A stretch of DNA of 64,000 nt from an uncultured Acidobacteriaceae bacterium (GTDB taxonomy: Bacteria; Acidobacteriota; Terriglobia; Terriglobales; Acidobacteriaceae). This document shows, piece after piece, positions 1 through 64,000 of this stretch. The notes under the pieces are model-generated. The model saw nothing but the letters and a program-made list of their open reading frames with translations, did no database searches and was not told the DNA's origin. The position numbers and the translations under genes were made by a program. The stretch is taken from contig CAWBQE010000021.1 in assembly GCA_963790705.1 (NCBI GenBank), positions 12,806 through 76,805 of the forward strand, given 5' to 3'. Each line of letters starts with the position of its first letter. Positions within the stretch are counted from its first letter, which is position 1.

Positions 1-1510
1 TGACAGCCAGTGATTGCCGGTAGCTGTCTCGTTGTGAAGGATATGAGCGAGGCCGCCGTTGGTGCTCACGACTGCATCGACCCGGCCGTCGTTGTCAAGA
101 TCGCCGGTGGCCATACCACGCCCCACCCAACCTTCCTTGAACACTTCTCCGGAGATCGAAGAAACATCGACGAAGCTCTCGCCCGTATTCCGCGCCAAAA
201 GCATGGGCTGACGGTAATGGACGTTGCTGCGCAGTTTTTCAATGTTGTCCGTGTCATGACCCTGCGCGATAAGAAGATCCTTCCATCCGTCGTTGTCATA
301 ATCAAGGAATCGCATTCCCCAACCCGAGTAAGGTTGGGTCATGGCGCCGATGCCGGTCGAATCGCTCACATAGTCGAACGTTCCGTCGTGCCGGTTGCGA
401 TAGATCGCGTATCTCTGGCCCGACAAGTCAGTCACAGCGAGATCGGGCCATCCATCGTTGTCGTAGTCGGCGAAGTCGACGCCCATACCGGCGAACGGAT
501 CACCCCCGGTGTCTACAGCCGCCCCGGATGGAATGCCTACTTCCTCAAACGTTCCATCTGGTTTCTGGTGGAACAGAAATTCCGGGGAACTGTCATTGGC
601 GACAAAGAGATCGATGCGCCCATCGCGATCGTAATCGCCGATGGCAATGCCCAACGCTTTCGCAGGCTTGTCGAGGCCCAGCTTGTGCGAGACCTCGGTG
701 AAGTGCCCTTGGCCATCATTGTGGTAAACCAGCATGGGTATAGGTGGAAAATGATCCGGGTGGCAGTAGCCTCGATACCCCTCACGATGCTCGCCGCACC
801 ATATGTCTTCCCAGTCCCACTGGATGTAGCGCTCCACGACAAGATCGAGTAGTCCGTCATTGTCCAGGTCTACCCAGGTGGCGGAGGTGTACCAGGTGTT
901 GCCGGCAGCCTGCGGCTGCGCCAGCCCCGCCTCTTCGGTCACGTCGCGAAAAGTACAGTTGCCGGTTCCGCGGTAAAGCCGATTGCCGCCATACGCAGTT
1001 ACGAATACATCCTCAAAGCCGTCGTTGTCGTAATCAGCGATGGCCACGCCCATCCCCAGCCCCACCCCTTTCAACCCGGATTTTTCCGTGACGTCTTCGA
1101 AGGTGCCATCGGGTTTCTGGTGAAACATCCGGTTCCAGTCACCGGGACCGCTTTTCTGTGGGATCGAACCTCGGGGTTCGGGGTCTCGATAGGAAGCGCC
1201 ATTCAGAAGGTAAAGATCGAGCCGTCCATCATTGTCGCAGTCGAAAAGGGCTACACCAGAGCCCATGGTTTCAATTTGATATTTGCGTCGCCGTGTGATT
1301 CGCGTTGTGCAGGAAATGAACGCCGGCTTTCTCGCTGATATCGACGAACTTTCCCGGAACAACCCGCGACGAAGCAATGCAGCCCGATTGGGAGGAGCTT
1401 GTTGCCGCCACGGCAGCAAAACATAAGGAAAGAGTCACCACACCAACCGCTGTGTACAGGCGTTTTTCGATCGCCCAATGGACGCTCAACCAGCGGCTGT
1501 TCTTTCCCAA
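1..1510 (-). pseudogene. CRTAC1 / ASPIC-UnbV family FG-GAP (VCBS) repeat protein. The 3' end runs off the window. The signal-peptide part (ORF 1271..1510) is out of frame with the body.
   Basis: I translated the minus strand in a frame absent from the ORF track, because that frame has no stop inside the window. It gives KYQIETMGSGVALFDCDNDGRLDLYLLNG...GVAIADYDNDGFEDVFVTAYGGNRLYRGTGNCTFRDVTEEAGL...AIGDYDRDGRIDLFVAND...VDFADYDNDGWPDLAVTD...RFLDYDNDGWKDLLIAQG...MATGDLDNDGRVDAVVSTNGG. These are repeated DxDxDG FG-GAP motifs. ORF 1271..1510 supplies a signal peptide plus FVDISEKAGVHFLHNA and then stops. The frames differ by one base between about 1285 and 1303. Confidence 0.7.
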
Positions 1511-1604
1511 TAGAGACCTCGTTCCCAGTTCGTCTTAATCCTCCTTACGATAGAATACGCGGCCGACCCATAAAGGCTTCGGCCGTGCGGTCCGTTTGCG
1601 TTTC

Positions 1605-4600
1605 TTAGAAAACAATCTTGCCGCTAACTTGCAGTTCTCGATTGGTGTTTGCCTGGGCACCGTCGACCGATCCGAAGGTGTTCGGGCTATTGATATCGGT
1701 GCTGTTGTACTCATTTAGACCGAAGACCGTATGGTTGAAAAGGTTGAAAGCTTCAGCGCGAAATTCGAACTTAGTCTCGCGCCAGAGGGGGAACGATCGA
1801 ATCACCGATGTATCGAAATTGATCAATCGCTGACCTCGGATAAGACCACGGTACGAATTCCCGAAGGTGTACTGTGCGGGAATCGCGAATGCTGCGGTAT
1901 TGAACCACTCGTTTTTCGACCTGGTGAACCCGGAAAAGGGGTTACCTACCATATTCGCGCGTTCGTAGACGTTGGGATTACCGATATTGGCAACGTCCGC
2001 GCTGTCGACCACGGTCTGGTTCTGCCCGCTGCGGGCGTTGAAGATATTGTTGAGCTGCCAGTTGCCCAGGATGTAGTCGCCGAAGCGGTTGCCGGTGGAA
2101 AATCTCCTGCCCTGGCCGACCGGGACATCATAAATAGTGTTGATAGCGAGCGCCTGAGGCACGTTAGTTCCAGCGTAACCTCTGGACGCGCCGGGGTGGT
2201 ACGCATCCTGCACGGTGAGACCTTCCGAGTTGAACCAACCGTCGTCTGCCGTGTAGCTTTCGGCCCAGGTGTAGGCTACCTGGAACGAGAGGCCACTGGT
2301 ATATCGCTTATCCAATGACACCTGAAGGGCGTTGTAGGTGGAACTTCCGACGCCGTGGTCGTAAAGCGTGTGAGTGGCATAGGGATAAGGCGCCCTGGTT
2401 TGCGGGTCCCCGGGACCCGGGGTGAGCGCGGTGTTGTAATAGCCGCCGATGTTGGTGCGGTGCGAGCCAGAGCCGACATAGTCCACTTTCAAAGACAATG
2501 AATTGCTGAGCTGCCGCTGCACGCCGAAGTTCCACTGCTCAGAATAGGCATTCTTATAGTTGGGGTCGAAGAACCAATCGTTGTCGTTATATGGGGTGGC
2601 AGGCGGGAACAGCCCGCCCCCCGGGGTGCCGCCAAAGGGGTTCTGGGAGGTAACGGTCGGCGTCGGCGACGCGGTGGAGGGTACGTTGACTTGCGGGAGG
2701 TCCGGATTACCGATATCAGGCCACGAACCCTCGGCGTTCTGCACCATCTGGGTAACCGCCGCCCAGTTGTCGTAGACGATGCCGAAGGCGCCGTGAACCG
2801 CTGTTTTGTCGTCAACCTTATATGCAAAGCCGACACGCGGCCCGTAGTTGGTATGCACGTTGTGGCTTATCCTGCCGTTGGGACTCACCACAACATGGGG
2901 GGGCAGAGTTCCATTTCCCGGAATGCAGGGAGCGAAGCCGCGGACTGAGCACGGAGGCGGCAACAACTGCACGATGTAGGTGCCGTTGTCCCAATCCCAA
3001 TCGCCGGTTTCAGGCCCGCCATTCTTGCCGATGGTCTTACTGGCCCCGTACCCCGGTATGAACGTGTAGTCGTAGCGCAAACCATAATTCAAGGTCAGTC
3101 TGGGGGTTGCCTTCCAGGAATCCTGCAGGTAGGCGCTTAAGACACCGCCAGGCCTTTCCAGTTCGTCGACGTTGCGGCGTTGTGCGGACTGGGGAACGTT
3201 AAGGAGGAAGGATGCCAAGCCGTTGCCTGTCGCCTGACTGGGAAATTGGGGCGCAGACGTTTGCGGATCGTTAAAGCCGAGTTGGGTGTAGTTGATGGTA
3301 CTGGCAAAACCGGTAGAGACCCACCCCAGCCCGAACTTCACAGTGTGGTTACCGATAATTTGCGTAATGCTGCCTTGGTAGGCGGTGTTGTCCGTAGCGA
3401 AGGGTGTGAGGTTGATTTCCTCGCCGTTTGCGCTGATCCCCTGAATGCCCAACTCTGGAACGAAGTCGCGCCCCGAGGAGAAATTGCCGACGAAAGAGGC
3501 GTCCCAGCCAACGGCACTGATGAGATCGGCCGTGGGAGCTCTAAATTCGTTGACGCCGTTGTCGAGCACTTCGGTGTGCGAGCCTTGGAACTGCGCGATG
3601 CGCGTGGGGCCGAAGACATGGACCCAGCTGCCGCCAAAATTGCGCGAATTGATGATCAGGCTGCTAGGTAACGACGGAAGACCGGCGGACTGAGTGAGCG
3701 TCGAGTCGCTGAAGCTATAGCGGAACCATGCAGAATCTTTGGACCCGAAGGTCTGGTCGAGGCGGACACTGAATTCGTTGAACTTTTGCACCTGGGGAGT
3801 GGTGTCGATCGCGTTCGCCGAGAACGAGCCGTTGCCCGTAGGATTGAAGAAGGGGCCGGCCGTAGGGTAAATAAATTTTGCCCAGGTGACCATTCGCTGA
3901 TCGATACGATCCGCGGGAATCTGATTGTTTGGAAACGCAGTACGAGTGTAACCCGTAGGGGTCGCTACGGTACTGAAAGGATCGTAAATCGGGTTTTGCC
4001 CGTTGTCCGCCTCATCGCCGGCCAGTTCCGCGGCGGTGGGCACCAGGAGGTCGTTATCCGACGCCCTGGAATAGCGCCACCCTTGATAAGCCCCAAAGAA
4101 AAAGGTTTTGTTTCTGCCGTTGTACAGCTTGGGGATGACGACTGGACCGCCGACGGCTCCACCGAATTGGTTCTGATGGAAGAAGGGCTTGGACTGGCTT
4201 GTCGGAAGAAAATAGTTGCGCGCATCGAAGGCCGTGTTGCGCAGGTAATCCCACGCGGCGCCATGCAACTCATTGGTGCCGCTCTTGGTGACCACGTTCA
4301 CGACGCCGCCCAGCACGGAGCCAAATTCCGCGTCGTCCGTGTGAGATACCACCTTGAATTCCTGAATGGCATCAATGATCGGCGCAACCGCATACGTGCT
4401 GTTGATGGCAGCATAGTTGGGGAGGCCATCAGTGAGAAAGTAATCGCTGCGATTGCTCTGCCCGTTGATGGCAGGAAAGGTATAGTCCGAACCGATCGCA
4501 ATGGCGGAGCCGAAGCCGCCGCCAGCGATATTGGTGCCATTTTGGGCGGTCGATATAGCAACGACACCCGGAGTGAGCGCCAGCAGGGCGGTGAAATTTC

Positions 4601-5042
4601 GACCGTTCAGAGGGAGGTCGTTGACCTGCTTGGTCGCAATCACGGTGCCCAAGTTGGCGTTCGTCACGTCCAGCTGGGCGGCCGCCGCCTGAACGTTAAC
4701 CACCTGTGTTTCCGTTCCCACGGTGAGAGCAAAGTCGAATGTGGCGGCCTGGCCCACCGCCAGCAGGAACGGCGCTAACTTTTGCGAGCTGAATCCCTTA
4801 GCAGTGGACTCCAGAGTATAGTTCCCAGGCGCTATGCTGACAAAGCCATACGCACCCGCTTCGTTGGTGGTCGATGTACGCTCGACCGAGGTATCGACAT
4901 TCGTTAACACGATGGAGGCACCGGGGATTACGGCCCCGGCGGGGTCTCGGATCACACCGTTGATCGACGCGGTTGATACTTGAGCGACCGCGGAACCCGC
5001 AAGAAGCAGAAGTAGAAAACTGAGGATGCCCACCATTTGCAT
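1605..5042 (-). CDS. TonB-dependent outer-membrane receptor with an N-terminal carboxypeptidase-regulatory-like domain
   Basis: This is the 1187-aa ORF 1605..5168. The likely start is the internal MQMVGILSFLLLLLAGSAVAQ signal peptide at 5042. It is followed by INGVIRDPAGAVIPGASIVLTNVDT..YTLESTAKGF (CarboxypepD_reg fold), plug-like LNGRNFTALLALTPGV, and the C-terminal ...LQVSGKIVF with a terminal aromatic residue typical of OM beta-barrels. Confidence 0.85.
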   Translation of the reverse strand: MQMVGILSFLLLLLAGSAVAQVSTASINGVIRDPAGAVIPGASIVLTNVDTSVERTSTTNEAGAYGFVSIAPGNYTLESTAKGFSSQKLAPFLLAVGQAATFDFALTVGTETQVVNVQAAAAQLDVTNANLGTVIATKQVNDLPLNGRNFTALLALTPGVVAISTAQNGTNIAGGGFGSAIAIGSDYTFPAINGQSNRSDYFLTDGLPNYAAINSTYAVAPIIDAIQEFKVVSHTDDAEFGSVLGGVVNVVTKSGTNELHGAAWDYLRNTAFDARNYFLPTSQSKPFFHQNQFGGAVGGPVVIPKLYNGRNKTFFFGAYQGWRYSRASDNDLLVPTAAELAGDEADNGQNPIYDPFSTVATPTGYTRTAFPNNQIPADRIDQRMVTWAKFIYPTAGPFFNPTGNGSFSANAIDTTPQVQKFNEFSVRLDQTFGSKDSAWFRYSFSDSTLTQSAGLPSLPSSLIINSRNFGGSWVHVFGPTRIAQFQGSHTEVLDNGVNEFRAPTADLISAVGWDASFVGNFSSGRDFVPELGIQGISANGEEINLTPFATDNTAYQGSITQIIGNHTVKFGLGWVSTGFASTINYTQLGFNDPQTSAPQFPSQATGNGLASFLLNVPQSAQRRNVDELERPGGVLSAYLQDSWKATPRLTLNYGLRYDYTFIPGYGASKTIGKNGGPETGDWDWDNGTYIVQLLPPPCSVRGFAPCIPGNGTLPPHVVVSPNGRISHNVHTNYGPRVGFAYKVDDKTAVHGAFGIVYDNWAAVTQMVQNAEGSWPDIGNPDLPQVNVPSTASPTPTVTSQNPFGGTPGGGLFPPATPYNDNDWFFDPNYKNAYSEQWNFGVQRQLSNSLSLKVDYVGSGSHRTNIGGYYNTALTPGPGDPQTRAPYPYATHTLYDHGVGSSTYNALQVSLDKRYTSGLSFQVAYTWAESYTADDGWFNSEGLTVQDAYHPGASRGYAGTNVPQALAINTIYDVPVGQGRRFSTGNRFGDYILGNWQLNNIFNARSGQNQTVVDSADVANIGNPNVYERANMVGNPFSGFTRSKNEWFNTAAFAIPAQYTFGNSYRGLIRGQRLINFDTSVIRSFPLWRETKFEFRAEAFNLFNHTVFGLNEYNSTDINSPNTFGSVDGAQANTNRELQVSGKIVF

Positions 5043-5233
5043 ACCGGGGAGCAACCTGCTGCTTTGTTTGACGAAACTCTGCGCGCAACGTTCCATATAC
5101 CACCTCTCCAAAAGTGACATTCCTCTTAAAGCGACGTGCCGTGACCTTTTTCGAATCTGGCCCAGCAACCCCGTAAATCTGTAACGTTCCTTGTGGTTCT
5201 TCGTGGTTCTTCAAATCCTGGATGAGAGCTTAC

Positions 5234-6256
5234 TTACGGATAAGCCTTTCCAGGGTATGGACGTGGAGTGATGTCGGCATCCACTAACCCCAAAGCCCAA
5301 CGAATCCCGCCGGTGTAAATCTCTTGTAGGTGGGGATCGTCAAGACTGGTGTCGATATGCCCGAAGGTCGAGTACCACACGCGGCCTTTGCCGTATTTTT
5401 TCGCCCAGACGATCGGGTAGTCGCCATCGGTACGAACTCCGATCAATTTGGCGACCCGGGCACGATATGCCTCGTCAGACATTTTGCTTCCCTCTTTTTC
5501 CGCGTTCAGCGAAGCCAGCTTCTCAGCGAACTTGCTTGAATCCAGGCGGAGGATCACGCGATCGATATCCCGCGAAAAGTTCGGCCCCAGGATGGTGTAT
5601 TGATCGCGGAAGGAAAATTCGCGAGGAACATTCTTCAGCCCTGGAAAGGCCGGATCCTCGACCACGATAGGCAGCGTAATCGATGGGAACTCGGCGACCA
5701 GATCGCCGCCGACCATTTCCGCATACTCCCGCCACACGATGCAGCCCCCGCCGTTCGACGCGTGACCGCCGATAAAACCTTTGCCGTCGTCGTGCACAAA
5801 CGAGAGCAGATCGTCCTTTTGCTCGTCGGTGATCTCCCAGGAGCCGCCGCCCATAAAGAAGACGGCGTCAAAGTCATCAAGGGTCCGGGCATTGCGACCG
5901 TAATTGATATCTTTGGTGAGCAGCTTGAAATCGGTTCGGATCACCGTGATCCAGTCGCCGGACTCACGGCCAAGCCGTTCGATCGTAGCCAGGGTATGGC
6001 TACTCGCATCGTGATGATAGGAGTTACGCTGGCGGTTATACCACACGTCAGCGTCAGCAATGGCAAGGAGCTTTTTCTTGCCCGGCCAGGTATCTTCGAC
6101 AAATCGCGGGCGCGCAGGGTCCGGTGTAGGTGGGTGCGTACGTTCTGGCGGAGGCGGAGTCGTTGCGTTTGTCGCCTGCACGCCCGTCAGGGCGTCCGCG
6201 GCCCGCGGAGTGAACGACGTGACGGCTAATCCTTTGAGAAGTTCACGCCGGTCCAT
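5234..6256 (-). CDS. ThuA (trehalose-utilisation) domain protein, exported (Tat-like RRELLK signal)
   Basis: N-terminus MDRRELLKGLAV. The ThuA-like body reads FDAVFFMGGG..GFIGGHASNGGG..WREYAEMVGG..VWYSTFGHIDTSLDDPHLQEIYTGGIRWALG. GAAGGAG lies upstream of the ATG. Confidence 0.8.
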   Translation of the reverse strand: MDRRELLKGLAVTSFTPRAADALTGVQATNATTPPPPERTHPPTPDPARPRFVEDTWPGKKKLLAIADADVWYNRQRNSYHHDASSHTLATIERLGRESGDWITVIRTDFKLLTKDINYGRNARTLDDFDAVFFMGGGSWEITDEQKDDLLSFVHDDGKGFIGGHASNGGGCIVWREYAEMVGGDLVAEFPSITLPIVVEDPAFPGLKNVPREFSFRDQYTILGPNFSRDIDRVILRLDSSKFAEKLASLNAEKEGSKMSDEAYRARVAKLIGVRTDGDYPIVWAKKYGKGRVWYSTFGHIDTSLDDPHLQEIYTGGIRWALGLVDADITPRPYPGKAYP

Positions 6257-6388
6257 GGTTCAAATACTCCTTCTGCTCGGAATAAGATCTTCGTCACTAT
6301 TCCCAGCTCTTCTGTGCAAGCTTGATTCCCGGCCCTAACCTTTTTTCCATCGCGCAAAATCACACTACAAATCACAATACGGCGCCGG

Positions 6389-7201
6389 TTACATTAATGT
6401 TCCCGCCGCCCACGCCGTGCCCCTGCGAATCAGCTCCCCCACCTGTGGTACCTGCAGAGCCTTCACATCGTGCCCCAAAGGAGTGTTGAAAACCCGGCCC
6501 TTCTTGTAGTGAACCGTCAAAGCCATCGGGAAGTCAGCGTCTTTTACGTTCGAGTGGGCAGTGGCCAGGATTTGAACCGGGATGGAGCCGTCTTTGTTGT
6601 CGTAGTACAGTTCATCGTCGGTCTGAAAGTCGGCCATTCCCTTGGTGATGGGACTGTCGTGGTCGACGATTTTGACGGTGAAGGGCCCACGCTTGTCGTG
6701 GTGGAGCTGCTGCGAACGGCCCACGATGTTGTTATATTCCGGCCAATACGGAAAGGCGTCGTTAGCCCAATGAGTCGTGACCAGACCCTTGCCTTTGCCC
6801 AGGAACTTTAGAAGGTTAGCTTTGTCTTTTTCATCCTGTGCCAGCGGTTCAGCGTTTCTGAAATCAAAAATCAGCACATCGTATTTAAAAATCTCAGGGG
6901 TTGCGAGAAAATTGGGATCGGCTTCGATCGTGACTTCGAAATCAAAGTCCGGTTTACCGGCCTCCAGAATCGTTTTCAATTCTGCGGATGTATCTTTCCA
7001 CAGATGACCGGGATGAGTATCTTCACCGGTGACAATCGCGACGCGCGTGGTTCGCTTGGTGTGCTGCGCATGGCCGGAATGGCCGAAGGCAAGCGCAACG
7101 ACCGCGCCGGCGATGAGAAGCATTCTCACAGCTGCGTTCACGCCGGCTCCAGCTTTCTGCGTTGCTCGGCTTGGTGATGCTTGCTGGCTACCAAATGTCA
7201 C
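6389..7201 (-). CDS. ThuA domain protein, exported (second paralog)
   Basis: Signal-like MLLIAGAVVALAFGHSGHAQ, then YDVLIFDFRN..GKGLVTTHWAND..VFNTPLGHDVKALQVPQVGELIRRGTAWAAG. The GTG start at 7201 has AAGGTGA upstream. An internal ATG at 7123 is an alternative start. Confidence 0.8.
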   Translation of the reverse strand: MTFGSQQASPSRATQKAGAGVNAAVRMLLIAGAVVALAFGHSGHAQHTKRTTRVAIVTGEDTHPGHLWKDTSAELKTILEAGKPDFDFEVTIEADPNFLATPEIFKYDVLIFDFRNAEPLAQDEKDKANLLKFLGKGKGLVTTHWANDAFPYWPEYNNIVGRSQQLHHDKRGPFTVKIVDHDSPITKGMADFQTDDELYYDNKDGSIPVQILATAHSNVKDADFPMALTVHYKKGRVFNTPLGHDVKALQVPQVGELIRRGTAWAAGTLM

Positions 7202-7228
7202 AGTCTCTTCACCTTCAAACGTCAGGTC

Positions 7229-8917
7229 TTAGTTCAGAACAAACGCATACACCATGTCACCCGCGCCCACGAGGATGTACTGGTGCCCGTCGAGCATGTA
7301 GGTCTCTGCTGCGCTGGTGGGATGGATTTTTGCGTACCACAGTGGTTTGCCGTTCAGGGGATCACGCGCGACCAGGTCCCCATTCGGATCAGTGGCGAAG
7401 AGCAACTTGCCCGCCGTCGTCAGCAGACCAGGAAAGTCGCCTCGAACATCAATACCGCCAACGCCGGCATAGCGGTGACTCCAGACGATCTTGCCCGTCT
7501 TGTAGTCGACGGCAACCAACCGGTTGCCACGTGAGCCCATATCGGCGCCGGGAACGCCGGTAAGGCCCATGGCTCCCTTTGGATCGAGTGTGCCGAGGTA
7601 ACGCATGCTATAAGTCTCAGCGACATGAGCATAGAAGAGCTTGGTCACCGGATCATAGCTTTGTGGGGTCCAGTTGGTGACGCCGAGGCCATTTGGAGAA
7701 ACAATCGCTCCGCCGATATCGTAGTCTTTCGCTGGATTGCGGACAGGTTCGCCGCGCTTGTCGATGCCCATATCCCAGTTCACAGTGTCGGTGATTTTGC
7801 TGGTGACGAGGTGTTCGCCGTTTACCCGATCGAGGGTGAAGAAAAAGCCATTGCGAGCCAGCGTAGCTACCAACTTACGGGGCTTGCCGTTGAACTCTCC
7901 GTCGAACAGCACAGGAGTCTGTGCCGAGTCGTAGTCATGCGTGTCGTGCGGAGAGGTCTGGAACCACCATGCCAGCTTTCCTGTGTCCACATTGACTGCG
8001 AGCAGAGAACAGGTGTAGAGATTGTCACCGGGACCGCGGGTTTGCGATGTGTAAGCGGGCGAGGGGTTGCCGGTTCCGAAGATATAGAGGTGGGTCTCTG
8101 GATCATAGGAACCCGGAGCCCAGACATTGCCCCCGCCGTGAGCCGCGGCATCGATGTTGGCCCAGGTTTCTGCGCCGGGGTCGCCCTTTTTCATGGGAAC
8201 GGTATAGAACCGCCACTGCAGATCACCGGTGTCAGGATCGTAAGACTCCAGCATGCCGGGCTCGTCCATGTCGTCCCCGGTGCCGACCAGAAGATGATTG
8301 CCGACCACAATGGGCGACATCGACGAGAAGTATTGCAGGTCAAAGCTGGCGATCTCTTTGCGCCACCGCTCGTTGCCCGTCTTGGCATCAAGACACAGAA
8401 GGTAGTTGTCGGGGGTTTCAAGATAGACCCAGTTGTGCCACATGCCCACGCCACGGTTGCCCGTGTGCGTACCACCCTTGGTTTTCCAGTAGTAGTGCCA
8501 GATCTCATGGCCATCCCGCGCATCCAGTGCCCACGCATTGTCGGGTGAGGCTACATAGAGGATGCCCCCTACCTGCAGGATGGAGCCCTTCACGGTTACC
8601 GGGTAGCGTGCATCCACACCCTGCTCTGTTCCGCCAACAATCACTGGAGGCGTGCCGGCCGGGCCCTCCGGTCCGACAACCACGTGGGTCGCCCAGGCGA
8701 GCGAAAGATTCTTCACATTGCTTTGGTTCAGTTGCGTAAGGGGGCTGTAGCGGCGGCCGGAGTAATCACCGGAATAAGTCAGCCACGCATCCTGAGGAGG
8801 ATTGAAGATCTGCTGGGGATCAAGACCCTTGGCTGGGTCGAACCACTGGGCCATCGCTAGCCTGGGCGCGACCAGCATGCCAAGAATAAAAATGAGATTC
8901 CTGATTCCTGTGATCAT
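7229..8917 (-). CDS. PQQ-dependent-dehydrogenase-like eight-bladed beta-propeller (quinoprotein), copy 1
   Basis: Signal MITGIRNLIFILGMLVAPRLAMAQ. Motifs are WLTYSGDYSGRRYSPL, GNRGVGMW, YDPETHLYIFGTGNPSP, WWFQTSPHDTHDYDSAQTPVLFD, LARNGFFFTLDR and a C-terminal YMLDGHQYILVGAGDMVYAFVLN. The start overlaps the upstream cytochrome c stop (ATGA at 8914-8917). Confidence 0.85.
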   Translation of the reverse strand: MITGIRNLIFILGMLVAPRLAMAQWFDPAKGLDPQQIFNPPQDAWLTYSGDYSGRRYSPLTQLNQSNVKNLSLAWATHVVVGPEGPAGTPPVIVGGTEQGVDARYPVTVKGSILQVGGILYVASPDNAWALDARDGHEIWHYYWKTKGGTHTGNRGVGMWHNWVYLETPDNYLLCLDAKTGNERWRKEIASFDLQYFSSMSPIVVGNHLLVGTGDDMDEPGMLESYDPDTGDLQWRFYTVPMKKGDPGAETWANIDAAAHGGGNVWAPGSYDPETHLYIFGTGNPSPAYTSQTRGPGDNLYTCSLLAVNVDTGKLAWWFQTSPHDTHDYDSAQTPVLFDGEFNGKPRKLVATLARNGFFFTLDRVNGEHLVTSKITDTVNWDMGIDKRGEPVRNPAKDYDIGGAIVSPNGLGVTNWTPQSYDPVTKLFYAHVAETYSMRYLGTLDPKGAMGLTGVPGADMGSRGNRLVAVDYKTGKIVWSHRYAGVGGIDVRGDFPGLLTTAGKLLFATDPNGDLVARDPLNGKPLWYAKIHPTSAAETYMLDGHQYILVGAGDMVYAFVLN

Positions 8918-9834
8918 TTCACGGTCACCAGATATGCGGTCACGTCGTGAACATCTTTGTCGGCGATCTTCTGCACCAGCTCGCGATGGGGCGCAAGCGG
9001 ATCATGAATTTCAACTTTGGGTATGTCGCCGTCACGTCGGAACCCTTGCGGGCCGTCCGTTTCATTCGTAAGACCCACGTAAAAGTCGCTGATGCTGACA
9101 AGATTGCCTTCGATCTTCTTGCCGTTGGGTAACGTCACGGTCACAGTGATAGGAGGAAGATGCAGTCCAAGAGCCTTCGCGGAGTATCTGCCAGAGCCGC
9201 CTCCCTCGCCCCCGGGTAGCAACCAGGTCTGTTGCAGGGTTTTGGGCTCTGTAATGCGCGAGCCTATCCCGGCCAGGTCCCCGGTGGCCGAATGGCAGGA
9301 GGCACAGGACTTTTGAAAATAGGCCGCGCCGGCCTCGGCGTTCCCGGTGAGAATGCTGATCTCAGCCGAGTTGTACATAACCGTCTTGCCAGTGGCATTA
9401 AAGTGGTGTAGCCATGCTGCTACCTCTTTTATTTGCTCGTCGGTGATGTCGACTCGAGGCATGCCCTGCTGGGCTCGCCCACCATGAACGATCGGCGCTA
9501 TCAGTTCGCCGTTTTGATCCTGAAGAACCACCGCCGACCGCAACAAATTCGGTCCCACCTCGCCGCCTCTGGCATCGGAGCCATGGCAGAAAGAACAACT
9601 CACACCGTAGGTCGTCTTACCCCCATCGATTACTTCCTGGGGATATTTCGGCCGGTCCGGAAAATCCAGCGTCTGTCCTTTGATCGCAATGGTTCCTGGA
9701 TCCTTGCGGCCGTTTTGATTCTGAGCCTTCACCTGAAACTGCACCAGGAACAGCGAGCCCAAAAGAGCTGCCAGGCCGATCGCTCCGGCTGGTTTTTTCC
9801 CACGCTTCAACTTAAAGCAGGCTCGGGGTCTCAT
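8914..9834 (-). CDS. Dihaem c-type cytochrome with a conserved non-haem C-terminal domain, copy 1
   Basis: Signal peptide, then two CxxCH motifs (CSFCH, CASCH). The C-terminal ITVTVTLPNGKKIEG...DKDVHDVTAYLVTVK is shared with the two other copies. Confidence 0.85.
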   Translation of the reverse strand: MRPRACFKLKRGKKPAGAIGLAALLGSLFLVQFQVKAQNQNGRKDPGTIAIKGQTLDFPDRPKYPQEVIDGGKTTYGVSCSFCHGSDARGGEVGPNLLRSAVVLQDQNGELIAPIVHGGRAQQGMPRVDITDEQIKEVAAWLHHFNATGKTVMYNSAEISILTGNAEAGAAYFQKSCASCHSATGDLAGIGSRITEPKTLQQTWLLPGGEGGGSGRYSAKALGLHLPPITVTVTLPNGKKIEGNLVSISDFYVGLTNETDGPQGFRRDGDIPKVEIHDPLAPHRELVQKIADKDVHDVTAYLVTVK

Positions 9835-9839
9835 CGGTT

Positions 9840-10898
9840 CTACTCACCCTTTCCCTGCTCGTCGGTAAATGGGTCCTTTTTCATTCCCCGCCATTCGACT
9901 GACAGCTTTTGCAGCAGGTCGGTGGGCGTGACTCCATCGTGAACGACAACCCGGTAACGGAGGATCAAAGGTTTACTCGGATGGATGGTCAGCGGGCCGA
10001 ACGAGGTGATACAGGGATTTATCATCCAGAGCACGTTGTGCCAGCGGGTGGGTGGATTCATAGGATGGTCCAGAACGGCCACTCCAACCAGCTTTCCGTC
10101 GCTCTTCAGTTTGATGGAGTAGTCATACCAGGGCTCAGAGGGCCAATCCGAATTAGGCAACGAGTAATGCGGGCCTGGAAGGTCCACCTTGCCGGAGGCA
10201 TTGGAGTAGTAGGAATCCCCATACTTCTGAGCCTGGAATGCGAAGCCGCCAAAGGCTGTCTGGTCGATCACGAAATCCACGACTGGAGCGATGCGGTAGG
10301 TGATGTCGATAACGTAGACGCCATCGCGCTCAGCGACGGCGACATTGTCGGTCTCTTCGACCATCTTCTGGTCATCGACAAACCAGTCATTGTCGATTTC
10401 CAGCTCAGCGTGCTTGTCGTCGGCGTCGAGCACACGTATATCGCGGTTCCTGATACTGCGGCCATCGCGAGGAGCATAAAGGCCCCAGGCCCAGAAGTCG
10501 GCCCGCTTTACGTTGAAGGCGCCTTCGAGGTGGTTGGGAGGAAGCTTGGAAGTATCGACCGGAGTGCGGAATTCAGAATCCAAAATGCCCAGAAAAATAC
10601 CGCGATGCCACGGATGATCGTCGGGTGCGGCATTTGAGACCCTCTCTCCAGAAGGAGTATTTACCGGGTCAAAGTATGCCGCGCTAGGCGACTGAAGATT
10701 GGCTGGAATCTTTGTCTTGTATTCAAAGACGATCTGACCCTGCGGCGTTTTCAGCTGCATACCTTCGCTGGTAGGCGTGAGCGTGTAAGACGCCGAGGCT
10801 GCGCGGGCGTGCATGGTGCAGACAAGCGTGCTCAGGACGAACGTTGAACGGGCTGCTGTCGCAAGAGCTTCGCTCAAATTCCTCGGATACGATGCCAC
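9840..10898 (-). CDS. PmoA-family / DUF6807-like protein, exported
   Basis: AYFDPVNTPSGERVSNAAPDDHPWHRGIFLG...ADFWAWG matches my memory of the DUF6807 core (YxHPxxTPxGxxxT..DHxxHxGxxF..DFW). The GTG start at 10898 is preceded by GGGGAGA. Confidence 0.65.
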   Translation of the reverse strand: MASYPRNLSEALATAARSTFVLSTLVCTMHARAASASYTLTPTSEGMQLKTPQGQIVFEYKTKIPANLQSPSAAYFDPVNTPSGERVSNAAPDDHPWHRGIFLGILDSEFRTPVDTSKLPPNHLEGAFNVKRADFWAWGLYAPRDGRSIRNRDIRVLDADDKHAELEIDNDWFVDDQKMVEETDNVAVAERDGVYVIDITYRIAPVVDFVIDQTAFGGFAFQAQKYGDSYYSNASGKVDLPGPHYSLPNSDWPSEPWYDYSIKLKSDGKLVGVAVLDHPMNPPTRWHNVLWMINPCITSFGPLTIHPSKPLILRYRVVVHDGVTPTDLLQKLSVEWRGMKKDPFTDEQGKGE

Positions 10899-11079
10899 TT
10901 AAATCTCCCCGTACCTGCAGAGGTTTTCTATCTCGTGGCCGATCCCTGTTCGATCGGCTTCAACCTTTACGTTCGTTGAAACCGCTCTTCACCCGCACCA
11001 AACTGCCAAGTGAACGAAGCCCGGCAATCTGGGCTCGCATCGTTGGGCTGGCCTTCCACCGGAGAGCACGATATGCCTC

Positions 11080-11099
11080 AATTGACATCGTTGTCAATT
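11080..11099. promoter_or_regulatory. Candidate LacI-family operator (20-bp palindrome centred on CG) overlapping a TTGACA -35-like hexamer
   Basis: The sequence is aattgacatcgttgtcaatt. The half-sites AATTGACATC and AATTGACAAC match at 9 of 10 positions. It lies 181 bp upstream of the DUF6807 gene start and downstream of the LacI gene, both on the minus strand. Confidence 0.45.
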
Positions 11100-11345
11100 T
11101 CATTCTTTGAAAGGGGAGTTCCGTAATGAACTGCCGCAACCATGTCCAGGAATGGACAGAAAGCGCCTGCCAAGTCGTACAGCCGTATTGAACAGGTGAG
11201 ATCTGCGCCGCCCGCCCGAATTCAGCTCTCTCATAGTGGCGATTGCCGAAGAAGTCGGCTGCCTCTGGTTCCAGAGACGCCCAGTAGGGCTGGGTATCGA
11301 TATAAGGATGATCCCCGAGCGCCGCAGGTGCGGCACTAGCCGGCC

Positions 11346-12359
11346 TTATGCCTGACACCCGCAGGACTGTCGAACGATCAAGCTCGTGGGTAAAACGACA
11401 GCGCGGGAGTGCCCTCCACGGCCCCGGAGGCGTTCGAACAGCAATTTTGCGGCTTCGCGTCCCAGCATCTCGGCAGGCTGTTGAACAACCGATAGACCGG
11501 GGGTTAACATGTCCGCGAGTTCAAAATCGTCGAAGGAGAACATTGGTATATCGCAGCCCGCCTTTTTCCCGAGTTGCCGCAAAGCGCGCAAAGTGAGCAT
11601 GGTGCAAACCCAATTCAAGCTAAAAATCGCGTCCGCCTTCTGAACGCCAAAGACTTCCTTTGCGAGCCATTCGGCAACTAACGCACTCTCGTGCTCCACA
11701 AGACACACTCTCGGCTCAAGGGACGCTCCTTTCATCCCAGCGCGGTAGCCGGCTGCCCGTTCTCTGCAGGTATAAAGGTACGGGCGTGCGCCAATGGCGA
11801 CAATCCTGCGCAAGCCATGACCCACCATGTGCTCGGTTGCCTCTCGTGCGCTGCTACGATTGGTCACGGTCACGGAATCGAGGTCGGCATTTCGCAGCAA
11901 CTGGTCGAAGGTCACGGCATGAACGCCCGCGGGGATGATGTCGCTGAAAGAATCGGTTCGACTATCAATTGGAGCGATAATCAAACCATCTATTTGCCGG
12001 CCGACTAAGCCTTCGATTTCAGATCGTTCCAGACCAACTTCCCCACCCGAACTAGCAAGAATCACCACATAACCATTGGTCCGTGCAACTTCCTGAACAG
12101 CGTGCACCGCATTGGCGAAGAATGGGTCAGAAAGATTAGGCACAATCATTCCGATAGCTGCGGATCTCTTTGCCTTGAGTCCTCGAGCCAGCTCGTTCGG
12201 CCGATAGCCGAGCCGTTCCATGACGGTCCGGATTTTTGCGGCCTTTTCCTGGCTGACGTTTTTGGATCGATTCAGAACTCGGGATGCTGTTTTGAGCGAG
12301 ACGCCGGCTTCTCGAGCGACGTCCACCAATGTGGGAACTTGCGTTCTTTTTACAGCCAT
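11346..12359 (-). CDS. LacI family transcriptional regulator
   Basis: N-terminal HTH PTLVDVAREAGVSLKTASRVLNRSKNVSQEKAAKIRTVMERLGYRPNELARGLK, followed by a periplasmic-binding-protein-like sugar domain. Confidence 0.9.
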   Translation of the reverse strand: MAVKRTQVPTLVDVAREAGVSLKTASRVLNRSKNVSQEKAAKIRTVMERLGYRPNELARGLKAKRSAAIGMIVPNLSDPFFANAVHAVQEVARTNGYVVILASSGGEVGLERSEIEGLVGRQIDGLIIAPIDSRTDSFSDIIPAGVHAVTFDQLLRNADLDSVTVTNRSSAREATEHMVGHGLRRIVAIGARPYLYTCRERAAGYRAGMKGASLEPRVCLVEHESALVAEWLAKEVFGVQKADAIFSLNWVCTMLTLRALRQLGKKAGCDIPMFSFDDFELADMLTPGLSVVQQPAEMLGREAAKLLFERLRGRGGHSRAVVLPTSLIVRQSCGCQA

Positions 12360-12384
12360 TTCTCAGCCAATCCGGTCAATAAGC

Positions 12385-13695
12385 TTAGTGAAGCCAATTC
12401 CCACCTGCTCTTTCTGGTGCGGCGACAGAGCCAAGGGCTGTTCCCCGGGTTTCCGGATACCAAAGCAACACAACGCCGATCTGCAGGACCATGGCCAAGG
12501 AGAAAAAGAAAAAGGCGCGAACAGGTGAGGCATGTTGCATGATCGGAAAGATCGAAACCAGAATAGCATTCGCAATCCAATTCACCGACGAACCATATCC
12601 CTGGCCTGCGCCACGCGTTCCCGGCGAAAACAACTCGCTGAGATATACCCAGACAACCGTTCCTTGAGAAAACGCAAAGAACACATTGTAGGCAACGAGA
12701 ATTGACAAATAGAATAGCGGACCGAGGTGATGTGGGATCGCAAGGCCCAGGCAAAGCAGGCAGACAGCCATTCCGGCAGAGCCCCAAAGCAGAAGAGGCT
12801 TCCGTCCCAACTTATCTACAAACGCCATTCCGAGCACAGTCGTAGCCAGACTGATAAAGGAAATCAGAACTGTGTAAGTGTGCCCTAACAAGACGCCAAG
12901 ACCAGCGCTGGACAGGATATCCAACAGGTACAACAACAAGATGTTCACGCCAGAGAGTTGATTGAAAATCGCGATGCTCGTCGCCAGCAGAATGGGACGT
13001 GTGTTCTTGCGGCAAAATAGTTTTTCACTGCTGAAAGCTCTATCGAGGTCGGACGAGTTCATGTCCTGGCTGTCGCCAGGGCTGATTCTGGAGTTCCCCT
13101 GGGAAATAAACTGCAGCAGGAAAACTAAAATTACTGCGGGGATGACTCCTAATCCCAGGCACCATCTCCATTCGGTTCCTGTTGCTGCCGAATGTGTCAC
13201 TACTAATCCGAGGGAGAACGCTACCAGTACACCTGCGCCCACCTGAACCTGGAACAGGCTGACCAGGCGACCGCGAAGAGCGATTGGAGCTATTTCAGAA
13301 AGATAAAGCGGACAGGCGACGGTAAAGCCCCCAATAGACATGCCGGCCAGGAATCTCATGACCGGAACAAGAATCCACGCCGGCGAAATTGGCAGTGCGA
13401 TCCCGACAGCCGCAAGCGCGTACAGGACTGAACATCTCGCAATCAAATCTCGCCGGCCGACGCGGTCTGCTATCCGCCCCGAGAGAAGAGATCCGCAGAC
13501 AGTTCCCCACAAAGAAGACGACACGGTCAAACCGAAGACCATAGGGGAAAGGTGTAATTGACCTCTGAGGCTTTGGGTTGAAGCAGAAAGCGCTCCAAGA
13601 TCGTACCCGAAAACGAATCCCCCGAACGAGCCAACTAATGCGGCCCTAACCAGGCGCTTGTTCAACTGATATATATCAATCCCAGCTCGTCGCAA
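12385..13695 (-). CDS. Sugar porter family MFS transporter
   Basis: 12-TM pattern with GGFVFGYDLG, GRIADRVGRRDLI and the PETRG motif. The apparent start is TTG. Confidence 0.85.
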   Translation of the reverse strand: MRRAGIDIYQLNKRLVRAALVGSFGGFVFGYDLGALSASTQSLRGQLHLSPMVFGLTVSSSLWGTVCGSLLSGRIADRVGRRDLIARCSVLYALAAVGIALPISPAWILVPVMRFLAGMSIGGFTVACPLYLSEIAPIALRGRLVSLFQVQVGAGVLVAFSLGLVVTHSAATGTEWRWCLGLGVIPAVILVFLLQFISQGNSRISPGDSQDMNSSDLDRAFSSEKLFCRKNTRPILLATSIAIFNQLSGVNILLLYLLDILSSAGLGVLLGHTYTVLISFISLATTVLGMAFVDKLGRKPLLLWGSAGMAVCLLCLGLAIPHHLGPLFYLSILVAYNVFFAFSQGTVVWVYLSELFSPGTRGAGQGYGSSVNWIANAILVSIFPIMQHASPVRAFFFFSLAMVLQIGVVLLWYPETRGTALGSVAAPERAGGNWLH

Positions 13696-13778
13696 CTTCG
13701 AACAAAAGCCAGCGATTGCTCCTCGGACATTCTAGCTGGGAACCAGGAAGCAGATTCAGCTAGGGAATGAGAGCCGCC

Positions 13779-14708
13779 TCAGCCAATGAGCGTATCCAAC
13801 TCCGCAAAGCTCGCAGTACCCTCCATGGGACCTTTGCGCGTCACGGCAATCGCACCACTGGCGCAGGCATAGCGCAGCGAGTGGTCGACCGATTTGCCTT
13901 CTTCGCGGCATGCCGCGTAGGTGGCGCAGAAGCAGTCGCCGGCGCCAGTGGGGTCGACCTCGCGGACCGCGAACGCCGGTACGTCCAGTCGGCACGACCG
14001 GTCGTAATAGGTGCAGCCCGCGCTGCCGTGCTTCACGACGATCTCTCGAATTCCGAGGGCGAGTAGCTGCTCGATGGCCTCGGCCTCCGTTTGCGCATCC
14101 ACGAGCAGGGCCACCTCGTCGCCGCTCGGCAGGAACACGTCGGTCTGTTCGAGGACTGATCGCAACGCTTCCCGAATGCCCGCGCTTCTGAGTATCTCCG
14201 GCCGGATGTTCGGGTCGAAGGAGATTACCCCACCTCGGCGCTTCACCATGCCGATCGCCTTACGGACGGCTGCGGTGATTCCCGGAGAGAACAGTGATGA
14301 ACCCATGACGTGAAACCACGTGCAATCGGCGACCACCGACTCGGTGATCGCCGACGCTGAGAGGCGGCCGGAAGCGCTATTGGCAATGTTGAAGATGAAG
14401 TGGCGCTCGCCCGTCTCCGCGTAGGTGACAAACGCGCTTCCGGTGACCGCGTCGGCGAGCAAGGCGACGGCACTCGTGTCGACACCGTCCCGGCGCAGGC
14501 GGTCGATGTTCAGCCACCCGAAATCATCGTCGCCTACGCAGCCGATAATCCCGGCCGGACGTCCGAGACGGCCCACCTGGTCGATGAAGATGGCGGGAGC
14601 GCCGCTCGCGAAAGGTCCCACCAGGGTGCCCGGCGAGCGGAAGCTCTGGCCGCGCTCGGTCGCCATGATCTCTACCAGGATCTCCCCGATTGTCATGATC
14701 CGGGCCAT
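13779..14708 (-). CDS. PfkB-family carbohydrate kinase
   Basis: MARIMTIGEILVEI.., GGAPA-like N-terminal motif and the C-terminal DPTGAGDCFCATYAA signature. The ATG at 14708 has AAAGGAG 7 nt upstream. The ORF-track start at 14756 is probably too long. Confidence 0.85.
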   Translation of the reverse strand: MARIMTIGEILVEIMATERGQSFRSPGTLVGPFASGAPAIFIDQVGRLGRPAGIIGCVGDDDFGWLNIDRLRRDGVDTSAVALLADAVTGSAFVTYAETGERHFIFNIANSASGRLSASAITESVVADCTWFHVMGSSLFSPGITAAVRKAIGMVKRRGGVISFDPNIRPEILRSAGIREALRSVLEQTDVFLPSGDEVALLVDAQTEAEAIEQLLALGIREIVVKHGSAGCTYYDRSCRLDVPAFAVREVDPTGAGDCFCATYAACREEGKSVDHSLRYACASGAIAVTRKGPMEGTASFAELDTLIG

Positions 14709-14880
14709 GCGCAGGCTCCTTTCAGGGGCGACCCTTGGTCTGCACGTCGATCGCAAGCGCGCACAGAATAACGCATTTCCGAGTTGTAGAGTTACTCGAG
14801 GCCGGAAAGCGGACGGTTGACTGAATCACAAAGTATTTGCTTGCAGCGTTGGTAAGGTGGGTATATTTGAAGGACACATT

Positions 14881-15780
14881 ATGCATCGCCGAAGATTTTT
14901 GCAGACTGCTGCCGCTTTGACTGTTATGTCTACTGTTCGTGCCCGCGCTAATACTCGTTTACCAATCGCGATGGCGGTTGAGTACAACATGCTGCCCCCA
15001 AAGATGTCCATCATGGAGCGGTTTGAGCTTGCCAAGGATTGCGGGTTCGAACGGATAGAGTGCCCCACCACCCGCGATCAGGGGGATGCGGAGAAAATCA
15101 AGGCCGCCTCAGAGAAAACCCGGCTGCCAATCCATTCCGTCATGAATATGGACCACTGGGAATATCCGTTTTCCTCGGCCGACCCGGCGGTGGTGGAACG
15201 GAGCCTGGACGGTGCGCGCGTCTCCATTCGAAACGCGCATTTGTGGGGAGCTACGACGGTGCTTCTGGTGCCAGCCGTGGTGAATGCCCAGACGACGTAC
15301 AAAGAAGCCTATGAGCGGTCTCAACCGGTCATCCGCAAACTGATTCCTTTGGCGGAGGAATTGAATGTAACCCTGGCTCTGGAGGAAGTGTGGAATAAGT
15401 TTCTGCTAAGCCCGCTGGAGTTTGCCCGCTATATCGACGAGTACAATTCGCCGCGCGTGAAGGCTTATTTTGATGTGGGAAATGTAGTGCTGTACGGCTA
15501 CCCGCAGGATTGGATTCGGACGCTGGGCAAGCGGATCGCCAAGCTACACATCAAGGACTTTTACTTCAGGCACGATAAGGGCACCGACAAATCAGTGGCT
15601 GCCTGGGTGCCCTTGGGTGAGGGTGACATCGACTGGACAGCCGTATATGAGGCGCTTCACGACATCGGTTATCAAGGTACAGCGACCCTGGAGCTGGACC
15701 CGGGAGATGCAGCCTATCTGAAAGAGATGCACCGGCGATTTGGACTGATACTCACGGGGGAAATGCCTAAGAAGGCTTGA
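14881..15780 (+). CDS. Xylose-isomerase-like TIM-barrel protein (annotated class 'sugar phosphate isomerase/epimerase') with a twin-arginine signal
   Basis: MHRRRFLQTAAALTVMSTVRARA is a Tat signal. The AP_endonuc_2-type body reads FERIECP..LALEEVWNKFL..YFDVGNVVLYGYPQDWIRTLGKRIAKLHIKD. AAGGA lies upstream of the ATG at 14881. Confidence 0.8.
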   Translation: MHRRRFLQTAAALTVMSTVRARANTRLPIAMAVEYNMLPPKMSIMERFELAKDCGFERIECPTTRDQGDAEKIKAASEKTRLPIHSVMNMDHWEYPFSSADPAVVERSLDGARVSIRNAHLWGATTVLLVPAVVNAQTTYKEAYERSQPVIRKLIPLAEELNVTLALEEVWNKFLLSPLEFARYIDEYNSPRVKAYFDVGNVVLYGYPQDWIRTLGKRIAKLHIKDFYFRHDKGTDKSVAAWVPLGEGDIDWTAVYEALHDIGYQGTATLELDPGDAAYLKEMHRRFGLILTGEMPKKA

Positions 15781-15905
15781 ACGTTGAGGTAGCTGGGCTC
15801 CCTTGAAGACACGGGCTCATCGACTGCATCTACGGGCGCCCGACCGATTCTTTCAGCCACTGGCCAATTCCTCATGGAAGCACCACCCCCGAGCCGATTT
15901 TCGAT

Positions 15906-17507
15906 TCATTTCTTATAGCCCTTGAAGTCCTCGCCGACCTTGATGTTGGGGTATTCTTTAAGACTGCGTTCATATTCGATGATGGTCCTGAAATTCGGCG
16001 CGAAGATCCAGCCCTGGGTCAGGTCGGTGTACCACAGGTTGGAATCCTCGTGTGGATCGCTGCTCAGGTCGTATTGCATCGGAAGCTGCGGCTTGAGGTA
16101 GGCACTCTGGATTGCGGGACTATCAACCGTGTAGCGGAAGATTGTTTTGTAGTACTTCCATTTGATCGACATCAACTCGCCGTCGGCACCAAAAAACATG
16201 TAGCTATCGCGGCCGGTCGTGTTGCTCTTGCCCAGCATGAAAGCCGAGGCGTCGACGCCGTCGATCGGCCGATCCTTGGGCACGAGATTCGACGCACCCG
16301 CTATCCCGGCCAACGTTGGCAGCCAGTCCACGGCAGCGAGCATTTGTTCCGTGACGACACCGCCCGGGACCTTGCCGGGCCAACGGACGATGGCAGGCAC
16401 CCGCATACTTCCCTCGAACGGCGTGTTGAAGAAATCGCCGCGCCAGGGTCCATTCGAACCTGGCCCGGTTTGTGGGATCGTCCCGCCGCCCGCGTTGTCG
16501 CTGCTCAAAATGAACAACGTGTTGTCCTCGATGCCCGCTTCCTTAACCGCATCCAGAACCTGACCGACGCGGTAGTCCATCTCGGCGATCACGTCGGCGA
16601 ACAGTCCGCTGCGCTCGGTGGACTTGTTGACGAAATTTGGATTGCCCATGATGGGCGGGTGCACCTCGGAGTAACCCACGTAGACGAAGAAGGGTTTCTT
16701 CGCCGCAGCGTTGTGCTTGATGTAATCGATTGTCTTCGGGATGATGTACTTCTCGTCCACGATCGGACGCACCATCAGGTCAAGCGGCATGACCGGCGTG
16801 GACGGCGCGCCCTTCTTTCCTTCCCAGATCATCGGCGCCGGCATGCCGGTCTCCTTGAACAGCGGCCACGCCGTATAGCCCGCCTCGTCCCAGCTGTTCA
16901 TGATGCCCCACCACTCGTCGAAGCCTTGATCCGTCGGCAGCCTTCCCGGCGTGTCACCGCAGTGCCACTTGCCGTACAACGCGGTGGCATAGCCGGCTTG
17001 GGAGAGGAGTTCGGCGATGGTGTACTCCCACGGGGCTAGCCCGGATTGCCCCTGCCCGGGAAAAGGGACCGTGAAGGTCCCCGAGCGAACCGGATGGCGC
17101 CCGGTAAGGATGGCCGAGCGCGTCGGCGTGCACTGGACCTCGACGTTGTAATTATTGAAGCGGATGCCCTCGCCGGCAAATTTGTCGAAGCGCGGCGTGG
17201 GTATGGTTCCGCCGTAGGCCCCAAAATTTCCCCAGCCTACGTTGTCCACCAGGATAAAGACGATGTTGGGTGCCACTTTTCTGCCCCCTATAATAAAACT
17301 CAATCGATTTGCCCAAAGTTGAGTGCACACTCCGCAAACCAGGAAAGCGCCGACAACACACCCCACTGAGTGAGTCGGCCTGTGGCTGTTGAAATAGTCG
17401 TCATCTTCATCTTCGGCGAGTTCTGCTTCTGTGCGGAGGATGAAGCTAACGCGCAGGGCAGCACTGCCACTACGAAACACACCGTCAACATTTTCACGTT
17501 TGAGCAC
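15906..17507 (-). CDS. Sulfatase (arylsulfatase family); N-terminus uncertain
   Basis: PNIVFILVDNVGWGNFGAYGG and the formylglycine motif CTPTRSAILTGR. The first ~85 codons of the ORF are atypical (acidic AELAEDEDDD), and the only signal-like stretch is VGCVVGAFLVCGVCTQLWA. Confidence 0.8.
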   Translation of the reverse strand: MLKRENVDGVFRSGSAALRVSFILRTEAELAEDEDDDYFNSHRPTHSVGCVVGAFLVCGVCTQLWANRLSFIIGGRKVAPNIVFILVDNVGWGNFGAYGGTIPTPRFDKFAGEGIRFNNYNVEVQCTPTRSAILTGRHPVRSGTFTVPFPGQGQSGLAPWEYTIAELLSQAGYATALYGKWHCGDTPGRLPTDQGFDEWWGIMNSWDEAGYTAWPLFKETGMPAPMIWEGKKGAPSTPVMPLDLMVRPIVDEKYIIPKTIDYIKHNAAAKKPFFVYVGYSEVHPPIMGNPNFVNKSTERSGLFADVIAEMDYRVGQVLDAVKEAGIEDNTLFILSSDNAGGGTIPQTGPGSNGPWRGDFFNTPFEGSMRVPAIVRWPGKVPGGVVTEQMLAAVDWLPTLAGIAGASNLVPKDRPIDGVDASAFMLGKSNTTGRDSYMFFGADGELMSIKWKYYKTIFRYTVDSPAIQSAYLKPQLPMQYDLSSDPHEDSNLWYTDLTQGWIFAPNFRTIIEYERSLKEYPNIKVGEDFKGYKK

Positions 17508-17839
17508 CTCTTAGATAATTGAAGCTCAATCGATCTTCCCAAGTTGACAGCACACACCGCACACCAGAAAAGCGTGCAGACGAAGCCAGCGTAAAAGCGA
17601 CGCGATAGCCTCAGCCACTGGCAAAAGTGACAGTTTGCAGAGGAAAATCGCCTATGCGCCAGATTGCGCCAAATCACGGGCGCAAGACGGAGACCGCGCA
17701 TATATCCTCACGCCGCTCTGGTTACAACTTCCGGTTAGAACTCCTAAATATCGGAGACAGACAGACGTCGTCTTGATCGTTGCTCACGAGCAACCCGGCA
17801 GCGCCGAAATTCTGCGAGGACCAGAAATTTGATGAGACC

Positions 17840-17853
17840 TGTCACAAGTGACA
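17840..17853. promoter_or_regulatory. Perfect palindrome TGTCAC-AA-GTGACA in the divergent sulfatase intergenic region; candidate regulator site
   Basis: tgtcacaagtgaca. Its right half plus flank (aagtgacagtt) recurs exactly at 17625-17635. Confidence 0.25.
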
Positions 17854-17964
17854 GTTGTGTGGTCCGCATCGTGGTTCATAGACTGCTCGAAATTGTCTTC
17901 CTTTTCCAGGCTGACTAAACAGCGGAAGAGCGAGGCTTAAGTAAAGCAGAGATGACGCAAGGAG

Positions 17965-20409
17965 ATGACGCAGATGGATAGCACACGGCCCGCAGCCCCA
18001 CCTCCGGAAACCCCGGCAGCGCCGGGTTCACCGAGTGCCACCGTGACGATTGACGGTAGACAGCTCCCGCCGCCGCCCATGAAATTTGGCGGCGTGATCG
18101 AGGAGGACGCTAAGAATTCGAAGGCGTACTGGCCGGCTCGCGTGGTGCCGCCCAAGGGCGCGCCCAACGTGCTACTCATCATGACCGACGATCAGGGCTA
18201 CGGCGTAACGAGTACCTTCGGCGGTGTGGTCCCGACCCCGGCCATGGACCGTGTCGCCGAGGCTGGACTGCGCTACACGCAGTTCCACTCCACGGCTCTC
18301 TGCTCACCGACGCGCGCTGCGCTCATCACCGGTCGAAATCATCACTCTGTGGGCTTCGGTGTCATCGGCGAATTGTCCACCGGCTTCCCTGGCTATGACT
18401 CCATCATCGGTGCGGAAAATGCCACCGTCGGTAGGGTTTTGCAACAAAACGGATTTGCCACCTCGTGGTTCGGCAAGGAGCACAATACTCCCGCCTTTCA
18501 ATACAGTTTGGCCGGGCCTTTCGATCAATGGCCGAGCGGCATGGGCTTCGACTATTTTTACGGATTCATGGGAGGCGAGACCGATCAGTGGACACCTTAT
18601 CTCTTTCGCGATCACACTCAAGTCTTTCCCTGGATCGGCAAGCCCGGTTATAACCTGACTACGGACCTGGCGGACGATGCCATCAAGTACATGAGCGGCC
18701 TGAACGCGGCGGCGCCTGACCAGCCGTTCTTTCTTTACTACGTGCCCGGCGGCACGCACTCGCCCCACCAGCCCAAGCAGGAATGGATCGACAGGTTCCA
18801 CGGCAAATTCGACATGGGCTGGGAGAAGCTGCGCGAGGAGATTTTCGCCAACCAGAAGCGACTCGGCGTAATTCCCCCGAACACCCAGCTCACGCCGTGG
18901 CCGGATGTGTTGCCGAAGTGGGATTCGCTTTCGGTAATCCAGAAGAAGCTCTACGCGCGTGAAGCGGAAGTGTTTGCGGCTTACGCTGCGTACACCGACT
19001 ATGAAATTGGCCGCGTGATCCAGGCGGTTGAGGACATGGGCAAACTCGAGAACACGCTGATCATTTATATCAGCGGCGACAATGGCAACAGCGCCGAGGG
19101 CACTCTGGAGGGAACACCAAACCAGATGACTGCGTACAACGGCATTCTCAAGCTCCCGGAAATTGAACTGATGCGATATTACGAATCCTGGGGTTCGGAT
19201 AAGACCTACCCGCATATGTCGGTTGCTTGGTCGTGGGCATTCGATACACCGTTCAAGTGGACCAAGCAGGTGGCATCGCATTTTGGCGGGACTCGGCAAG
19301 GCGTGGCCATTTCGTGGCCGGGGCACATCGATGATGTAGGCGGCATTCGTTCCCAGTTTCATCACATCATCGACATCGTGCCCACCATCCTTGAAGCTAC
19401 GGGCGTCAAGGAGCCCACCACGGTCGATGGAATCGAGCAGAGGCCGATTGAAGGCGTGAGCATGGCTTATACCTTTGATAAAGCCAACGCCAACGCACCC
19501 TCGAAGCGCGAGACGCAGTATTTCGAAATGTTTGCCAACCGCGCCATCTATCACCAAGGTTGGGTCGCGGCCACAACGCCGCCGGCCCCGCCCTGGGAGC
19601 TGGGAACTACCAAGCTACCTGAGATCAACGACTACAAGTGGGAGCTCTATAACATCACCGAGGACTTCTCTCAATACAATGATCTTGCAGCGACGAATCC
19701 CGGCAAGCTGAAAGAGTTGCAGGCGTTGTTCCTCGCCGAGGCAGCGAAATATAACGTGCTGCCAATCGATAACTCGATCCTACCTCGCATCATCACGCCA
19801 CGGCCGAGCGCAACCGCTGGACGCACGGAATTTACCTATCAAGGTGAGAACGCCGGCATTCCTGTAGGCAATGCGCCGAGCCTCTTGAACAAGGACTACA
19901 CAATTACTGCGGAAGTGACTATTCCGAAAGGCGGTGCGGAAGGGATGATCGTAACCATGGGCGGCGTCTTCGGCGGATATGGTCTGTACCTGCTCAAAGG
20001 CAAGCCGGTCTTTGTTTACAACCTCCTCAATCTGAAACGAATCCGCTGGGAGGGCGGGGTGGGTGGTGCGGACCTTCTGGGTAAGGAACTGGCGGCTGGT
20101 AAACACACGATCTCGTTCGATTTCAAGTACGATGGTCCCGGTCCAGGCAAGGGTGGTACCGGCGTGCTCTCGGTGGACGGTAAGGAGTTGTCTCGGAAGA
20201 CCATGGAGCACTCGATCCCGTTTCTGATGGCCATTGATGAGACCTTTGACATCGGCTGCGATACCCGCACACCGGTGGACGATAGCTACGAGCTGCCGTT
20301 CCACTTCACCGGCAAAATCGACCGGCTGACGTTCAAGCTCGGGCCGGAGCAGTTGATGGCGGCGGACCATGCCGCGAAGGCCGAGGCACTGGCGAGCGTG
20401 CACAGCTAA
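17965..20409 (+). CDS. Large arylsulfatase (~800 aa class with a C-terminal extension), no obvious signal peptide
   Basis: GAPNVLLIMTDDQGYGVTSTFGG and CSPTRAALITGRNHH. An alternative start ATG at 17974 has better spacing to AAGGAG. Confidence 0.85.
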   Translation: MTQMDSTRPAAPPPETPAAPGSPSATVTIDGRQLPPPPMKFGGVIEEDAKNSKAYWPARVVPPKGAPNVLLIMTDDQGYGVTSTFGGVVPTPAMDRVAEAGLRYTQFHSTALCSPTRAALITGRNHHSVGFGVIGELSTGFPGYDSIIGAENATVGRVLQQNGFATSWFGKEHNTPAFQYSLAGPFDQWPSGMGFDYFYGFMGGETDQWTPYLFRDHTQVFPWIGKPGYNLTTDLADDAIKYMSGLNAAAPDQPFFLYYVPGGTHSPHQPKQEWIDRFHGKFDMGWEKLREEIFANQKRLGVIPPNTQLTPWPDVLPKWDSLSVIQKKLYAREAEVFAAYAAYTDYEIGRVIQAVEDMGKLENTLIIYISGDNGNSAEGTLEGTPNQMTAYNGILKLPEIELMRYYESWGSDKTYPHMSVAWSWAFDTPFKWTKQVASHFGGTRQGVAISWPGHIDDVGGIRSQFHHIIDIVPTILEATGVKEPTTVDGIEQRPIEGVSMAYTFDKANANAPSKRETQYFEMFANRAIYHQGWVAATTPPAPPWELGTTKLPEINDYKWELYNITEDFSQYNDLAATNPGKLKELQALFLAEAAKYNVLPIDNSILPRIITPRPSATAGRTEFTYQGENAGIPVGNAPSLLNKDYTITAEVTIPKGGAEGMIVTMGGVFGGYGLYLLKGKPVFVYNLLNLKRIRWEGGVGGADLLGKELAAGKHTISFDFKYDGPGPGKGGTGVLSVDGKELSRKTMEHSIPFLMAIDETFDIGCDTRTPVDDSYELPFHFTGKIDRLTFKLGPEQLMAADHAAKAEALASVHS

Positions 20410-20599
20410 CGCAGTCATCCGATTGCAAAGAACGCGTGGGGCTTCCTCCGGCGGCGGCATCAACGACACATCCACTCGTCGATGCTGCCTGCCTGGAGGA
20501 AAAAACCGGCGATGATTTACTTACGCCCCAGGTGCGAGATGGACCCACCTGCAGAAGTGGCTTGTCCTCAGGGCAAGTCGCTGCTAAGGTCGAGACACG

Positions 20600-21559
20600 A
20601 TGGCAGCCAAGATCACATCCAGTGGGATCGTCGCGATCAAAGGCGGCGAGTTTCTTATGGGATCGGATGACTTCTACCCCGAGGAACGTCCGCGCCGGCG
20701 CGTCCGCGTAGAGTCGTTCGCCATCGATTGCTGTCCGGTCACGAATGCGGAGTTTTCAAGATTCGTGGAAGCGACTGGCTACGTAACAGTGGCTGAGCGT
20801 CCTATCGATCCGGCGCAGTATCCCGGCGCCAGTCCCCAACTCTGTGTTCCTGGTTCAGCCGTTTTTCGTCGCGCGCGCGGCCCGGCGAATCTTGCCGACT
20901 GGGCGCAATGGTGGGCGTGGACGCCTGGTGCCTTTTGGAACCGCCCGCTCGGGCCCCATTCCTCCATCAAAGCGTTGATGGATCATCCTGTCGTGCACGT
21001 CGCCTACGAGGATGCCGAAGCCTACGCGCGTTGGGCAGGCAAACAGCTTCCCACCGAGGCCGAGTGGGAGTACGCCGCGCGCGGTGGACTCGACGGCGCG
21101 ATTTTTACTTGGGGCAACGAAATGATGCCCGGCGGCAAGGCTATGGCCAATACGTGGCAGGGTGAGTTTCCCTGGCAGAATCTCTTGCTCGACGGCTATG
21201 AACGAACATCGCCGGTCGGTTCCTTCCCGCCCAACGGGTACGGCCTCTACGACATGGCGGGGAACGTTTGGGAGTGGACCAGCGATTGGTATTCGGCCAA
21301 CCCATCGCCGGAGAAAACGAAGTCATGTTGTGGGGTGCCACTGGCACGCGGGGCGACCATGGAAGACAGCCTTGATCCGACCCAACCCCAGATCAAAATA
21401 CCGCGCAAAGTGATTAAGGGAGGGTCGCATCTCTGCGCCCCCAACTACTGCTTGCGGTTCCGCCCGGCGGCGCGCTCACCACAGATGCTCGATACTTCGA
21501 TGAGTCATCTTGGCTTTCGCTGTGTCGTCCGCCCGCCTGAAGAGCACAAACAAAGTTAA
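20600..21559 (+). CDS. Formylglycine-generating enzyme (SUMF1/FGE family)
   Basis: GGEFLMGSDDFYPEERPRRRVRVESFAIDCCPVTNAEFSRFV, GNVWEWTSDWY and a C-terminal GGSHLCAPNYCLRFRPAAR. Confidence 0.9.
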   Translation: MAAKITSSGIVAIKGGEFLMGSDDFYPEERPRRRVRVESFAIDCCPVTNAEFSRFVEATGYVTVAERPIDPAQYPGASPQLCVPGSAVFRRARGPANLADWAQWWAWTPGAFWNRPLGPHSSIKALMDHPVVHVAYEDAEAYARWAGKQLPTEAEWEYAARGGLDGAIFTWGNEMMPGGKAMANTWQGEFPWQNLLLDGYERTSPVGSFPPNGYGLYDMAGNVWEWTSDWYSANPSPEKTKSCCGVPLARGATMEDSLDPTQPQIKIPRKVIKGGSHLCAPNYCLRFRPAARSPQMLDTSMSHLGFRCVVRPPEEHKQS

Positions 21560-22121
21560 CGCTGCTTGAGCGTGCACAACTAAGTGGTAGGGAGACACTC
21601 CAGGCCGGAGCCGCGTACAACGGCAGAAAAGGTTCCACCTTCCATGACTGTCTTAACTGACAGTATCCTTCCTTGCCGGCCAAGCTCATGTTGTTGGTGT
21701 CGCTTTTGGGGGTACGAGCGGCCATCCGCAGCATCAATTCCCCAAAAATCATGCCCTTTACCGCGGCCTTCGGGGCAGGGGTGGCAGTTGCCTCGTGGGA
21801 GCCGAATTATCCAAGTGTGTTGACGAAGGGCTACCAGAGTGTGGTGACGCAAACATCGGTTGGATCGTCATCGATGCACTCGCGGAGTTTGCGCCCGACA
21901 CTAAACGTATGCTCCACAAAGACAAGAACAAGTAAAGTGCTTCATCAGAGGCCGATTAGCCAGTCGCACAAGCGCACTTCTGCTTTTTCATCGCTACTCG
22001 GCTGGACCTCAATCACCCCGCATTCCCAGATCCGATACCTCAACATCCTCTGCACGATTGTCTTGATTTGACGCTATGATTGCTCACGTAGGACTATCCC
22101 ATTGTCTGCTCATGGTTTGCG

Positions 22122-24810
22122 ATGCCCGATTCCATCTCCCATTACCGTGGATTGGAGAAGATCGGCGGGGGCGGCATGGGCGTGGTCTACAGGGCAGAAG
22201 ACACGCTCCTGGGCCGCTATGTCGCCCTCAAGTTCCTGCCGGATAATTTCGCGGATGACAGCACCGCGTTGCAGCGTTTCCGGCGGGAGGCGCGTGCTGC
22301 TTCCGCTCTGAACCATCCCAACATCTGCACCATCTATGAGATCGGCGAAGACGGCGGCCGTACGTTCATCGCCATGGAGTTCCTGGATGGCAAAACACTG
22401 AAGCATGTGATTCAGGAAGACCCGCTTCCTATCAATCGGGTGATCGAAATCGCGATCGACGTTGCCGACGCGCTCGAGGCAGCGCACGAGAAAGGCATCA
22501 TCCACCGCGACATCAAGCCGGCGAACGTCCTCGTAACCAAACGAGGCGCCGCCAAAATTCTCGACTTCGGTCTGGCGAAGATGGTACCCGCTAAGGAACT
22601 CGCAGGAGGCGGGGAATCCTCTCGGGCGTCGCAGCAGCTGACTGACGGCCTTGGAGCCGCACTGGGCACGGCGGCGTATATGTCCCCCGAACAGGCGCTC
22701 GGCAGACCCGTCGATACCCGTACGGATCTCTTTTCTTTCGGCGTCCTTCTCTACGAGATGTGCACCGGCCGCTCGCCCTTCCTGGGAGATACAACCGGAG
22801 AGCTTCTGATCGCCGTCGTGCAACAAGTCCCGGTCACTCCAGCACGGCTGAATCCCGATGTTCCGCTTAGGCTAGCGCGCATCATCGATCGATGCCTGGA
22901 AAAGGACCGGGAGCTCCGGTACCAGCATGCGGGGGAGATCCGCACGGAACTGAAGAGACTGCAGCGCACCTCGGCGGACTTCGTAGATGCCGCTTTACCG
23001 GAATGGAACGTAGAGCCATTGGCACCCGCATCTTCGCGGGCCCGGACGTTCGAGGGCGCTGCCCACGGCGGCGAGCAATCTATTCCCGGAACCATACCGA
23101 CCCAACCAGACAAGCCGGACTTGCCTCGGCGATGGCTCCTCGTCCTCTCGTTGCTGTTAGTTGCCGCTGCGCTGCTAGCCTTTCTACTAACGCGGCCCCA
23201 ACGCGCGCCGAAGGCCGCAAATTACGTCCAGCTTACTCACGATGGTCATCCGAAGAGCCTGGTGGGTACCGATGGTTCGCGGCTCTATCTGAGTGTTGCG
23301 GGAGGCTTCAACAACGCCTCCCTCGGAATCATGCAGATGTCGGCCTCGGGGGGCGAGCCGGAGCAGCTTCCGGTAGCGTCTAATACCATTCTCCCTCTGG
23401 ACGTCTCGCAGGATGGAGCCAAACTTCTCGCCGAAGACGTGCCCCGCGCCGGGGAAAGCGGCCAGCTTTTGAGTCTCCCAATCCTCGGAGGTACACCCCG
23501 CCGACTGGGCGATCTGGCGGGACAGGACGCAGCTTGGTCTCCCGATGGCAGTATGCTGGTTTACGCAGACGGGAGCGAATTGTTTCTGGCCAAGAGCGAC
23601 GGGACGGAGCCGCGAAAGTTGGTTTCTCTGACGGGGCGCGGCTCTTATCCGGCATGGTCACCTGCAGGAGATACGCTGAGGTTTACCGTCACCGATTACA
23701 AGACCGGAGCGAAGTCACTCTGGGAGGTTTCCGCTCACGGGACCAATTTGCATCCGTTGTTTCCCGGATGGCACAGTCCTGCAGACGAATGCTGCGGGAA
23801 ATGGACGGCGGATGGGAAATACTTCGTTTTCCAATCTCAAGGGCAGATCTGGACACTTTTCCGACAAGAGATCGTTCTTTCACCAGTCCGCGGACAAACC
23901 CGTCCAATTGACCGCCAGCCCGCTCGGTTTGTTCACGCCCCTTCCCAGCAAAGACGGCAAGAGACTATTTGTAGTAGGCCGGACCTACCGCGGCGAACTG
24001 GAGCGGGAATCCGAGTCCGCGGGGGTGACGCCTTTTTTCTCGGGCATCTCTGCCGAAGACGTTGAGTTTTCCAAGGATGGGCAGTGGGTGGCCTACGTCT
24101 CCTACCCCGAAAGCGTTCTCTGGCGAAGCAAGCCGGATGGTAGCGACAAAATACAGCTCAGCTATCCTCCGCTGTTGGCTGCGTTGCCGCGCTGGTCGCC
24201 CGACGGCAAACAGATTGCATTCTTTGACTACTCGTTCGGCAAACCAGTAAAAACCTACCTGGTTTCAGCCGATGGCGGCAGCCCGCAGGAACCACTGCCC
24301 AAAGATCCCGAGCCTCAGCGGGATCCGAACTGGTCTCCGGATGGGGACAAGATTACTTTCAGCAGCGAACCGGCTGACAAAAATTCAGCTATCCGTGTGC
24401 TCGACTTGAAGACCCGCCAGGTTTCCACGCTGCCCGGTTCCCGAGGTTTGTTCGCCCCCCGCTGGTCGCCGGACGGCAGGTACATCGTGGCCATGCCGGC
24501 GGATGAGCTGAGCTTAGTGCTCTTCAACTTCCAGACTCAAAAGTGGTCGCAGCTCGCGAAGGAACGAGCTGCATTCCCGAACTGGTCAAGAGATGGGCAG
24601 TATGTCTACTTCCTACGCTTCCTGGACCATCCAGCCGTACTGAGAGTTCGGATCGCCGACGGCAAGGTGGAGCAGGTTTTGGATCTGACGAACCTTCCGA
24701 CTACGGGCAACATCGGCCCTTGGCTGGGTCTCGATTCGAACGATTCCCCACTTCTACTTAAAGATATGGGGACCCAGGACATCTACGCCCTCGATTGGGA
24801 AACGCCTTAG
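22122..24810 (+). pseudogene. Ser/Thr protein kinase fused to a TM segment and a TolB-like PD40 beta-propeller. One frameshift lies near 23855-23862.
   Basis: Kinase motifs [36 protein letters not shown] and YMSPEQ, then a TM segment ([18 protein letters not shown]). PD40 repeats (WSPDG..) continue in ORF 23812..24810 after the junction ...GQIWTLF / [18 protein letters not shown] at a T-run. Confidence 0.8.
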
Positions 24811-24989
24811 AGAGCACTGACCAAGGAGAAGAGACAAGTTGAAAAGGAAAAGTACCCGCGCGGGAAATTCTCCTGTAAGGCAGCATCTCAGCTTAAGAGT
24901 TTGAAACAAGCGAGTTCTGACCGGAGAGGGGAAGTGATCTGAAGTGCCTGAAAATGTCTCGCTTTCGCTATGCTCTAGACGGTCCTTCC

Positions 24990-25070
24990 CGATCCAGATC
25001 ATCCCGAGCGAAGCCGAGAGCCTGCCCTGAGCGAAGTCGAACGGGGACCTGCGGTGCGCCTTTCCCGAAC
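24990..25070. repeat. REP-like GC-rich palindromic element (translates to the FDFAQGRL-type pseudo-peptide)
   Basis: atcatcccgagcgaagccgagagcctgccctgagcgaagtcgaacggggacctgcgg. It is related to the gtcatcctgagcggagcg...gtcgaaggacc elements at 54.6 and 55.0 kb. Confidence 0.5.
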
Positions 25071-25238
25071 GCAACTGCTCAAGGAGCCCACCTCGATAGG
25101 CAACGGGCCTGCAATTTCCCCATCCTGGCGCGTCTAACGGACAGTTTTCCGCCCCGCGAACCTATACAGGAACCGACAAGCCATCCTCGTGGCTTGGCCG
25201 CTCTCGTGCTCGCCACACAAAATCCGAACCCGGCGGCG

Positions 25239-25595
25239 ATGAACTATAGTCTCTTCATGCGATTCACACGTATCTGTGTCCTGCTGCTGGCCGGCGTCGC
25301 ACCCTTGTCCGGCTTCGGACAAGAGCCGGTTTCGCAGTTACCCGATGGGCCGAACCGCGAAACCGTGCAACGCATCTGCTCGGGGTGTCATTCGGTCCAG
25401 ATGTTTACGGGGCGGGGGATGACGCGGGAACAATGGGGCGGCGTTGTCTCCAACATGATCGGCCGGGGAGCAAAGATCTCGGACGAAGAGTTCGACGAAG
25501 TCGTCAACTATCTTGGCAAAGCTTTGCCGCCTGCCCAGCAAGGCGGTGAGGCGCCGCGGTTGCAAAGGCCGCCCCAGTGCATAAGAAAAGCCTGA
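25239..25595 (+). CDS. Small monohaem c-type cytochrome with a signal peptide. It may be the N-terminal domain of the next ORF.
   Basis: MNYSLFMRFTRICVLLLAGVAPLSGFG is a signal peptide, followed by CSGCHS. The ORF overlaps the next ORF by 19 nt in another frame. Confidence 0.6.
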   Translation: MNYSLFMRFTRICVLLLAGVAPLSGFGQEPVSQLPDGPNRETVQRICSGCHSVQMFTGRGMTREQWGGVVSNMIGRGAKISDEEFDEVVNYLGKALPPAQQGGEAPRLQRPPQCIRKA

Positions 25596-26338
25596 TTGAC
25601 CAGGTAGGCGCAGATGACAAGCAGATCGTCGACGAAGATGCCGCGGCACGGGGTAGGACCGTGTATATCGCGCAATGCATCACCTGCCATGGAACACGGG
25701 CGCGGGGAGGCGAGCGCGGCGCCGACCTGGTGCGATCGTTAGTGGTTCTTCATGACCGCTACGGAAGCACCATCGGTCCTTATCTTGCGCAGGGGCACCC
25801 GGCGGGAAAACCAGTCGCGTTGACGCAGGAGCAGATTGTGGATTTGTCCCATTTCCTGCACCAGCAGGTGGGTGACACTTTGCGAACCGGACCTTACAAC
25901 AACGTGCTGAACATCCTGGTGGGCGATCCCAACGAAGGAAAGGCCTTCTTCTATGGAGCAGGAGGGTGCAGCCATTGTCACTCACCGACGGGTGACCTGG
26001 CGCACATCGCCAGCAAATACGATCCGCCCGGTTTGCAGTTGAAGGTGGTGTTTCCGCAGAACCGTGCAGTCGCGCGCGAGGGAAGTGAGAGCCCGCGCAA
26101 GCCACTGACGGTTACGGTGACCACGGCGTCCGGCGAAAGCGTGACCGGGGTGCCGACGGAGCTTGACGATTTCAACGTTTCGCTCCACGACGCCTCCGGC
26201 CGATATCACAGCTTCGCACGCGGACCCGGGGTCAAAGTGGAGAAGCACGATCCTTATGCCGCGCACGTGGCGCTACTCGACAAATACACCGACAAAGAAA
26301 TACACGATGTAGTGGCCTACCTGGAGACCTTGAAATGA
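25577..26338 (+). CDS. Dihaem c-type cytochrome, copy 2. It has no signal peptide of its own.
   Basis: CITCH and CSHCH, with the C-terminal LTVTVTTASGESVTG...DKEIHDVVAYLETLK. The frame is closed by a TGA at 25547-25549, so no upstream signal peptide is possible in this frame. Confidence 0.75.
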   Translation: MHKKSLIDQVGADDKQIVDEDAAARGRTVYIAQCITCHGTRARGGERGADLVRSLVVLHDRYGSTIGPYLAQGHPAGKPVALTQEQIVDLSHFLHQQVGDTLRTGPYNNVLNILVGDPNEGKAFFYGAGGCSHCHSPTGDLAHIASKYDPPGLQLKVVFPQNRAVAREGSESPRKPLTVTVTTASGESVTGVPTELDDFNVSLHDASGRYHSFARGPGVKVEKHDPYAAHVALLDKYTDKEIHDVVAYLETLK

Positions 26339-27939
26339 AGTTCCTTTTGACGATTCTCTTGGCTCTGTTTGCACTGGCGCCCTTGCCTGCCTGGAGCCTG
26401 GGTCATGATGGTAGTTCGGATGGTGGGCTGGACCCTTCCGTGTTGTCGCGTCCGCCAGTGGATTCATGGCCGACGTACAACGGCGATTACTCCGGCCGGC
26501 GTTTCAGCACCCTGACCAAGATCAACGATCGGAATGTGAAATCGCTGAGCCTGGCGTGGATGTATCAGTTGCCCAGGAACGGTGCTGCTCCAGGCGGCCG
26601 CCTTGCAGGCACTCCGATTTTGCTGAATGGCGTGATGTATATCACATCCCCGGATAAAGTGTGGGCGCTTGACGCACGCACCAGCCGCGAGCTGTGGGCT
26701 TATACCTGGGCCTCCAAAGGCGGCATTCATCTGGGAAACCGAGGGGTTGGCATTTCTGGGAACGCGCTGTATTTCGAGACGCCGGATTGCAATCTGGTCT
26801 CGCTGAATCTTGCCGATGGCAAGAAGCGCTGGAGTCAGCCGATCTGCGATCTGGATCAGATGTATTACGCCTCAGTGGCGCCTCTGGTGGTCAAGAATCA
26901 CATCATTACCGGGGTCAGCGGAGACGACCTGGACCGGCCCGGTTTTCTCGAGGCGCACGATCCGGAAACCGGCGCACTGCAGTGGCACTGGTCGGTGGTG
27001 CCGAAGCCGGGCGAACCCGGTTCGGAAACGTGGCCCAATGCCGAGGCGATGGCGCATGGAGGCGGCATGACGTGGATATCGCCTACGTATGATCCGGATT
27101 TGAACTTGCTGTATGTGGGCACGGGGAATCCGCAGCCAGTGATGGCGGCCAAGAGGCGAGAGGGCGCGAACCTGTTCACGACATCGATTGTGGCGTTGAA
27201 TGCGGATACCGGCAAACTGGTTTGGTATTTTCAGCCTTCACCGCACGACACGCACGACTGGGATGCGGTGGAAACGCCGGTTTTGTTTGACGGTGAGATG
27301 GACGGGAAACCACGAAAGTTGTTGGCACAGGCGAGCCGCAATGGCTGGTTTTTTGTGCTGGACCGCGAAACCGGAAAGAATTACGTCAGCGCGCCCTTTG
27401 TGAAAACGAATTGGACAAAAGGTCTGGATGCGAAGGGGCAACCAATTCCCGATCCAGCGAAGGAGCCGCAGATTGCCGGCACGCTGGTTGCGCCGAATGC
27501 GGAAGGTGGGGTGAATTGGCCTCCGCCGACGTACAGCCCAGCCACAGGATTGTTTTATGTCAACGCCACTAGCTCGTATGCCATTTACTACATTTTTGAC
27601 GATAGCGACAAGCCGGAAGGATGGGGTGGCCACGATCTGGGCACTTGGGACCAATCGATGCTGCAGGCGCTGGATTACCGCACCGGCAAAGTGAAGTGGA
27701 GCCACAAGTGGGAGACGCCAGGAATTGAGGGCGGCCTGCTGAGCACCGCGGGTAACCTGGTGTTTGCGGGCGATCCGAGCGACAATCTGGTGGCGCTCAA
27801 CGCCACCACCGGCCAGCCGCTGTGGCATGCCAACCTCGGCAGCCCTGTATCGAATGGCGCCATCACTTACGAACTGGACGGGCACCAGTATTTAGTGGTC
27901 GGCGCGGGCGACAAGTTGTATGCGTTCGTCATGAACTAA
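26335..27939 (+). CDS. PQQ-dependent-dehydrogenase-like beta-propeller (quinoprotein), copy 2
   Basis: Signal MKFLLTILLALFALAPLPAWS. Motifs are WPTYNGDYSGRRFSTL, GNRGVGIS, YVGTGNPQP, YFQPSPHDTHDWDAVETPVLFD, ASRNGWFFVLDR and YELDGHQYLVVGAGDKLYAFVMN. ATGA overlap at 26335-26338. Confidence 0.85.
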   Translation: MKFLLTILLALFALAPLPAWSLGHDGSSDGGLDPSVLSRPPVDSWPTYNGDYSGRRFSTLTKINDRNVKSLSLAWMYQLPRNGAAPGGRLAGTPILLNGVMYITSPDKVWALDARTSRELWAYTWASKGGIHLGNRGVGISGNALYFETPDCNLVSLNLADGKKRWSQPICDLDQMYYASVAPLVVKNHIITGVSGDDLDRPGFLEAHDPETGALQWHWSVVPKPGEPGSETWPNAEAMAHGGGMTWISPTYDPDLNLLYVGTGNPQPVMAAKRREGANLFTTSIVALNADTGKLVWYFQPSPHDTHDWDAVETPVLFDGEMDGKPRKLLAQASRNGWFFVLDRETGKNYVSAPFVKTNWTKGLDAKGQPIPDPAKEPQIAGTLVAPNAEGGVNWPPPTYSPATGLFYVNATSSYAIYYIFDDSDKPEGWGGHDLGTWDQSMLQALDYRTGKVKWSHKWETPGIEGGLLSTAGNLVFAGDPSDNLVALNATTGQPLWHANLGSPVSNGAITYELDGHQYLVVGAGDKLYAFVMN

Positions 27940-28002
27940 CGCAACACGCAGCCTCTATAGTCGATCTCTAGAGGCTCTGGCTTTGTATCAGGGCACGACT
28001 TT

Positions 28003-28134
28003 ACAGCTTGCGGAAAAAGTCGCTGAACCTAGAAGAAATCATCCTTCAGTGGCTAAAGCTGGACCTGTTTGCAAACACTTACGTACGAGCTGAAGCTCGT
28101 ACCCTTCAAAGACCGGGGTTTTTCCGCAAGCTGT
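28003..28134. repeat. Inverted repeat (16-nt perfect arms, acagcttgcggaaaaa / tttttccgcaagctgt) enclosing a further hairpin
   Basis: The arms lie at 28003-18 and 28119-34. The inner hairpin is gtacgagc-tgaa-gctcgtac. Confidence 0.7.
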
Positions 28135-28158
28135 TTAGTCGGGCCGTACACAGCGCAC

Positions 28159-29248
28159 CTAATGAGGGCTTTAGAGTCTGCGTGAGAACTACCGTCTCCA
28201 AATTCAGTCCCGTAGGGACGGCTGAGAGTAGCCCAGGACGAACCTGGATTTCCTGTGCAGGTTGGTGGAACCAAGGAGCCTCATGCGGCTTTCCGTAAAG
28301 AAAGCCGCATACGCAGATCCATCTGGAGCAGCGTACAGGAAATCCGGGGTAGTCCTGGGGACAGATTCGAGAGACGAACCAGTCCCGCAGGGACGACTGA
28401 GAATGCCCCAGGATGCAATCCTGGGGTACCTCTACCTCTGAAATGGACTATTCGCGATTCGAGGCAGCCAGCCCATGTTGCCAATCAGCATTCACGTGCG
28501 GCTCAGGTTCACCCAGGACTAACGTCCTGGGGCATTCTCAGCCGTCCCTGCGGGACTGGTCCCGATGGGAATGAACACCCAGGACTAGCGTCCTGGGCTA
28601 TTCTCAACCGTCCCTTCGGGACTGAGTTTCGTCGGTGCAGTTCTCACGCAGGCTCTAACTAAAGCCCTTGAGGTGTTCCTTTCTTGCCCGGTGCTAATGA
28701 GGGCTTTAGAGTCTGCGTGAGAACTACCATCTCCAAATTCAGTCCCGTAGGGACGGCTGAGTAGCCCAGGACGAACCTGGATTTCCTGTGCAGGTTGGTG
28801 GAACCAAGGAGCCTCATGCGGCTTTCCGTAAAGAAAGCCGCATACGCAGATCCATCTGGAGCAGCGTACAGGAAATCCGGGGTAGTCCTGGGGACAGATT
28901 CGAGAGACGAACCAGTCCCGCAGGGACGAGTGAGATGCCCAGGATGCAATCCTGGGGTACCTCTACTTCTGAAATGGACTATTCGCGATTCGAGGCAGCC
29001 AGCCCATGTTGCCAATCGGCATTCACGTGCGGCTCAGGTTCACCCAGGACTAACGTCCTGGGGCATCTGCAGCCGTCCCCTTCGACAAGCTCAGGGCAGG
29101 CTCTACGGGACTGGTCCCGATGGGAATGAACACCCAGGACTAGCGTCCTGGGCTATTCTCAGCCGTCCCTTCGGGACTGAGTTTCGTCGGTGCAGTTCTC
29201 ACGCAGGCTCTAACTAAAGCCCCTGAGGTGTTCCTTTCTTGCCCGGTG
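28159..29248. repeat. Tandem duplication of a ~535-bp MITE-like unit (28159-28693 and 28694-29248), each with ~70-nt imperfect terminal inverted repeats and nested hairpins
   Basis: The units align base for base by eye, apart from a few substitutions, two 2-nt gaps and a ~24-nt insertion (cttcgacaagctcagggcaggctcta) in unit 2. The start of each unit (ctaatgagggctttagagtctgcgtgagaact...cagtcccgtagggacggctgaga) is the reverse complement of its end (tctcaaccgtcccttcgggactg...agttctcacgcaggctctaactaaagccc). Confidence 0.9.
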
Positions 29249-29269
29249 CAGAGTTTTTCCGCAGCCTCT

Positions 29270-30730
29270 TCAGAAAAGAAGTTTGCCTTTCATTTCCTCG
29301 GGCACGGGAACATCAACCGGAATTTTTGTTGCTCCAGCGTAGAGATGTCGCAGTTTCGGCAGGCTCTCCACAACCTTCAGGCACGCGGGTGTAACCTCGG
29401 TGCCATAAAGATCCAGGGACTCCAATCGATCCAGACCGCCCAATGCCAACACGGTAGCATCCGTAATTTTGGTATTGGTAAGGCGCAAGACTCGCGCGTG
29501 TTTCATGGCAGCCAGCAACGGGGCCGAGCGGTCAGTAATTGCCGTGCCTGAAAGGTCGGCGGTTACAATTTGCTCGCTTAGGGGTTTTATCGCAGCTAAA
29601 TCATCGTCCCCGAACTTGGCGCCCAAAGCTGACGCATCGATCACAAGGTTGGCGGAGCCGCGGGATTCGTAATCCACGAGGTCCGGGTAGCGCTGTTTGA
29701 GTTGCGCAACCTGTGGAGCGAGTGGGGCGCGCGACTGCGTCACCGAGGCGGGGTCGATCTCCGGGAAGGTTACCTCGGCAACAACCGGCACGTCGTTCGT
29801 AGGCGCGTCCTTGATCCCATTGGCAGCCAGCGTGGACGAAGCTCCGGCGGCAATCCATAGCTCCAACAGCTTGATCTCATTCGGTGCCAAAGGGCGTTTG
29901 CCCTGAGGAGGCATGGCATCATCGTCAGACGGCGAGAGCGTGACGCGATGAAAAAGCTCGCTGCCTTTGACGTTTCCAGCCTTCACCACGGGGCCGTCTT
30001 CGCCTCCGCGCATCAGCAGGTCATAACTATCCAGCCGCAGGCGTCCCTTTTGCTTATCTGGACCATGGCACGAGTAGCAGTGCCCCACGAAAATGGGTTC
30101 GACGTGGGCGCCGTAGAAAAAAGCAGGATTCGATCGAGGTAAAGCTGCGGGGCGGGCCGAAAGTCCAATTAACTTTCGCAGCACTCCCGGCATATGTTCG
30201 GTGAGGTGATTTTCGCCTTGCGATAGTTGACCGCCGCGATATCCCGTCCACGAAACAATCCCAACGGTGGCAAGCAACGCCAAGGTGTAGACGAGATCGA
30301 AACGCGGACCGCGGAAGTATCCACGCAGCATCCAGCACAGCCAGCAGGCCGCCGCTACAGATACTCCACCCCACATGTGCTGCGTGACCAGCCGTCCCGA
30401 ATACCCGCCACTCCGCGCCAGGCACCATCCCAGAGTTGCGGCGGCCAAACTGCTCAGCATCGCCAGAGCCAATACGAAATCGACGGAGGAGCGCAGGTAG
30501 GGGAAGCGGGGGTTTCTTCCAGCCCATTCCAAAACAGGCACGATGAGGATGAGCGCAATCGGAAAGTGCACGGTCAACAGATGAAAGCGCCCGATAAATT
30601 GTGCCCAGGTGGCGCGCTCGAGTCCGTCCGGAGGAAGAAAGGCGAACAGAGCGCAGAGCAGCAATATTGACGCAAGCGCGAGCAGACCAAGGCGCAGCCG
30701 CAACGGCGCCCGGCGAACCGAAAATGTCAT
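29270..30730 (-). CDS. Membrane protein with a multi-TM N-terminal domain, a Planctomycete-type cytochrome c (PSCyt1) domain and C-terminal leucine-rich repeats
   Basis: TM region FHLLTVHFPIALILIVPVLEW.. (DUF2231-like). HVEPIFVGHCYSCHGPDKQKGRLRLDS contains CxxCH. LRR-like LRLTNTKITDATVLALGGLDRLESLDLYGTEVT. The start is either 30730 (MTFSVRRAPLRLRL) or 30799. Confidence 0.7.
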   Translation of the reverse strand: MTFSVRRAPLRLRLGLLALASILLLCALFAFLPPDGLERATWAQFIGRFHLLTVHFPIALILIVPVLEWAGRNPRFPYLRSSVDFVLALAMLSSLAAATLGWCLARSGGYSGRLVTQHMWGGVSVAAACWLCWMLRGYFRGPRFDLVYTLALLATVGIVSWTGYRGGQLSQGENHLTEHMPGVLRKLIGLSARPAALPRSNPAFFYGAHVEPIFVGHCYSCHGPDKQKGRLRLDSYDLLMRGGEDGPVVKAGNVKGSELFHRVTLSPSDDDAMPPQGKRPLAPNEIKLLELWIAAGASSTLAANGIKDAPTNDVPVVAEVTFPEIDPASVTQSRAPLAPQVAQLKQRYPDLVDYESRGSANLVIDASALGAKFGDDDLAAIKPLSEQIVTADLSGTAITDRSAPLLAAMKHARVLRLTNTKITDATVLALGGLDRLESLDLYGTEVTPACLKVVESLPKLRHLYAGATKIPVDVPVPEEMKGKLLF

Positions 30731-30779
30731 GCGGCCATGTGGCCTCGAAAATGGAGACGACAATAGCCGGAAAGCTGAA

Positions 30780-32354
30780 TCACGCCAAAACCTCTGCAAC
30801 GACTCGCGCCGGCTTCACACTGGTGAGCTTTTGCTCCAGTCCCTGGAAGGAATAATTGAGTTTGTGATGATCAAAGCCCATGGCGTAGAGGATGGTCGCA
30901 TGAAGATCGCGAATCTCTACCGGGTCCTTCACGATCTCGTAGCCCATCGCGTCGGTCTCGCCGTGGCTCATGCCTGGTTTAATTCCGCCTCCGGCCATCC
31001 AAATGGTGAACGCGCCCGGATTGTGGTCCCTGCCGATAAATTGCATAACCTGACCATTGCGGTTTTCGCGCATGGACGTGCGCCCGAATTCGCCGCCCCA
31101 GACCACCAGCGTGTCCTCCAGCATGCCGCGTTGCTTGAGGTCAGTGAGAAGCGCCGCAATGGGCTGATCGGTTTCGCGGCAGCGGTCCGCAAAGCCGATA
31201 TTCAGGGAATCTTTGGCGGAAGTTCCATGATCGTCCCAGCCCCAATGGTAAAGCTGAATGAAGCGCACACCACGCTCCGCCAGGCGGCGCGCCACCACGC
31301 AATTGTTGGCAAAACTGGAATCGGCAGGATTCGCGCCATAAGCTGCAAGCACCGCCGCGGGCTCCTTGTGAATATCCATAGCGTCGGTGGCGTCCATTTG
31401 CATGCGGAACGCCATCTCGTATTGCGCAATGCGCGTGACGGTTTCGGGATTGCCGAACTCGGCATAGGTTTGCCGGTTGATTTCGTCTACGGCATCCAGC
31501 ATGCGGCGCCGCAAAGGCCGGCTTACGTCTGGAGGATTTTCCAGGTAGAGCACTGGCTCGCCGTGGGAGCGGCATTGCACGCCCTGATAAACACTGGGCA
31601 GGAATCCAGATCCCCACAATTGTTTGCCGCCGTCCGGCTGGTTGCCGCCTGATACCAGCACGATGAAACCAGGGAGGTTCTGGTTCTCCGTGCCCAGCCC
31701 ATAGATCACCCAGGAACCCATCGACGGATAGCCGAGGCGAGCATTGCCAGTTTGTACCAGTAACTGAGCCGGGGCATGGTTGAACTGATCGGTGCGCATC
31801 GACTTGATCAGGCACAGATCGTCGATGTGATTTTCCAGATGGGGCAGGCGGTCCGACATCCATTGGCCGCTTTTTCCCGCCTGGTGGAAGGGATATTGCG
31901 CGCCCAACAGCTTGGGCACACCGCTGATGAACGCAAACCGCTTGCCCACCAAAAAGGACGCAGGACATTCCTGGCCGTTAAGCTTGTTCAAATCAGGTTT
32001 GTAATCAAAAAGCTCCAATTGGCTTGGCGCCCCCGCCATATGCAAATAAATGATCCGCTTGGCGCGGGGGGCAAACTCCGGCGGCAGAACCGACAGCGGC
32101 CGCGAAGGATCGCGTGTGAAATCGAGGCGGAGGCTTCCATCGACATTGCGTTCCGCGGCTTTGACTGGAGGAGCAAATTGCGACGCCAATGTGCCCAGAA
32201 ACATGGAGCCTACGCCGGCAGTGAAACTGCGCAGAAAGTGACGGCGGGTTTGCGCTTGCAGTAATGCGAAGCGCGCTTCCGGATGCAATGCTCCAGGGAA
32301 CCCAGGCAGCGGATTGTTCTTTGCATCGGTTTCGGGATCTGACATAACCATCAC
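30780..32354 (-). CDS. DUF1501 family protein (sulfatase/alkaline-phosphatase-like fold) with a Tat signal
   Basis: TRRHFLRSFTAGVGSMFLGTLA, HMAGAPSQLELFDYKP, and a C-terminal VVWGGEFGRT...GRDHNPGAFTIWMAGGGIKPG typical of DUF1501 proteins. Confidence 0.85.
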   Translation of the reverse strand: MMVMSDPETDAKNNPLPGFPGALHPEARFALLQAQTRRHFLRSFTAGVGSMFLGTLASQFAPPVKAAERNVDGSLRLDFTRDPSRPLSVLPPEFAPRAKRIIYLHMAGAPSQLELFDYKPDLNKLNGQECPASFLVGKRFAFISGVPKLLGAQYPFHQAGKSGQWMSDRLPHLENHIDDLCLIKSMRTDQFNHAPAQLLVQTGNARLGYPSMGSWVIYGLGTENQNLPGFIVLVSGGNQPDGGKQLWGSGFLPSVYQGVQCRSHGEPVLYLENPPDVSRPLRRRMLDAVDEINRQTYAEFGNPETVTRIAQYEMAFRMQMDATDAMDIHKEPAAVLAAYGANPADSSFANNCVVARRLAERGVRFIQLYHWGWDDHGTSAKDSLNIGFADRCRETDQPIAALLTDLKQRGMLEDTLVVWGGEFGRTSMRENRNGQVMQFIGRDHNPGAFTIWMAGGGIKPGMSHGETDAMGYEIVKDPVEIRDLHATILYAMGFDHHKLNYSFQGLEQKLTSVKPARVVAEVLA

Positions 32355-35300
32355 CTCACGAGTGCGGCATCGAGATTAAAGAGGACACTGCCGACAGCCG
32401 TTAGCGCCTCGAGTTGCCCTGCAGGAACTCGCTTGCCCAACGATGTTTCCGATAGATTCAGGTTTGCTTTCACGACGGCGGGCCGCTCGCGCATGGCAAC
32501 AGCGTCTTTGTAGAACTTGCGCAGCACAGCCAACTCGCCTCGGAGTAGGATCGCGCGACAGGACCAACCGCGTTTCATAAGTAAGCTGGGTGTTCAGAAT
32601 AGAGTCCGCACTGGAAGCGCCGGATGTTTTTCCGGCGGTGTCTTTTATCACCCGCCGGGCCAAGGCTTCGGCGGCTTCCTCATACACCGGATCGTTCAGA
32701 GTCACCAACGCTTGCAACGGAGTGTTCGTCGCTATGCGCCGGGGAAGACTGGTATCGCGATCGGATGCGTCGAACACGAGCGAACTGGGATAACCGGCTG
32801 TTCGCTTGATGAAGGTATAAATGGCCCGGCGATAGCGGTTGGGACCGGTCGCGTCGACCCACTTCGAGTCGTTGTAAACCGAATTCCAAATCCCGGCGGG
32901 CTGGGGAGGCATAACCGGCGGTCCTCCCATGGTTGTGCTCAAGAGGCCGCTGGCCAACAGGGCTTGATCGCGTACCATCTCTGCCGTAAGCCGCTGCTGC
33001 GGCCCATGGGCCAGCAGGCGATTGCGAGGGTCTTTCGCCAGAAGAGAAGGGGTTGTGACCGCGCTCTGGCGGTAAGTCGCGCTGGTCACCAGTTCGCGCA
33101 GCAGTGCCTTCCTATCCCAATGAAGATCGTTTTGATAATGGAGCGCCAGCCAATCCAGAAGCTCGGGGTGGCTCGGCTCCTCGCCTACGCTGCCGAAGTT
33201 TTCCAGGGTTTCGACAATGCCCGTTCCGAAGAGCTCTTCCCAATAACGGTTGACCGCAACCCGCGCAGTGAGTGGTTGACCAGGCAGAAAGAACCACTTT
33301 GCCAGGGTGAGCCGGTTGCGTGGCGCGCCGGCAGGAAGTTTGGGAAAAATTCCGGGGACATCGGGCGGAAGGTCCGGACCTATCTTAGTTAGGAAATTAC
33401 CGCGCTCGAATTCCAGCGTAGCCCTTCGCTCATAAGGTTGCTGCTCCACCATCACTGGAAGCGGGACGGTGGGGATTTTGTCCAGCTGCTGATTGAGCTC
33501 CTGGAGACGCGCAATATTCTGCGCGCGGATAGGATCACGGCTTAAAGACGTCCAGCTTGGATCACCACTCGCGGCAAGCCGTATGCGCTGGATGAGAGCG
33601 GGCTTAGAGTCAATGCCCTTTACCTGCTTCAGATCCATCTGGATGCGGCTCCCATTCGCCAACTGCAATGGCTCGGAGAGAACGCCCACGATCCAGCGTG
33701 TCCGGAAAAGCTTGGGAAGGGCCGCGAATGCGCTGGGGTCCGGTTCCGCGTTTTTTGATCCTTTCTTCGCGTCGCCCGCGGAGAATAATGCGTCTCGCAG
33801 ATTCCTCTCCGAATCCTGGACAAAATAACGAAACGCAATTTTGCTCTTTTGGCCGCCCGGCGCAATCACCCAACCCTCCACTTTGTCGACAATGAAGCCG
33901 TTTTCCGGTGTGTGGCGTGCCATTTCCGCGTTGAGCGGGGGCACCTCGACGCGAATCGCCGTCAGCACAGGGAGGCCGGCGTTCGCTGTCAGCTCATAAA
34001 AAGATTGTGGCGGGGTGTCCGCGTTCGCCAGCGCCTCTCCGTCGCGGATGGTAAACGTTTTGGCCGCTGCGCCCGCAGCTTTGGCATGAGCGAGTCGTAC
34101 TCTGGTGTCACTGATTGTCTTGCGTAGAGCTTTCAACTCCTCCTCTTTTTTGTCTGGGGCGAGCTTCTGGTTTTTTTCGAGTTCAGCCAGTTGGCTCTCC
34201 AGTTCCGGAAGCATCGGTTCCAGTGCCAACACCTCATTGGCCGCGGCGCTCTCGATGGGCAGTGGTTTCCATTGCGCCTTATCTTCCATCTGGCGGTCTG
34301 AGGCTTCTATCGGGTGCAGCAGGCTGGCAATTTGTTGCTGTAATTGCGACGCTTCGGAATAGTTGGCTTTGTCTTTTGGAACCCTCAGAACTGGTGAATC
34401 ATCCATAAGATCCGCATCGCGCTGCGTATTGAAGAAAGCCATCGACTTGTAATAATCAGTGTGGCGAATAGGATCATACGGATGCGAATGGCATTGCACG
34501 CAATTCATGGTGAGGCCATTCAACACAGACCATGTTGTGGCCACGCGATCCATCACCGCGACCATGCGAAATTCCTCATCGTCGGTACCCCCCTCGTCGT
34601 TGTTGGGAGTCTGCCGGTGGAAGGAAGTGGCAATCTGGTCTTCAAAGGTGGGATTGGGAAGCAGATCCCCCGCCAGTTGTTTGATCACGAACTGGTCGTA
34701 GGGCAGGTTACGATTGAAAGCATCAATCACCCAGTCACGGTAAGGCCAGACGCCCGGGCGATCAAAGTCGGCTTCGTAACCCTTGGTATCAGCATATCGC
34801 GCCAGGTCGAGCCACATAGAAGCCCAGCGTTCGCCATAGCGCGGTGACGCCAGCAGGCGATCCACCTGTTTTTCGTAGGCGCCGGGCGATGAGTCTGCCA
34901 AGAATGCCGCTTCTTCCTCGGGGGTGGGCGGCAGACCGGTAAGGTCCAGAGATACCCGCCGCAACAGGGCAGCCTTATCGGCTTCGGGAGAGGGCTCCAG
35001 CCCTTCCTTCTCCAGCCGCGCCAGAATGAACCGATCCATGGGTTGGCGCACCCAATCCGCACGCTTCACCTTCGGCAGTGGTCGCGGGGCCGGCGGTACA
35101 AAGGCCCAATAATCCTCCCACTTCGCACCCTCCTTGATCCAGCGACGGAGCAAGGCGATTTGCTGGGCCGGGAGCGGCGGACCGTGATAAGGCATGCGCG
35201 CCTCGGGATCGGTAGAAGTCAGGCGTCTCATGAACTCAGAGGCATCGGGATCGCCAGGGACAATCGTGCGCCGTCCGGACTTGCCCGTTCCCAATGCATC

Positions 35301-35528
35301 TTCACGGAATATGAAGGAAACGCCGTTTTTCTGCCGCACCCCTCCGTGGCAGGCAACGCAATTTTGATTCAGTATGGGCCGGATGTCCCGGCTGAACTCC
35401 ACATGGTCCGGCGGGGTCCGATGGAAGAGCGAACTTGCAAATGGCCAAACTGACAGCGCAGCTACCGCGAGAATACAGAGGGCAGCGATTTTCAATTTGG
35501 AAATACGAAGAGCAGGCGGCTGTGCCAC
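32351..35528 (-). pseudogene. PSCyt / DUF1549 / DUF1553 (PSD1) protein. One frameshift near 32535-32545 detaches the last ~65 codons.
   Basis: N-terminal FSRDIRPILNQNCVACHGG (CxxCH), then the DUF1549-like and DUF1553-like body. The conserved C-terminal tail GELAVLRKFYKDA...LEALTAVGSVLFNLDAALVR sits in ORF 32351..32578 in another frame. Its stop overlaps the DUF1501 start. Confidence 0.85.
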
Positions 35529-35744
35529 GGCTATCTAACCAGTGTAAAGGATGATCGACATACAACCCATTCCTTTGTGCGCCACTCGCAATCGGCGCAG
35601 ACGACCCGGTTAGCCAGTCAGGTCATCGGACACACCCGCCCCACCACGCATAAGCCGTTCATGCTAAACGAGATAGTGGTAACGCTCTGCAAGCGACGCC
35701 CTCTCCATGTGTGGGTTTCGTTGTGCCTATTTACCGATGCTTTC

Positions 35745-37508
35745 CTATTGAGGTTTTGCGGCTTGCATAAGTTGGTAGAAGCGATCCGGATGACTAGCTA
35801 GAGAGGCTGAATACGCCGTCGCTCGCTTCCACTGATAGAGCAACTGATCCTGCGGATCCAGGTCCACGACAGGCTCCCGCTTTGCTGCGGCATCCGGGAA
35901 ACGGCCTCTGTCCCAGTCCCTTGTCAGGGCCTCGGCAATATCCCGATCTCGCTCAGCGATGCTCTGAATGAGCAAGTCAGTGGCTTCCCGTTGCAGCGGT
36001 TTCTTCTGAGCCTGCTCGATGACAACCGTCTCACGCCAGAACATCTTCTCCAGATACTCCACGCAGAGTTCGAACGCTTGAAAATCAGAAAAATTCCTGA
36101 CTACCAGCGGTTCCAACTGAACGAGGAGGCTACGGATTCGCGTGAAGGGATTTGGTTGCGGCGACCCATCCTTCAGCAAAGCAGCCAACTGTTCATCATC
36201 ACTCCAGGGAACCGGCAAAAGGAGACCCATCCAGGACGACGTTTCTTGATCTTTCCTGTAGGGCGCCTGGTCATAGATCGTTTGGAATACCTCGTCCCAT
36301 AGCACGTTCCAATCCGCTTGATAGTGCTTCTCGACAAAACGGCGGAAGCCCGAGGTTTGCGCTGTTGCCGTCCCCTTCTTGAGGGCGACGGCAGCGTACG
36401 CGAATCCATCCCAGATCGAAGCCTGAATGTAACGGCTTGGTACCCAATTGGTCACGATAACGCCCAGCGAGTTGGGGTCGTTCGTGGCGGAGTAGGCATC
36501 GACGCAGGCGTCGATGTTTCTTAGCTGTTCGGTGCCAACCCGCGCGCCCCACTTGTAGCATGTCAATGCGGGCGCCCCGATTCCGCGGGAACCGTTGGCA
36601 CTGACTTTCTGGAAGGCCTCAAGAAATTTAGCTGAACTGTTGTCGGAGTAGTTCCAGTCCATGATGATGATCTTTTTGTTTAACTGACCGAGAACTTCCG
36701 GCTCCTTGTGGACAACGAAGTCGCCCCAAACGATCAGCTGTTTACCCAGCCCTGCAGAGATTTCGTTGAGTGAATTAAGGTACTCTGCCCACACTCGCGC
36801 GCGCCCCTTCACCTGAAGCGCTTTGCGGGAGAGCAATGAGCCTCCCCAGTTCACTTCATCGCAGCCACCGTGAAGGTAGTTCGATGGGAAGATCGCAGCG
36901 ACTTCGCCATATAGCTTGCGGAATAAAGTTAGCGTTTCAGGATTCACCGGAATGATCCCGTTGAATTCAGAATCGCCGGTCGCGTCGCGGTCCGATAGAT
37001 GAGCATACGCGGGGGAACGCGTGATGTACCCTGTGTGCCCGAATGACTCCACCTCGGGGATTAGTTCGACGCCGCGGCTTTGGCCATATTCCACCAGGCT
37101 TTTTAATTCTTCGGGGGTAAATGCATTTCCATGGGTCACAAGATCGGGGACGGATGTGAAATGCATCGCACTCCCCTGGTCATCCGTCAACCGGAACTGG
37201 AGTGTGTTGAGCTCCCAGTCCGAGCAGAACTCGATCACCCGCTTATAGTAGGCCATGGTTTCGGGCACGCGCGCCGCGTCCACCATAAGACCGCACATTG
37301 CATTTTTTCGTGAGCTTGATTGCGCTGTTGCCGCCAGAGACATGTTCGCGTTTGAGTTACCCAAAGGCGCGATAAAAGCCGGATCGATTTTGGACTTTCC
37401 CGCTAATGCAAGTGGTGTCGCGGCTACCTCGGCTACAAGAACGCCCGCTCCGACAAGAAATTCCCGTCTGCTCCTGATTTCCCTGCGCAAGATCTCTATC
37501 CTCTGCAA
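35745..37508 (-). CDS. Glycoside hydrolase family 20 (beta-N-acetylhexosaminidase-like), Tat signal
   Basis: SRREFLVGAGVL, then MVDAARV..TLQFRLTDDQG..ELIPEVESFGHTG..LHGGCDEVNWGG (GH20 H-x-G-G-D-E-like motif). Confidence 0.8.
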   Translation of the reverse strand: MQRIEILRREIRSRREFLVGAGVLVAEVAATPLALAGKSKIDPAFIAPLGNSNANMSLAATAQSSSRKNAMCGLMVDAARVPETMAYYKRVIEFCSDWELNTLQFRLTDDQGSAMHFTSVPDLVTHGNAFTPEELKSLVEYGQSRGVELIPEVESFGHTGYITRSPAYAHLSDRDATGDSEFNGIIPVNPETLTLFRKLYGEVAAIFPSNYLHGGCDEVNWGGSLLSRKALQVKGRARVWAEYLNSLNEISAGLGKQLIVWGDFVVHKEPEVLGQLNKKIIIMDWNYSDNSSAKFLEAFQKVSANGSRGIGAPALTCYKWGARVGTEQLRNIDACVDAYSATNDPNSLGVIVTNWVPSRYIQASIWDGFAYAAVALKKGTATAQTSGFRRFVEKHYQADWNVLWDEVFQTIYDQAPYRKDQETSSWMGLLLPVPWSDDEQLAALLKDGSPQPNPFTRIRSLLVQLEPLVVRNFSDFQAFELCVEYLEKMFWRETVVIEQAQKKPLQREATDLLIQSIAERDRDIAEALTRDWDRGRFPDAAAKREPVVDLDPQDQLLYQWKRATAYSASLASHPDRFYQLMQAAKPQ

Positions 37509-37624
37509 AGATCCTAACCCCCTCTTCCAGGTCTGGGGAGCAACTTTGAGCTGTTGACGGGTGGGAGCAGAGACCCCAAAGGGCTCTGCAGATTACCCAG
37601 GCCCACGAGACGAAACACCCCGCC

Positions 37625-38896
37625 ATGTTAGTTTTTAATGTCATGCCAAGGCAAAATGGAAAGCGCGAGGGAGCGACCAAGGCTCGAACCGCCGAAGGGA
37701 CTGTGCGGGGGCCGGCTGCCGCGGCAAGCTCCTCGTATGTGAGGATTATCGAGGCGCTGCTCGAGAACGGATCTATGTCTCGTTCCGAGCTGGCAGACTC
37801 CGTTGGGCTAAGCCGCTCGGCTTTGACGGAGATCAGCCGGGGTCTGATTCAAGATCGATTTCTCCTGGAATCGCCATCCGTTAGTGAAAAGCTGCGCAAG
37901 GGCCGGCCCTCCATCATGCTTTCCTTGAACGCAAAATACGGATACTTTGTGGGCGTCGGCCTCACCGAAGATCCTCCCCTGATGGCGCTGACGGATTGCC
38001 ATGGAAACGTGCTGGCGGAACACCAGATCAGCATGGTGATGTCGCCGGAAGAGGTGGCCGCAGCGATCAGCCGGGGCATTCCGCATCTCACGCGCGACGC
38101 AAACATTTCGCGCAACCAGGTACTGGGCATCGGGATCGCGCTCTCCGGGCTTGTCAACCATGCACTGGGGATCTGTGTGCATTCGAACCTGCTCGGTTGG
38201 CATGATGTGCCCGTCGCTAGAATTGTCGAGCGAGCGACAGAAATACCCACCTACATCGATAACGATGCCCATGCCGTGACGTTAGGAGAAAAACTCTTCG
38301 GTGTTGCCCGGGAACTCAAGAGCTTCACGGTAATCATGTTGGGCAAGAGTATTGGCGGCGGCAGCTACATGCAGGGGAGCCTGTATCGCGGGCATACCGG
38401 AGCCGCGGGTGAGATTGGCCATTGCATCATGGGCCCCGGAGGACCTCGCTGCGAATGTGGGAAAGAAGGCTGCGTGGACGCATTTGCCTCCAGCTCAGCC
38501 CTGCTGAGAAGAGCCGCGGAACTCGGACTGCAAGTGGGCGAAATCGGTGAGCTCGAGGCGCTTGCCGCCAAGGGCGTGGTGAAGGCCAGGGAACTGCTTC
38601 ACCACGCCGGGTTCGCTGTCGGGATCGCGGTAGCGAACTCCATACAGCTGAACAATCCCGAGCTGGTCCTATTTGCGGATCTGGTGGGCTTCGGCAATGG
38701 GGTTTTTATGAACAGCGCCAGAGAGGCGATCGAGCACAACATCATGCCGCACCTGCTGGCGACCACGCGCCTCGAATTCCAGTCGGTAGAAAAGGACTTT
38801 ATGGTGCGCGGCGCGGCCAGCATCGCCGCACATCAGTTCCTGATCGAGCGAGCGGGGCCCAGGGCTCCACAACCACCGGCGCTATTGGATGCGTGA
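37625..38896 (+). CDS. ROK family transcriptional regulator (NagC/XylR-like)
   Basis: wHTH SRSELADSVGLSRSALTEISRGLIQDRFL, a ROK sugar-kinase-like fold, and the zinc motif CECGKEGCVDAF. It is transcribed divergently from the GH20 gene. The exact start is uncertain. Confidence 0.8.
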   Translation: MLVFNVMPRQNGKREGATKARTAEGTVRGPAAAASSSYVRIIEALLENGSMSRSELADSVGLSRSALTEISRGLIQDRFLLESPSVSEKLRKGRPSIMLSLNAKYGYFVGVGLTEDPPLMALTDCHGNVLAEHQISMVMSPEEVAAAISRGIPHLTRDANISRNQVLGIGIALSGLVNHALGICVHSNLLGWHDVPVARIVERATEIPTYIDNDAHAVTLGEKLFGVARELKSFTVIMLGKSIGGGSYMQGSLYRGHTGAAGEIGHCIMGPGGPRCECGKEGCVDAFASSSALLRRAAELGLQVGEIGELEALAAKGVVKARELLHHAGFAVGIAVANSIQLNNPELVLFADLVGFGNGVFMNSAREAIEHNIMPHLLATTRLEFQSVEKDFMVRGAASIAAHQFLIERAGPRAPQPPALLDA

Positions 38897-38921
38897 TCAG
38901 CCTGCTCTGGAGAACAGCTGA

Positions 38922-41474
38922 ATGGTCTCTTCCACGATAAGTGACCTTTCCTATGCGTTGCGCCAGATGCGTCTCGCCCCGGTGATGACGATCACGATCG
39001 TACTCACCCTGGGACTTGGAATCGGCGCCACCACCGCTATCTTTTCCTTGATCCATGCGGTGATGTTGCAGTCATTGCCGGTCTCGGATCCTGAGGGCCT
39101 GTTTCGCATCGGCACCGGCAAGACCTGCTGCTACTCGAACACTCCGCAAGGCGAATGGGGGATTTTCTCCTATGATTTCTATCAGCGCCTTCGCAGATCG
39201 ACGCCCCAGTTCGACCAGATAGCCGCTTTTCAGGCAGAGCCAAATATTCTTAGTGTTCGCTATGGCAATGACACTGCGCAGGCACGGGCGCTGCTGGGGG
39301 AGTACGTCAGCGGCAACTACTTTCAGACGTTGGGGATCAATCCGTTTGCGGGGCGCATGTTCACATTTGCAGATGATGTGAAGGGCGCTATGCCCGTCGC
39401 AGTCATGAGTTATCAAACCTGGCAGCAACACTATGGCAGCGATCCTTCGGTGGTCGGCGCGACATTCGCGATTGAAGGTTTCTCCTTTACCATCGTTGGG
39501 ATTGCGCCGCCGGGTTTTTATGGCGAAACGCTAAAGAGCACTCCTCCTGCTCTGTGGATTCCACTGCAGACTGAATACCTGACAGACGCCAACGCTTCCT
39601 TCAACCTTGTGCCGTCGAGCGCCTGGCTGCGACTCATCGGCCGCGTCCATCGCGGGACGCCGTTAGGGGCGGTTTCCTCGCAACTCACGGCGTTTCTGCA
39701 GCATTGGCTCATGAGCGACGCCGCCATGATGGCCGATAATCGGTCGGAGCTGGAAAGAGAGTTGCCGCGCCAGCGAATCGAGATTGCCTCGGCCGCAACC
39801 GGCATCGGCGCCATGCGGGACACTTACGGCAACAGTCTCGGTATCCTGTTCGCGATCTGCACACTGGTGCTTCTTATCGCCTGCGCGAATGTCGCCAACC
39901 TGCTGCTAGCGCGCGGGATGTCGCGGCGAGGGCAGATCGCCATCATGAGCGCCCTCGGAGCAACCCGGCGGCGCCTCTTCCGTCAAGCCCTCACCGAGAG
40001 CCTGCTGTTTGGATTATTGGGCGGGATAGTGGGAGTCGGCATCGCGTGGATCGGATCGCGGGTGGTGGTGACTCTGGCCTTCGGCGCCAGCAACGCGATC
40101 AGCAGGCACGTCGGCATTTCCTGGGCCATGCTCGGCTTTTGTATGTCGCTGGCGCTGGTGAGCGGCGTGGTGTTCGGCACGATCCCGGCGTGGTTGCTCG
40201 CGCGCGCCAACCCGGTCGAAACGGTGCGTGGGGTTAACCGGGGCACGCGAGACGGGTCGGCAAACATGCGCAACGTGCTTGTCGTGGCGCAGACAGCAGT
40301 ATCGATCGGCTTGCTCGCGGGGGCCAGTCTGCTGACAAGGAGCCTGCTAAATATTGAGCGGCAGGATTTCGGCTTTTCCACCGAAAACCGTATCAGCCTG
40401 ACGATGGAAGAGCCGCTGGCGGTCTACAGCTTCGATCATCTCGATGACCTTTATCGCAAGCTCAGGCAGGGGCTGGAGCGCCTGCCCGGAGTGCGCAGCG
40501 CGAGTGTCGCTCTCTACAGTCCCCTGACTCACCAGTTCAAGCAGACAATCGTAAAGCCCGGAGAGGGTATGCCGCGTGTCGATGGATCGCAGACGGCGCT
40601 GTGGAACCGTGTGAGCCCCGGATACTTCAAGACGATTGGCCAGCGTATCGTCGAGGGGCGAGACTTCACCGATGGAGACAACTCCACCACGCGCGGGGTA
40701 GCGATCGTCAACCAGGCATTTGTCCGCCGGTACTTTCCGGGCGAGGACGCGATGGGTAAGGTATTCGGGTTTGCCAACCCCGCGAACAGTACAAGTCTCC
40801 AGATCATCGCAGTGGTGCAGGACGCCAAGTACGCCGATCCTGACCAGCCGGCAGGTCCCATGGTTTTCGGTACTCTCGCCCAGCGCATCCGCTACACAGA
40901 TCCGGCGATGCAGGATGATGAGAAGTGGAGTCACTTCATCACAGGCGCACAGGTCTGGAGCGCCGGTGATGCGGGCCAGATGGAGGCTCCTATCCGCGAA
41001 GTGTTCAAGCAGGTCGACCCGAATTTTGCCATCACCAGTATTCAGCCAATGCGGCAGCAGGTGGCTGTCAACTTCGACCAGCAACGCCTTCTCGCGCGAT
41101 TGAGCGGATTATTCGGTAGCCTGGCGTTGCTGCTCACAGCCATAGGCCTCTACGGCGTAACTGCATACAACGTCGCAAGACGGAGGAACGAGATTGGCAT
41201 TCGCATGGCCATCGGCGCCAATCGCCTGCAAATCGCGCTTTACTTTCTGCGCGGCGCCTGCGCGCAGGTCCTTCTTGGTCTGCTCCTGGGACTCCCGATC
41301 GCCGTCCTCATCGGCAAGCTAGTGAGCGCCAGGCTATACAAGGTCGGGACGATCGACCCCATATCCCTGGGAGTGCCTGCGGCGGCGTTGCTGCTATCCG
41401 CCCTGGTAGCGAGTGGTCTGCCGGCGCGGCGCGCGGCTTCCGTCGAGCCGCTGGAAGCATTACGAACGGATTAA
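38922..41474 (+). CDS. ADOP-type duplicated FtsX/MacB-like permease (no adjacent ATPase)
   Basis: LSYALRQMRLAPVMTITIVLTLGLGIGATTAIFSLIHAVMLQSLPV, with two MacB_PCD plus FtsX halves in 850 aa. Confidence 0.85.
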   Translation: MVSSTISDLSYALRQMRLAPVMTITIVLTLGLGIGATTAIFSLIHAVMLQSLPVSDPEGLFRIGTGKTCCYSNTPQGEWGIFSYDFYQRLRRSTPQFDQIAAFQAEPNILSVRYGNDTAQARALLGEYVSGNYFQTLGINPFAGRMFTFADDVKGAMPVAVMSYQTWQQHYGSDPSVVGATFAIEGFSFTIVGIAPPGFYGETLKSTPPALWIPLQTEYLTDANASFNLVPSSAWLRLIGRVHRGTPLGAVSSQLTAFLQHWLMSDAAMMADNRSELERELPRQRIEIASAATGIGAMRDTYGNSLGILFAICTLVLLIACANVANLLLARGMSRRGQIAIMSALGATRRRLFRQALTESLLFGLLGGIVGVGIAWIGSRVVVTLAFGASNAISRHVGISWAMLGFCMSLALVSGVVFGTIPAWLLARANPVETVRGVNRGTRDGSANMRNVLVVAQTAVSIGLLAGASLLTRSLLNIERQDFGFSTENRISLTMEEPLAVYSFDHLDDLYRKLRQGLERLPGVRSASVALYSPLTHQFKQTIVKPGEGMPRVDGSQTALWNRVSPGYFKTIGQRIVEGRDFTDGDNSTTRGVAIVNQAFVRRYFPGEDAMGKVFGFANPANSTSLQIIAVVQDAKYADPDQPAGPMVFGTLAQRIRYTDPAMQDDEKWSHFITGAQVWSAGDAGQMEAPIREVFKQVDPNFAITSIQPMRQQVAVNFDQQRLLARLSGLFGSLALLLTAIGLYGVTAYNVARRRNEIGIRMAIGANRLQIALYFLRGACAQVLLGLLLGLPIAVLIGKLVSARLYKVGTIDPISLGVPAAALLLSALVASGLPARRAASVEPLEALRTD

Positions 41475-41514
41475 GTCGAATGGAAAGTTCCTAACCAGAT
41501 AATTTGGAGGCAAT

Positions 41515-42771
41515 TTGAAGCTGCAAATGAAATCACGCCTTGGCCTGATGATGTTTCTGGAGTACTTCGTTTGGGGCTCCTGGTACGTCACTATCAGCAC
41601 GTGGCTCTCCTCCTCATTGCACTTCACGGGAGAGCAGGTGGGAATCGTTGGCGGCGCGACGGGGGTAGGGGCGATCGTGGCGCCCTTTTTTGTCGGCCTG
41701 GTCGCGGATAGATATGCAGCGACTGAGAAGATCCTCGGCTGCTTACACCTGGCCGGTGCGGTATTGCTGTTAGCCGCCTCGCGCCAGACCGGTTTTCCCG
41801 CGCTGTACACCATTATGCTTTTGTATTGTCTCTGCTTCATGCCGACGATCGCGCTGACCAACTCGCTTTCATTTCGCCAGATGCAGGATCCGAAGCAGGA
41901 GTTCGGGCCGATCCGCGTGCTGGGCACCGCGGGCTGGATCGTTGCCGGGCTCTTCATTGGCTCGCTCGGCCTGGAAGCAACGCATCACCCAGTCGAAATA
42001 GCGGCCGCCTGTTCGGTCCTGATGGGTCTTTACTGCTTTACGCTCCCCCACACTCCGCCGCTGGCCCGGGGGGAGAAGTTTTCCATCGGCAGGCTCTTCC
42101 CCAGGGAAGCGCTCACGCTGCTGAAAGAGCGTTCGATGGCCGTCTTTGCGATCGCATCGCTCCTCATATGCATTCCGCTGCAGTTCTACTATGCCTTTAC
42201 CAACCTCTATCTCAACCAGAGCGGAGTGCGTGACGCAGCCGGCAAGATGACCGGCGGCCAGATTTCCGAACTTTTTTGTATGCTGCTGATCCCCTGGTTC
42301 TTTCGTCGCCTGGGCGCCAAGTACATGCTGGTTACCGGCATGTTTGCGTGGGCCGCGCGATACGCGTTGTTCGCCTACGGAAACGCTGGTCCCAGGGTCT
42401 GGATGCTGTGGCTCGGAATACTGGTGCATGGAGTCTGCTTCGACTTTTTCTTCGTCACCGGGCAGATCTATATCGACCGTAAGGCGTCGCCTGACCTGCG
42501 CGCGGCGGCCCAGGGATTGATGTCGCTCATCACCTACGGCCTCGGTATGTTCGTCGGCTCATGGGTTTCGGGCGCGGTGGTCGAGCATTATGGCCATGTT
42601 GCGAAGGATGGCGCCCTCCTTTACGATTGGCGCCCAATCTGGATATGGGCCGGCGCTCTGTCGGCAGTCGTGCTGCTGGGCTTTCTCTTCACCTTCTCCG
42701 ACAAGGAAGGCGCAACTGAGCCGATCGTCAGACCAGCTGCCGAGGAAGAGCTACCCGGCGCGCTGATCTAA
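41515..42771 (+). CDS. MFS transporter of the nucleoside:H+ symporter-like type
   Basis: MFLEYFVWGSWYVTISTWL resembles the Nuc_H_symport N-terminal signature. There are about 12 TM segments. The start is TTG at 41515 or ATG at 41527. Confidence 0.65.
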   Translation: MKLQMKSRLGLMMFLEYFVWGSWYVTISTWLSSSLHFTGEQVGIVGGATGVGAIVAPFFVGLVADRYAATEKILGCLHLAGAVLLLAASRQTGFPALYTIMLLYCLCFMPTIALTNSLSFRQMQDPKQEFGPIRVLGTAGWIVAGLFIGSLGLEATHHPVEIAAACSVLMGLYCFTLPHTPPLARGEKFSIGRLFPREALTLLKERSMAVFAIASLLICIPLQFYYAFTNLYLNQSGVRDAAGKMTGGQISELFCMLLIPWFFRRLGAKYMLVTGMFAWAARYALFAYGNAGPRVWMLWLGILVHGVCFDFFFVTGQIYIDRKASPDLRAAAQGLMSLITYGLGMFVGSWVSGAVVEHYGHVAKDGALLYDWRPIWIWAGALSAVVLLGFLFTFSDKEGATEPIVRPAAEEELPGALI

Positions 42772-42824
42772 CCTCTGTGCCCGTAACAAATGAAGGGTGC
42801 CCCATATCTGCAGTAGAGATCGGG

Positions 42825-44516
42825 TTAGTAGAGCATGAAGGACCAGATCCTGTCGCCAGTCGCGCAGATAACATACTGATGTCCGTCCAGCATGTATGTC
42901 TGCGGCGGATTAGAAACCAGCCCGATGCGAGTGTTCCATAGAATGTCTCCGCTGGCTGCGTCATGCGCCACCAAGCTCTCGGCACCGTCCCCTGCAAAGA
43001 CCAAGCCGCCGGCGGTCGCAAGCACGCCCCCACCGCCGCCGCCGCCGTTATAGTAGCGGTGCCTCCAAACGGCTTTGCCGGTCTTATAACTAATCGCCGT
43101 CAGGTAGCTCCCTGCCGAGCCAACTTGTGTTTCTTCCCTTCCGCCCAAGCCCATTGAGCCGCGCGGGTCCGTTTCTGTCAGATAGTAAATCGCATACGTA
43201 TCATTCTCGGGTACATATAGGAGCCCGGTTTGCGGTGAGAAAGCGGGGGGTTCCCAGTTCACGGTTCCAGATGAATTCGGTGATACGAGAGAACCGGCGA
43301 TCGAAGCATCTTTCGATGGATCGCGCCGGGGACCACCCGCAGGGTTCGAGCCGTTAGCCCAATTGGTCGTCAGCCCGTATCTGCTGGTGAGCAGATGCTC
43401 TCCGGTCACTCGATCCAAAACGAAGAAGTAGCCGTTGCGCGCCGCGGTCACGACCATCTTCCGCTTCTTGCCGTTAAACTCGCCATCCACCAGAACCGGA
43501 GTTTGCGCTGAATCGTAATCATGCATGTCGTGTGGTGAGGTCTGGAAATACCACGCCATCTTGCCGGTGTCTACGTTCACAGCGAGCAGCGAGCAGGTGA
43601 AGAGATTGTCTTTGTCGCCCCGGGTGCCGGTGGTAAAAGCAGGCGTCGGATTGCCGGTACCGAAAATATAGAGCCTGGTCTCGGGATCGTAAGCTCCCGT
43701 GATCCACGGTTGCGCACCGCCATGCCGCGCCGCGTCCAGACTCGCCCAGGTGTCCTCGCCCGGGTCGCCTTTCTGCATCGGGACCGTATAGTGTTTCCAC
43801 TGCAGTTCGCCTGTCTCAGGATCGAAGGATTGCAGGAAGCCCGGCGAATCGATGTCGTTGCCCACACCCACCAGGACATGATTTTCGATCACGATGGGAG
43901 CCGGGGTTGAGAAATAGCCCTCATCCACGAGTGCGATGAGCTTGTGCCAGCGTTCCTTGCCGGTCCTGGCATCCAGCGAAACCAGGTAATCGTCCGGGGT
44001 CTCCATGTAGAGATAGTTATTCCACATGCCGACACCGCGATTCCCGATGTGCGTTCCGCCTTTCGTCTTCCAGAAGTAATGCCATCGTACGTGCCCATCG
44101 CGAGCGTCTACTGCCCAGGCATTGTCCGGCATCGTGAGATAGAGAGTGCCATCCACCTCGAGCATCGAACACTTGATAGAGCCACCCTCGATCGAGATAT
44201 TCCCCGGACCTTCGCCGCCGACGATCAGATCCGGAGTCTCAAGGCTATTGCCCTTTCGCTCTTCACTGGCGGGCTCTGGATTATCAGTACCCTCAGTCAC
44301 TTGCGAGGTCCACGCGAGGGTCAATTGCTTGACGTTCGCACGGTTCACCTGGGTGAGCGCGCTGAAACGCTTTCCGGTGTAGTCGCCGTTGTAGGTCGGC
44401 CAGGAGTCCTTAAGTGGCTTGAGCAGATCCTCAGGCGTGACCCCGCTGACCTGTGCCATGGAAGGCATTGAAGCAAGCAGAAGCGAGGCGGGAAGTAGGA
44501 TTTTGGGGAAGATCAT
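42825..44516 (-). CDS. PQQ-dependent-dehydrogenase-like beta-propeller (quinoprotein), copy 3
   Basis: Signal MIFPKILLPASLLLASMPSMAQ. Motifs are WPTYNGDYTGKRFSAL, GNRGVGMW, FGTGNPTP, YFQTSPHDMHDYDSAQTPVLVD, AARNGYFFVLDR and YMLDGHQYVICATGDRIWSFMLY. ATGA overlap at 44513-44516. Confidence 0.85.
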   Translation of the reverse strand: MIFPKILLPASLLLASMPSMAQVSGVTPEDLLKPLKDSWPTYNGDYTGKRFSALTQVNRANVKQLTLAWTSQVTEGTDNPEPASEERKGNSLETPDLIVGGEGPGNISIEGGSIKCSMLEVDGTLYLTMPDNAWAVDARDGHVRWHYFWKTKGGTHIGNRGVGMWNNYLYMETPDDYLVSLDARTGKERWHKLIALVDEGYFSTPAPIVIENHVLVGVGNDIDSPGFLQSFDPETGELQWKHYTVPMQKGDPGEDTWASLDAARHGGAQPWITGAYDPETRLYIFGTGNPTPAFTTGTRGDKDNLFTCSLLAVNVDTGKMAWYFQTSPHDMHDYDSAQTPVLVDGEFNGKKRKMVVTAARNGYFFVLDRVTGEHLLTSRYGLTTNWANGSNPAGGPRRDPSKDASIAGSLVSPNSSGTVNWEPPAFSPQTGLLYVPENDTYAIYYLTETDPRGSMGLGGREETQVGSAGSYLTAISYKTGKAVWRHRYYNGGGGGGGVLATAGGLVFAGDGAESLVAHDAASGDILWNTRIGLVSNPPQTYMLDGHQYVICATGDRIWSFMLY

Positions 44517-45374
44517 TTCAAGGTCACCAGGTAGGCAGTCACATCGTGGATGTCTTTATCCGTATATTTCGGAAGCAGGTCCTTATGAGCCTTCAGCGGG
44601 TCCTGGATCACGACCTTGGGCGAGCCGTCTTTCCGCGTGAACGTGCGGAATGCGCCATCGCTTAATTTCAAGGTGACAAGGAAATCGTCGATGCGAACCA
44701 ATTGCCCTTGCAGGCTTTCACCGGAAGGCAGAGTCACCGTAACCGTGGCAGCCGTCTTGTCGTTCTTCTGACCTTTTGCCCCGCCCATCACCCACAGGTT
44801 TTGCAAGCGCTTTCGGGCTGGTGACCCTGGACGCGATCCCGCGCAGGTCACCTTCCGGGGAGTGGCAGCCTGCACAGGTCCTGGCAAAATATGCGGCACC
44901 GTCGCTCGCATTGCCGACCACGATATTGACAGGTTGTTGCTCACTCGGGGGAACTCCTGCTCGTCCTATCGTAGCCACTACACTGCGCACATACGCGGCC
45001 ACGGCCTTTGCGTCCTCGGGGCTCAGTGGAATTCTAGGCATTCCCATAGATTGGCGCGCGCCTTGAATAATGGGAACAATCGATTCGCCATCGACGTCGG
45101 TTAACGCAACCTGGGAGCGCAACAAATTTGGACCGCCCATGTCGCCGCCCCGCAGATCGGGTCCGTGACAACCCTGGCAGCTAACGGCGTAAAGTGCTTT
45201 TCCGTGGGCCACGACCGCAGGATCGATGGGTGGCCGCTGCTGTCCAGGAACGAATCCCCCGACAGGCTCTTGCGGACCCTCTCCCGCAGCGGGCGTTTGA
45301 CCCCAACACCAGTACACAGAACAGATCATCGCCGCCAAAAACGTCGCAGCGAACAAACGATACGTGACGCGCAT
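44513..45374 (-). pseudogene. Dihaem c-type cytochrome, copy 3, split by one frameshift near 44801-44810
   Basis: ORF 44718..45374 carries the signal peptide plus CQGCH and CAGCH, up to ...RVTSPKAL. ORF 44513..44944 in another frame continues QNLWVMGG...ATVTVTLPSGESLQG...DKDIHDVTAYLVTLK. Removing one base (ctt-g-caa) restores colinearity with copy 1. Confidence 0.8.
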
Positions 45375-45484
45375 CTCTCTCCCTTGTCACAACACTTGCT
45401 TTAATATGACTCCAACTGTTCCCGATCGTTATTCGGGAAGCACTGGATCAACCGTACAACGTCGAGAGACCAGAACGGAAGGAA

Positions 45485-46339
45485 ATGATGGTGAGAGAAA
45501 CAGAACCGATGGAGATCGGCCTGATGTTCTGGGCAACCCAGGACGCCCAAACGGCGCTTCGAACCGTCCACGAACTTGGTCTTCATGTTGGACAACTTGG
45601 CGTGCCTCCGGAACTGGATTGCGACCGGGCCCTGAACGCGTGGAAGAATGGCCTGAAGGAATTCCAGGTAGTAATCACCAGTGCTGTTTGCTCCTACATG
45701 GGCGAACAATATACAGACTTCGAAACTGTTCATAGGACTGTGGGCTTCACGACGGAAGGATTAAGAGCCGAGCGGATTGCAAGAACGAAACGCGTATCCG
45801 ACTTCGCTCATGATCTGGGTATTCCAGGGGTGTCCTGCCACATAGGCTTCATTCCGAGTGATCGGGGCGAGATTCTTTACAAGGATCTCCGCGACCTGAC
45901 CAGATCGCTCTGTGACCATTGCGGGAAAAATGATCAGAACTTCGTGCTCGAGACAGGCCAGGAATCTGCTGCAGTCTTGCTCTCGTTTATCGCGGACGTA
46001 GACAGAAAGAATCTTAAGGTTAACTTCGATCCGGCGAACATGATCATGTATCAGTCGGGCGATCCGCTGAGTGCCCTCAAGGTGTTAAGCCCTCATGTGA
46101 TCTCGGTTCACTGCAAGGACGCACATTTCCCCGCTAAGGGCAGCGGTCTTCTCGGCTCTGAATGTGTGCTCGGCGATGGAGAGGTCAATCTTCCCGCTTT
46201 TCTGAAAGAACTAAGGGAGCTCGGTTATAAGGGTGCGCTCAGCATTGAACGTGAAGAGCCGGATGAAGTAAAGAGACTCGCGGATATCAAGACCGGGATC
46301 TCTCGCTTGAAAAAGTGGAAGGTTGACCTTGGACTTTGA
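45485..46339 (+). CDS. Xylose-isomerase-like TIM-barrel protein ('sugar phosphate isomerase/epimerase')
   Basis: VSCHIGFIP..NFVLETGQES..KVNFDPANMIMYQSGDP..VISVHCKD..GDGEVNLPAFLKELRELGYKGALSIERE. Confidence 0.8.
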   Translation: MMVRETEPMEIGLMFWATQDAQTALRTVHELGLHVGQLGVPPELDCDRALNAWKNGLKEFQVVITSAVCSYMGEQYTDFETVHRTVGFTTEGLRAERIARTKRVSDFAHDLGIPGVSCHIGFIPSDRGEILYKDLRDLTRSLCDHCGKNDQNFVLETGQESAAVLLSFIADVDRKNLKVNFDPANMIMYQSGDPLSALKVLSPHVISVHCKDAHFPAKGSGLLGSECVLGDGEVNLPAFLKELRELGYKGALSIEREEPDEVKRLADIKTGISRLKKWKVDLGL

Positions 46340-46501
46340 CGCCAGTGTTTGACGTGATCGCTGCGTTGTCGGGAACAAATGGCGAGAAAGCGGTCAAGGC
46401 GAACCTCCAGTCCCGCAGGGGTCTGCCTCCGTCCTGACGGGGTTCTCACAGTTCAGAGAGATTTTTCGTAGACTGTAAAATTTTGGACTGGAGTTCATTT
46501 C

Positions 46502-48041
46502 GTGCAAAGAAGAACTTTTCTTAAGAGCGCATCCGCTGCCACCCTCGGCGCTTCACTCTGCTCGATACAGCTCCGCCGGCACTTTTGCGGATGCCCAGCA
46601 ACCACGCATTGCCTACGGCGGCATCGGGATCGAATGCAGTACCTATGGCCGCATCCGCGCCCGCATGGAAGACTTCACCATTCTCAGAGACAAGGAGCTC
46701 ACGGATTCCAAGCGCTTCGCATTCCTGAAGCAATATCCCGTGCCGTTCCTGCCGACCGTAGTCGCACAAGCTGTGCCTGGAGGCCCAGTCGAGAAGGCTA
46801 CCTACGACGCAATCAAGGCAGACTTTTTGCATCGACTCCAGTCGCTGCTTCCTCTGGACGGTCTATTTCTTCCCATGCATGGCGCCATGTTTGTGGATGG
46901 CATGCAGGACGCAGAGGGCGATTGGATGGAGTCGGCGCGCAAGGTGGTGGGCGCAAACTGTCTCATGTCTGCTTCCTACGATCTTCACGGCAATGTGAGC
47001 CAGCGGGTGATCGATAACATCGACGCGTTTTCCGCCTTTCGCACGGCACCGCATATCGATTACGAACAGACCATGCAGCGTGCCTGCAATATGCTTCTTC
47101 ACTGTATCGATCAGAAGATTCGCCCCACCCTGGTATGGGCTCCCATACCCGTGCTGATGCCGGGTGAACGCAGCAGCACGCTGTGGCAGCCAGGGAAACG
47201 GCTTTGGGCACAATTGCCGAAGTTGAACGAGGAGCCGGGCATTCTGGACGTTTCCTTGCTTGTCGGCTATGTGTGGGCCGATGAACCGCGCTCGAGTGCA
47301 GCGGCGGTGGTGACGGGCACTGCTCCAGCCACAGAAAAGAAGATCGCTGTCGACCTGGCACAACAGTACTGGGACGCGCGCAAGGAGTTTCAGTTCGGCA
47401 CCGAGACCGGGACCATCGACGAGTGCATTCAACGCGCGATGAAAGCAACCACCCAACCGGCGATTCTGGCTGATTCGGGAGACAATCCTACCGCAGGCGG
47501 CGCCGGCGATCGCGCTGAAGTGCTGGAGCGGCTGCTCTACTACAAGGCGAAAAATGTTGTCTTCGCTGGAATCACCGACAGACCGGCTACGGATGCGTGC
47601 TACAAGGCTGGAGTAGGCGCCACCATCCCACTCTCCATAGGCGCAACACTCGATCCGCTGGGCAGTAAGCCAGTCAAAGCGACGGCCAAAGTAATTTTTC
47701 TGCTGCCGGCGGAGACGCCTCGCTTGCGCGAGGCAGTGGTGCAGATTGAAGGGATCACGCTTGTTCTCTCCGCTCAGCGGCGACCGTACCACGACATTGT
47801 CGACTTCACGCGGCTGGGCCTGCAGCCAACCTCGTACAAAATCATCGTGGTGAAATCGGGCTATCTTTCTCCTGAACTGTCGCCCCTGGCCAATCCCAGT
47901 CTCATGGCTCTTTCTCAAGGAGCGGTCGATCAGGACATCATCCATCTACCGCAGAACAAATTCCGCAAACCGTCTTATCCCTTTGTCGATGATCTAACTT
48001 TCACTCCGCAGGCAATTACCTCGGCGCGGGCGCCGGCTTAG
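46502..48041 (+). pseudogene. M81 family metallopeptidase (MlrC-like) with a Tat signal. An apparent frameshift lies near 46545-46565.
   Basis: ORF 46502.. begins MQRRTFLKSASAATLGASL and then becomes nonsense. The frame of ORF 46665..48041, read upstream, gives ..AQQPRIAYGGIGIECSTYGRIRARMEDFTIL (conserved MlrC N-terminus). It continues to ILADSGDNPTAGGAGD and the MlrC_C-like tail. Confidence 0.75.
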
Positions 48042-48044
48042 CTT

Positions 48045-48830
48045 ATGCCTGCCACGAAGGATCCAAAGTTGCTCTACGGCGTTCAGATTGCGGGTGTGGG
48101 CCAGGAAGGTGTGCGGGATCTTCCCCGGCTTCTGCGCTCGCTGCAGCACATCGGCTTCACCGAGGTGGAGCTGCATTCGATGGTCTACGATCACCCGGCG
48201 GCGACGCTGCGCCGGATGATCGAGGATGCCGGCCTCCGCTCCCCTGCCGGGCACTTTTCTTTACTCGACATAGAAAAAAGCATCGACTTCGCCCGGGAAC
48301 TTGGCCTTGCCTACATGGTCGCCATGCTGCCCCGGCCCAGGCCTGAGAGCCTCCACCAGTACCGCGCTATCGCGGCCCGCTTAAACGAGGCAGGCGCCAG
48401 CGTCCGTAGCCACGGTATGGAGTTTGCTTTGCTCTTCCACAACCACGAATTGATGCCGCAGCAGGGGAGCTCCGGTTTTGCGGAGCTGATGGAGCACACC
48501 GACGCCGCGCTGGTTCATCTCGAGGTGGATGTCTACTGGATCGCGCAGGCAGGGCTGGACCCAGCCTCCTTCCTCGGAAGATACAAGGAGCGGGTAAAGC
48601 TTCTTCACCTCAAGGACCGCCTTGCAGGCTTCCCCACCAGCTATACGACCGACGCCGGCTCCGATCATTCGATTGAATTGGGCAAAGGAACGATCCCTTG
48701 GCCCGCATTGTTGAGGCAAGCCCGGGAGCAGGGCATCCGTTACGCCTTTCTGGACTATGACAAGTCGGCCAGTCCGATCCTCGACAGTTTTGGCCAGAGC
48801 CTGGCGTATCTGGATACGCTCAAACCCTGA
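48045..48830 (+). CDS. Xylose-isomerase-like TIM-barrel protein ('sugar phosphate isomerase/epimerase')
   Basis: IGFTEVELHS..EFALLFHNHE..HLEVDVYWIAQAGLDP..LLHLKD..GKGTIPWPALLRQAREQG. The start is 4 nt after the M81 stop. Confidence 0.75.
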   Translation: MPATKDPKLLYGVQIAGVGQEGVRDLPRLLRSLQHIGFTEVELHSMVYDHPAATLRRMIEDAGLRSPAGHFSLLDIEKSIDFARELGLAYMVAMLPRPRPESLHQYRAIAARLNEAGASVRSHGMEFALLFHNHELMPQQGSSGFAELMEHTDAALVHLEVDVYWIAQAGLDPASFLGRYKERVKLLHLKDRLAGFPTSYTTDAGSDHSIELGKGTIPWPALLRQAREQGIRYAFLDYDKSASPILDSFGQSLAYLDTLKP

Positions 48831-49404
48831 CTTGGGGACGCCTCCTCCGCGTCCAAGGGCCGGAACGGGATGTTTTTTTTGAAAAACAATGACCCTCTTG
48901 ACAATTCTGCTTGCAATTGGGGTCTGTGCGTGCATATAGTACGGTCACTAAAGTAAATCAGCCGGTCCGCTGAAGAGCAGCCAAAGTTGCCTGCAAGCCG
49001 GGTCCGGTAGACACTGTTTGGTTTTTGGAGGCGAGTATGATGCGAATTACCTTATGGGGCGTAGCCCTCGTAATGGCCCTTGGGCCCCCTGTCCGTTAGC
49101 CAGTCCGCGTGGGGTCTAGAGATCACCGCGGCGATTTCGGCGCGGTTAAAGATGCGGCGGGAGCGGTGCTGAATGGTGCGACACCCATTCTTCTTTTGTA
49201 ATTGACTGGCATTTAACCACTCACTAAGATCAGGGTACTTCAGCAAAATTAGGGTCCTTCAGCCAGTCCTGGTACGAAGTTTTTCGAAGTAACCGGCCAT
49301 CTCTAAATCTCTTTCCTAAGACCTTGATCGCAGCGTTGCGTGTGCACGCATAAGTTCGCGCTACGGTCGGCTTTTCGTACTACCTGAATCACTACATAGA
49401 GGAG

Positions 49405-52400
49405 TTGGCGGTGAACAAACTCAAGGCGCAGATACTCTCGAATCCCCGTCTTTCGTCTGTCGTGCTAGTCCTGCTGATGGGCTGCCTGGCAGCGCTTCCC
49501 TGTAGCGCGCAAAGCGCCGCGAATCTCTATGGCACGGTGACCGATGCGGGGGGAGCCGCCATTCCAGGCGCCAGCGTCACGGTGACCGACGTTGGCACGG
49601 CCGTGGCTACGAAAACCACGACCGATGGTTCGGGGAACTACAGCTTTCCCAGCTTGGCGCCGGCCGGATATTCCATCACCGTAGAATCGCCCGGCTTTCA
49701 GACAGAGGACATTAAGGGGATCACCTTGCTGGTGAACCAGAAGGCGCGCGAAGACGTCAAGCTGCAGGTGGGCTCGGTCGACACCAAGGTGGAGGTAACC
49801 GGGGAAGCGCCTCTGGTTGACACCAGCAGCGCCAGCGTGGGCACGGTGATCGACCAGCGCGAGGTGGTTGACCTTCCGCTGAATGTGCGCCGTTTCGGCG
49901 CGCTCGCCATCCTGGTGCCTGGAACCGTACCCGACGCCGGCGCGGGTGGTGTCAGCGGCGGCTTCGCAAATTCTAGCTTCGGATCACCCTTTAGTGAATC
50001 CACCTACGCCGCGAACGGGGCTCGCTCGTCGAGCAACAACACCCTGATCGACGGGGTCGACTCCCGGAATCTGACCTTCGGCGGATTCGCCGTTGAGCCG
50101 TCGCCCGACGCGGTGCAGGAATTCAAGATCCAGACCAATATTTACGACGCAGCCTTCGGCAAAACGGCCGGCTCAACCATCAACCTGATCACCAAATCCG
50201 GTACCAATTCGTTCCACGGATCGATCTACGAGTTTCTCCGTAACGACGTGTTGGACGCCTCGAACTACTTCAACCCGGTTAAGCCAGAGCTTCGCCGGAA
50301 CCAGTACGGCGCAGCTCTTGGCGGCCCGATCTGGAGATCGAAACATCTCTTCTTCTTTGGCAATTATGAGGGCCTGCGCCTGGTGCAAGGGTCATCCGCA
50401 ACCTCCCTGGTGCCCACTGCTAGCCCAACGAGCCGGAGACCTCAGCGGCCTGCTGACAGGGACCAACGCGAACGTGTGCGGCGTTGGCGGCCCCGCGCAA
50501 TACAGCTACGATACCGGCCAGCTCTTTAACCCCGCGAGTGAGACGCTGATCACCTGCGCCACCGGCACCGACGCCGGCCAGACCATACTGGTCGGCACAC
50601 CTATCCCGGGCAACCAAATCACGACCATCGACGGCGTCGCCGCCCATGTGCTTTCGCTGAATGCCTGGCCTTCGCCCAACCTGTCGGGGAGCGCCGGCGT
50701 TAACTACATCAACTCGGAGCCGGAGACCCGCAACGATGACCAGTACGACGCGCGTGTTGACTACGACATCAGCGAGAAAGACCAGGTGTTTGGCCGGTAT
50801 ATCCTCGGCCAGGCTAATATCGTTAGCCCCACCAGCGGCTACAGCACACTGCCGAGCTTCGGCGACAAGCTCTATTTCCGGGGACAGAATGTGGCCATTG
50901 GCTGGACCCACACCTTCGGCCCTCGTCTTCTCAACGAGGCACTCTTCGGCTTCCAGCGCGACTGGGATACAACAATTGCGCATCGTGTCCCCGGCCCGCC
51001 GGCTTCATGGAAGCCTTTGGTATCCAGGGTTTAACCGCCCTGTCGCCATCGCTCGAAGGCTTTCCACCGTTCGAGTTCAGCAATTTCTCTGCCATCGGCG
51101 ACTCCAACTATCGCCCGGTCATCAGCCCGGATATGGTGGAGAAATATCAGGACACTGTCACTATCACGCAAGGGCAGACAGACGATCATTGCCGGGGCGG
51201 ATATTCAACCCTGGCAGGTGTTGGTGAGCAGGCGGCTTACTCCCCGCACGGCGAGTTAGACTTCAACGGACAGTATGCCGCGCTGGCCGGCGAACTCAAT
51301 GGTGGTGTCTCCAGCCGCCTCCGACTTCGCCGACTTCCTGCTCGGCGCTCCACACGGGGCCAACCGCAGTCTGCACTTTGCAGATACCAACCAGGTGGGC
51401 GGCAACTTCATCAGCTTGTTCGCTCAAGATAACGTCAAGTTCACCCCCAACGTCTCGGTCAACGCCGGCATGCGTTGGGAGTACCGGCGGCCGGCGGTCG
51501 ACAAGCACGACAATTACGTGACCCTTGTGCCTACCGGGCCCAAGTTCAGCGGGCCGGGCAACGCCACCCTGGTGACGGCGGCGCCCAACGCGCAGAACGA
51601 CTCGTTCTGCACCGATCCAGCCTACTCGTATCTGACCACTACCGATGGGCGCTGTTTGATCGCTACGTCGGCGCAACGGGCGCAACTAGGATTTACCGGC
51701 CGCACACAGCAATCACTGATCTTTCCCGTGCATCACGATTTCGCCCCGCGCCTAGGGGTCGTTTGGCGTCCTACGGCATCGGACAAACTTGTGCTGCGCA
51801 GCGGCTACGGCATCTTCTACGACTTGCCTAACTTCAACAACCAGCACTTCGTCGATAACAACCCGGTATTTTCTCCGTCACAGACTGTTTATTACGCACC
51901 AAGGGACAGACGCCGACTGTGACGAGCGAGACCGTATTTTCCGGAGCAGGCATCCCCAAGCTGTCGGACCAATTCATCTCTCTGTATGTCGAGCCCCACT
52001 ACCTGGCGCCTTATTTCCAGCAGTGGAGCTTCGGCATTCAAAGCCAACTTTCCAACGACTGGGCAATGGACATTGCCTATATCGGAACCAAGGGGACCAA
52101 GATCGGGAACCTGCACCTCTCCGGCAACCAGGCGGAGCCGGGCACAACCCCTCTGCAGTCGCGCCGTCCGTATGTCGACCTGGGGACCTCGCTGTACACG
52201 ACCTCGGATGGGAGCTCCAGCTATAACGCCTTTCAGTTCAAACTAACCAAGCGGTTGAGCCATGGGCTCAACTTGCTCACCGCCTATACATTTGCCAAAT
52301 CCCTCGACAACTCGGAGGGCGACGAAGGCTTTGGCGCGGGCGCCAACGATAGTAACCTCCCGCAGGACGACAACAACCTGGCGTTCGAGTGGTCGCGGTC

Positions 52401-52948
52401 TTATACCGATGCGCGCCACAGGATCGTGGTCAACGCCATCTACGATCTTCCCTTTGGCAAGGGAAGACAATTTCTCAACGACAAAAGCGTGGTGAGCGCC
52501 ATTGTGGGTGGATGGGAGGTATCCGATATCACCTCCTATCAGACCGGCTATCCGTTCGCCGTGCTTGGTCCGGATTTCTCCAACACCAACTCCAGCTCTC
52601 CTCGTCCCAACCGCACTTGCAGCGGCGTCGGCTCGAAGAGCGTTACCAACTGGTTCAATCAAAACTGCTTCTCCGTTGCCGGATCGGCCTCTGATCCGAC
52701 CTTCGGCAATTCACAGGCGCAACATCCTCGATGCACCTGGCCAGTCGAATTCAGATATTGCTGTACTGCGTCATTTCAATCTGTTCGATAAGGCCGATAT
52801 GGAGTTCCGGGGCGAATTCTTCGATGCCTGGAATACCCCCTACTTTGCGCCTCCTGCCAATAACATTGGCTCGCCGACGCTTGTGGGAAGGATTTCAAGC
52901 GCTAATGATGGACGTGAGATCCAGGTCGCACTGAAGATCGTTTTCTGA
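49405..52948 (+). pseudogene. TonB-dependent receptor with a CarboxypepD_reg domain, broken by at least five frame changes
   Basis: Six consecutive ORFs in alternating frames (49405.., 50318.., 51007.., 51275.., 51919.., 52502..52948) read colinearly as one receptor. The sequence runs: signal peptide, LYGTVTDAGGAAIPGASVTVTD, plug, then ...LVQGSSATSLVPT/AQRAGDLSG..., ...FGFQRDWD/..PAGFMEAFGIQG..., ...ALAGELNGG/SPAASDFADFLLGAP..., ...QTVYYAP/KGQTPTVTSETVF..., ...DPTFGNS/RRNILDAPGQSNSD...REIQVALKIVF. Confidence 0.85.
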
Positions 52949-53084
52949 TCAGCGGGGCAAACATGGACGGCGAAGCGCCCGGCAAATCGGGCGCTTCGCT
53001 ATCTGTAGGCAAAACGGAAGTTGGAACCAGCAGCAGGCTCTCAGGTACGATTAAAGGACGGGCCCGCATTTCGGAGTTCTTTTC

Positions 53085-54311
53085 ATGATGGTCAAAGTCT
53101 CGAGAACACTCGCTATTTCGTTGCTCCTCACCACATCTTTGCTGTTTGCCCAGACTCCCAGCGGCGCGAAGCCGAAGCCACGAGTGGTGGTGATTGGCGT
53201 GAATGGCATGGAGATGGATGTCCTTCGGCCTCTGATTCTCCAGGGCAAGATGCCTAACCTCGCCAGCGTGATCAAGCGTGGCGCATACGGCAAGCTGCGC
53301 ACTGTTTCTGCGCCCAACTGCCCGCGGGTTTACAGCACTCTTTTCACCAGCACCTCCCCGGAAGAGCATGGCGTCACCGGTTTTATTGTCGGCGGAGTCA
53401 CGGCTAACACGAACATGCTGAAAGAGGAGCCGATCTGGTCGATTCTTTCCAAGAATCACGTGACCGTTGGCATGGCGAATGTACCGGCGACCTTCCCGGT
53501 GATGCCGGTGAATGGATATATGGTCAGCGGTATGCTCACCCGCGGCAAAAACTGCGAGGACGGCGTGCTGTGTGCTCCGAAGCTATCCGAAGTGGAAGGC
53601 GGGAGCGCTGTATATCCAGCGTCGCTCAAGCCTGAGTTGATCAAGAACGTGGGTGACTACTACGTCGATTGCGAGCGGATGCCCTCGGCCGAGGAGTTGC
53701 AGGGTCATGAATCGGAAGTCATCAATGCATGGCTGAAGAAGGTAGACTTGATTCGCGAACAGCAGACACGGCTGTTCGACTATCTTTTGCAGAACCATCC
53801 CACCGAGTTCACCTGGCTTGGTCAGTCTTGCGAAGACCGCACCGGCCACTGGCTCTATCCTATTGCGCCTTACAACGCAGGGTATAACCCGAAGATCAAC
53901 GCAGTCCGGGTAAACGCCTTTCCTGACCAGTACGTTGCCTTCGATAAAGTGCTGGGAAGTATCCTGAAGCATATCGACGAGAATACGTATCTCTTCATCG
54001 TATCGGACCATGGCATCAAGCCATTGAGTGAGTTCGAACAGACCGACCCCCACATGCACATGGACCACGAAAAGACTACCCCGGTTATCGCCAAGCACGA
54101 TTTTGCCGATGGAGATGAAGTTCCAGGAACGTTCTTCGCCATGGGGCCAAATATCAAGCACGATCTGCGGCTGATGGGGCTTGAAGCAAGCGTCTACGAC
54201 ATAGCGCCTACCATCCTCTCCCTGTATGGGATTGAAGAGCCAAAACAAATGCATGGACATGTGCTGACTCAGATCTTCGAAGGGTCCGGGGACGTCGTGG
54301 CGCAGAAATAG
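53085..54311 (+). CDS. Alkaline-phosphatase-superfamily protein (type I phosphodiesterase / nucleotide pyrophosphatase-like), exported
   Basis: Signal MMVKVSRTLAISLLLTTSLLFAQ, then PRVVVIGVNGMEMDVL and LFIVSDHGIKP (metal-site SDHG). Confidence 0.7.
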   Translation: MMVKVSRTLAISLLLTTSLLFAQTPSGAKPKPRVVVIGVNGMEMDVLRPLILQGKMPNLASVIKRGAYGKLRTVSAPNCPRVYSTLFTSTSPEEHGVTGFIVGGVTANTNMLKEEPIWSILSKNHVTVGMANVPATFPVMPVNGYMVSGMLTRGKNCEDGVLCAPKLSEVEGGSAVYPASLKPELIKNVGDYYVDCERMPSAEELQGHESEVINAWLKKVDLIREQQTRLFDYLLQNHPTEFTWLGQSCEDRTGHWLYPIAPYNAGYNPKINAVRVNAFPDQYVAFDKVLGSILKHIDENTYLFIVSDHGIKPLSEFEQTDPHMHMDHEKTTPVIAKHDFADGDEVPGTFFAMGPNIKHDLRLMGLEASVYDIAPTILSLYGIEEPKQMHGHVLTQIFEGSGDVVAQK

Positions 54312-54329
54312 CCGGCAGGCCCACGGCGA

Positions 54330-55900
54330 GGCGGGGCGGCCGGAATCATCATCCATAGATACCCCAGCCCTTCCGGGCTGGGCTCCCCACGGGCAGGCAC
54401 GTTTGGCCGTCGGCCATCGAGGCGCCCCAGGACTGCGTCCTGTGCTACTTTCAGCCAGAGCTGTCCAAATTAGCTTTTTCGATCGACCGATTGGACAGCA
54501 AGCTGAAGTCGAATGAGCTACCAGGTGTATCGCGATCAGTCCCGAAGGGACGGCTGAGAGTAGCCCAGGACGTAGTCCCATAAGCGCTAACTTGTTTAGG
54601 ATGTTTTTCGTCAAAACTCCTACAAAATCGTCATCCTGAGCGGAGCGCCTCACAGATTTAACGCTTGACACAGCGCTTGTAGCGCGGAGTCGAAGGACCC
54701 CGGCAGCGCTTATCTTACCCATGCTGCTCGGAGCTTTTCAACCACCGAAGCCCGAGAACAGGATCTGCTGCGGTACGCACTCGATGGTCACGGGTACATC
54801 TTTCCATGCGCTCTAATCATCTTCCATCCCCAGGTCTGTGCAAGGCCGGCCCTAGCTAGCAAGATGCTAGCAAGTTCTTGGTTCCCGCCCCCAGGTAAAG
54901 ACCGTGGTGGATCCGCCCAGAGCGGGCTTCGGTGGTTGAAAAGCTCCAGAGCGGCATGGGTAAGATAAGCACTGCCGGGGTCCTTCGACTCCGCGCTACC
55001 AAGCGCTGTGTCACGCAATAAATCTGTGAGGCACTCCGCTCAGGATGACGATTTTGCGGCGAGTTGGAGATGCTAAAAACCAGCGTCTTCTCAGATTTCT
55101 TTTGTCTGCCGAACAAGTTAGCGCTTATGGGACGTAGTCCTGGGTTTGTATGCGAGATGGACCAGTCCCGAAGGGACGGCTGAGAATGTCCCAGGACGGA
55201 CCCGAATTTCCTGTGCAGCTTGGTGGAGAACCAAGGAGCCTCGTGCGGCTTTCCGTGAAGAAAGCCGCATACGCAGACCTGTCTAGAGTAGCGTGCAGGA
55301 AATCCGGGGTCAGTCCTGGGTGAATCTGGGGCGCACGCGAATGCGGACATGCGATCACCAGAACCCAACCCTGTTCTCTTTGAACCCAATGCCGTTTCAT
55401 GCAATCAACGGATTACCCGCACGCGCAACCCGATTTATTCGCTAATTTGGACAACGATGCCTGAGAATATCCCAGGACCCGCGTCCCTGGGTACACTCGG
55501 ATGGGAATACAAGTCGCTGAGGACGTCTCTTTGGACCATAGGATTGTTGATTGTCGCGCGGACTCGTCAGCCCATCAGAGTAAGCCCAGGACTACATCCT
55601 GGGATATTCTCAACCGTCCCTGGCGGGACTGTTCCTGGCTCTCATTTCTACCCAGGACTGACCCCGGATTTCCTGCTCGCTGCTTTAAACAGGCCTGCGT
55701 ATGCGGCTTTCTTCACGGAAAGCCGCACGAGGCTCCTTGGCCCCACCAGGCTGCACAGGAAATCCGGGTCCGTCCTGGGCTACTCTCAGCCGTCCCTTCG
55801 GGACTGATCGCGATAGGCCTTGATAACTGATTTCTTTTCAGCAAGTGCTGTCCATATCGGCGGACCGAAGAGCTAATTTGGATAAGTCTGGATCGCATTT
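54330..55900. repeat. Non-coding repeat island. It has a long imperfect inverted repeat (arms 54564-54754 and 54923-55144) plus several copies of the same REP-like modules seen at 28-29 kb.
   Basis: The core arms 54623-54754 and 54923-55054 are reverse complements with about 10 differences in ~132 nt, by eye. The modules cagtcccgaagggacggctgaga..cccaggac and gcggctttc..gaaagccgc..caggaaatccgggg occur in both orientations (54537-54571, 55163-55315, 55586-55805). Confidence 0.85.
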
Positions 55901-55946
55901 GTCTACGGTGCGCCTTGGACAGGCAAGGCGATAAATCCCAGCCGCG

Positions 55947-57948
55947 CTAGCGGCGATGTTGCAGGGTCTCCACTTGGGCACGCACTTTTTCTGCATCGGC
56001 AGTGCGGCCCAAGCCCACGTAAGCCTGAACAAGCAATTGAAGCTCGTCCACGGTTACCGATGCATCCTTGACGTGTGGTTCCAGTAACTCAACGACATCG
56101 GCGAATCGCTTGTCTTCGAGATGCTCTTCGGCAAGCGAGAGCAATGCGTCCCGGTTGGCAGGGTTCAGAAGAAGAACCGCTTCGAATTGATCTTCCGCTG
56201 CCGCCCGATCGCCGGATTTCAAGTCGATGTGGGCGAGCAAAAGGCGAGCGTCGAGTTTCTCCGGCGATTGAGTGACTGCAGCTTCGAGCGCCTTTCGCGC
56301 GCCTTGCAAATCGCCCAGCTTCTCCAGTGCCTGCCCCTCGTAGAGGGCCGCCAATGCATCGTCGGGATGCGCCTTTCGTGCGCGTTCAAGATGGTCGGCC
56401 GCTTTTCGATACTCCCCGGAATTGAATTCCAACTCTCCCAGTTGCCGCAAAGCGGGAGGGAAATCGGGATCTAGCTGCAGGACTTTCTGCAGCGACAACC
56501 GTGCATCCGGGGAACGGCCCTGGTCGACCAACATCATCGCGGAATGGAGCAGGTTCTGCTCCTCGATTTTGTCTTTGGGATCCGGCAGTGATGAAAATTC
56601 GGGAACGTTGGTCGAGGTCTTCTTATCGCCTGGTCCGAGGTAGCCCAGAGCGCGAAGTTCGCTGAGCGTGGCGCTCCCCGCTGTACCTGTTGATGGCGAG
56701 ACATGTGGAGGCCGCATCGGGGACGAGGCCAATTCGGTGCGGAGGTGTTTCACGGTTTCGTTCCAGGGCTCGTATTCATTCGTGAGCTCGGCAGGGTCTT
56801 TGACCAGGTCATAGAGCTCCGGCCGCGGTGCCTCGATGAACTTGAAGCCGCCTTCGCGGACCGCGCGCAGCGGCGCCCATCCGAAGCTCAGGGGATAATC
56901 CGTCTCAGCAAAAACCACTCTGTCGCTTTCTTTTGCCTCTTTGAAGTATCCACTGAGCGAGCGTCCGCTCAAATGCGGACGGAGGAGGAATGCTGAGCAG
57001 ATCAAGGACAGTGGGGAGGATGTCGGTTGTTTCTACTTGCGCCTGCACCACCTTTCCTTCCTGCGCCATGGCGGGCTCTTTAGGTTCCCCGCTTATGGGC
57101 AATTTGATGAGCAGGGGCACATGGGTCGTTGAATCGTAGAGGAAGATACCGTGAGTTTGCTCGCCGTGTTCTCCGAGTCCTTCGCCATGATCACCGACCA
57201 CGATGATCAACGCGTTGCGATACCTTTTTTCACGCTTTAGATAGCTCAGCAACTTTCCCAGCGCGGAATCCGCGTAAGCGATCTCGCCGTCGTACAAACG
57301 GTCTTTGTAAATCTGCGAGTAAGGTGGCGGCGGTTCGTATGGGTCATGAGGATCGTAGAGGTGGACCCAGACAAACCGCGGCTTCTGGGGATGAGCTCCC
57401 ATCCATGCTTCGGCGCGATGCACTACATCGTCGCCGCGGCGCTCCACCTGTCCCCAATGCTTTCCTTCGCCCGAGTCTGACGGGAAGTTGTCGTAATAAT
57501 CGAAGCCTCTGTCGAGCCCGGGAGCAAGCGTGCGAGAGTCGAGCACCACGGCACCAATAAAGGCCGCCGTTTGATATCCGTTTTGCTTCAGCAACTCGGC
57601 CCAGGTCGGATACGTCTTGGCCAGTGGGATCGCGAAGTCGGTGACGCCGTGTACGCTGGGCAGCAGGCCAGTCAGGATGCTGGTGTGCGAAGTATTCGTG
57701 ATCGGGCTAGGCGTGAAAGCCTGAGCAAAGCGAATGCCATCGCGGGCTAAAGAATCCAACGCGGGGGTTTGGATTCGATCGTCACCGTAGCAGTGAACAT
57801 GGTCGGCGCGAAGCGTATCGATGGTCACCAGATAAACATCGGGCGAAGGCAAAGAGCCAGTAACCACCTGGGCCGGAGAGAGGGTCGCTGCAACCGCGAT
57901 AGTTCCTATCCACCCTCGGAAAGTCCTCATTGGAACCTGGCGTAGCAT
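55947..57948 (-). pseudogene. Sulfatase-like hydrolase fused to C-terminal TPR repeats. One frameshift lies near 56970-56985.
   Basis: ORF 56905..57948 reads VYLVTIDTLRADHV..PSPITNTSHTSILTG..VGDHGEGLGEHGE..ILPTVLDLLSIPPP. ORF 55947..57005 in another frame continues HLSGRSLSGYFKE..FKFIEAPRPELYDLVKDPAE, followed by TPR repeats. Confidence 0.8.
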
Positions 57949-58012
57949 GGCGACAACCGCTTCATGAGTCGCACCGAGCTACCTTGGAAAGCATGGCGTG
58001 GCCTTTATTTGC

Positions 58013-59260
58013 TTAATGCGTTCCATCCGGAGAGGCAGGGGTATCCTTTTTGGGGGAGAGACCCAGTTGCTGGGTTGCGTCGCCCCTGTTGCCCGCGGCT
58101 GCCAGGACGCTTTCTTCTTTGCTCCGCTTTTCCGCCAGCAGATTCTTCGTGCTTTCAAGTTCCTGCTCAGCCTTGGCCGGTTGGTTGAGTTGCCGGTAGA
58201 TCTGAGCGAGTTGATAGTGCGCCTCAGCATTACTTGGATCGAAATGGAGCGACTCCTCCAGTTCGCGCTCCGCCTCCTGCGGGCGACCGGTCTGGGTAAG
58301 AGCCTTGCCCAAGTCTCGCATGGCGCGAGCGTTTCCTGGATCCTGGGCAACCACGGATTGCAGGAGCGGAATAGATTGCTGTGGCTTCTGATCAGAGAGA
58401 TACGTATGGCCAAGATAGAACTTGGCTTCGGGGAAATTGGGATCGAGTTCAAGGGCCTTTGTCAGCTCCGCCTCGGCGTCGGCAAAGCGGCCCACCTTCC
58501 AATACATAAACCCGAGCGAGAAACGGACCGTGGGATCGCTGGGCTGTTGTTGCCGTGCAGCCTCAAACTCATCGATCGACTTGCCATAGTCCGCCAGGCC
58601 GTCGTAAGCCTGCCCCCTTAGGATGTGGACCCAGGGCGAGTTTGGATCGGCGGCTGCGAGTTTGTCGAAGGCCACGAGCGCCTTGTTAAGGCGCTTCGTC
58701 TGGAGATAGGCGCGGCTTAACAGGTAGAGGTTTCCAGCGTCTCCTGGACTTAGCTTGGCTACCCGCTCCAACACCGGGATTGCGTGCTCGTAGTCTTCTT
58801 GCCCAACGTAGGCGAGCGCCAGCAATTGGCAGGCTTGCATGCTCGTCGGATTTGCCTGCACAGCTTGCTGCAAGGGCGCAGCCGCCCGTTTGTAATCCTG
58901 AGCTTTGAGATAGGCGATGCCGAGATTGAGGTTGGTGCCAAAGTCCAGAGGGCTTATCTGGAGCGCCCTCTGATAGAACTGAATGCCTTCCCGGATTCGG
59001 CCTTGGCGAACATAGAGTGCGCCGAGGTGGTTCAGAGCGGCGATCGACTTGGGATCCAGCGCCAGAATGCGCTGGTATGCTTCGGCGGCTTCAGCCGACC
59101 GGCCCTCGCGCTCCAGTTGCTCGCCCTGGGCGCCAATGGCCTGAATCGACTCCTGCGCGCGCATCGGGTGGCCGCACAGCGAGGCGGCAAGCACCAGCGC
59201 ACCAGGAAGATATCTGCGTCTCAACATAATTTTCGAGAGAATCCCCAGCCGGCGCCCCAT
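58013..59260 (-). CDS. Tetratricopeptide (TPR) repeat protein, exported
   Basis: Signal-like LPGALVLAASLCGHPMRAQ, followed by about 10 TPR units (AEAAEAYQRILALDPKS.., GIQFYQRALQISP.., EFEAARQQQPSD..). Confidence 0.8.
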   Translation of the reverse strand: MGRRLGILSKIMLRRRYLPGALVLAASLCGHPMRAQESIQAIGAQGEQLEREGRSAEAAEAYQRILALDPKSIAALNHLGALYVRQGRIREGIQFYQRALQISPLDFGTNLNLGIAYLKAQDYKRAAAPLQQAVQANPTSMQACQLLALAYVGQEDYEHAIPVLERVAKLSPGDAGNLYLLSRAYLQTKRLNKALVAFDKLAAADPNSPWVHILRGQAYDGLADYGKSIDEFEAARQQQPSDPTVRFSLGFMYWKVGRFADAEAELTKALELDPNFPEAKFYLGHTYLSDQKPQQSIPLLQSVVAQDPGNARAMRDLGKALTQTGRPQEAERELEESLHFDPSNAEAHYQLAQIYRQLNQPAKAEQELESTKNLLAEKRSKEESVLAAAGNRGDATQQLGLSPKKDTPASPDGTH

Positions 59261-59572
59261 CTAGTGTAGTGCGTCATGCAGATGGATGTTCACCCACCCG
59301 GGGTCTGCCCCTTGTTCCCTCACAAGAGTCCAATTAACCCAAAGTAACCTCCGAAACGATAACCGTCGATTCAAGAAAAGACTCTCGGCGGCTAGATCCG
59401 ATTCCGCAGCGCATCAGATCCTGTTAGAAGACGATTTCGGCACCGGTTGGCTCTCGCGGACCGCTGGCTGGCCGGCAGTTGCCGGTAGTTCTGGCCTAAG
59501 CGCGAGCGAAGGACAGTCTCATCGCTGTCCGGTGTCACACCCGATCCCTGTCCCAAATTAAGCAATCCAAGC

Positions 59573-59597
59573 ATCCCGCCGCGGCGGGATTTTTTTA
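59573..59597 (+). terminator. Intrinsic terminator: perfect 18-nt palindrome plus a T8 run
   Basis: atcccgccgcggcgggat followed by ttttttt. There is no plus-strand CDS upstream of it. Confidence 0.6.
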
Positions 59598-59666
59598 TGC
59601 ACCCCATCGCGCTTCCAAGCGCAGTGGAAAACCTCTGTCCCTAATTCTCTCAATTCAGGAGCCACT

Positions 59667-60382
59667 ATGCCAAAAAATAAAGTAAGCGACCCCATCACCG
59701 ATCAGGAAATCAGCCTTTGCCCGCCTGGTCCTCTCTGGCGCCATGACCGACCGTCAAGCCGCCGAAGCTGCCGGCCTCAACCCCGACTCCGCCGCCTACA
59801 CCAAATCCAAACCCCATGTCCGCGCCTACATGCTCCAGCACCGCGCCGCCGTGCAGCAACAGCTCGTCCAGCAGGAGGCCGAGGAACTGCACCGGCTGAA
59901 CCTGGGCCGCGAACAAGTACTAAACCGCCTCTGGGAACTCGCCGCCCTCAGCCCCGAGATGACCCGAAACAGCATTACCGGCCAGGTAAAGGCCATTTCG
60001 ATAATCGTGGCCATGCAAAACTTCATCCCCGACCGTCGCGCCGTCTCTGCGGAAAAGAAATCAGTCCCTGCGCCAGTCAACGCGCAAATCTATGAATCCG
60101 AGTGGCTTCGCAAGCAGAAGGCCACAACCATCGACCCGCAGCCACCCCCCCGCCCAGCAAGAAGATTCACCTGCCGTCCCCGAACCCGTTCCCGCCCGCC
60201 CCGGCGTGCCGTGGGGCCCAGTGGCAGAGGCGCCTCCGGCCCCCGTCCCCAGTCAGCCCGCCTTCGCCCATCGCGTTCCCCTCGCGGACGGCGTGGCGCC
60301 TTATGTCCCCCAGTCCACTTTTGTTCCAGACACCAGAGTTCCTTTCTCTATCAAAGTGAATCCCTTTAAGCACCGCCGCTGA
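59667..60382 (+). pseudogene. Phage terminase small-subunit-like (HTH) gene remnant with one clear and one possible frameshift
   Basis: ATG at 59667 with AGGAG 6 nt upstream, giving MPKNKVSDPITDQEI. The next frame gives AFARLVLSGAMTDRQAAEAAGLNPDSAAYTKSKPHVRAYM...LGREQVLNRLWELAAL, which follows the Terminase_2-like pattern (LTxKQxxFxxxxxxGxxxxxAAxxAGYS...). The Pro-rich tail is open in all three frames after a C-run near 60135-60150. Confidence 0.4.
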
Positions 60383-60460
60383 ACTGCAAATCGCAAAAAC
60401 GACCCAAAAATATCGAATTTTACAAATACTGAAGAGGCTGCGGAAAAACCCGGTACCGCC

Positions 60461-60548
60461 CAAGGCCACGTATGCGGCTTTCCGTAAAGCCGCACGACGT
60501 TCGCCGACGCCACGAAGCTGGACAGGAAATCCGGGGTAGCGCAGGGGA
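60461..60548. repeat. Solo copy of the gcggctttccgtaaagccgc / caggaaatccgggg REP-like module
   Basis: The same module is seen at 28255-28350, 28790-28885, 55200-55315 and 55660-55770. Confidence 0.6.
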
Positions 60549-60635
60549 GGGACCTGCAGTTTCACTTTCGGGCACAGCAAAATGTGCCGTGGGCATCACC
60601 TCAGAGGATGATCTTGATCTATCGGGAGGCAGTAC

Positions 60636-62745
60636 CTATGGTGACTGATTCAATCGCGCTAATGCTTCCTGAGCCGGACGATAGGCCGGATCGGCGCTCA
60701 ATGCCTTTTGAAACTCGCTTCGCGCGGGATCAAGTTCCTTAAGCGCCACAAAAACCACACCCAGATTGTAGTGCGCCGCGGCATAGTCCGGCTTGAGACG
60801 GAGCGCCTCCTCAAACTGGCTGCGAGCAGAGTCTATCTCGCCTTTCCGCAAATAGACACCGCCCAGAGTATTGTGAGTCTGCGCCGCAGCAGGTTCGATG
60901 GAGAGGGCAGCCTGCAGTTGCCTTTCGCTTTCGTCCCAGTTGCCTCGCATCGCCGCCAGCGTGCCGAGACCATCGTGGGCGTCGTAACTATCGGGTGTTT
61001 GCTGCAATACCTGCTGAAACTCCGCAGCTGCCTGATCTAACTCGCCCTTCTGGGCGAGCGTCCTGGCGAGGAATACTCTGCTTTGGCATACCCAGGCGAG
61101 ATGGCCAAGGCAGCGTTGAACTCTTTGTCCGCTGCGTCGAATTGGTGCAGGTTGAAATCGCTAATACCGGCGTCAAGGTGGGCAATGGCACTGGTCGGAT
61201 CGGCCGCGAGCACGGCGCGAAATTGCTCCACAGCCTCCGCGTCTTTGCCCATGCGTTGCTCGTTCAGCCCAAGGGTCAGGCGAACATCCGATAGGTCGGG
61301 ATCTCGCGCCAGAATTGCCTTCAAGGCCGCGTTGGATTCATCCAGATGCCCAAGCGAAGCTAGATAAATGGCCTGTCCGTACTTTTCGTAATCGACGATT
61401 CTGTCTTTCGGATCCACTGCGCTCGATGCAGGGGTTGGCGCGGAATTCCTCCCGGTAAGGTATCCGAGTGCGTGAAGACGCTCGACCGCTTCAGGGCTCA
61501 GCGCGTTCTGCGTCGCCTGAGCGCGCGGTTTATAAAGCAGCCGTAGTTGATTCAGCCGCTCGCGATAGGCCGAGGCGACGGAGGCTTTGCTGGCATAAAG
61601 ATTCGTCAACTCCCCGGGATCCTGAGCCAGATCGTAGAACTCCGGCCTCGGCGCTTCAATGTACTTGTAGTGCCCGCTCCGCAAGCTAGCAAGGGCGGCT
61701 GGTCCCGAAGTGCTTCTGCGGGTAAATGCTTTCGCTGAATATGTCCCTTGGAGAGGCTGCGGCGGCGAGCAGGCTCTTGCCTTCCATTGCTTGCGGCACG
61801 GGAAGCCGCACCGCATCAAGAATCGTGGGCGAGACATCCAGCAGGCTGGCCGGTGCGTCGACTCGCGCCGGCATCGGGGCTCCGCCTGCAGGCCAGTGAA
61901 TGATCAGTGGGACATGCAGGGTACTTTGATAGATGAAGTAGCCGTGCGTGCTCTCGCCGTGGTCTCCCAGTCCCTCTCCGTGGTCGGAGGTAAAGACAAT
62001 GAGCGATTTATTCACCAGGTCATGAGAAACGAGGTAGTCCCAGAAATCGCCGATAACGTGGTCGATATAACCCAATTCCCCGTTATAGCCTTCACCGTAC
62101 TTGGTTTTTTCCGCTGCGGACAGGTTGTACGGCGTGTGCAGGTCGTAGATGTGAAGGAAGAGAAAAAAGGGCCGATCCGCATTCGCGTTCAAGCCACGGC
62201 TTTCCAGCCTCGGCGACTGCTTCTCCCTTTCGTTTGATATCTCCCGGATCGCTGCTGCCGCTGTTCAGCGATGCCGAGGGGCTGTCATACGTATCGAATC
62301 CCTGGTCCAATCCAAAGCGCTTGTCGAGCACGAAACCGCCAAGGAATGCGGCTGTCCGATAGCCATGAGATCGAAGCGTCGCCGCCAGCGTAACGGTCCC
62401 CGGCGCGAGACGGTCGCCATTGTCTTCGACGCCACTCACGAACGGGTACGTCGAAGTCAGCATCGAAACATGGGAAGGTAGCGTCAGCGGGACCATGGAA
62501 GTGGCCTGCGAGAACGATGTGCCTCCGTGGCAGAGTTTATCGATATTCGGGGTGGGTGGCGCGGTGGGGGCATTACAACTGAGTCGATCGGATCGTAGGG
62601 TGTCGACCGAGATCAGAATGATATTTGGCTTCGCCTCGCCCGCGGGATGCTGATGATTCAACGCCGTAGATCGCTGGCCAAGAACAGCAGCGAGAAGGAG
62701 CCAAAGACCAATCATCGCCGTTTTAGGAACGCGCAACCGAAACAC
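60636..62745 (-). pseudogene. Second sulfatase-TPR fusion gene, a paralog of 55947..57948, broken into four frames
   Basis: ORFs 62092..62745 (signal, NIILISVDTLRSDRL, LTLPSHVSMLTS), 61686..62192 (DRPFFLFLHIYDLHTPY, TSDHGEGLGDHGE), 61037..61837 (YKYIEAPRPEFYDLAQDPGE plus TPR) and 60636..61007 (TPR) read colinearly. The junctions lie near 62185-62200, 61690-61710 and 61010-61080. Confidence 0.8.
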
Positions 62746-62925
62746 TCGTGGTGGATTCTCGCTTATCGTTCGGATCAGGGCAGCATGGCCCTGTCTCCCG
62801 GAAGAGGCTGGCCGTTTGTCCTTCTCTTTATTCTAAGTCCTGCGCCGGAACATCGGGCGTCGGATTCTGAGCTATTCTCGTGGTTGGGACGCCCATCGAG
62901 GAGCACAGCGGTTTGGGAGTGGTCT

Positions 62926-64000
62926 ATGGTTGAATCGATTGCGACCGATCTGAAACAAGCATTCCGGCGACTAAGACGATCGCCAGGATTCACCGCAACC
63001 GTTCTCCTGATCCTGGCAATAGGAATTGGCGCGAACACGGCGATCTTCAGCGTAATCGAAGGCGTGCTTCTGCGGCCCTTACCGTACGGCAACCCGGAAC
63101 GTCTTTGCGTCTTGTGGAAGTCCATCCCGCAAAAAAACATCGATTGGGATTGGACCTCAGCGCCTACGATTCGCGACTGGCGCGAGCAAAGTGACGTATT
63201 CCAGGACGTGGCCATGGTATTACGTCCAGAAGGCTCAAAGGTCACGCTGCGGAGCGACGCTGGAGCTGAAGAGATTCAAGGATCGATCGTTTCGGGAAAC
63301 TTCTTTGATGTTCTTCAGGTCCGGCCTCTGCTTGGCCGCACATTCTCGCCCGCTGAAGCACAACGTGGCGAGAACGTGGCGGTGCTTAGCTACGGAATGT
63401 GGAAAGGACGTTTTGGCGCGACGAACGCGATTCTGGGTAGATCGATTCAACTGAACAACCGCAGCGTCTCCATCATCGGCGTGATGCCTCCTGATTTTCA
63501 ATATCCGAACAAGCAAGCGGAGCTGTGGATGTTGATAACGGCCGATCCACGATGGCCCGCGTTCCAGAAATTTCGCATCGCCGACGCATTCAGCGGCCTG
63601 GGAAGACTAAAGCCCGGCCGGTCCATCGAGGAAGCCAGAGCGGAGATGAAGGTGGTTTCCGCCAAACTGGCGCAGCAGGATCCGGCGACAGATACAGGAC
63701 TCGAGATCAGTGTTGTGCCGTTGGTCGATCAAATTGCGGAGCGGCCTGTGCGTCGCGGGCTCTGGGTTCTGGGAGGAGCAGCTCTTTGCGTATTGCTGGT
63801 TGCTTGCTCAAATATCGCGAGTCTTCTAGTCGCAAGAGGTGCGAAGCTCGGAAACGAAATAGCAATTCGTACCGCGCTGGGCGCTGGACGATGGCGGCTC
63901 GTCTGGCAGTTGGCCACTGAAAGCGTCCTGCTGTCGCTGGCAGGAGGAGTCGGCGGAGTCGTGCTCGCCTTCGTTGGGCTGCATTCCCTCCTGGCGCTGG
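62926..64000 (+). CDS. ADOP-type duplicated FtsX/MacB-like permease, 3' end beyond the window
   Basis: My own translation from the ATG at 62926 gives MVESIATDLKQAFRRLRRSPGFTATVLLILAIGIGANTAIFSVIEGVLLRPLPYGNPERLCVLW...GLWVLGGAALCVLLVACSNIASLLVARGAKLGNEIAIRTALGAGRWRL. The frame is open to the window end, so it is absent from the ORF track. Confidence 0.85.
   Translation, partial: MVESIATDLKQAFRRLRRSPGFTATVLLILAIGIGANTAIFSVIEGVLLRPLPYGNPERLCVLWKSIPQKNIDWDWTSAPTIRDWREQSDVFQDVAMVLRPEGSKVTLRSDAGAEEIQGSIVSGNFFDVLQVRPLLGRTFSPAEAQRGENVAVLSYGMWKGRFGATNAILGRSIQLNNRSVSIIGVMPPDFQYPNKQAELWMLITADPRWPAFQKFRIADAFSGLGRLKPGRSIEEARAEMKVVSAKLAQQDPATDTGLEISVVPLVDQIAERPVRRGLWVLGGAALCVLLVACSNIASLLVARGAKLGNEIAIRTALGAGRWRLVWQLATESVLLSLAGGVGGVVLAFVGLHSLLAL

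Follow-up and report, generated by a model that had tools for sequence, protein, structure and literature searches.

In a soil acidobacterium, five minus-strand genes arranged head to tail from position 10898 down to 5234 of the window (the whole 64-kb stretch of DNA that was analyzed) encode, in order, a DUF6807 protein, a dihaem cytochrome c, a PQQ propeller and two ThuA-domain proteins, ThuA1 and the Tat-signal ThuA2. In the ORF list the successive genes are spaced by 5, -4 (an ATGA overlap), 27 and 132 nt, and every coordinate given for them in an earlier sequence-only reading of the locus proved right, as did its placement of a LacI regulator, a sugar-porter MFS transporter and a PfkB kinase upstream on the same strand. 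Pfam/NCBIfam searches assigned the DUF6807, cytochrome c, PQQ propeller and two ThuA domains to the operon proteins, all five of which have signal-like N-termini. The features of the locus are:

1605..5168, minus strand: outer-membrane TonB-dependent-type protein, CarboxypepD_reg + OMP_b-brl_4 (PF25183, 2.1e-198)
5234..6256, minus strand: ThuA2, Tat-signal ThuA-domain protein, 340 aa (PF06283, 5.5e-25)
6389..7201, minus strand: ThuA1, exported ThuA-domain protein with Sec-type signal, 270 aa (PF06283, 2.1e-29)
7229..8917, minus strand: PQQ1, exported 8-bladed PQQ-type propeller dehydrogenase, 562 aa (PF01011, 6.9e-70; TIGR04528)
8914..9834, minus strand: exported dihaem c-type cytochrome, 306 aa (CxxCH at residues 80 and 177)
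9840..10898, minus strand: exported DUF6807 protein, 352 aa (PF14100, 1.9e-35)
11068..11097, minus strand: sigma-70-like promoter, TTGACA-18-TATCGT (10/12 match)
11082..11097, minus strand: candidate LacI-family operator, palindrome TTGACAtcgtTGTCAA, 6+4+6 (TTGACA-ACGA-TGTCAA) with central CG
11346..12359, minus strand: LacI-family repressor (Pfam/NCBIfam)
12385..13695, minus strand: sugar-porter MFS transporter (PF00083, 1.8e-73)
13779..14756, minus strand: PfkB kinase, scoring as tagatose kinase (TagK; NF049991, 438 bits against a cut-off of 420)
14857..15780, plus strand: Tat-signal xylose-isomerase-like TIM barrel, ketose-3-epimerase-like (PF01261, 3.2e-41)
25577..26338 and 26335..27939, plus strand: second pair, cytochrome c and quinoprotein (PQQ2), with 4-nt overlap (TIGR04528, 824 bits)
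42825..44516 and ~44520..45374, minus strand: third pair, quinoprotein (TIGR04528, 748 bits) and frameshifted cytochrome

The LacI-family repressor gene adjoins the operon in close relatives too, and the sugar porter is kept in them. The PfkB kinase had no tblastn match in any of the fetched relative loci and is specific to this strain, a weak link as an operon neighbour; a 9.7-kb sulfatase block is likewise inserted in this strain only. The outer-membrane protein gene, overlooked in the sequence-only reading, follows ThuA2 co-directionally and likely has its true start near 5042; it is syntenic in L001, L003-L008, L012, L013 and L027, and a protein of the same type is encoded 3' of ThuA in L170 and L172. 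The gaps of the five-gene run hold no terminator-like hairpin, and the five genes are probably co-transcribed as an operon, with the adjacent LacI-family protein as the probable repressor.

The LacI operator proposed 181 bp upstream of the first gene was found in place: the palindrome, whose end lies 181-184 nt upstream of the GTG start at 10898, is present in a single copy in the window (0.14 expected). Seven relatives have the identical pattern at the corresponding site, and in an alignment of six relatives, loci devoid of DUF6807 included, it forms a conserved island amid diverged intergenic DNA. Its left arm is also the -35 hexamer of the sigma-70-like promoter, the -10 region of which (GGCATAT(T/C)GTGCT) is kept in the alignment of relatives; the count of promoter-like sites in the region is not above chance. 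On these sequence features the LacI operator upstream of the DUF6807 gene looks real.

The quinoprotein and its cytochrome

The propeller scores 700 bits against TIGR04528 (cut-off 650), the NCBIfam curated Acidobacteriota family "acido-empty-quinoprotein group A", and 352 bits against TIGR03075 (cut-off 480). Scores above the TIGR04528 cut-off were obtained for all three propellers of the window and for the L169 and L170 propellers; the model supplies a family name only, function, partners and substrate being absent from the library output. Across 97 family members the PQQ and metal columns are near-invariant (W266 in 97/97, N284 in 93, D325/D328/D330 in 96-97, R355 in 91 and N415-W416 in 93-94), and the propeller carries the lanthanide-type Asp-x-Asp. 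Its PQQ pocket and metal site are intact at the sequence level, and it is predicted to carry its cofactors.

Translational coupling of the quinoprotein to a c-type cytochrome, as had been claimed, is borne out by the 4-nt overlap of the two genes; the partner cytochrome, which has a beta-rich insert within its second haem domain, immediately precedes the propeller in 76/78 related loci, a count that takes overlap and adjacency together. The window holds three cytochrome-TIGR04528 pairs. PQQ2 is 47% identical to PQQ1, and the third pair is flanked by a Nuc_H_symport MFS transporter (41515-42771) and a TIM barrel (45485-46339). The sequence-only reading needs correcting in that the propeller family is already curated and that three such pairs occur in the window.

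Accessory proteins and their conservation

The AF2 model of the DUF6807 protein (pLDDT 86.5) predicts a galactose-mutarotase-like beta-supersandwich, for which Foldseek returned the GH36 N-terminal domain and mutarotase-like proteins at low TM-scores (0.3-0.4), and the motif DDHPxHRG is invariant; the predicted fold is of a carbohydrate-binding type. In other genomes DUF6807 is clustered repeatedly with PQQ propellers, PF06439 proteins, short-chain dehydrogenases and TIM barrels: among 36 non-close loci of at least 6 kb each, a PF06439 3-keto-disaccharide-hydrolase-domain protein is present in 22, a PQQ propeller in 18 and a short-chain dehydrogenase likewise in 18. PF06439 proteins and TIM barrels are broad families. 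A second clade of cytochrome-PQQ pairs also has DUF6807 as a neighbour, with the genes arranged in three different ways. Among close relatives it is missing from L005, L009 and L027, its presence varying between relatives that are 94-98% identical. No PF06439 domain protein, short-chain dehydrogenase or Gfo/Idh/MocA reductase was found in the window, which counts against the carbohydrate-oxidation reading proposed below.

ThuA2, with the twin-arginine motif DRRELLK and an AF2 model that matches the ThuA-like 4pxy (TM 0.74), has homologues (53-61% identity) immediately 3' of a cytochrome-TIGR04528 pair in 5/5 distant contexts (L169-L173), the propellers there belonging to a different clade from the one to which the ThuA genes of the window are attached. 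The gene context of ThuA1 is conserved solely in the close lineage and L012, homologues of its type elsewhere stand in unrelated contexts, and its link to the operon is weaker. Both ThuA proteins share only some 25-30% identity with ThuA-domain proteins encoded on alphaproteobacterial plasmids. The Tat-exported TIM barrel (motif RRRFLQ), with weak PDB sequence matches to UlaE and D-tagatose 3-epimerase, is present on the opposite strand beyond the upstream genes, as the sequence-only reading had it, but in relatives it lies directly 5' of the CytC2-PQQ2 orthologues and heads the operon of that second pair. A TIM barrel adjoins a cytochrome-propeller pair on the same strand in 24/80 loci, counting Tat-signal c3/c15 types together with the cytoplasmic c18 type.

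The complete five-gene set is confined to one close Acidobacteriaceae lineage, where DUF6807 is dispensable, which counts against the carbohydrate-oxidation reading; conservation of the neighbourhood holds for its sub-modules, which recur widely. Across distant genomes the recurring neighbours are ThuA, TIM barrels, DUF6807, PF06439, sugar transporters, LacI and ROK. The lack of a Gfo/Idh/MocA gene at the locus, which the sequence-only reading had asserted, was upheld by a scan of approximately 50 ORFs of the 64-kb window and by tblastn with one Gfo representative.

Proposed function and alternatives

The operon is best read, with a probability of roughly 55%, as a system for the periplasmic oxidation of a carbohydrate-type substrate (a sugar, glycoside or cyclic polyol), with the electrons passing to cytochrome c. 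The TonB-dependent-type outer-membrane protein would import the substrate to the periplasm, where the TIGR04528 quinoprotein would oxidize a CH-OH group and deliver electrons to the respiratory chain through the dedicated dihaem cytochrome c to which it is translationally coupled; the Tat-exported ThuA-type protein would accompany the dehydrogenase as a constant partner, in the way that ThuA accompanies ThuB; the mutarotase-like DUF6807 protein may bind or convert the sugar or keto product; and the sugar porter may carry the product into the cell. The carbohydrate substrate, the keto (possibly 3-keto) product and the roles of ThuA and DUF6807 are what we infer. Recurrence of the cytochrome-propeller pair, Tat-ThuA and DUF6807, together with the operator and the lack of Gfo/Idh/MocA, backs the proposal that the module oxidizes a carbohydrate in the periplasm and is coupled to cytochrome c; its limits are the confinement of the five-gene set to a lineage and the weaker links of ThuA1, PfkB and the TIM barrel. 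Also in its favour are the tight co-directional spacing, the near-invariant PQQ and metal columns, the TIM barrels that adjoin such pairs, the mutarotase-like fold of the DUF6807 model, the LacI and sugar-porter genes beside the palindrome, and the published 3-ketoglycoside route and ThuA pairings described next.

Several known systems are comparable. In ThuAB, the trehalose/disaccharide 3-dehydrogenase of Sinorhizobium and Agrobacterium, a ThuA-domain gene adjoins the dehydrogenase gene, the locus includes a sugar transporter and a repressor, and the product is a 3-keto-disaccharide (PMC8121099), but ThuB is an NAD-type Gfo/Idh/MocA enzyme, whereas here all components have export signals, with a PQQ propeller and cytochrome c as the redox partner. 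ThuA is found paired not only with Gfo/Idh/MocA proteins but also with a GMC oxidoreductase (PMC11494336). In the periplasmic 3-ketoglycoside route of the literature, a dehydrogenase linked to cytochrome c is joined by a hydrolase of the DUF1080 type, a transporter and sugar epimerases (PMC9007349, PMC8121099). The LacABC/glucoside 3-dehydrogenase, known with the DUF1080 3-ketoglycoside hydrolase from Caulobacter, Agrobacterium and Bacteroidota, resembles the proposed module in oxidizing glycosides in the periplasm with electrons passing to a cytochrome c subunit, and LacABC loci likewise include genes for DUF1080 (PF06439), for sugar epimerases/TIM barrels and for a transporter (PMC9007349), just as DUF6807 relatives of the window protein adjoin PF06439 proteins and PQQ propellers. 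The LacABC catalytic subunit is an FAD-dependent GMC oxidoreductase rather than a quinoprotein, however, and LacABC loci as described have neither ThuA nor DUF6807. The 6-bladed PQQ enzymes of lanthanide type that neighbour cytochrome c4/c551 genes in carbohydrate loci, surveyed in Acidobacteria among others (bioRxiv 10.64898/2026.07.10.737718), likewise suggest periplasmic PQQ-dependent carbohydrate oxidation to an adjacent cytochrome, but these sGDH/pyranose-dehydrogenase-like proteins differ from the 8-bladed propeller of the window, and the survey has no ThuA or DUF6807 partners.

The pair could instead be a lanthanide-type alcohol/aldehyde dehydrogenase with its cytochrome, like XoxF-XoxG, ExaA-ExaB or PedH-PedF, the ThuA, DUF6807 and sugar genes sharing no substrate with it. 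This is unlikely, even though the propeller finds its best solved-structure matches by sequence among alcohol and methanol dehydrogenases (quinohaemoprotein ADH IIB and PedH foremost), which counts against the carbohydrate reading, the PQQ/metal ligands of that superfamily, including the extra Asp typical of lanthanide enzymes, are kept, a c-type cytochrome specific to the enzyme is encoded beside it in both cases, and surveys call many acidobacterial 8-blade PQQ enzymes XoxF3 or ADH type 8 (PMC10875860; bioRxiv 10.64898/2026.07.10.737718). The propeller scores 352 bits where the methanol/ethanol family requires 480, has a conserved G-G-T-H motif in place of the vicinal Cys-Cys disulphide and an Asp for the metal-site Glu, and follows a cytochrome that differs in being dihaem, with a beta-rich insert, and in lying upstream with a 4-nt overlap; XoxJ and formaldehyde-handling genes were not found in the window, and the neighbours recurring in distant genomes are carbohydrate-type.

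The accessory proteins might alternatively serve cofactor supply or maturation, the outer-membrane protein importing PQQ or lanthanide and Tat-ThuA acting as an assembly factor or chaperone for an "empty" quinoprotein. The family name, which implies hosts lacking PQQ synthesis, favours this and counts against the carbohydrate reading; phyla without PQQ synthesis are documented to scavenge PQQ (PMC12124388), TonB-dependent-type proteins often adjoin, and ThuA2 always adjoins the propeller. Such a role is nevertheless quite improbable, given that the outer-membrane protein is of the CarboxypepD_reg/OMP_b-brl_4 type, very abundant in Acidobacteriota, with nothing to tie it to PqqU, that genetic evidence connects ThuA with sugar oxidation in other systems (PMC8121099), that a LacI-family protein and a sugar porter flank the operon or would control it, and that DUF6807 has a predicted carbohydrate-binding fold. 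The presence or absence of DUF6807 among relatives 94-98% identical, the strain-specific insertion of TagK and the sulfatase block, and the attachment of the ThuA genes to another propeller clade than in L169-L173 would also fit a recent mosaic of genes with no common function in a rearrangement hot spot (three paralogous pairs, several insertions), but every pairwise link reappears independently, and in differing gene orders, among distant genomes, the spacing is tight and free of hairpins, and a single conserved promoter/operator lies upstream, making a mosaic very unlikely.

With periplasmic carbohydrate oxidation as the best reading, the module would be a PQQ analogue of ThuAB or LacABC, and the recurring partnerships in other genomes point to an uncharacterised PQQ-based oxidation of sugars or glycosides outside the cytoplasm.

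Gene content and transcription signals of the operon

The ORF table reproduces exactly the coordinates that the sequence-only reading had given for the five minus-strand genes of the operon, and HMM searches with Pfam and NCBIfam bear out the identities it had assigned to them, membership in the ThuA (PF06283) and DUF6807 (PF14100) families being defined by the gathering thresholds of 33.4 and 27 bits, respectively. An outer-membrane protein gene, absent from that reading, follows on the same strand.

Genes of the operon and the gene that follows it
9840-10898, minus strand: DUF6807 protein (PF14100, 123.2 bits versus 27)
8914-9834, minus strand: c-type cytochrome with two CxxCH motifs (Pfam/NCBIfam)
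7229-8917, minus strand: PQQ propeller, PQQ1 (Pfam/NCBIfam, TIGR04528)
6389-7201, minus strand: ThuA-domain protein 1, ThuA1 (PF06283, 103.7 bits versus 33.4)
5234-6256, minus strand: ThuA-domain protein 2, ThuA2 (PF06283, 89.3 bits versus 33.4)
1605-5168, co-directional, 3' of ThuA2: outer-membrane protein (CarboxypepD_reg/OMP_b-brl_4)

Successive operon genes are spaced by 5, -4, 27 and 132 nt in the ORF table, all five products have signal-like N-termini, and ThuA2 carries the twin-arginine motif DRRELLK. On the same strand, 5' of the operon, are genes for a LacI regulator, a sugar-porter MFS and a PfkB kinase, the last scoring above the NCBIfam tagatose-kinase cut-off; past these, the plus strand encodes a TIM barrel that carries a Tat motif. 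The claimed lack of a Gfo/Idh/MocA gene holds for the window, since neither PF01408 among approximately 50 window ORFs nor tblastn with a Gfo representative gave a match. A DUF1080/PF06439 hydrolase was likewise not found in the window, the sole tblastn match (64-651) being to the FG-GAP repeats of another protein. Elsewhere in the window, an OMP_b-brl_4 gene (49405-52791, plus strand) is broken into at least three ORFs, and the FG-GAP/VCBS (CRTAC1-like) gene 3' of the operon's outer-membrane protein gene (1-1600, minus strand) also shifts frame, which together suggest indel errors as in a long-read MAG.

The LacI-type operator proposed upstream of the operon is strengthened as a candidate by comparison with relatives. 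One copy of the palindrome TTGACA-ACGA-TGTCAA (11082-11097) is present in the window versus 0.14 expected, and 13 of 100 shuffles contained a match, so that the single occurrence is weak evidence by itself. It overlaps the -35 hexamer of a sigma-70-like promoter matching at 10 of 12 positions and, as is typical of LacI/GalR sites, has a central CG, lies near a promoter and is conserved among relatives: the exact pattern recurs at the corresponding position of seven related loci. When six regions are aligned, the palindrome and the -10 segment stand out as conserved between diverged flanks, even in the three from loci without DUF6807, whose remaining intergenic DNA cannot be aligned; this is good evidence for a putative promoter/operator serving the operon. 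Since promoter-like and terminator-like sites are no more numerous than expected by chance, the only promoter-like site used here is the one that coincides with the palindrome. The terminator scan found no terminator-like hairpin within the operon's intergenic gaps, and the Rfam scan found no riboswitch in the 447-nt leader. The five genes are predicted to be co-transcribed.

The quinoprotein family and its active site

PQQ1 belongs to TIGR04528, "acido-empty-quinoprotein group A", with 700.4 bits versus a whole-protein cut-off of 650; "empty" most likely refers to hosts without PQQ synthesis. Its score against TIGR03075, the methanol/ethanol family that includes XoxF, MxaF, ExaA and PedH, is 352.4 bits versus a cut-off of 480. 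The vicinal Cys-Cys over PQQ is missing, the aligned segment WKTKGGTHTGNRG containing no Cys, and it is likewise missing in 97 family members, whose alignment has a conserved G-G-T-H-(I/T)-G-N-R-G in its place. On these two grounds, the low TIGR03075 score and the lack of the disulphide, identification of the propeller as XoxF was rejected.

Among solved structures, quinohaemoprotein ADH IIB and the lanthanide enzyme PedH are nearest to PQQ1 in sequence. W266, N284, D328, R355 and N415-W416 are conserved in 91 to 97 of the 97 aligned sequences; W266 is the invariant stacking Trp and N284 the metal-ligand Asn, and the metal-ligand Glu is swapped for conserved Asp216/Asp218. The sequence HDTHDYD (residues 324-330) has the family form H-D-T-H-D-(W/Y/F)-D with the catalytic Asp, and D330, the extra Asp two residues further on (D-x-D) that marks lanthanide enzymes, is present in 97/97. 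At sequence level, the PQQ-stacking Trp, the Arg and Asn contacts and the metal ligands of a functional quinoprotein are in place, and their conservation across the 97-sequence alignment indicates that the active site is under purifying selection.

Pfam scans identified two further cytochrome-propeller pairs in the window, the propellers of which score 823.6 and 747.5 bits against TIGR04528; the three window propellers are 46-55% identical to each other.

Further cytochrome-propeller pairs in the window
25577-27939, plus strand: second pair (CytC2-PQQ2), propeller passes TIGR04528
42825-45374, minus strand: third pair, propeller passes TIGR04528

The third pair's cytochrome gene (approximately 44520-45374, minus strand) is frameshifted, its C-terminal beta-rich domain and ...HDVTAYLVTLK end lying in another frame, as a result of an assembly indel or because the gene is a pseudogene. 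The gap 3' of the second quinoprotein gene contains three copies of the Acido-Lenti-1 RNA motif (RF01687; 28512-28557, 28578-28623 and 29133-29178, plus strand; 41-54 bits versus a gathering score of 37). Beyond these, on the minus strand (29270-35528), are the Planctomycetes-typical genes PSCyt1/DUF2231, DUF1501 and PSCyt1-PSCyt2-PSD1, which add to the exported haem-protein genes of the region.

Conserved and lineage-specific neighbours

A propeller-centred scan of one genome per species yielded 80 loci, all of them in Acidobacteriota, and a cytochrome gene is directly 5' of the propeller gene in 76 of the 78 that have enough flank. Conservation of the neighbourhood holds for the pair; the exact five-gene set is confined to a close lineage. 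The full set of LacI, MFS, DUF6807, cytochrome, propeller, ThuA1, ThuA2 and outer-membrane protein was found only among loci L001-L011 and L027, with propellers 91-98% identical to that of the window, and three metagenome contigs (L093, L095, L096), DUF6807 being missing from L005, L009 and L027. L012 (propeller 81% identical) lacks ThuA2, and L013 (80%) has nothing but the pair and the outer-membrane protein. Judged from these loci, the five genes occur in exactly this combination in one lineage only, where part of it is dispensable.

In each of the five contexts examined, one of them from the cultured Paracidobacterium acidisoli, a homologue of the ThuA2 type (53-61% identical) is encoded directly 3' of a cytochrome-propeller pair. 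The cytochrome and propeller genes overlap by 4 nt in four of the five, a second, divergent ThuA is present in two, and an outer-membrane protein gene of the same type lies 3' in two. The propellers scored from these contexts (L169, L170) pass TIGR04528, and the three compared (L169-L171) are 43-49% identical to the window propellers. Persistence of the arrangement at this propeller identity marks the cytochrome, quinoprotein and Tat-ThuA genes as a conserved unit within the family, and the three proteins very likely constitute a functional unit. In the window's lineage, ThuA genes sit with a different propeller clade. ThuA1 was dropped as a conserved link to the operon because its homologues (62-69% identical) occur in unrelated contexts. 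The ThuA2 model matches the ThuA-like structures 4pxy and 4jqs (TMt 0.74); solved-structure matches for ThuA1 and ThuA2 are structural-genomics ThuA-like entries only and offer no functional lead.

In two of these loci the trio is flanked by exported proteins of approximately 345 residues that match neither Pfam nor NCBIfam; the two upstream ones are alike at the N-terminus and may be a further partner.

Exported proteins of approximately 345 residues
L169, 2923-3960, minus strand
L170, 3261-4295, plus strand
L170, 9295-10338, plus strand

Another ThuA/keto-glycoside-type cluster, on plasmid pNL2 of Novosphingobium aromaticivorans (L175, 3685-12510), combines a ThuA-domain gene with a TIM barrel and a GPH symporter, has TIM barrel, DUF6379 and DUF1080 genes approximately 3 kb away, and has no annotated dehydrogenase nearby.

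DUF6807 homologues adjoin cytochrome-PQQ pairs from a further clade, which lies outside TIGR04528 (33-37% identity).

Gene orders at DUF6807 loci
L088: cytochrome-PQQ-DUF6807
L087: cytochrome-DUF6807-PF06439 protein-PQQ
L112, L113, L116, L123 and L124, for example: PQQ-PF06439 protein-DUF6807-SDR

Among 36 non-close DUF6807 loci of at least 6 kb each, a PF06439 ("3-keto-disaccharide hydrolase") plus FG-GAP protein is encoded in 22, a PQQ propeller and a short-chain dehydrogenase in 18 each, and an outer-membrane protein in 16; at least one of PF06439 protein, PQQ propeller and short-chain dehydrogenase is present in 32. Because a sequence search of solved structures with DUF6807 gave no significant match, its structure was predicted: the AlphaFold model is all-beta (pLDDT 86.5, pTM 0.84), and it most closely resembles the N-terminal supersandwich of GH36 alpha-galactosidases and galactose-mutarotase-like proteins, with TM-scores so low (0.3-0.4) that only a fold class, carbohydrate-binding and mutarotase-like, is proposed from the model.

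The gene most often found beside the pair in the more distant loci encodes a xylose-isomerase-like TIM barrel with a Tat-type signal and lies just 5' of the cytochrome or just 3' of the propeller; TIM barrels of the queried kinds are adjacent on the same strand in 24/80 loci, and 30 have one within 4 kb. Other recurring neighbours are a Nuc_H_symport-type MFS, a second Tat TIM barrel, Gfo/Idh/MocA with a cytoplasmic TIM barrel, and ROK regulators. Gene context thus ties DUF6807 and Tat TIM barrels to cytochrome-quinoprotein pairs in what would be a carbohydrate or keto-sugar setting.

The two flanking genes that the sequence-only reading had drawn into the module fare less well. In six relatives (L001-L003, L007, L011, L093) the Tat TIM barrel gene is directly followed on the same strand by orthologues (95-97% identical) of the second pair; since it heads that pair's operon there, its link to the operon studied here is weakened, and the window's Tat TIM barrel probably belongs to the second pair's operon, from which approximately 9.7 kb of sulfatase, FGE and kinase genes part it. 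Compared with the same six loci, the window has extra DNA at 13779-14756 and 15906-25595, namely the PfkB/tagatose-kinase gene and the approximately 9.7-kb block of two sulfatases, a formylglycine-generating enzyme, a Ser/Thr kinase and a PD40 protein. None of the fetched loci contains a counterpart of the PfkB kinase, and no sulfatase was found in relatives, so both were rejected as parts of a conserved unit.

Comparison with known sugar-oxidizing systems

In the periplasmic 3-ketoglycoside route, a cytochrome-c-coupled dehydrogenase (FAD-type LacABC) or ThuAB produces a 3-keto-glycoside, which is cleaved by a DUF1080/PF06439 hydrolase, with epimerases, a reductase and a transporter acting thereafter (PMC9007349, PMC8121099). 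The ThuAB system encodes a Gfo/Idh/MocA partner (ThuB) with ThuA, whereas the window has none; LacABC-type loci include the DUF1080/PF06439 hydrolase, which was not found in the window and accompanies DUF6807 elsewhere in 22 of 36 loci. ThuA also adjoins Gfo/Idh/MocA in other loci and is found beside a GMC oxidoreductase in breakdown of the iminosugar deoxynojirimycin (PMC11494336); it seems to serve sugar dehydrogenases as a general partner. According to surveys, Acidobacteria have many lanthanide-type PQQ enzymes, and cytochromes lie beside six-bladed ones in carbohydrate loci (PMC10875860; bioRxiv 10.64898/2026.07.10.737718). Searches of the literature on DUF6807, ThuA and acidobacterial quinoproteins yielded no account of an eight-bladed quinoprotein with ThuA or DUF6807 partners, in keeping with the earlier remark that the combination is not known as characterized.

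The proposal that the operon oxidizes sugar in the periplasm and is linked to a cytochrome, with a PQQ enzyme filling the slot of NAD or FAD enzymes elsewhere, is partly supported: comparative genomics favours the trio as a unit and the ties to DUF6807 and TIM barrels, and confines the exact five-gene composition to one lineage. A bolder reading, to which a probability of roughly one in four is given, is that TIGR04528, Tat-ThuA and dihaem cytochrome might be a third class of periplasmic glycoside/sugar 3-dehydrogenase, dependent on PQQ and probably on lanthanides, beside NAD-type ThuAB and FAD-type LacABC, with DUF6807 as a new keto-sugar-processing enzyme. The sugar-oxidation idea is directly testable because some carriers are in culture (Paracidobacterium acidisoli, Terriglobus albidus and Edaphobacter/Granulicella isolates).

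In soil, Acidobacteriota are some of the most abundant bacteria; the many PQQ-type propellers that they encode are usually interpreted as methanol or alcohol dehydrogenases. If the pairs oxidize periplasmic sugars or glycosides with ThuA and DUF6807, these two families would gain a function, glycan breakdown of the 3-ketoglycoside type would acquire a PQQ-based branch, lanthanides would be tied to carbohydrate turnover and not to methylotrophy alone, and counts of "XoxF-like" genes in soil metagenomes would call for a different interpretation. If the third-class reading is true, lanthanide-dependent carbohydrate respiration would be a common trait of soil Acidobacteriota.

Follow-up and report, generated by a model that had tools for sequence, protein, structure and literature searches.

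Three acidobacterial quinoproteins lacking the vicinal disulfide belong to family TIGR04528 and are probably cytochrome c-coupled PQQ-type dehydrogenases

Results

Three quinoprotein genes and their cytochrome c partners

The 64,000-nucleotide stretch of DNA analysed here (the window), from an uncultured Acidobacteriaceae bacterium, carries three quinoprotein genes, A, B and C, each an intact ORF lying exactly where a sequence-only reading of the same DNA had placed it (Table 1). The encoded proteins, 48-56% identical in pairwise comparison, are old paralogues of one family. Because the Pfam PQQ domain matches have E-values of 1e-70 to 1e-78 and the match to PedH in a PDB sequence search has an E-value of 1.6e-80, the motif likeness to known enzymes reflects homology and not chance. 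The D-x-D motif lies within SPHDTHDYD (A, residue 322), SPHDTHDWD (B, residue 302) and SPHDMHDYD (C, residue 327). Several motif claims of the sequence-only reading were reproduced: GTGNP occurs in A, B and C, no translation contains a CC dipeptide, and the segments equivalent to the Cys-Cys of related enzymes read KGGTHTGNRG (A), KGGIHLGNRG (B) and KGGTHIGNRG (C). The RNG Arg, which had been placed about 27 residues past the first Asp of D-x-D, lies exactly 27 residues past it in all three. The surrounding motif is also present, although its proposed spelling, A(R/S)RNG(F/W/Y)FF, has to be corrected to [AS]-R-N-G-[FWY]-F-F (LARNG, ASRNG and AARNG in A, B and C). Each protein contains 2-3 Cys, at positions that differ between the paralogues. 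Proteins identical to A or B were not found in the protein collections searched; the genome closest to the window is a MAG from an uncultured member of the Acidobacteriaceae, with 96% amino acid identity.

Judged from the gene overlaps (Table 1), each quinoprotein is translationally coupled to its own predicted periplasmic multihaem cytochrome c, and in 78 of the 80 best related loci the gene immediately upstream, in the same orientation, encodes a homologous cytochrome c. In the window, the cytochrome c genes paired with B and C are frameshifted, which counts against the reading that we prefer below. The B cytochrome is split by a 1-nt deletion near 25548 into a frame with the signal peptide and first haem domain (CSGCH) and another with a di-haem part (CITCH, CSHCH), and is a single tri-haem ORF in the 96%-identical MAG; the C cytochrome lies in two frames owing to an apparent +1 nt near 44790. 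The first haem domain of the adjacent cytochrome weakly resembles MoxG (E 2.5e-7) and PedF (E 1.2e-6), with scores that fall well short of the cut-offs.

Table 1 Features of the window, with key residues of the three quinoproteins.
Feature	Position	Strand	Remarks
Quinoprotein A	7229..8917	-	562 aa; Sec signal peptide; TIGR04528 700 bits; H151, R155, D215-D216-M-D218, W266, N284, H324-D325, H327-D328-Y-D330, R355
Quinoprotein B	26335..27939	+	534 aa; Sec signal peptide; TIGR04528 824 bits; H132, R136, D197-D198-L-D200, W247, N265, H304-D305, H307-D308-W-D310 (D-x-D codons at 27256-27264), R335, N394-W395
Quinoprotein C	42825..44516	-	563 aa; Sec signal peptide; TIGR04528 748 bits; H156, R160, N220-D221-I-D223, W271, N289, H329-D330, H332-D333-Y-D335, R360
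Di-haem cytochrome c of A (CSFCH, CASCH)	8914..9834	-	Signal peptide; stop overlaps A start (ATGA)
Cytochrome c of B	25239..26338	+	Signal peptide; stop overlaps B start (ATGA)
Di-haem cytochrome c of C (CQGCH, CAGCH)	44513..45374	-	Stop overlaps C start (ATGA)
DUF6807 protein	9840..10898	-	Signal peptide; upstream of A cytochrome c, same operon; position kept in related loci L001 and L082
Two ThuA-family genes	5234..7201	-	Downstream of A
ThuA-family gene	6389-7201	-	Signal peptide or anchor
ThuA-family gene	5234-6256	-	Twin-arginine signal
TonB-dependent-type outer-membrane receptor	1605..5168	-	CarboxypepD_reg + OMP_b-brl_4; end of A operon
Regulator and uptake genes	11346..15780		Flank A operon
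LacI regulator	11346-12359	-	Flanks A operon
MFS sugar transporter	12385-13695	-	Flanks A operon
PfkB sugar kinase	13779-14756	-	Flanks A operon
Sugar-epimerase-like TIM barrel	14857-15780	+	Tat-exported; flanks A operon
LacY / nucleoside:H+ symporter-like MFS transporter	41515..42771	+	Adjoins C; same pairing in related locus L083
Xylose-isomerase-like TIM barrel, MlrC-like protein, IolE-like TIM barrel	45485..48830	+	Divergent from C operon

Family membership

Over profile positions 1-493 of 493, A, B and C scored 700.4, 823.6 and 747.5 bits against TIGR04528 (acido-empty-quinoprotein group A), above the NCBIfam curated cut-off of 650 bits for the whole-protein HMM score. Against TIGR03075, the methanol/ethanol PQQ family, they scored 352, 429 and 360 bits (cut-off 480), and against TIGR03074, the membrane glucose/quinate dehydrogenases, 163-185 bits (cut-off 833). 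As they pass TIGR04528 and fail TIGR03075, the three proteins therefore belong by sequence to a known, curated family of acidobacterial PQQ-type dehydrogenases. Close homologues bear the same NCBI name, the nearest of them being proteins from Acidobacteriaceae, Bryobacteraceae and Vicinamibacterales, and the best 80 related loci are nearly all from Acidobacteriota. The family is large, with more than 7,500 homologues returned per search and 2,054 clusters at 50% identity (E<1e-30).

The word 'empty' in the family name, which we take to refer to host genomes without PQQ biosynthesis genes, fits the sequence-only reading, which mentions acidobacterial PQQ-dehydrogenase-like families from genomes that lack pqq genes. 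None of pqqB, pqqC, pqqD and pqqE was detected among the ORFs scanned within the 64-kb window. The curators' choice of word signals doubt over the presence of PQQ, and we count it against our preferred reading.

Predicted fold and active site

An AF2 model built on a diverse alignment of 95 sequences (pLDDT 91.9, pTM 0.91), which replaced an earlier model from 40 close homologues (pLDDT 73.8, dropping below 50 in the D-x-D loop), is predicted to form an eight-bladed PQQ propeller with the same overall fold as PedH. Foldseek gave TM-scores of 0.85-0.87 for this model against PedH (0.86), XoxF (0.85) and quinohaemoprotein ADHs. In the alignment of B with PedH, D198 corresponds to E199, W247 to W263, N265 to N281, D308 to D323, D310 to D325 and R335 to R350, and these B residues are invariant in 40 of 40 family members. 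The assignment of D-x-D to the metal site was supported, with the HD(Y/W)D of A, B and C aligning with W-D323-F-D325 of PedH, where D323 is the catalytic Asp and D325 the lanthanide Asp; at the +2 position the Ca enzymes ExaA and ADH-IIG carry Ser and Thr.

The metal-binding Glu (PedH E199) is replaced by an Asp that is invariant in the family (A D216, B D198, C D221), an exchange that the sequence-only reading had overlooked. The Cys-Cys loop is shorter, with KGG.H.GNRG aligning to PCCDVINRG, and the PQQ contacts of methanol dehydrogenase are altered: Lys or Ala stands in for Glu55, the residue at the Trp476 position is variable and the C-terminal segment is short. That these contacts are not all kept, and that the metal Glu is an Asp, again counts against our preferred reading. 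In PDB searches with Cys-Cys-less representatives, PedH came first every time, ahead of the sugar-type PQQ enzymes 4CVB, 7WMD and 4MH1, and in a distance tree the window proteins fall in a clade apart from PedH, ExaA and ADH-IIG. More distant members of this clade (P0122, P0124, P0125 and P0148) have lost the metal Asp as well. The proposed divergent clade without Cys-Cys appears functional, with a putative active site invariant in 40/40 members and the cytochrome c gene upstream in 78/80 loci.

Aligned with E. coli glucose dehydrogenase (Gcd) by MAFFT L-INS-i, B has H132 opposite H262, D197-D198 opposite D354-N355 and D308/D310 opposite D466/D468. The His in the Cys-Cys loop of the window family is invariant and matches that of Gcd. 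The roles of the Gcd His and Asp-Asn residues are reportedly those described by Cozier and Anthony in 1995 and by James and Anthony in 2003. The putative active site is, on these alignments, a hybrid, combining an alcohol-dehydrogenase-like Asn, Arg and cytochrome c partner with a glucose-dehydrogenase-like His and acidic dipeptide, and the apparent loss of Cys-Cys and Glu is a feature in common with glucose dehydrogenase rather than decay. A, B and C have only a cleavable-looking Sec signal peptide and no N-terminal multi-helix anchor of the Gcd type.

The D-x-D motif and the metal

The suggestion that D-x-D is a special lanthanide signature of this clade did not hold. The motif is present in 70 of 78 diverse relatives and also in E. 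coli Gcd (HHDLWDMD), for which activity with Ca, Mg, Zn or Sr has been reported (PMC11996626); by itself it is therefore no indicator of rare-earth dependence. Lanthanide use by A, B and C is possible, because D-x-D is compatible with a lanthanide, and Ca or Mg may equally be the metal.

Strictly lanthanide-dependent PQQ alcohol dehydrogenases resembling XoxF, ExaF and PedH, with Ln3+ on the extra Asp, would account for the invariant Asp at +2 aligning with PedH D325 and for PedH as the top match in the PDB by both sequence and structure. Surveys also predict lanthanide use for most D-x-D PQQ-dehydrogenase clades, many of them acidobacterial (PMC11996626; bioRxiv 10.64898/2026.07.10.737718). 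We consider such strict dependence rather unlikely, given the distribution of D-x-D and the metals reported for Gcd, the Asp in place of the lanthanide-binding Glu, the failed TIGR03075 cut-off, the lack of any hit to XoxJ, XoxG or lanmodulin in Pfam scans of the window, and neighbours that are carbohydrate-related and not methanol- or ethanol-related.

PQQ or another cofactor

The NRG Arg, the stacking Trp, the GNP Asn, the catalytic Asp, the +27 Arg and the Asn-Trp pair are PQQ or metal contacts in solved enzymes. All are invariant in 40/40 family members, which argues against truly 'empty' homologues, that is, propellers without PQQ that hold a different cofactor or act as scaffolds or binding proteins with no catalytic role. 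The pairing with a cytochrome c gene at almost every locus speaks in the same direction, as it implies that electrons are produced, and the paralogues share no Cys from which a protein-derived quinone could be made. Scavenging of PQQ by organisms unable to make it is, moreover, well documented (PMC12124388). We therefore regard 'empty' homologues as improbable, even though several points are in their favour: the curators' family name, the pqq-free window, the distant clade members without the metal Asp, and the loss or alteration of the Cys-Cys ring, of the metal Glu and of the residues equivalent to Glu55 and Trp476. We would give only slim odds to a speculative variant in which a remodelled pocket (His cap, Asp-Asp, Lys for Glu55) binds a redox cofactor other than PQQ, or else a bare lanthanide or some other metal centre, in pqq-less genomes and still feeds the cytochrome c.

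Gene neighbourhood

The A operon also encodes a DUF6807 protein, two ThuA-family proteins and a TonB-type receptor, and further carbohydrate-related genes flank or adjoin the A and C loci (Table 1). This carbohydrate context is seen in the window and conserved in L082, where a TonB-type receptor likewise adjoins the A orthologue, and in L083; locus B has little sugar context, which counts against our preferred reading. The quinoproteins carry Sec signals, and the neighbouring ThuA, TIM-barrel and DUF6807 proteins carry Tat or Sec signals. Taken together, the nearby ThuA, DUF6807 and TIM-barrel proteins, sugar transporters and TonB-type receptors suggest periplasmic carbohydrate oxidation, and it is only the gene neighbourhood that points to a substrate of carbohydrate type.

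The JGI name given to homologues, 'alcohol dehydrogenase (cytochrome c)', and the ethanol dehydrogenases that are the top PDB matches would fit ordinary short-chain (methanol or ethanol) alcohol dehydrogenases. We consider this very improbable in view of scores below the cut-off of the methanol/ethanol model TIGR03075, the separate position in the distance tree, operon partners of the ThuA, DUF6807, sugar-epimerase-like TIM-barrel, sugar MFS and TonB-type receptor kinds, and the lack of aldehyde dehydrogenase or formaldehyde pathway genes nearby.

Two further candidates were rejected. The neighbouring TonB-type receptors, considered as PqqU-like PQQ importers, have a CarboxypepD_reg/OMP_b-brl_4 architecture and not the classic plug-barrel one, and the XoxF3-type methanol systems of Acidobacteria adjoin cox genes, XoxG, XoxJ and NRAMP, none of which is present here.

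Discussion

With a probability of roughly 60%, we favour the reading that A, B and C are Sec-exported PQQ-type propeller dehydrogenases that oxidise carbohydrate and are coupled to cytochrome c, with a lanthanide, Ca or Mg as the metal. The apo-protein would be exported to the periplasm and there acquire PQQ, which could be scavenged or come from biosynthesis genes elsewhere in the genome. For exogenous PQQ the outer membrane is the only barrier to the periplasm, and scavenging would be feasible because no other membrane has to be crossed. The GNP Asn, the Asp-Asp pair in place of the usual Glu, and D-x-D would bind the metal ion, the first Asp of D-x-D acting as the catalytic base. Oxidation of an imported substrate of carbohydrate type, be it a sugar, a glycoside or a polyol, would yield electrons that the adjacent cytochrome c would relay to the respiratory chain.

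Acidobacteria rank among the bacteria most abundant in soil. If periplasmic sugar oxidation with scavenged PQQ, and possibly lanthanides, is correct, it would be a widespread route by which electrons from carbohydrates enter respiration, and would make these bacteria reliant on the cofactors of their neighbours. The family has thousands of members, yet a literature search that included the full-text term 'acido-empty-quinoprotein' found no paper naming it and no experiment on any member, and a search on the types of PQQ-ADH, on PQQ enzymes without the vicinal disulfide, on pqq genes in Acidobacteria and on His262 of Gcd found nothing specific. D-x-D should not be taken as proof of rare-earth dependence.

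Comparison with known systems

The window proteins are no different from other members of TIGR04528. With PedH, ExaF and XoxF (PDB 6ZCW, 6DAM, 4MAE) they share the predicted eight-bladed propeller, the catalytic Asp with a second Asp at +2, the GNP Asn, the stacking Trp, the Arg 27 residues downstream, the periplasmic location and a cytochrome c as likely electron acceptor. They differ in having the shorter KGG.H.GNRG loop instead of a vicinal Cys-Cys, Asp-Asp or Asn-Asp instead of the metal Glu, His instead of Trp before the catalytic Asp, a cytochrome with two or three haems instead of mono-haem cL, XoxG or PedF, a carbohydrate-related context and TIGR03075 scores below the cut-off. Type II quinohaemoprotein ADHs (PDB 1KV9, 1YIQ, 1KB0) rank near the top of the structural matches (TM 0.87) and likewise pass electrons from a PQQ domain to cytochrome c; theirs, however, is a fused C-terminal domain whereas that of the window proteins is encoded by a separate upstream gene, and they possess both the Cys-Cys ring and the metal Glu and, as Ca types, carry Thr or Ser at +2. 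Unlike the window proteins, which are predicted to be soluble and paired with cytochrome c, E. coli Gcd is anchored in the membrane by five helices and uses ubiquinone as electron acceptor, and it has Lys493 and Thr424 where they have the alcohol-dehydrogenase-type Arg and GNP Asn. Both lack the Cys-Cys ring, and both have a His equally far ahead of the Arg of (N/C)RG, the D-x-D motif, an acidic or amide dipeptide where a metal Glu is usual and a sugar-type substrate (a probable one for the window proteins), and Gcd works with scavenged PQQ.

Three old paralogues of a catalogued family

ORFs for the quinoprotein paralogues A, B and C were found at exactly the positions proposed for them by the sequence-only reading, and all three carry Sec signal peptides. 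The motifs SPHDTHDYD, SPHDTHDWD and SPHDMHDYD in the three copies, together with GTGNP, KGG(T/I)H(T/L/I)GNRG and the missing CC dipeptide, were verified by script; each protein has two or three cysteines, at no common position. Counting from the first Asp of D-x-D (the catalytic Asp and the Asp two residues on), the Arg of RNG(F/W/Y)FF comes exactly 27 residues later in all three copies. The adjoining motif, previously spelled A(R/S)RNG, is present but reads LARNG, ASRNG and AARNG. Pairwise identities of 48% (A–B), 56% (A–C) and 49% (B–C), together with separate orthologues of each in other Acidobacteria (65–96% identity), mark them as old paralogues, not recent duplicates.

All three match the PQQ propeller domain (Pfam, E 1e-70 to 1e-78) and pass the curated cut-off of 650 for the NCBIfam model TIGR04528, "acido-empty-quinoprotein group A", with 700, 824 and 748 bits, respectively. 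They score 352–429 against the methanol/ethanol PQQ family TIGR03075, under its cut-off of 480, and far under that of the membrane glucose/quinate family TIGR03074. In Edaphobacter, Granulicella and Bryobacteraceae, close homologues bear the same group A name at NCBI; the JGI label for close homologues is "alcohol dehydrogenase (cytochrome c)". Each word-indexed search gave more than 7,500 significant homologues, and an exhaustive comparison with 50%-identity representatives yielded 2,054 clusters at E<1e-30. At 96% amino acid identity, an uncultured Acidobacteriaceae MAG is the closest genome, and nearly all of the best 80 loci belong to Acidobacteriota; with the TIGR04528 match, this bears out what the sequence-only reading said of an acidobacterial quinoprotein-like family. 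A literature search by family name found no paper naming TIGR04528, and "PQQ" was absent from the acidobacterial genomics papers found by genus search. A, B and C are new members of an already catalogued, uncharacterised family, which as a whole merits biochemical study.

Cytochrome partners and cofactor

Each quinoprotein gene is preceded by a cytochrome c gene whose TGA stop shares bases with the quinoprotein's ATG (ATGA). These cytochromes contain two CxxCH motifs; in the related MAG, the B-type partner has three. Their first haem domain is weakly similar to MoxG, which accepts electrons from methanol dehydrogenase, and to PedF, which does so for PedE/PedH. Of 80 related loci, spread over many acidobacterial orders, 78 have a homologous cytochrome gene immediately upstream in the same orientation, with a gap of 0–123 nt in 77 of the 78; the remaining two loci are cut by a contig end. 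Since a cofactor-free protein would have no reason to keep such a partner, its retention argues for a redox cofactor and offers gene-order evidence that A, B and C are working redox enzymes.

No pqq genes were found among the ORFs scanned in the 64-kb window. Even in a genome with no PQQ synthesis, apo-quinoproteins in the periplasm could take up PQQ from outside, which need cross no more than the outer membrane, as happens in E. coli. Scavenging of PQQ is widespread and includes acidobacterial genomes without pqq genes (PMC12124388). Given both, PQQ, made or scavenged, is a likelier cofactor than a different one.

Two of the cytochrome genes are interrupted. Upstream of B, one G is missing near 25548 (GGTG-AGG) relative to the 96%-identical MAG (GGTGGAGG), so that the di-haem part lies in another frame than the signal peptide and first haem domain; this could be a sequencing error or real inactivation. 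Upstream of C, two overlapping frames meet at a frameshift near 44790, where one apparent extra base occurs in ...AAAGCGCTTGCAAAAC..., judged against cytochrome A. A TonB-type receptor gene is spread over four successive ORFs, as a pseudogene or through several indel errors; with the two cytochrome frameshifts, broken genes are unusually dense for a 64-kb stretch.

Gene neighbourhoods

A lies in an operon ordered LacI, DUF6807, cytochrome c, A, ThuA, ThuA and TonB-type receptor, beside an MFS sugar transporter, a PfkB kinase and a Tat-exported sugar-epimerase-like TIM barrel. At an orthologous locus with 82% identity (L082), genes again follow one another as DUF6807–cytochrome–quinoprotein–ThuA–receptor–TIM barrel. 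C has a LacY/nucleoside-symporter-like MFS gene and TIM-barrel genes at its sides, and the cytochrome–quinoprotein–MFS arrangement recurs, with a receptor gene alongside, in another related locus (L083). Locus B has little carbohydrate-type context. Taken by themselves, the neighbourhoods suggest that sugars, glycosides or polyols are imported and oxidised in the periplasm. Methanol or ethanol as substrate is disfavoured by the sugar-type surroundings of A and C.

Judging by their Tat signals, one protein each of the ThuA and sugar-epimerase-like TIM-barrel families, usually held to be cytoplasmic, is evidently exported here. The related MAG lacks the sulfatase block between loci A and B, its A and B standing almost side by side, and it keeps the order of the Planctomycete-type genes (L001). 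The tandem duplication just downstream of B is rich in internal inverted repeats and contains the three Rfam Acido-Lenti-1 sRNA matches; the ORFs listed in it are probably spurious.

Features of the window
Feature	Position	Strand	Remark
ThuA-family protein	5234-6256		Tat signal
Quinoprotein A	7229..8917	-	562 aa ORF
Sugar-epimerase-like TIM-barrel protein	14857-15780		Tat signal
Sulfatase block	15906-21559		two sulfatases, formylglycine-generating enzyme (FGE-sulfatase)
Cytochrome c upstream of B	25239-26338		frameshift
Quinoprotein B	26335..27939	+	534 aa ORF
Tandem duplication	28159-29249		~533-nt unit, copies 96-100% identical
Rfam Acido-Lenti-1 sRNA matches	28512-28557, 28578-28623, 29133-29178		41-54 bits vs gathering score 37
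Three Planctomycete-type genes	29270-35528	-	PSCyt1+DUF2231; DUF1501; PSCyt1+PSCyt2+PSD1 (1050 aa)
Quinoprotein C	42825..44516	-	563 aa ORF
Cytochrome c upstream of C	44513-45374		frameshift
CarboxypepD_reg/OMP_b-brl_4 TonB-type receptor	49405-52791		ORFs 49405-50529, 50661-51227, 51275-51922, 51919-52791
217-aa ORF	62092-62745		covers only first 119/301 positions of sulfatase profile

Metal site

Among PDB entries, B matches the lanthanide enzyme PedH best (6ZCV/6ZCW, E 1.6e-80). Counting along the B–PedH alignment, which reproduced PedH's own numbering, pairs D198, W247, N265, D308, D310 and R335 of B with PedH E199, W263, N281, D323, D325 and R350, respectively, and none of these mapped positions varies among the 40 family members compared. 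In a multiple alignment with labelled references, HD(T/M)HD(Y/W)D of A, B and C occupies the position of HDGWDFD in PedH (Ln), NDAWDFS in ExaA (Ca) and GDAWDYT in ADH-IIG (Ca). Whether D-x-D falls on the metal site had been posed as a check, and by sequence alignment it does. A first AF2 model reached only pLDDT 73.8; a second, using a diverse 95-sequence alignment as input, was confident (pLDDT 91.9, pTM 0.91, D-x-D block 96) and superposed on PedH, quinohaemoprotein ADHs and XoxF with TM 0.85–0.87. The residue mapping rests on the alignments, not on model coordinates.

D-x-D is reportedly necessary in known lanthanide enzymes. Both Asp residues are found in 70 of 78 diverse representatives (33–54% identical to B), so that having it is the norm in the whole superfamily sector around A, B and C, in agreement with published surveys (PMC11996626; bioRxiv 10.64898/2026.07.10.737718). 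It also occurs in E. coli glucose dehydrogenase, Gcd (b0124; HHDLWDMD, D466/D468, aligned to B D308/D310), which accepts Ca, Mg, Zn or Sr as its metal and whose lanthanide dependence ("facultatively") is the authors' prediction only (PMC11996626). Because relatives and Gcd share it, D-x-D is not sufficient evidence of lanthanide dependence. The proposal of a functional, divergent Cys-Cys-less clade holds, and lanthanide use by A, B and C is possible, but the weight placed on the motif was overstated.

A hybrid pocket

Overlooked in the sequence-only reading were a Glu-to-Asp change and a glucose-dehydrogenase-like character. The metal-binding Glu is Asp in A, B and C, inside G(D/N)D(L/M/I)D, whereas it is kept in all solved alcohol/methanol dehydrogenases (PedH GGEFG, ExaA GDEFG, ADH-IIG GAEFG). 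Cys-Cys loss and this change travel together: representatives with Cys-Cys have Glu, Asp or another residue there in 26, 7 and 2 cases, and those without it in 11, 23 and 9. A rough neighbour-joining tree places A, B, C and a few representatives in their own Cys-Cys-less clade, apart from that of PedH, ExaA and ADH-IIG. Outliers of the Cys-Cys-less clade (P0122, P0124, P0125 and P0148) have Ser, Gly or Leu for the metal-site Asp, with Gln for the GNP Asn in one of them, and part of the wider clade may lack metal binding.

Some contacts of methanol dehydrogenase are altered in A, B and C: Lys or Ala takes the place of Glu55, the residue matching Trp476 is variable, and the C-terminus is short. 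Gcd has the same state for both oddities, Cys-Cys being absent and Glu replaced. Its H262, which is said to stand in for the disulfide ring above PQQ, corresponds in the alignment to the His of KGG.H.GNRG, invariant in the family, at identical spacing to the Arg, and its D354-N355, reportedly proposed as metal ligands with T424, align with B D197-D198. The pocket is thus a hybrid, with a cap and acidic pair like those of glucose dehydrogenase, yet a GNP Asn and an Arg like those of alcohol dehydrogenases.
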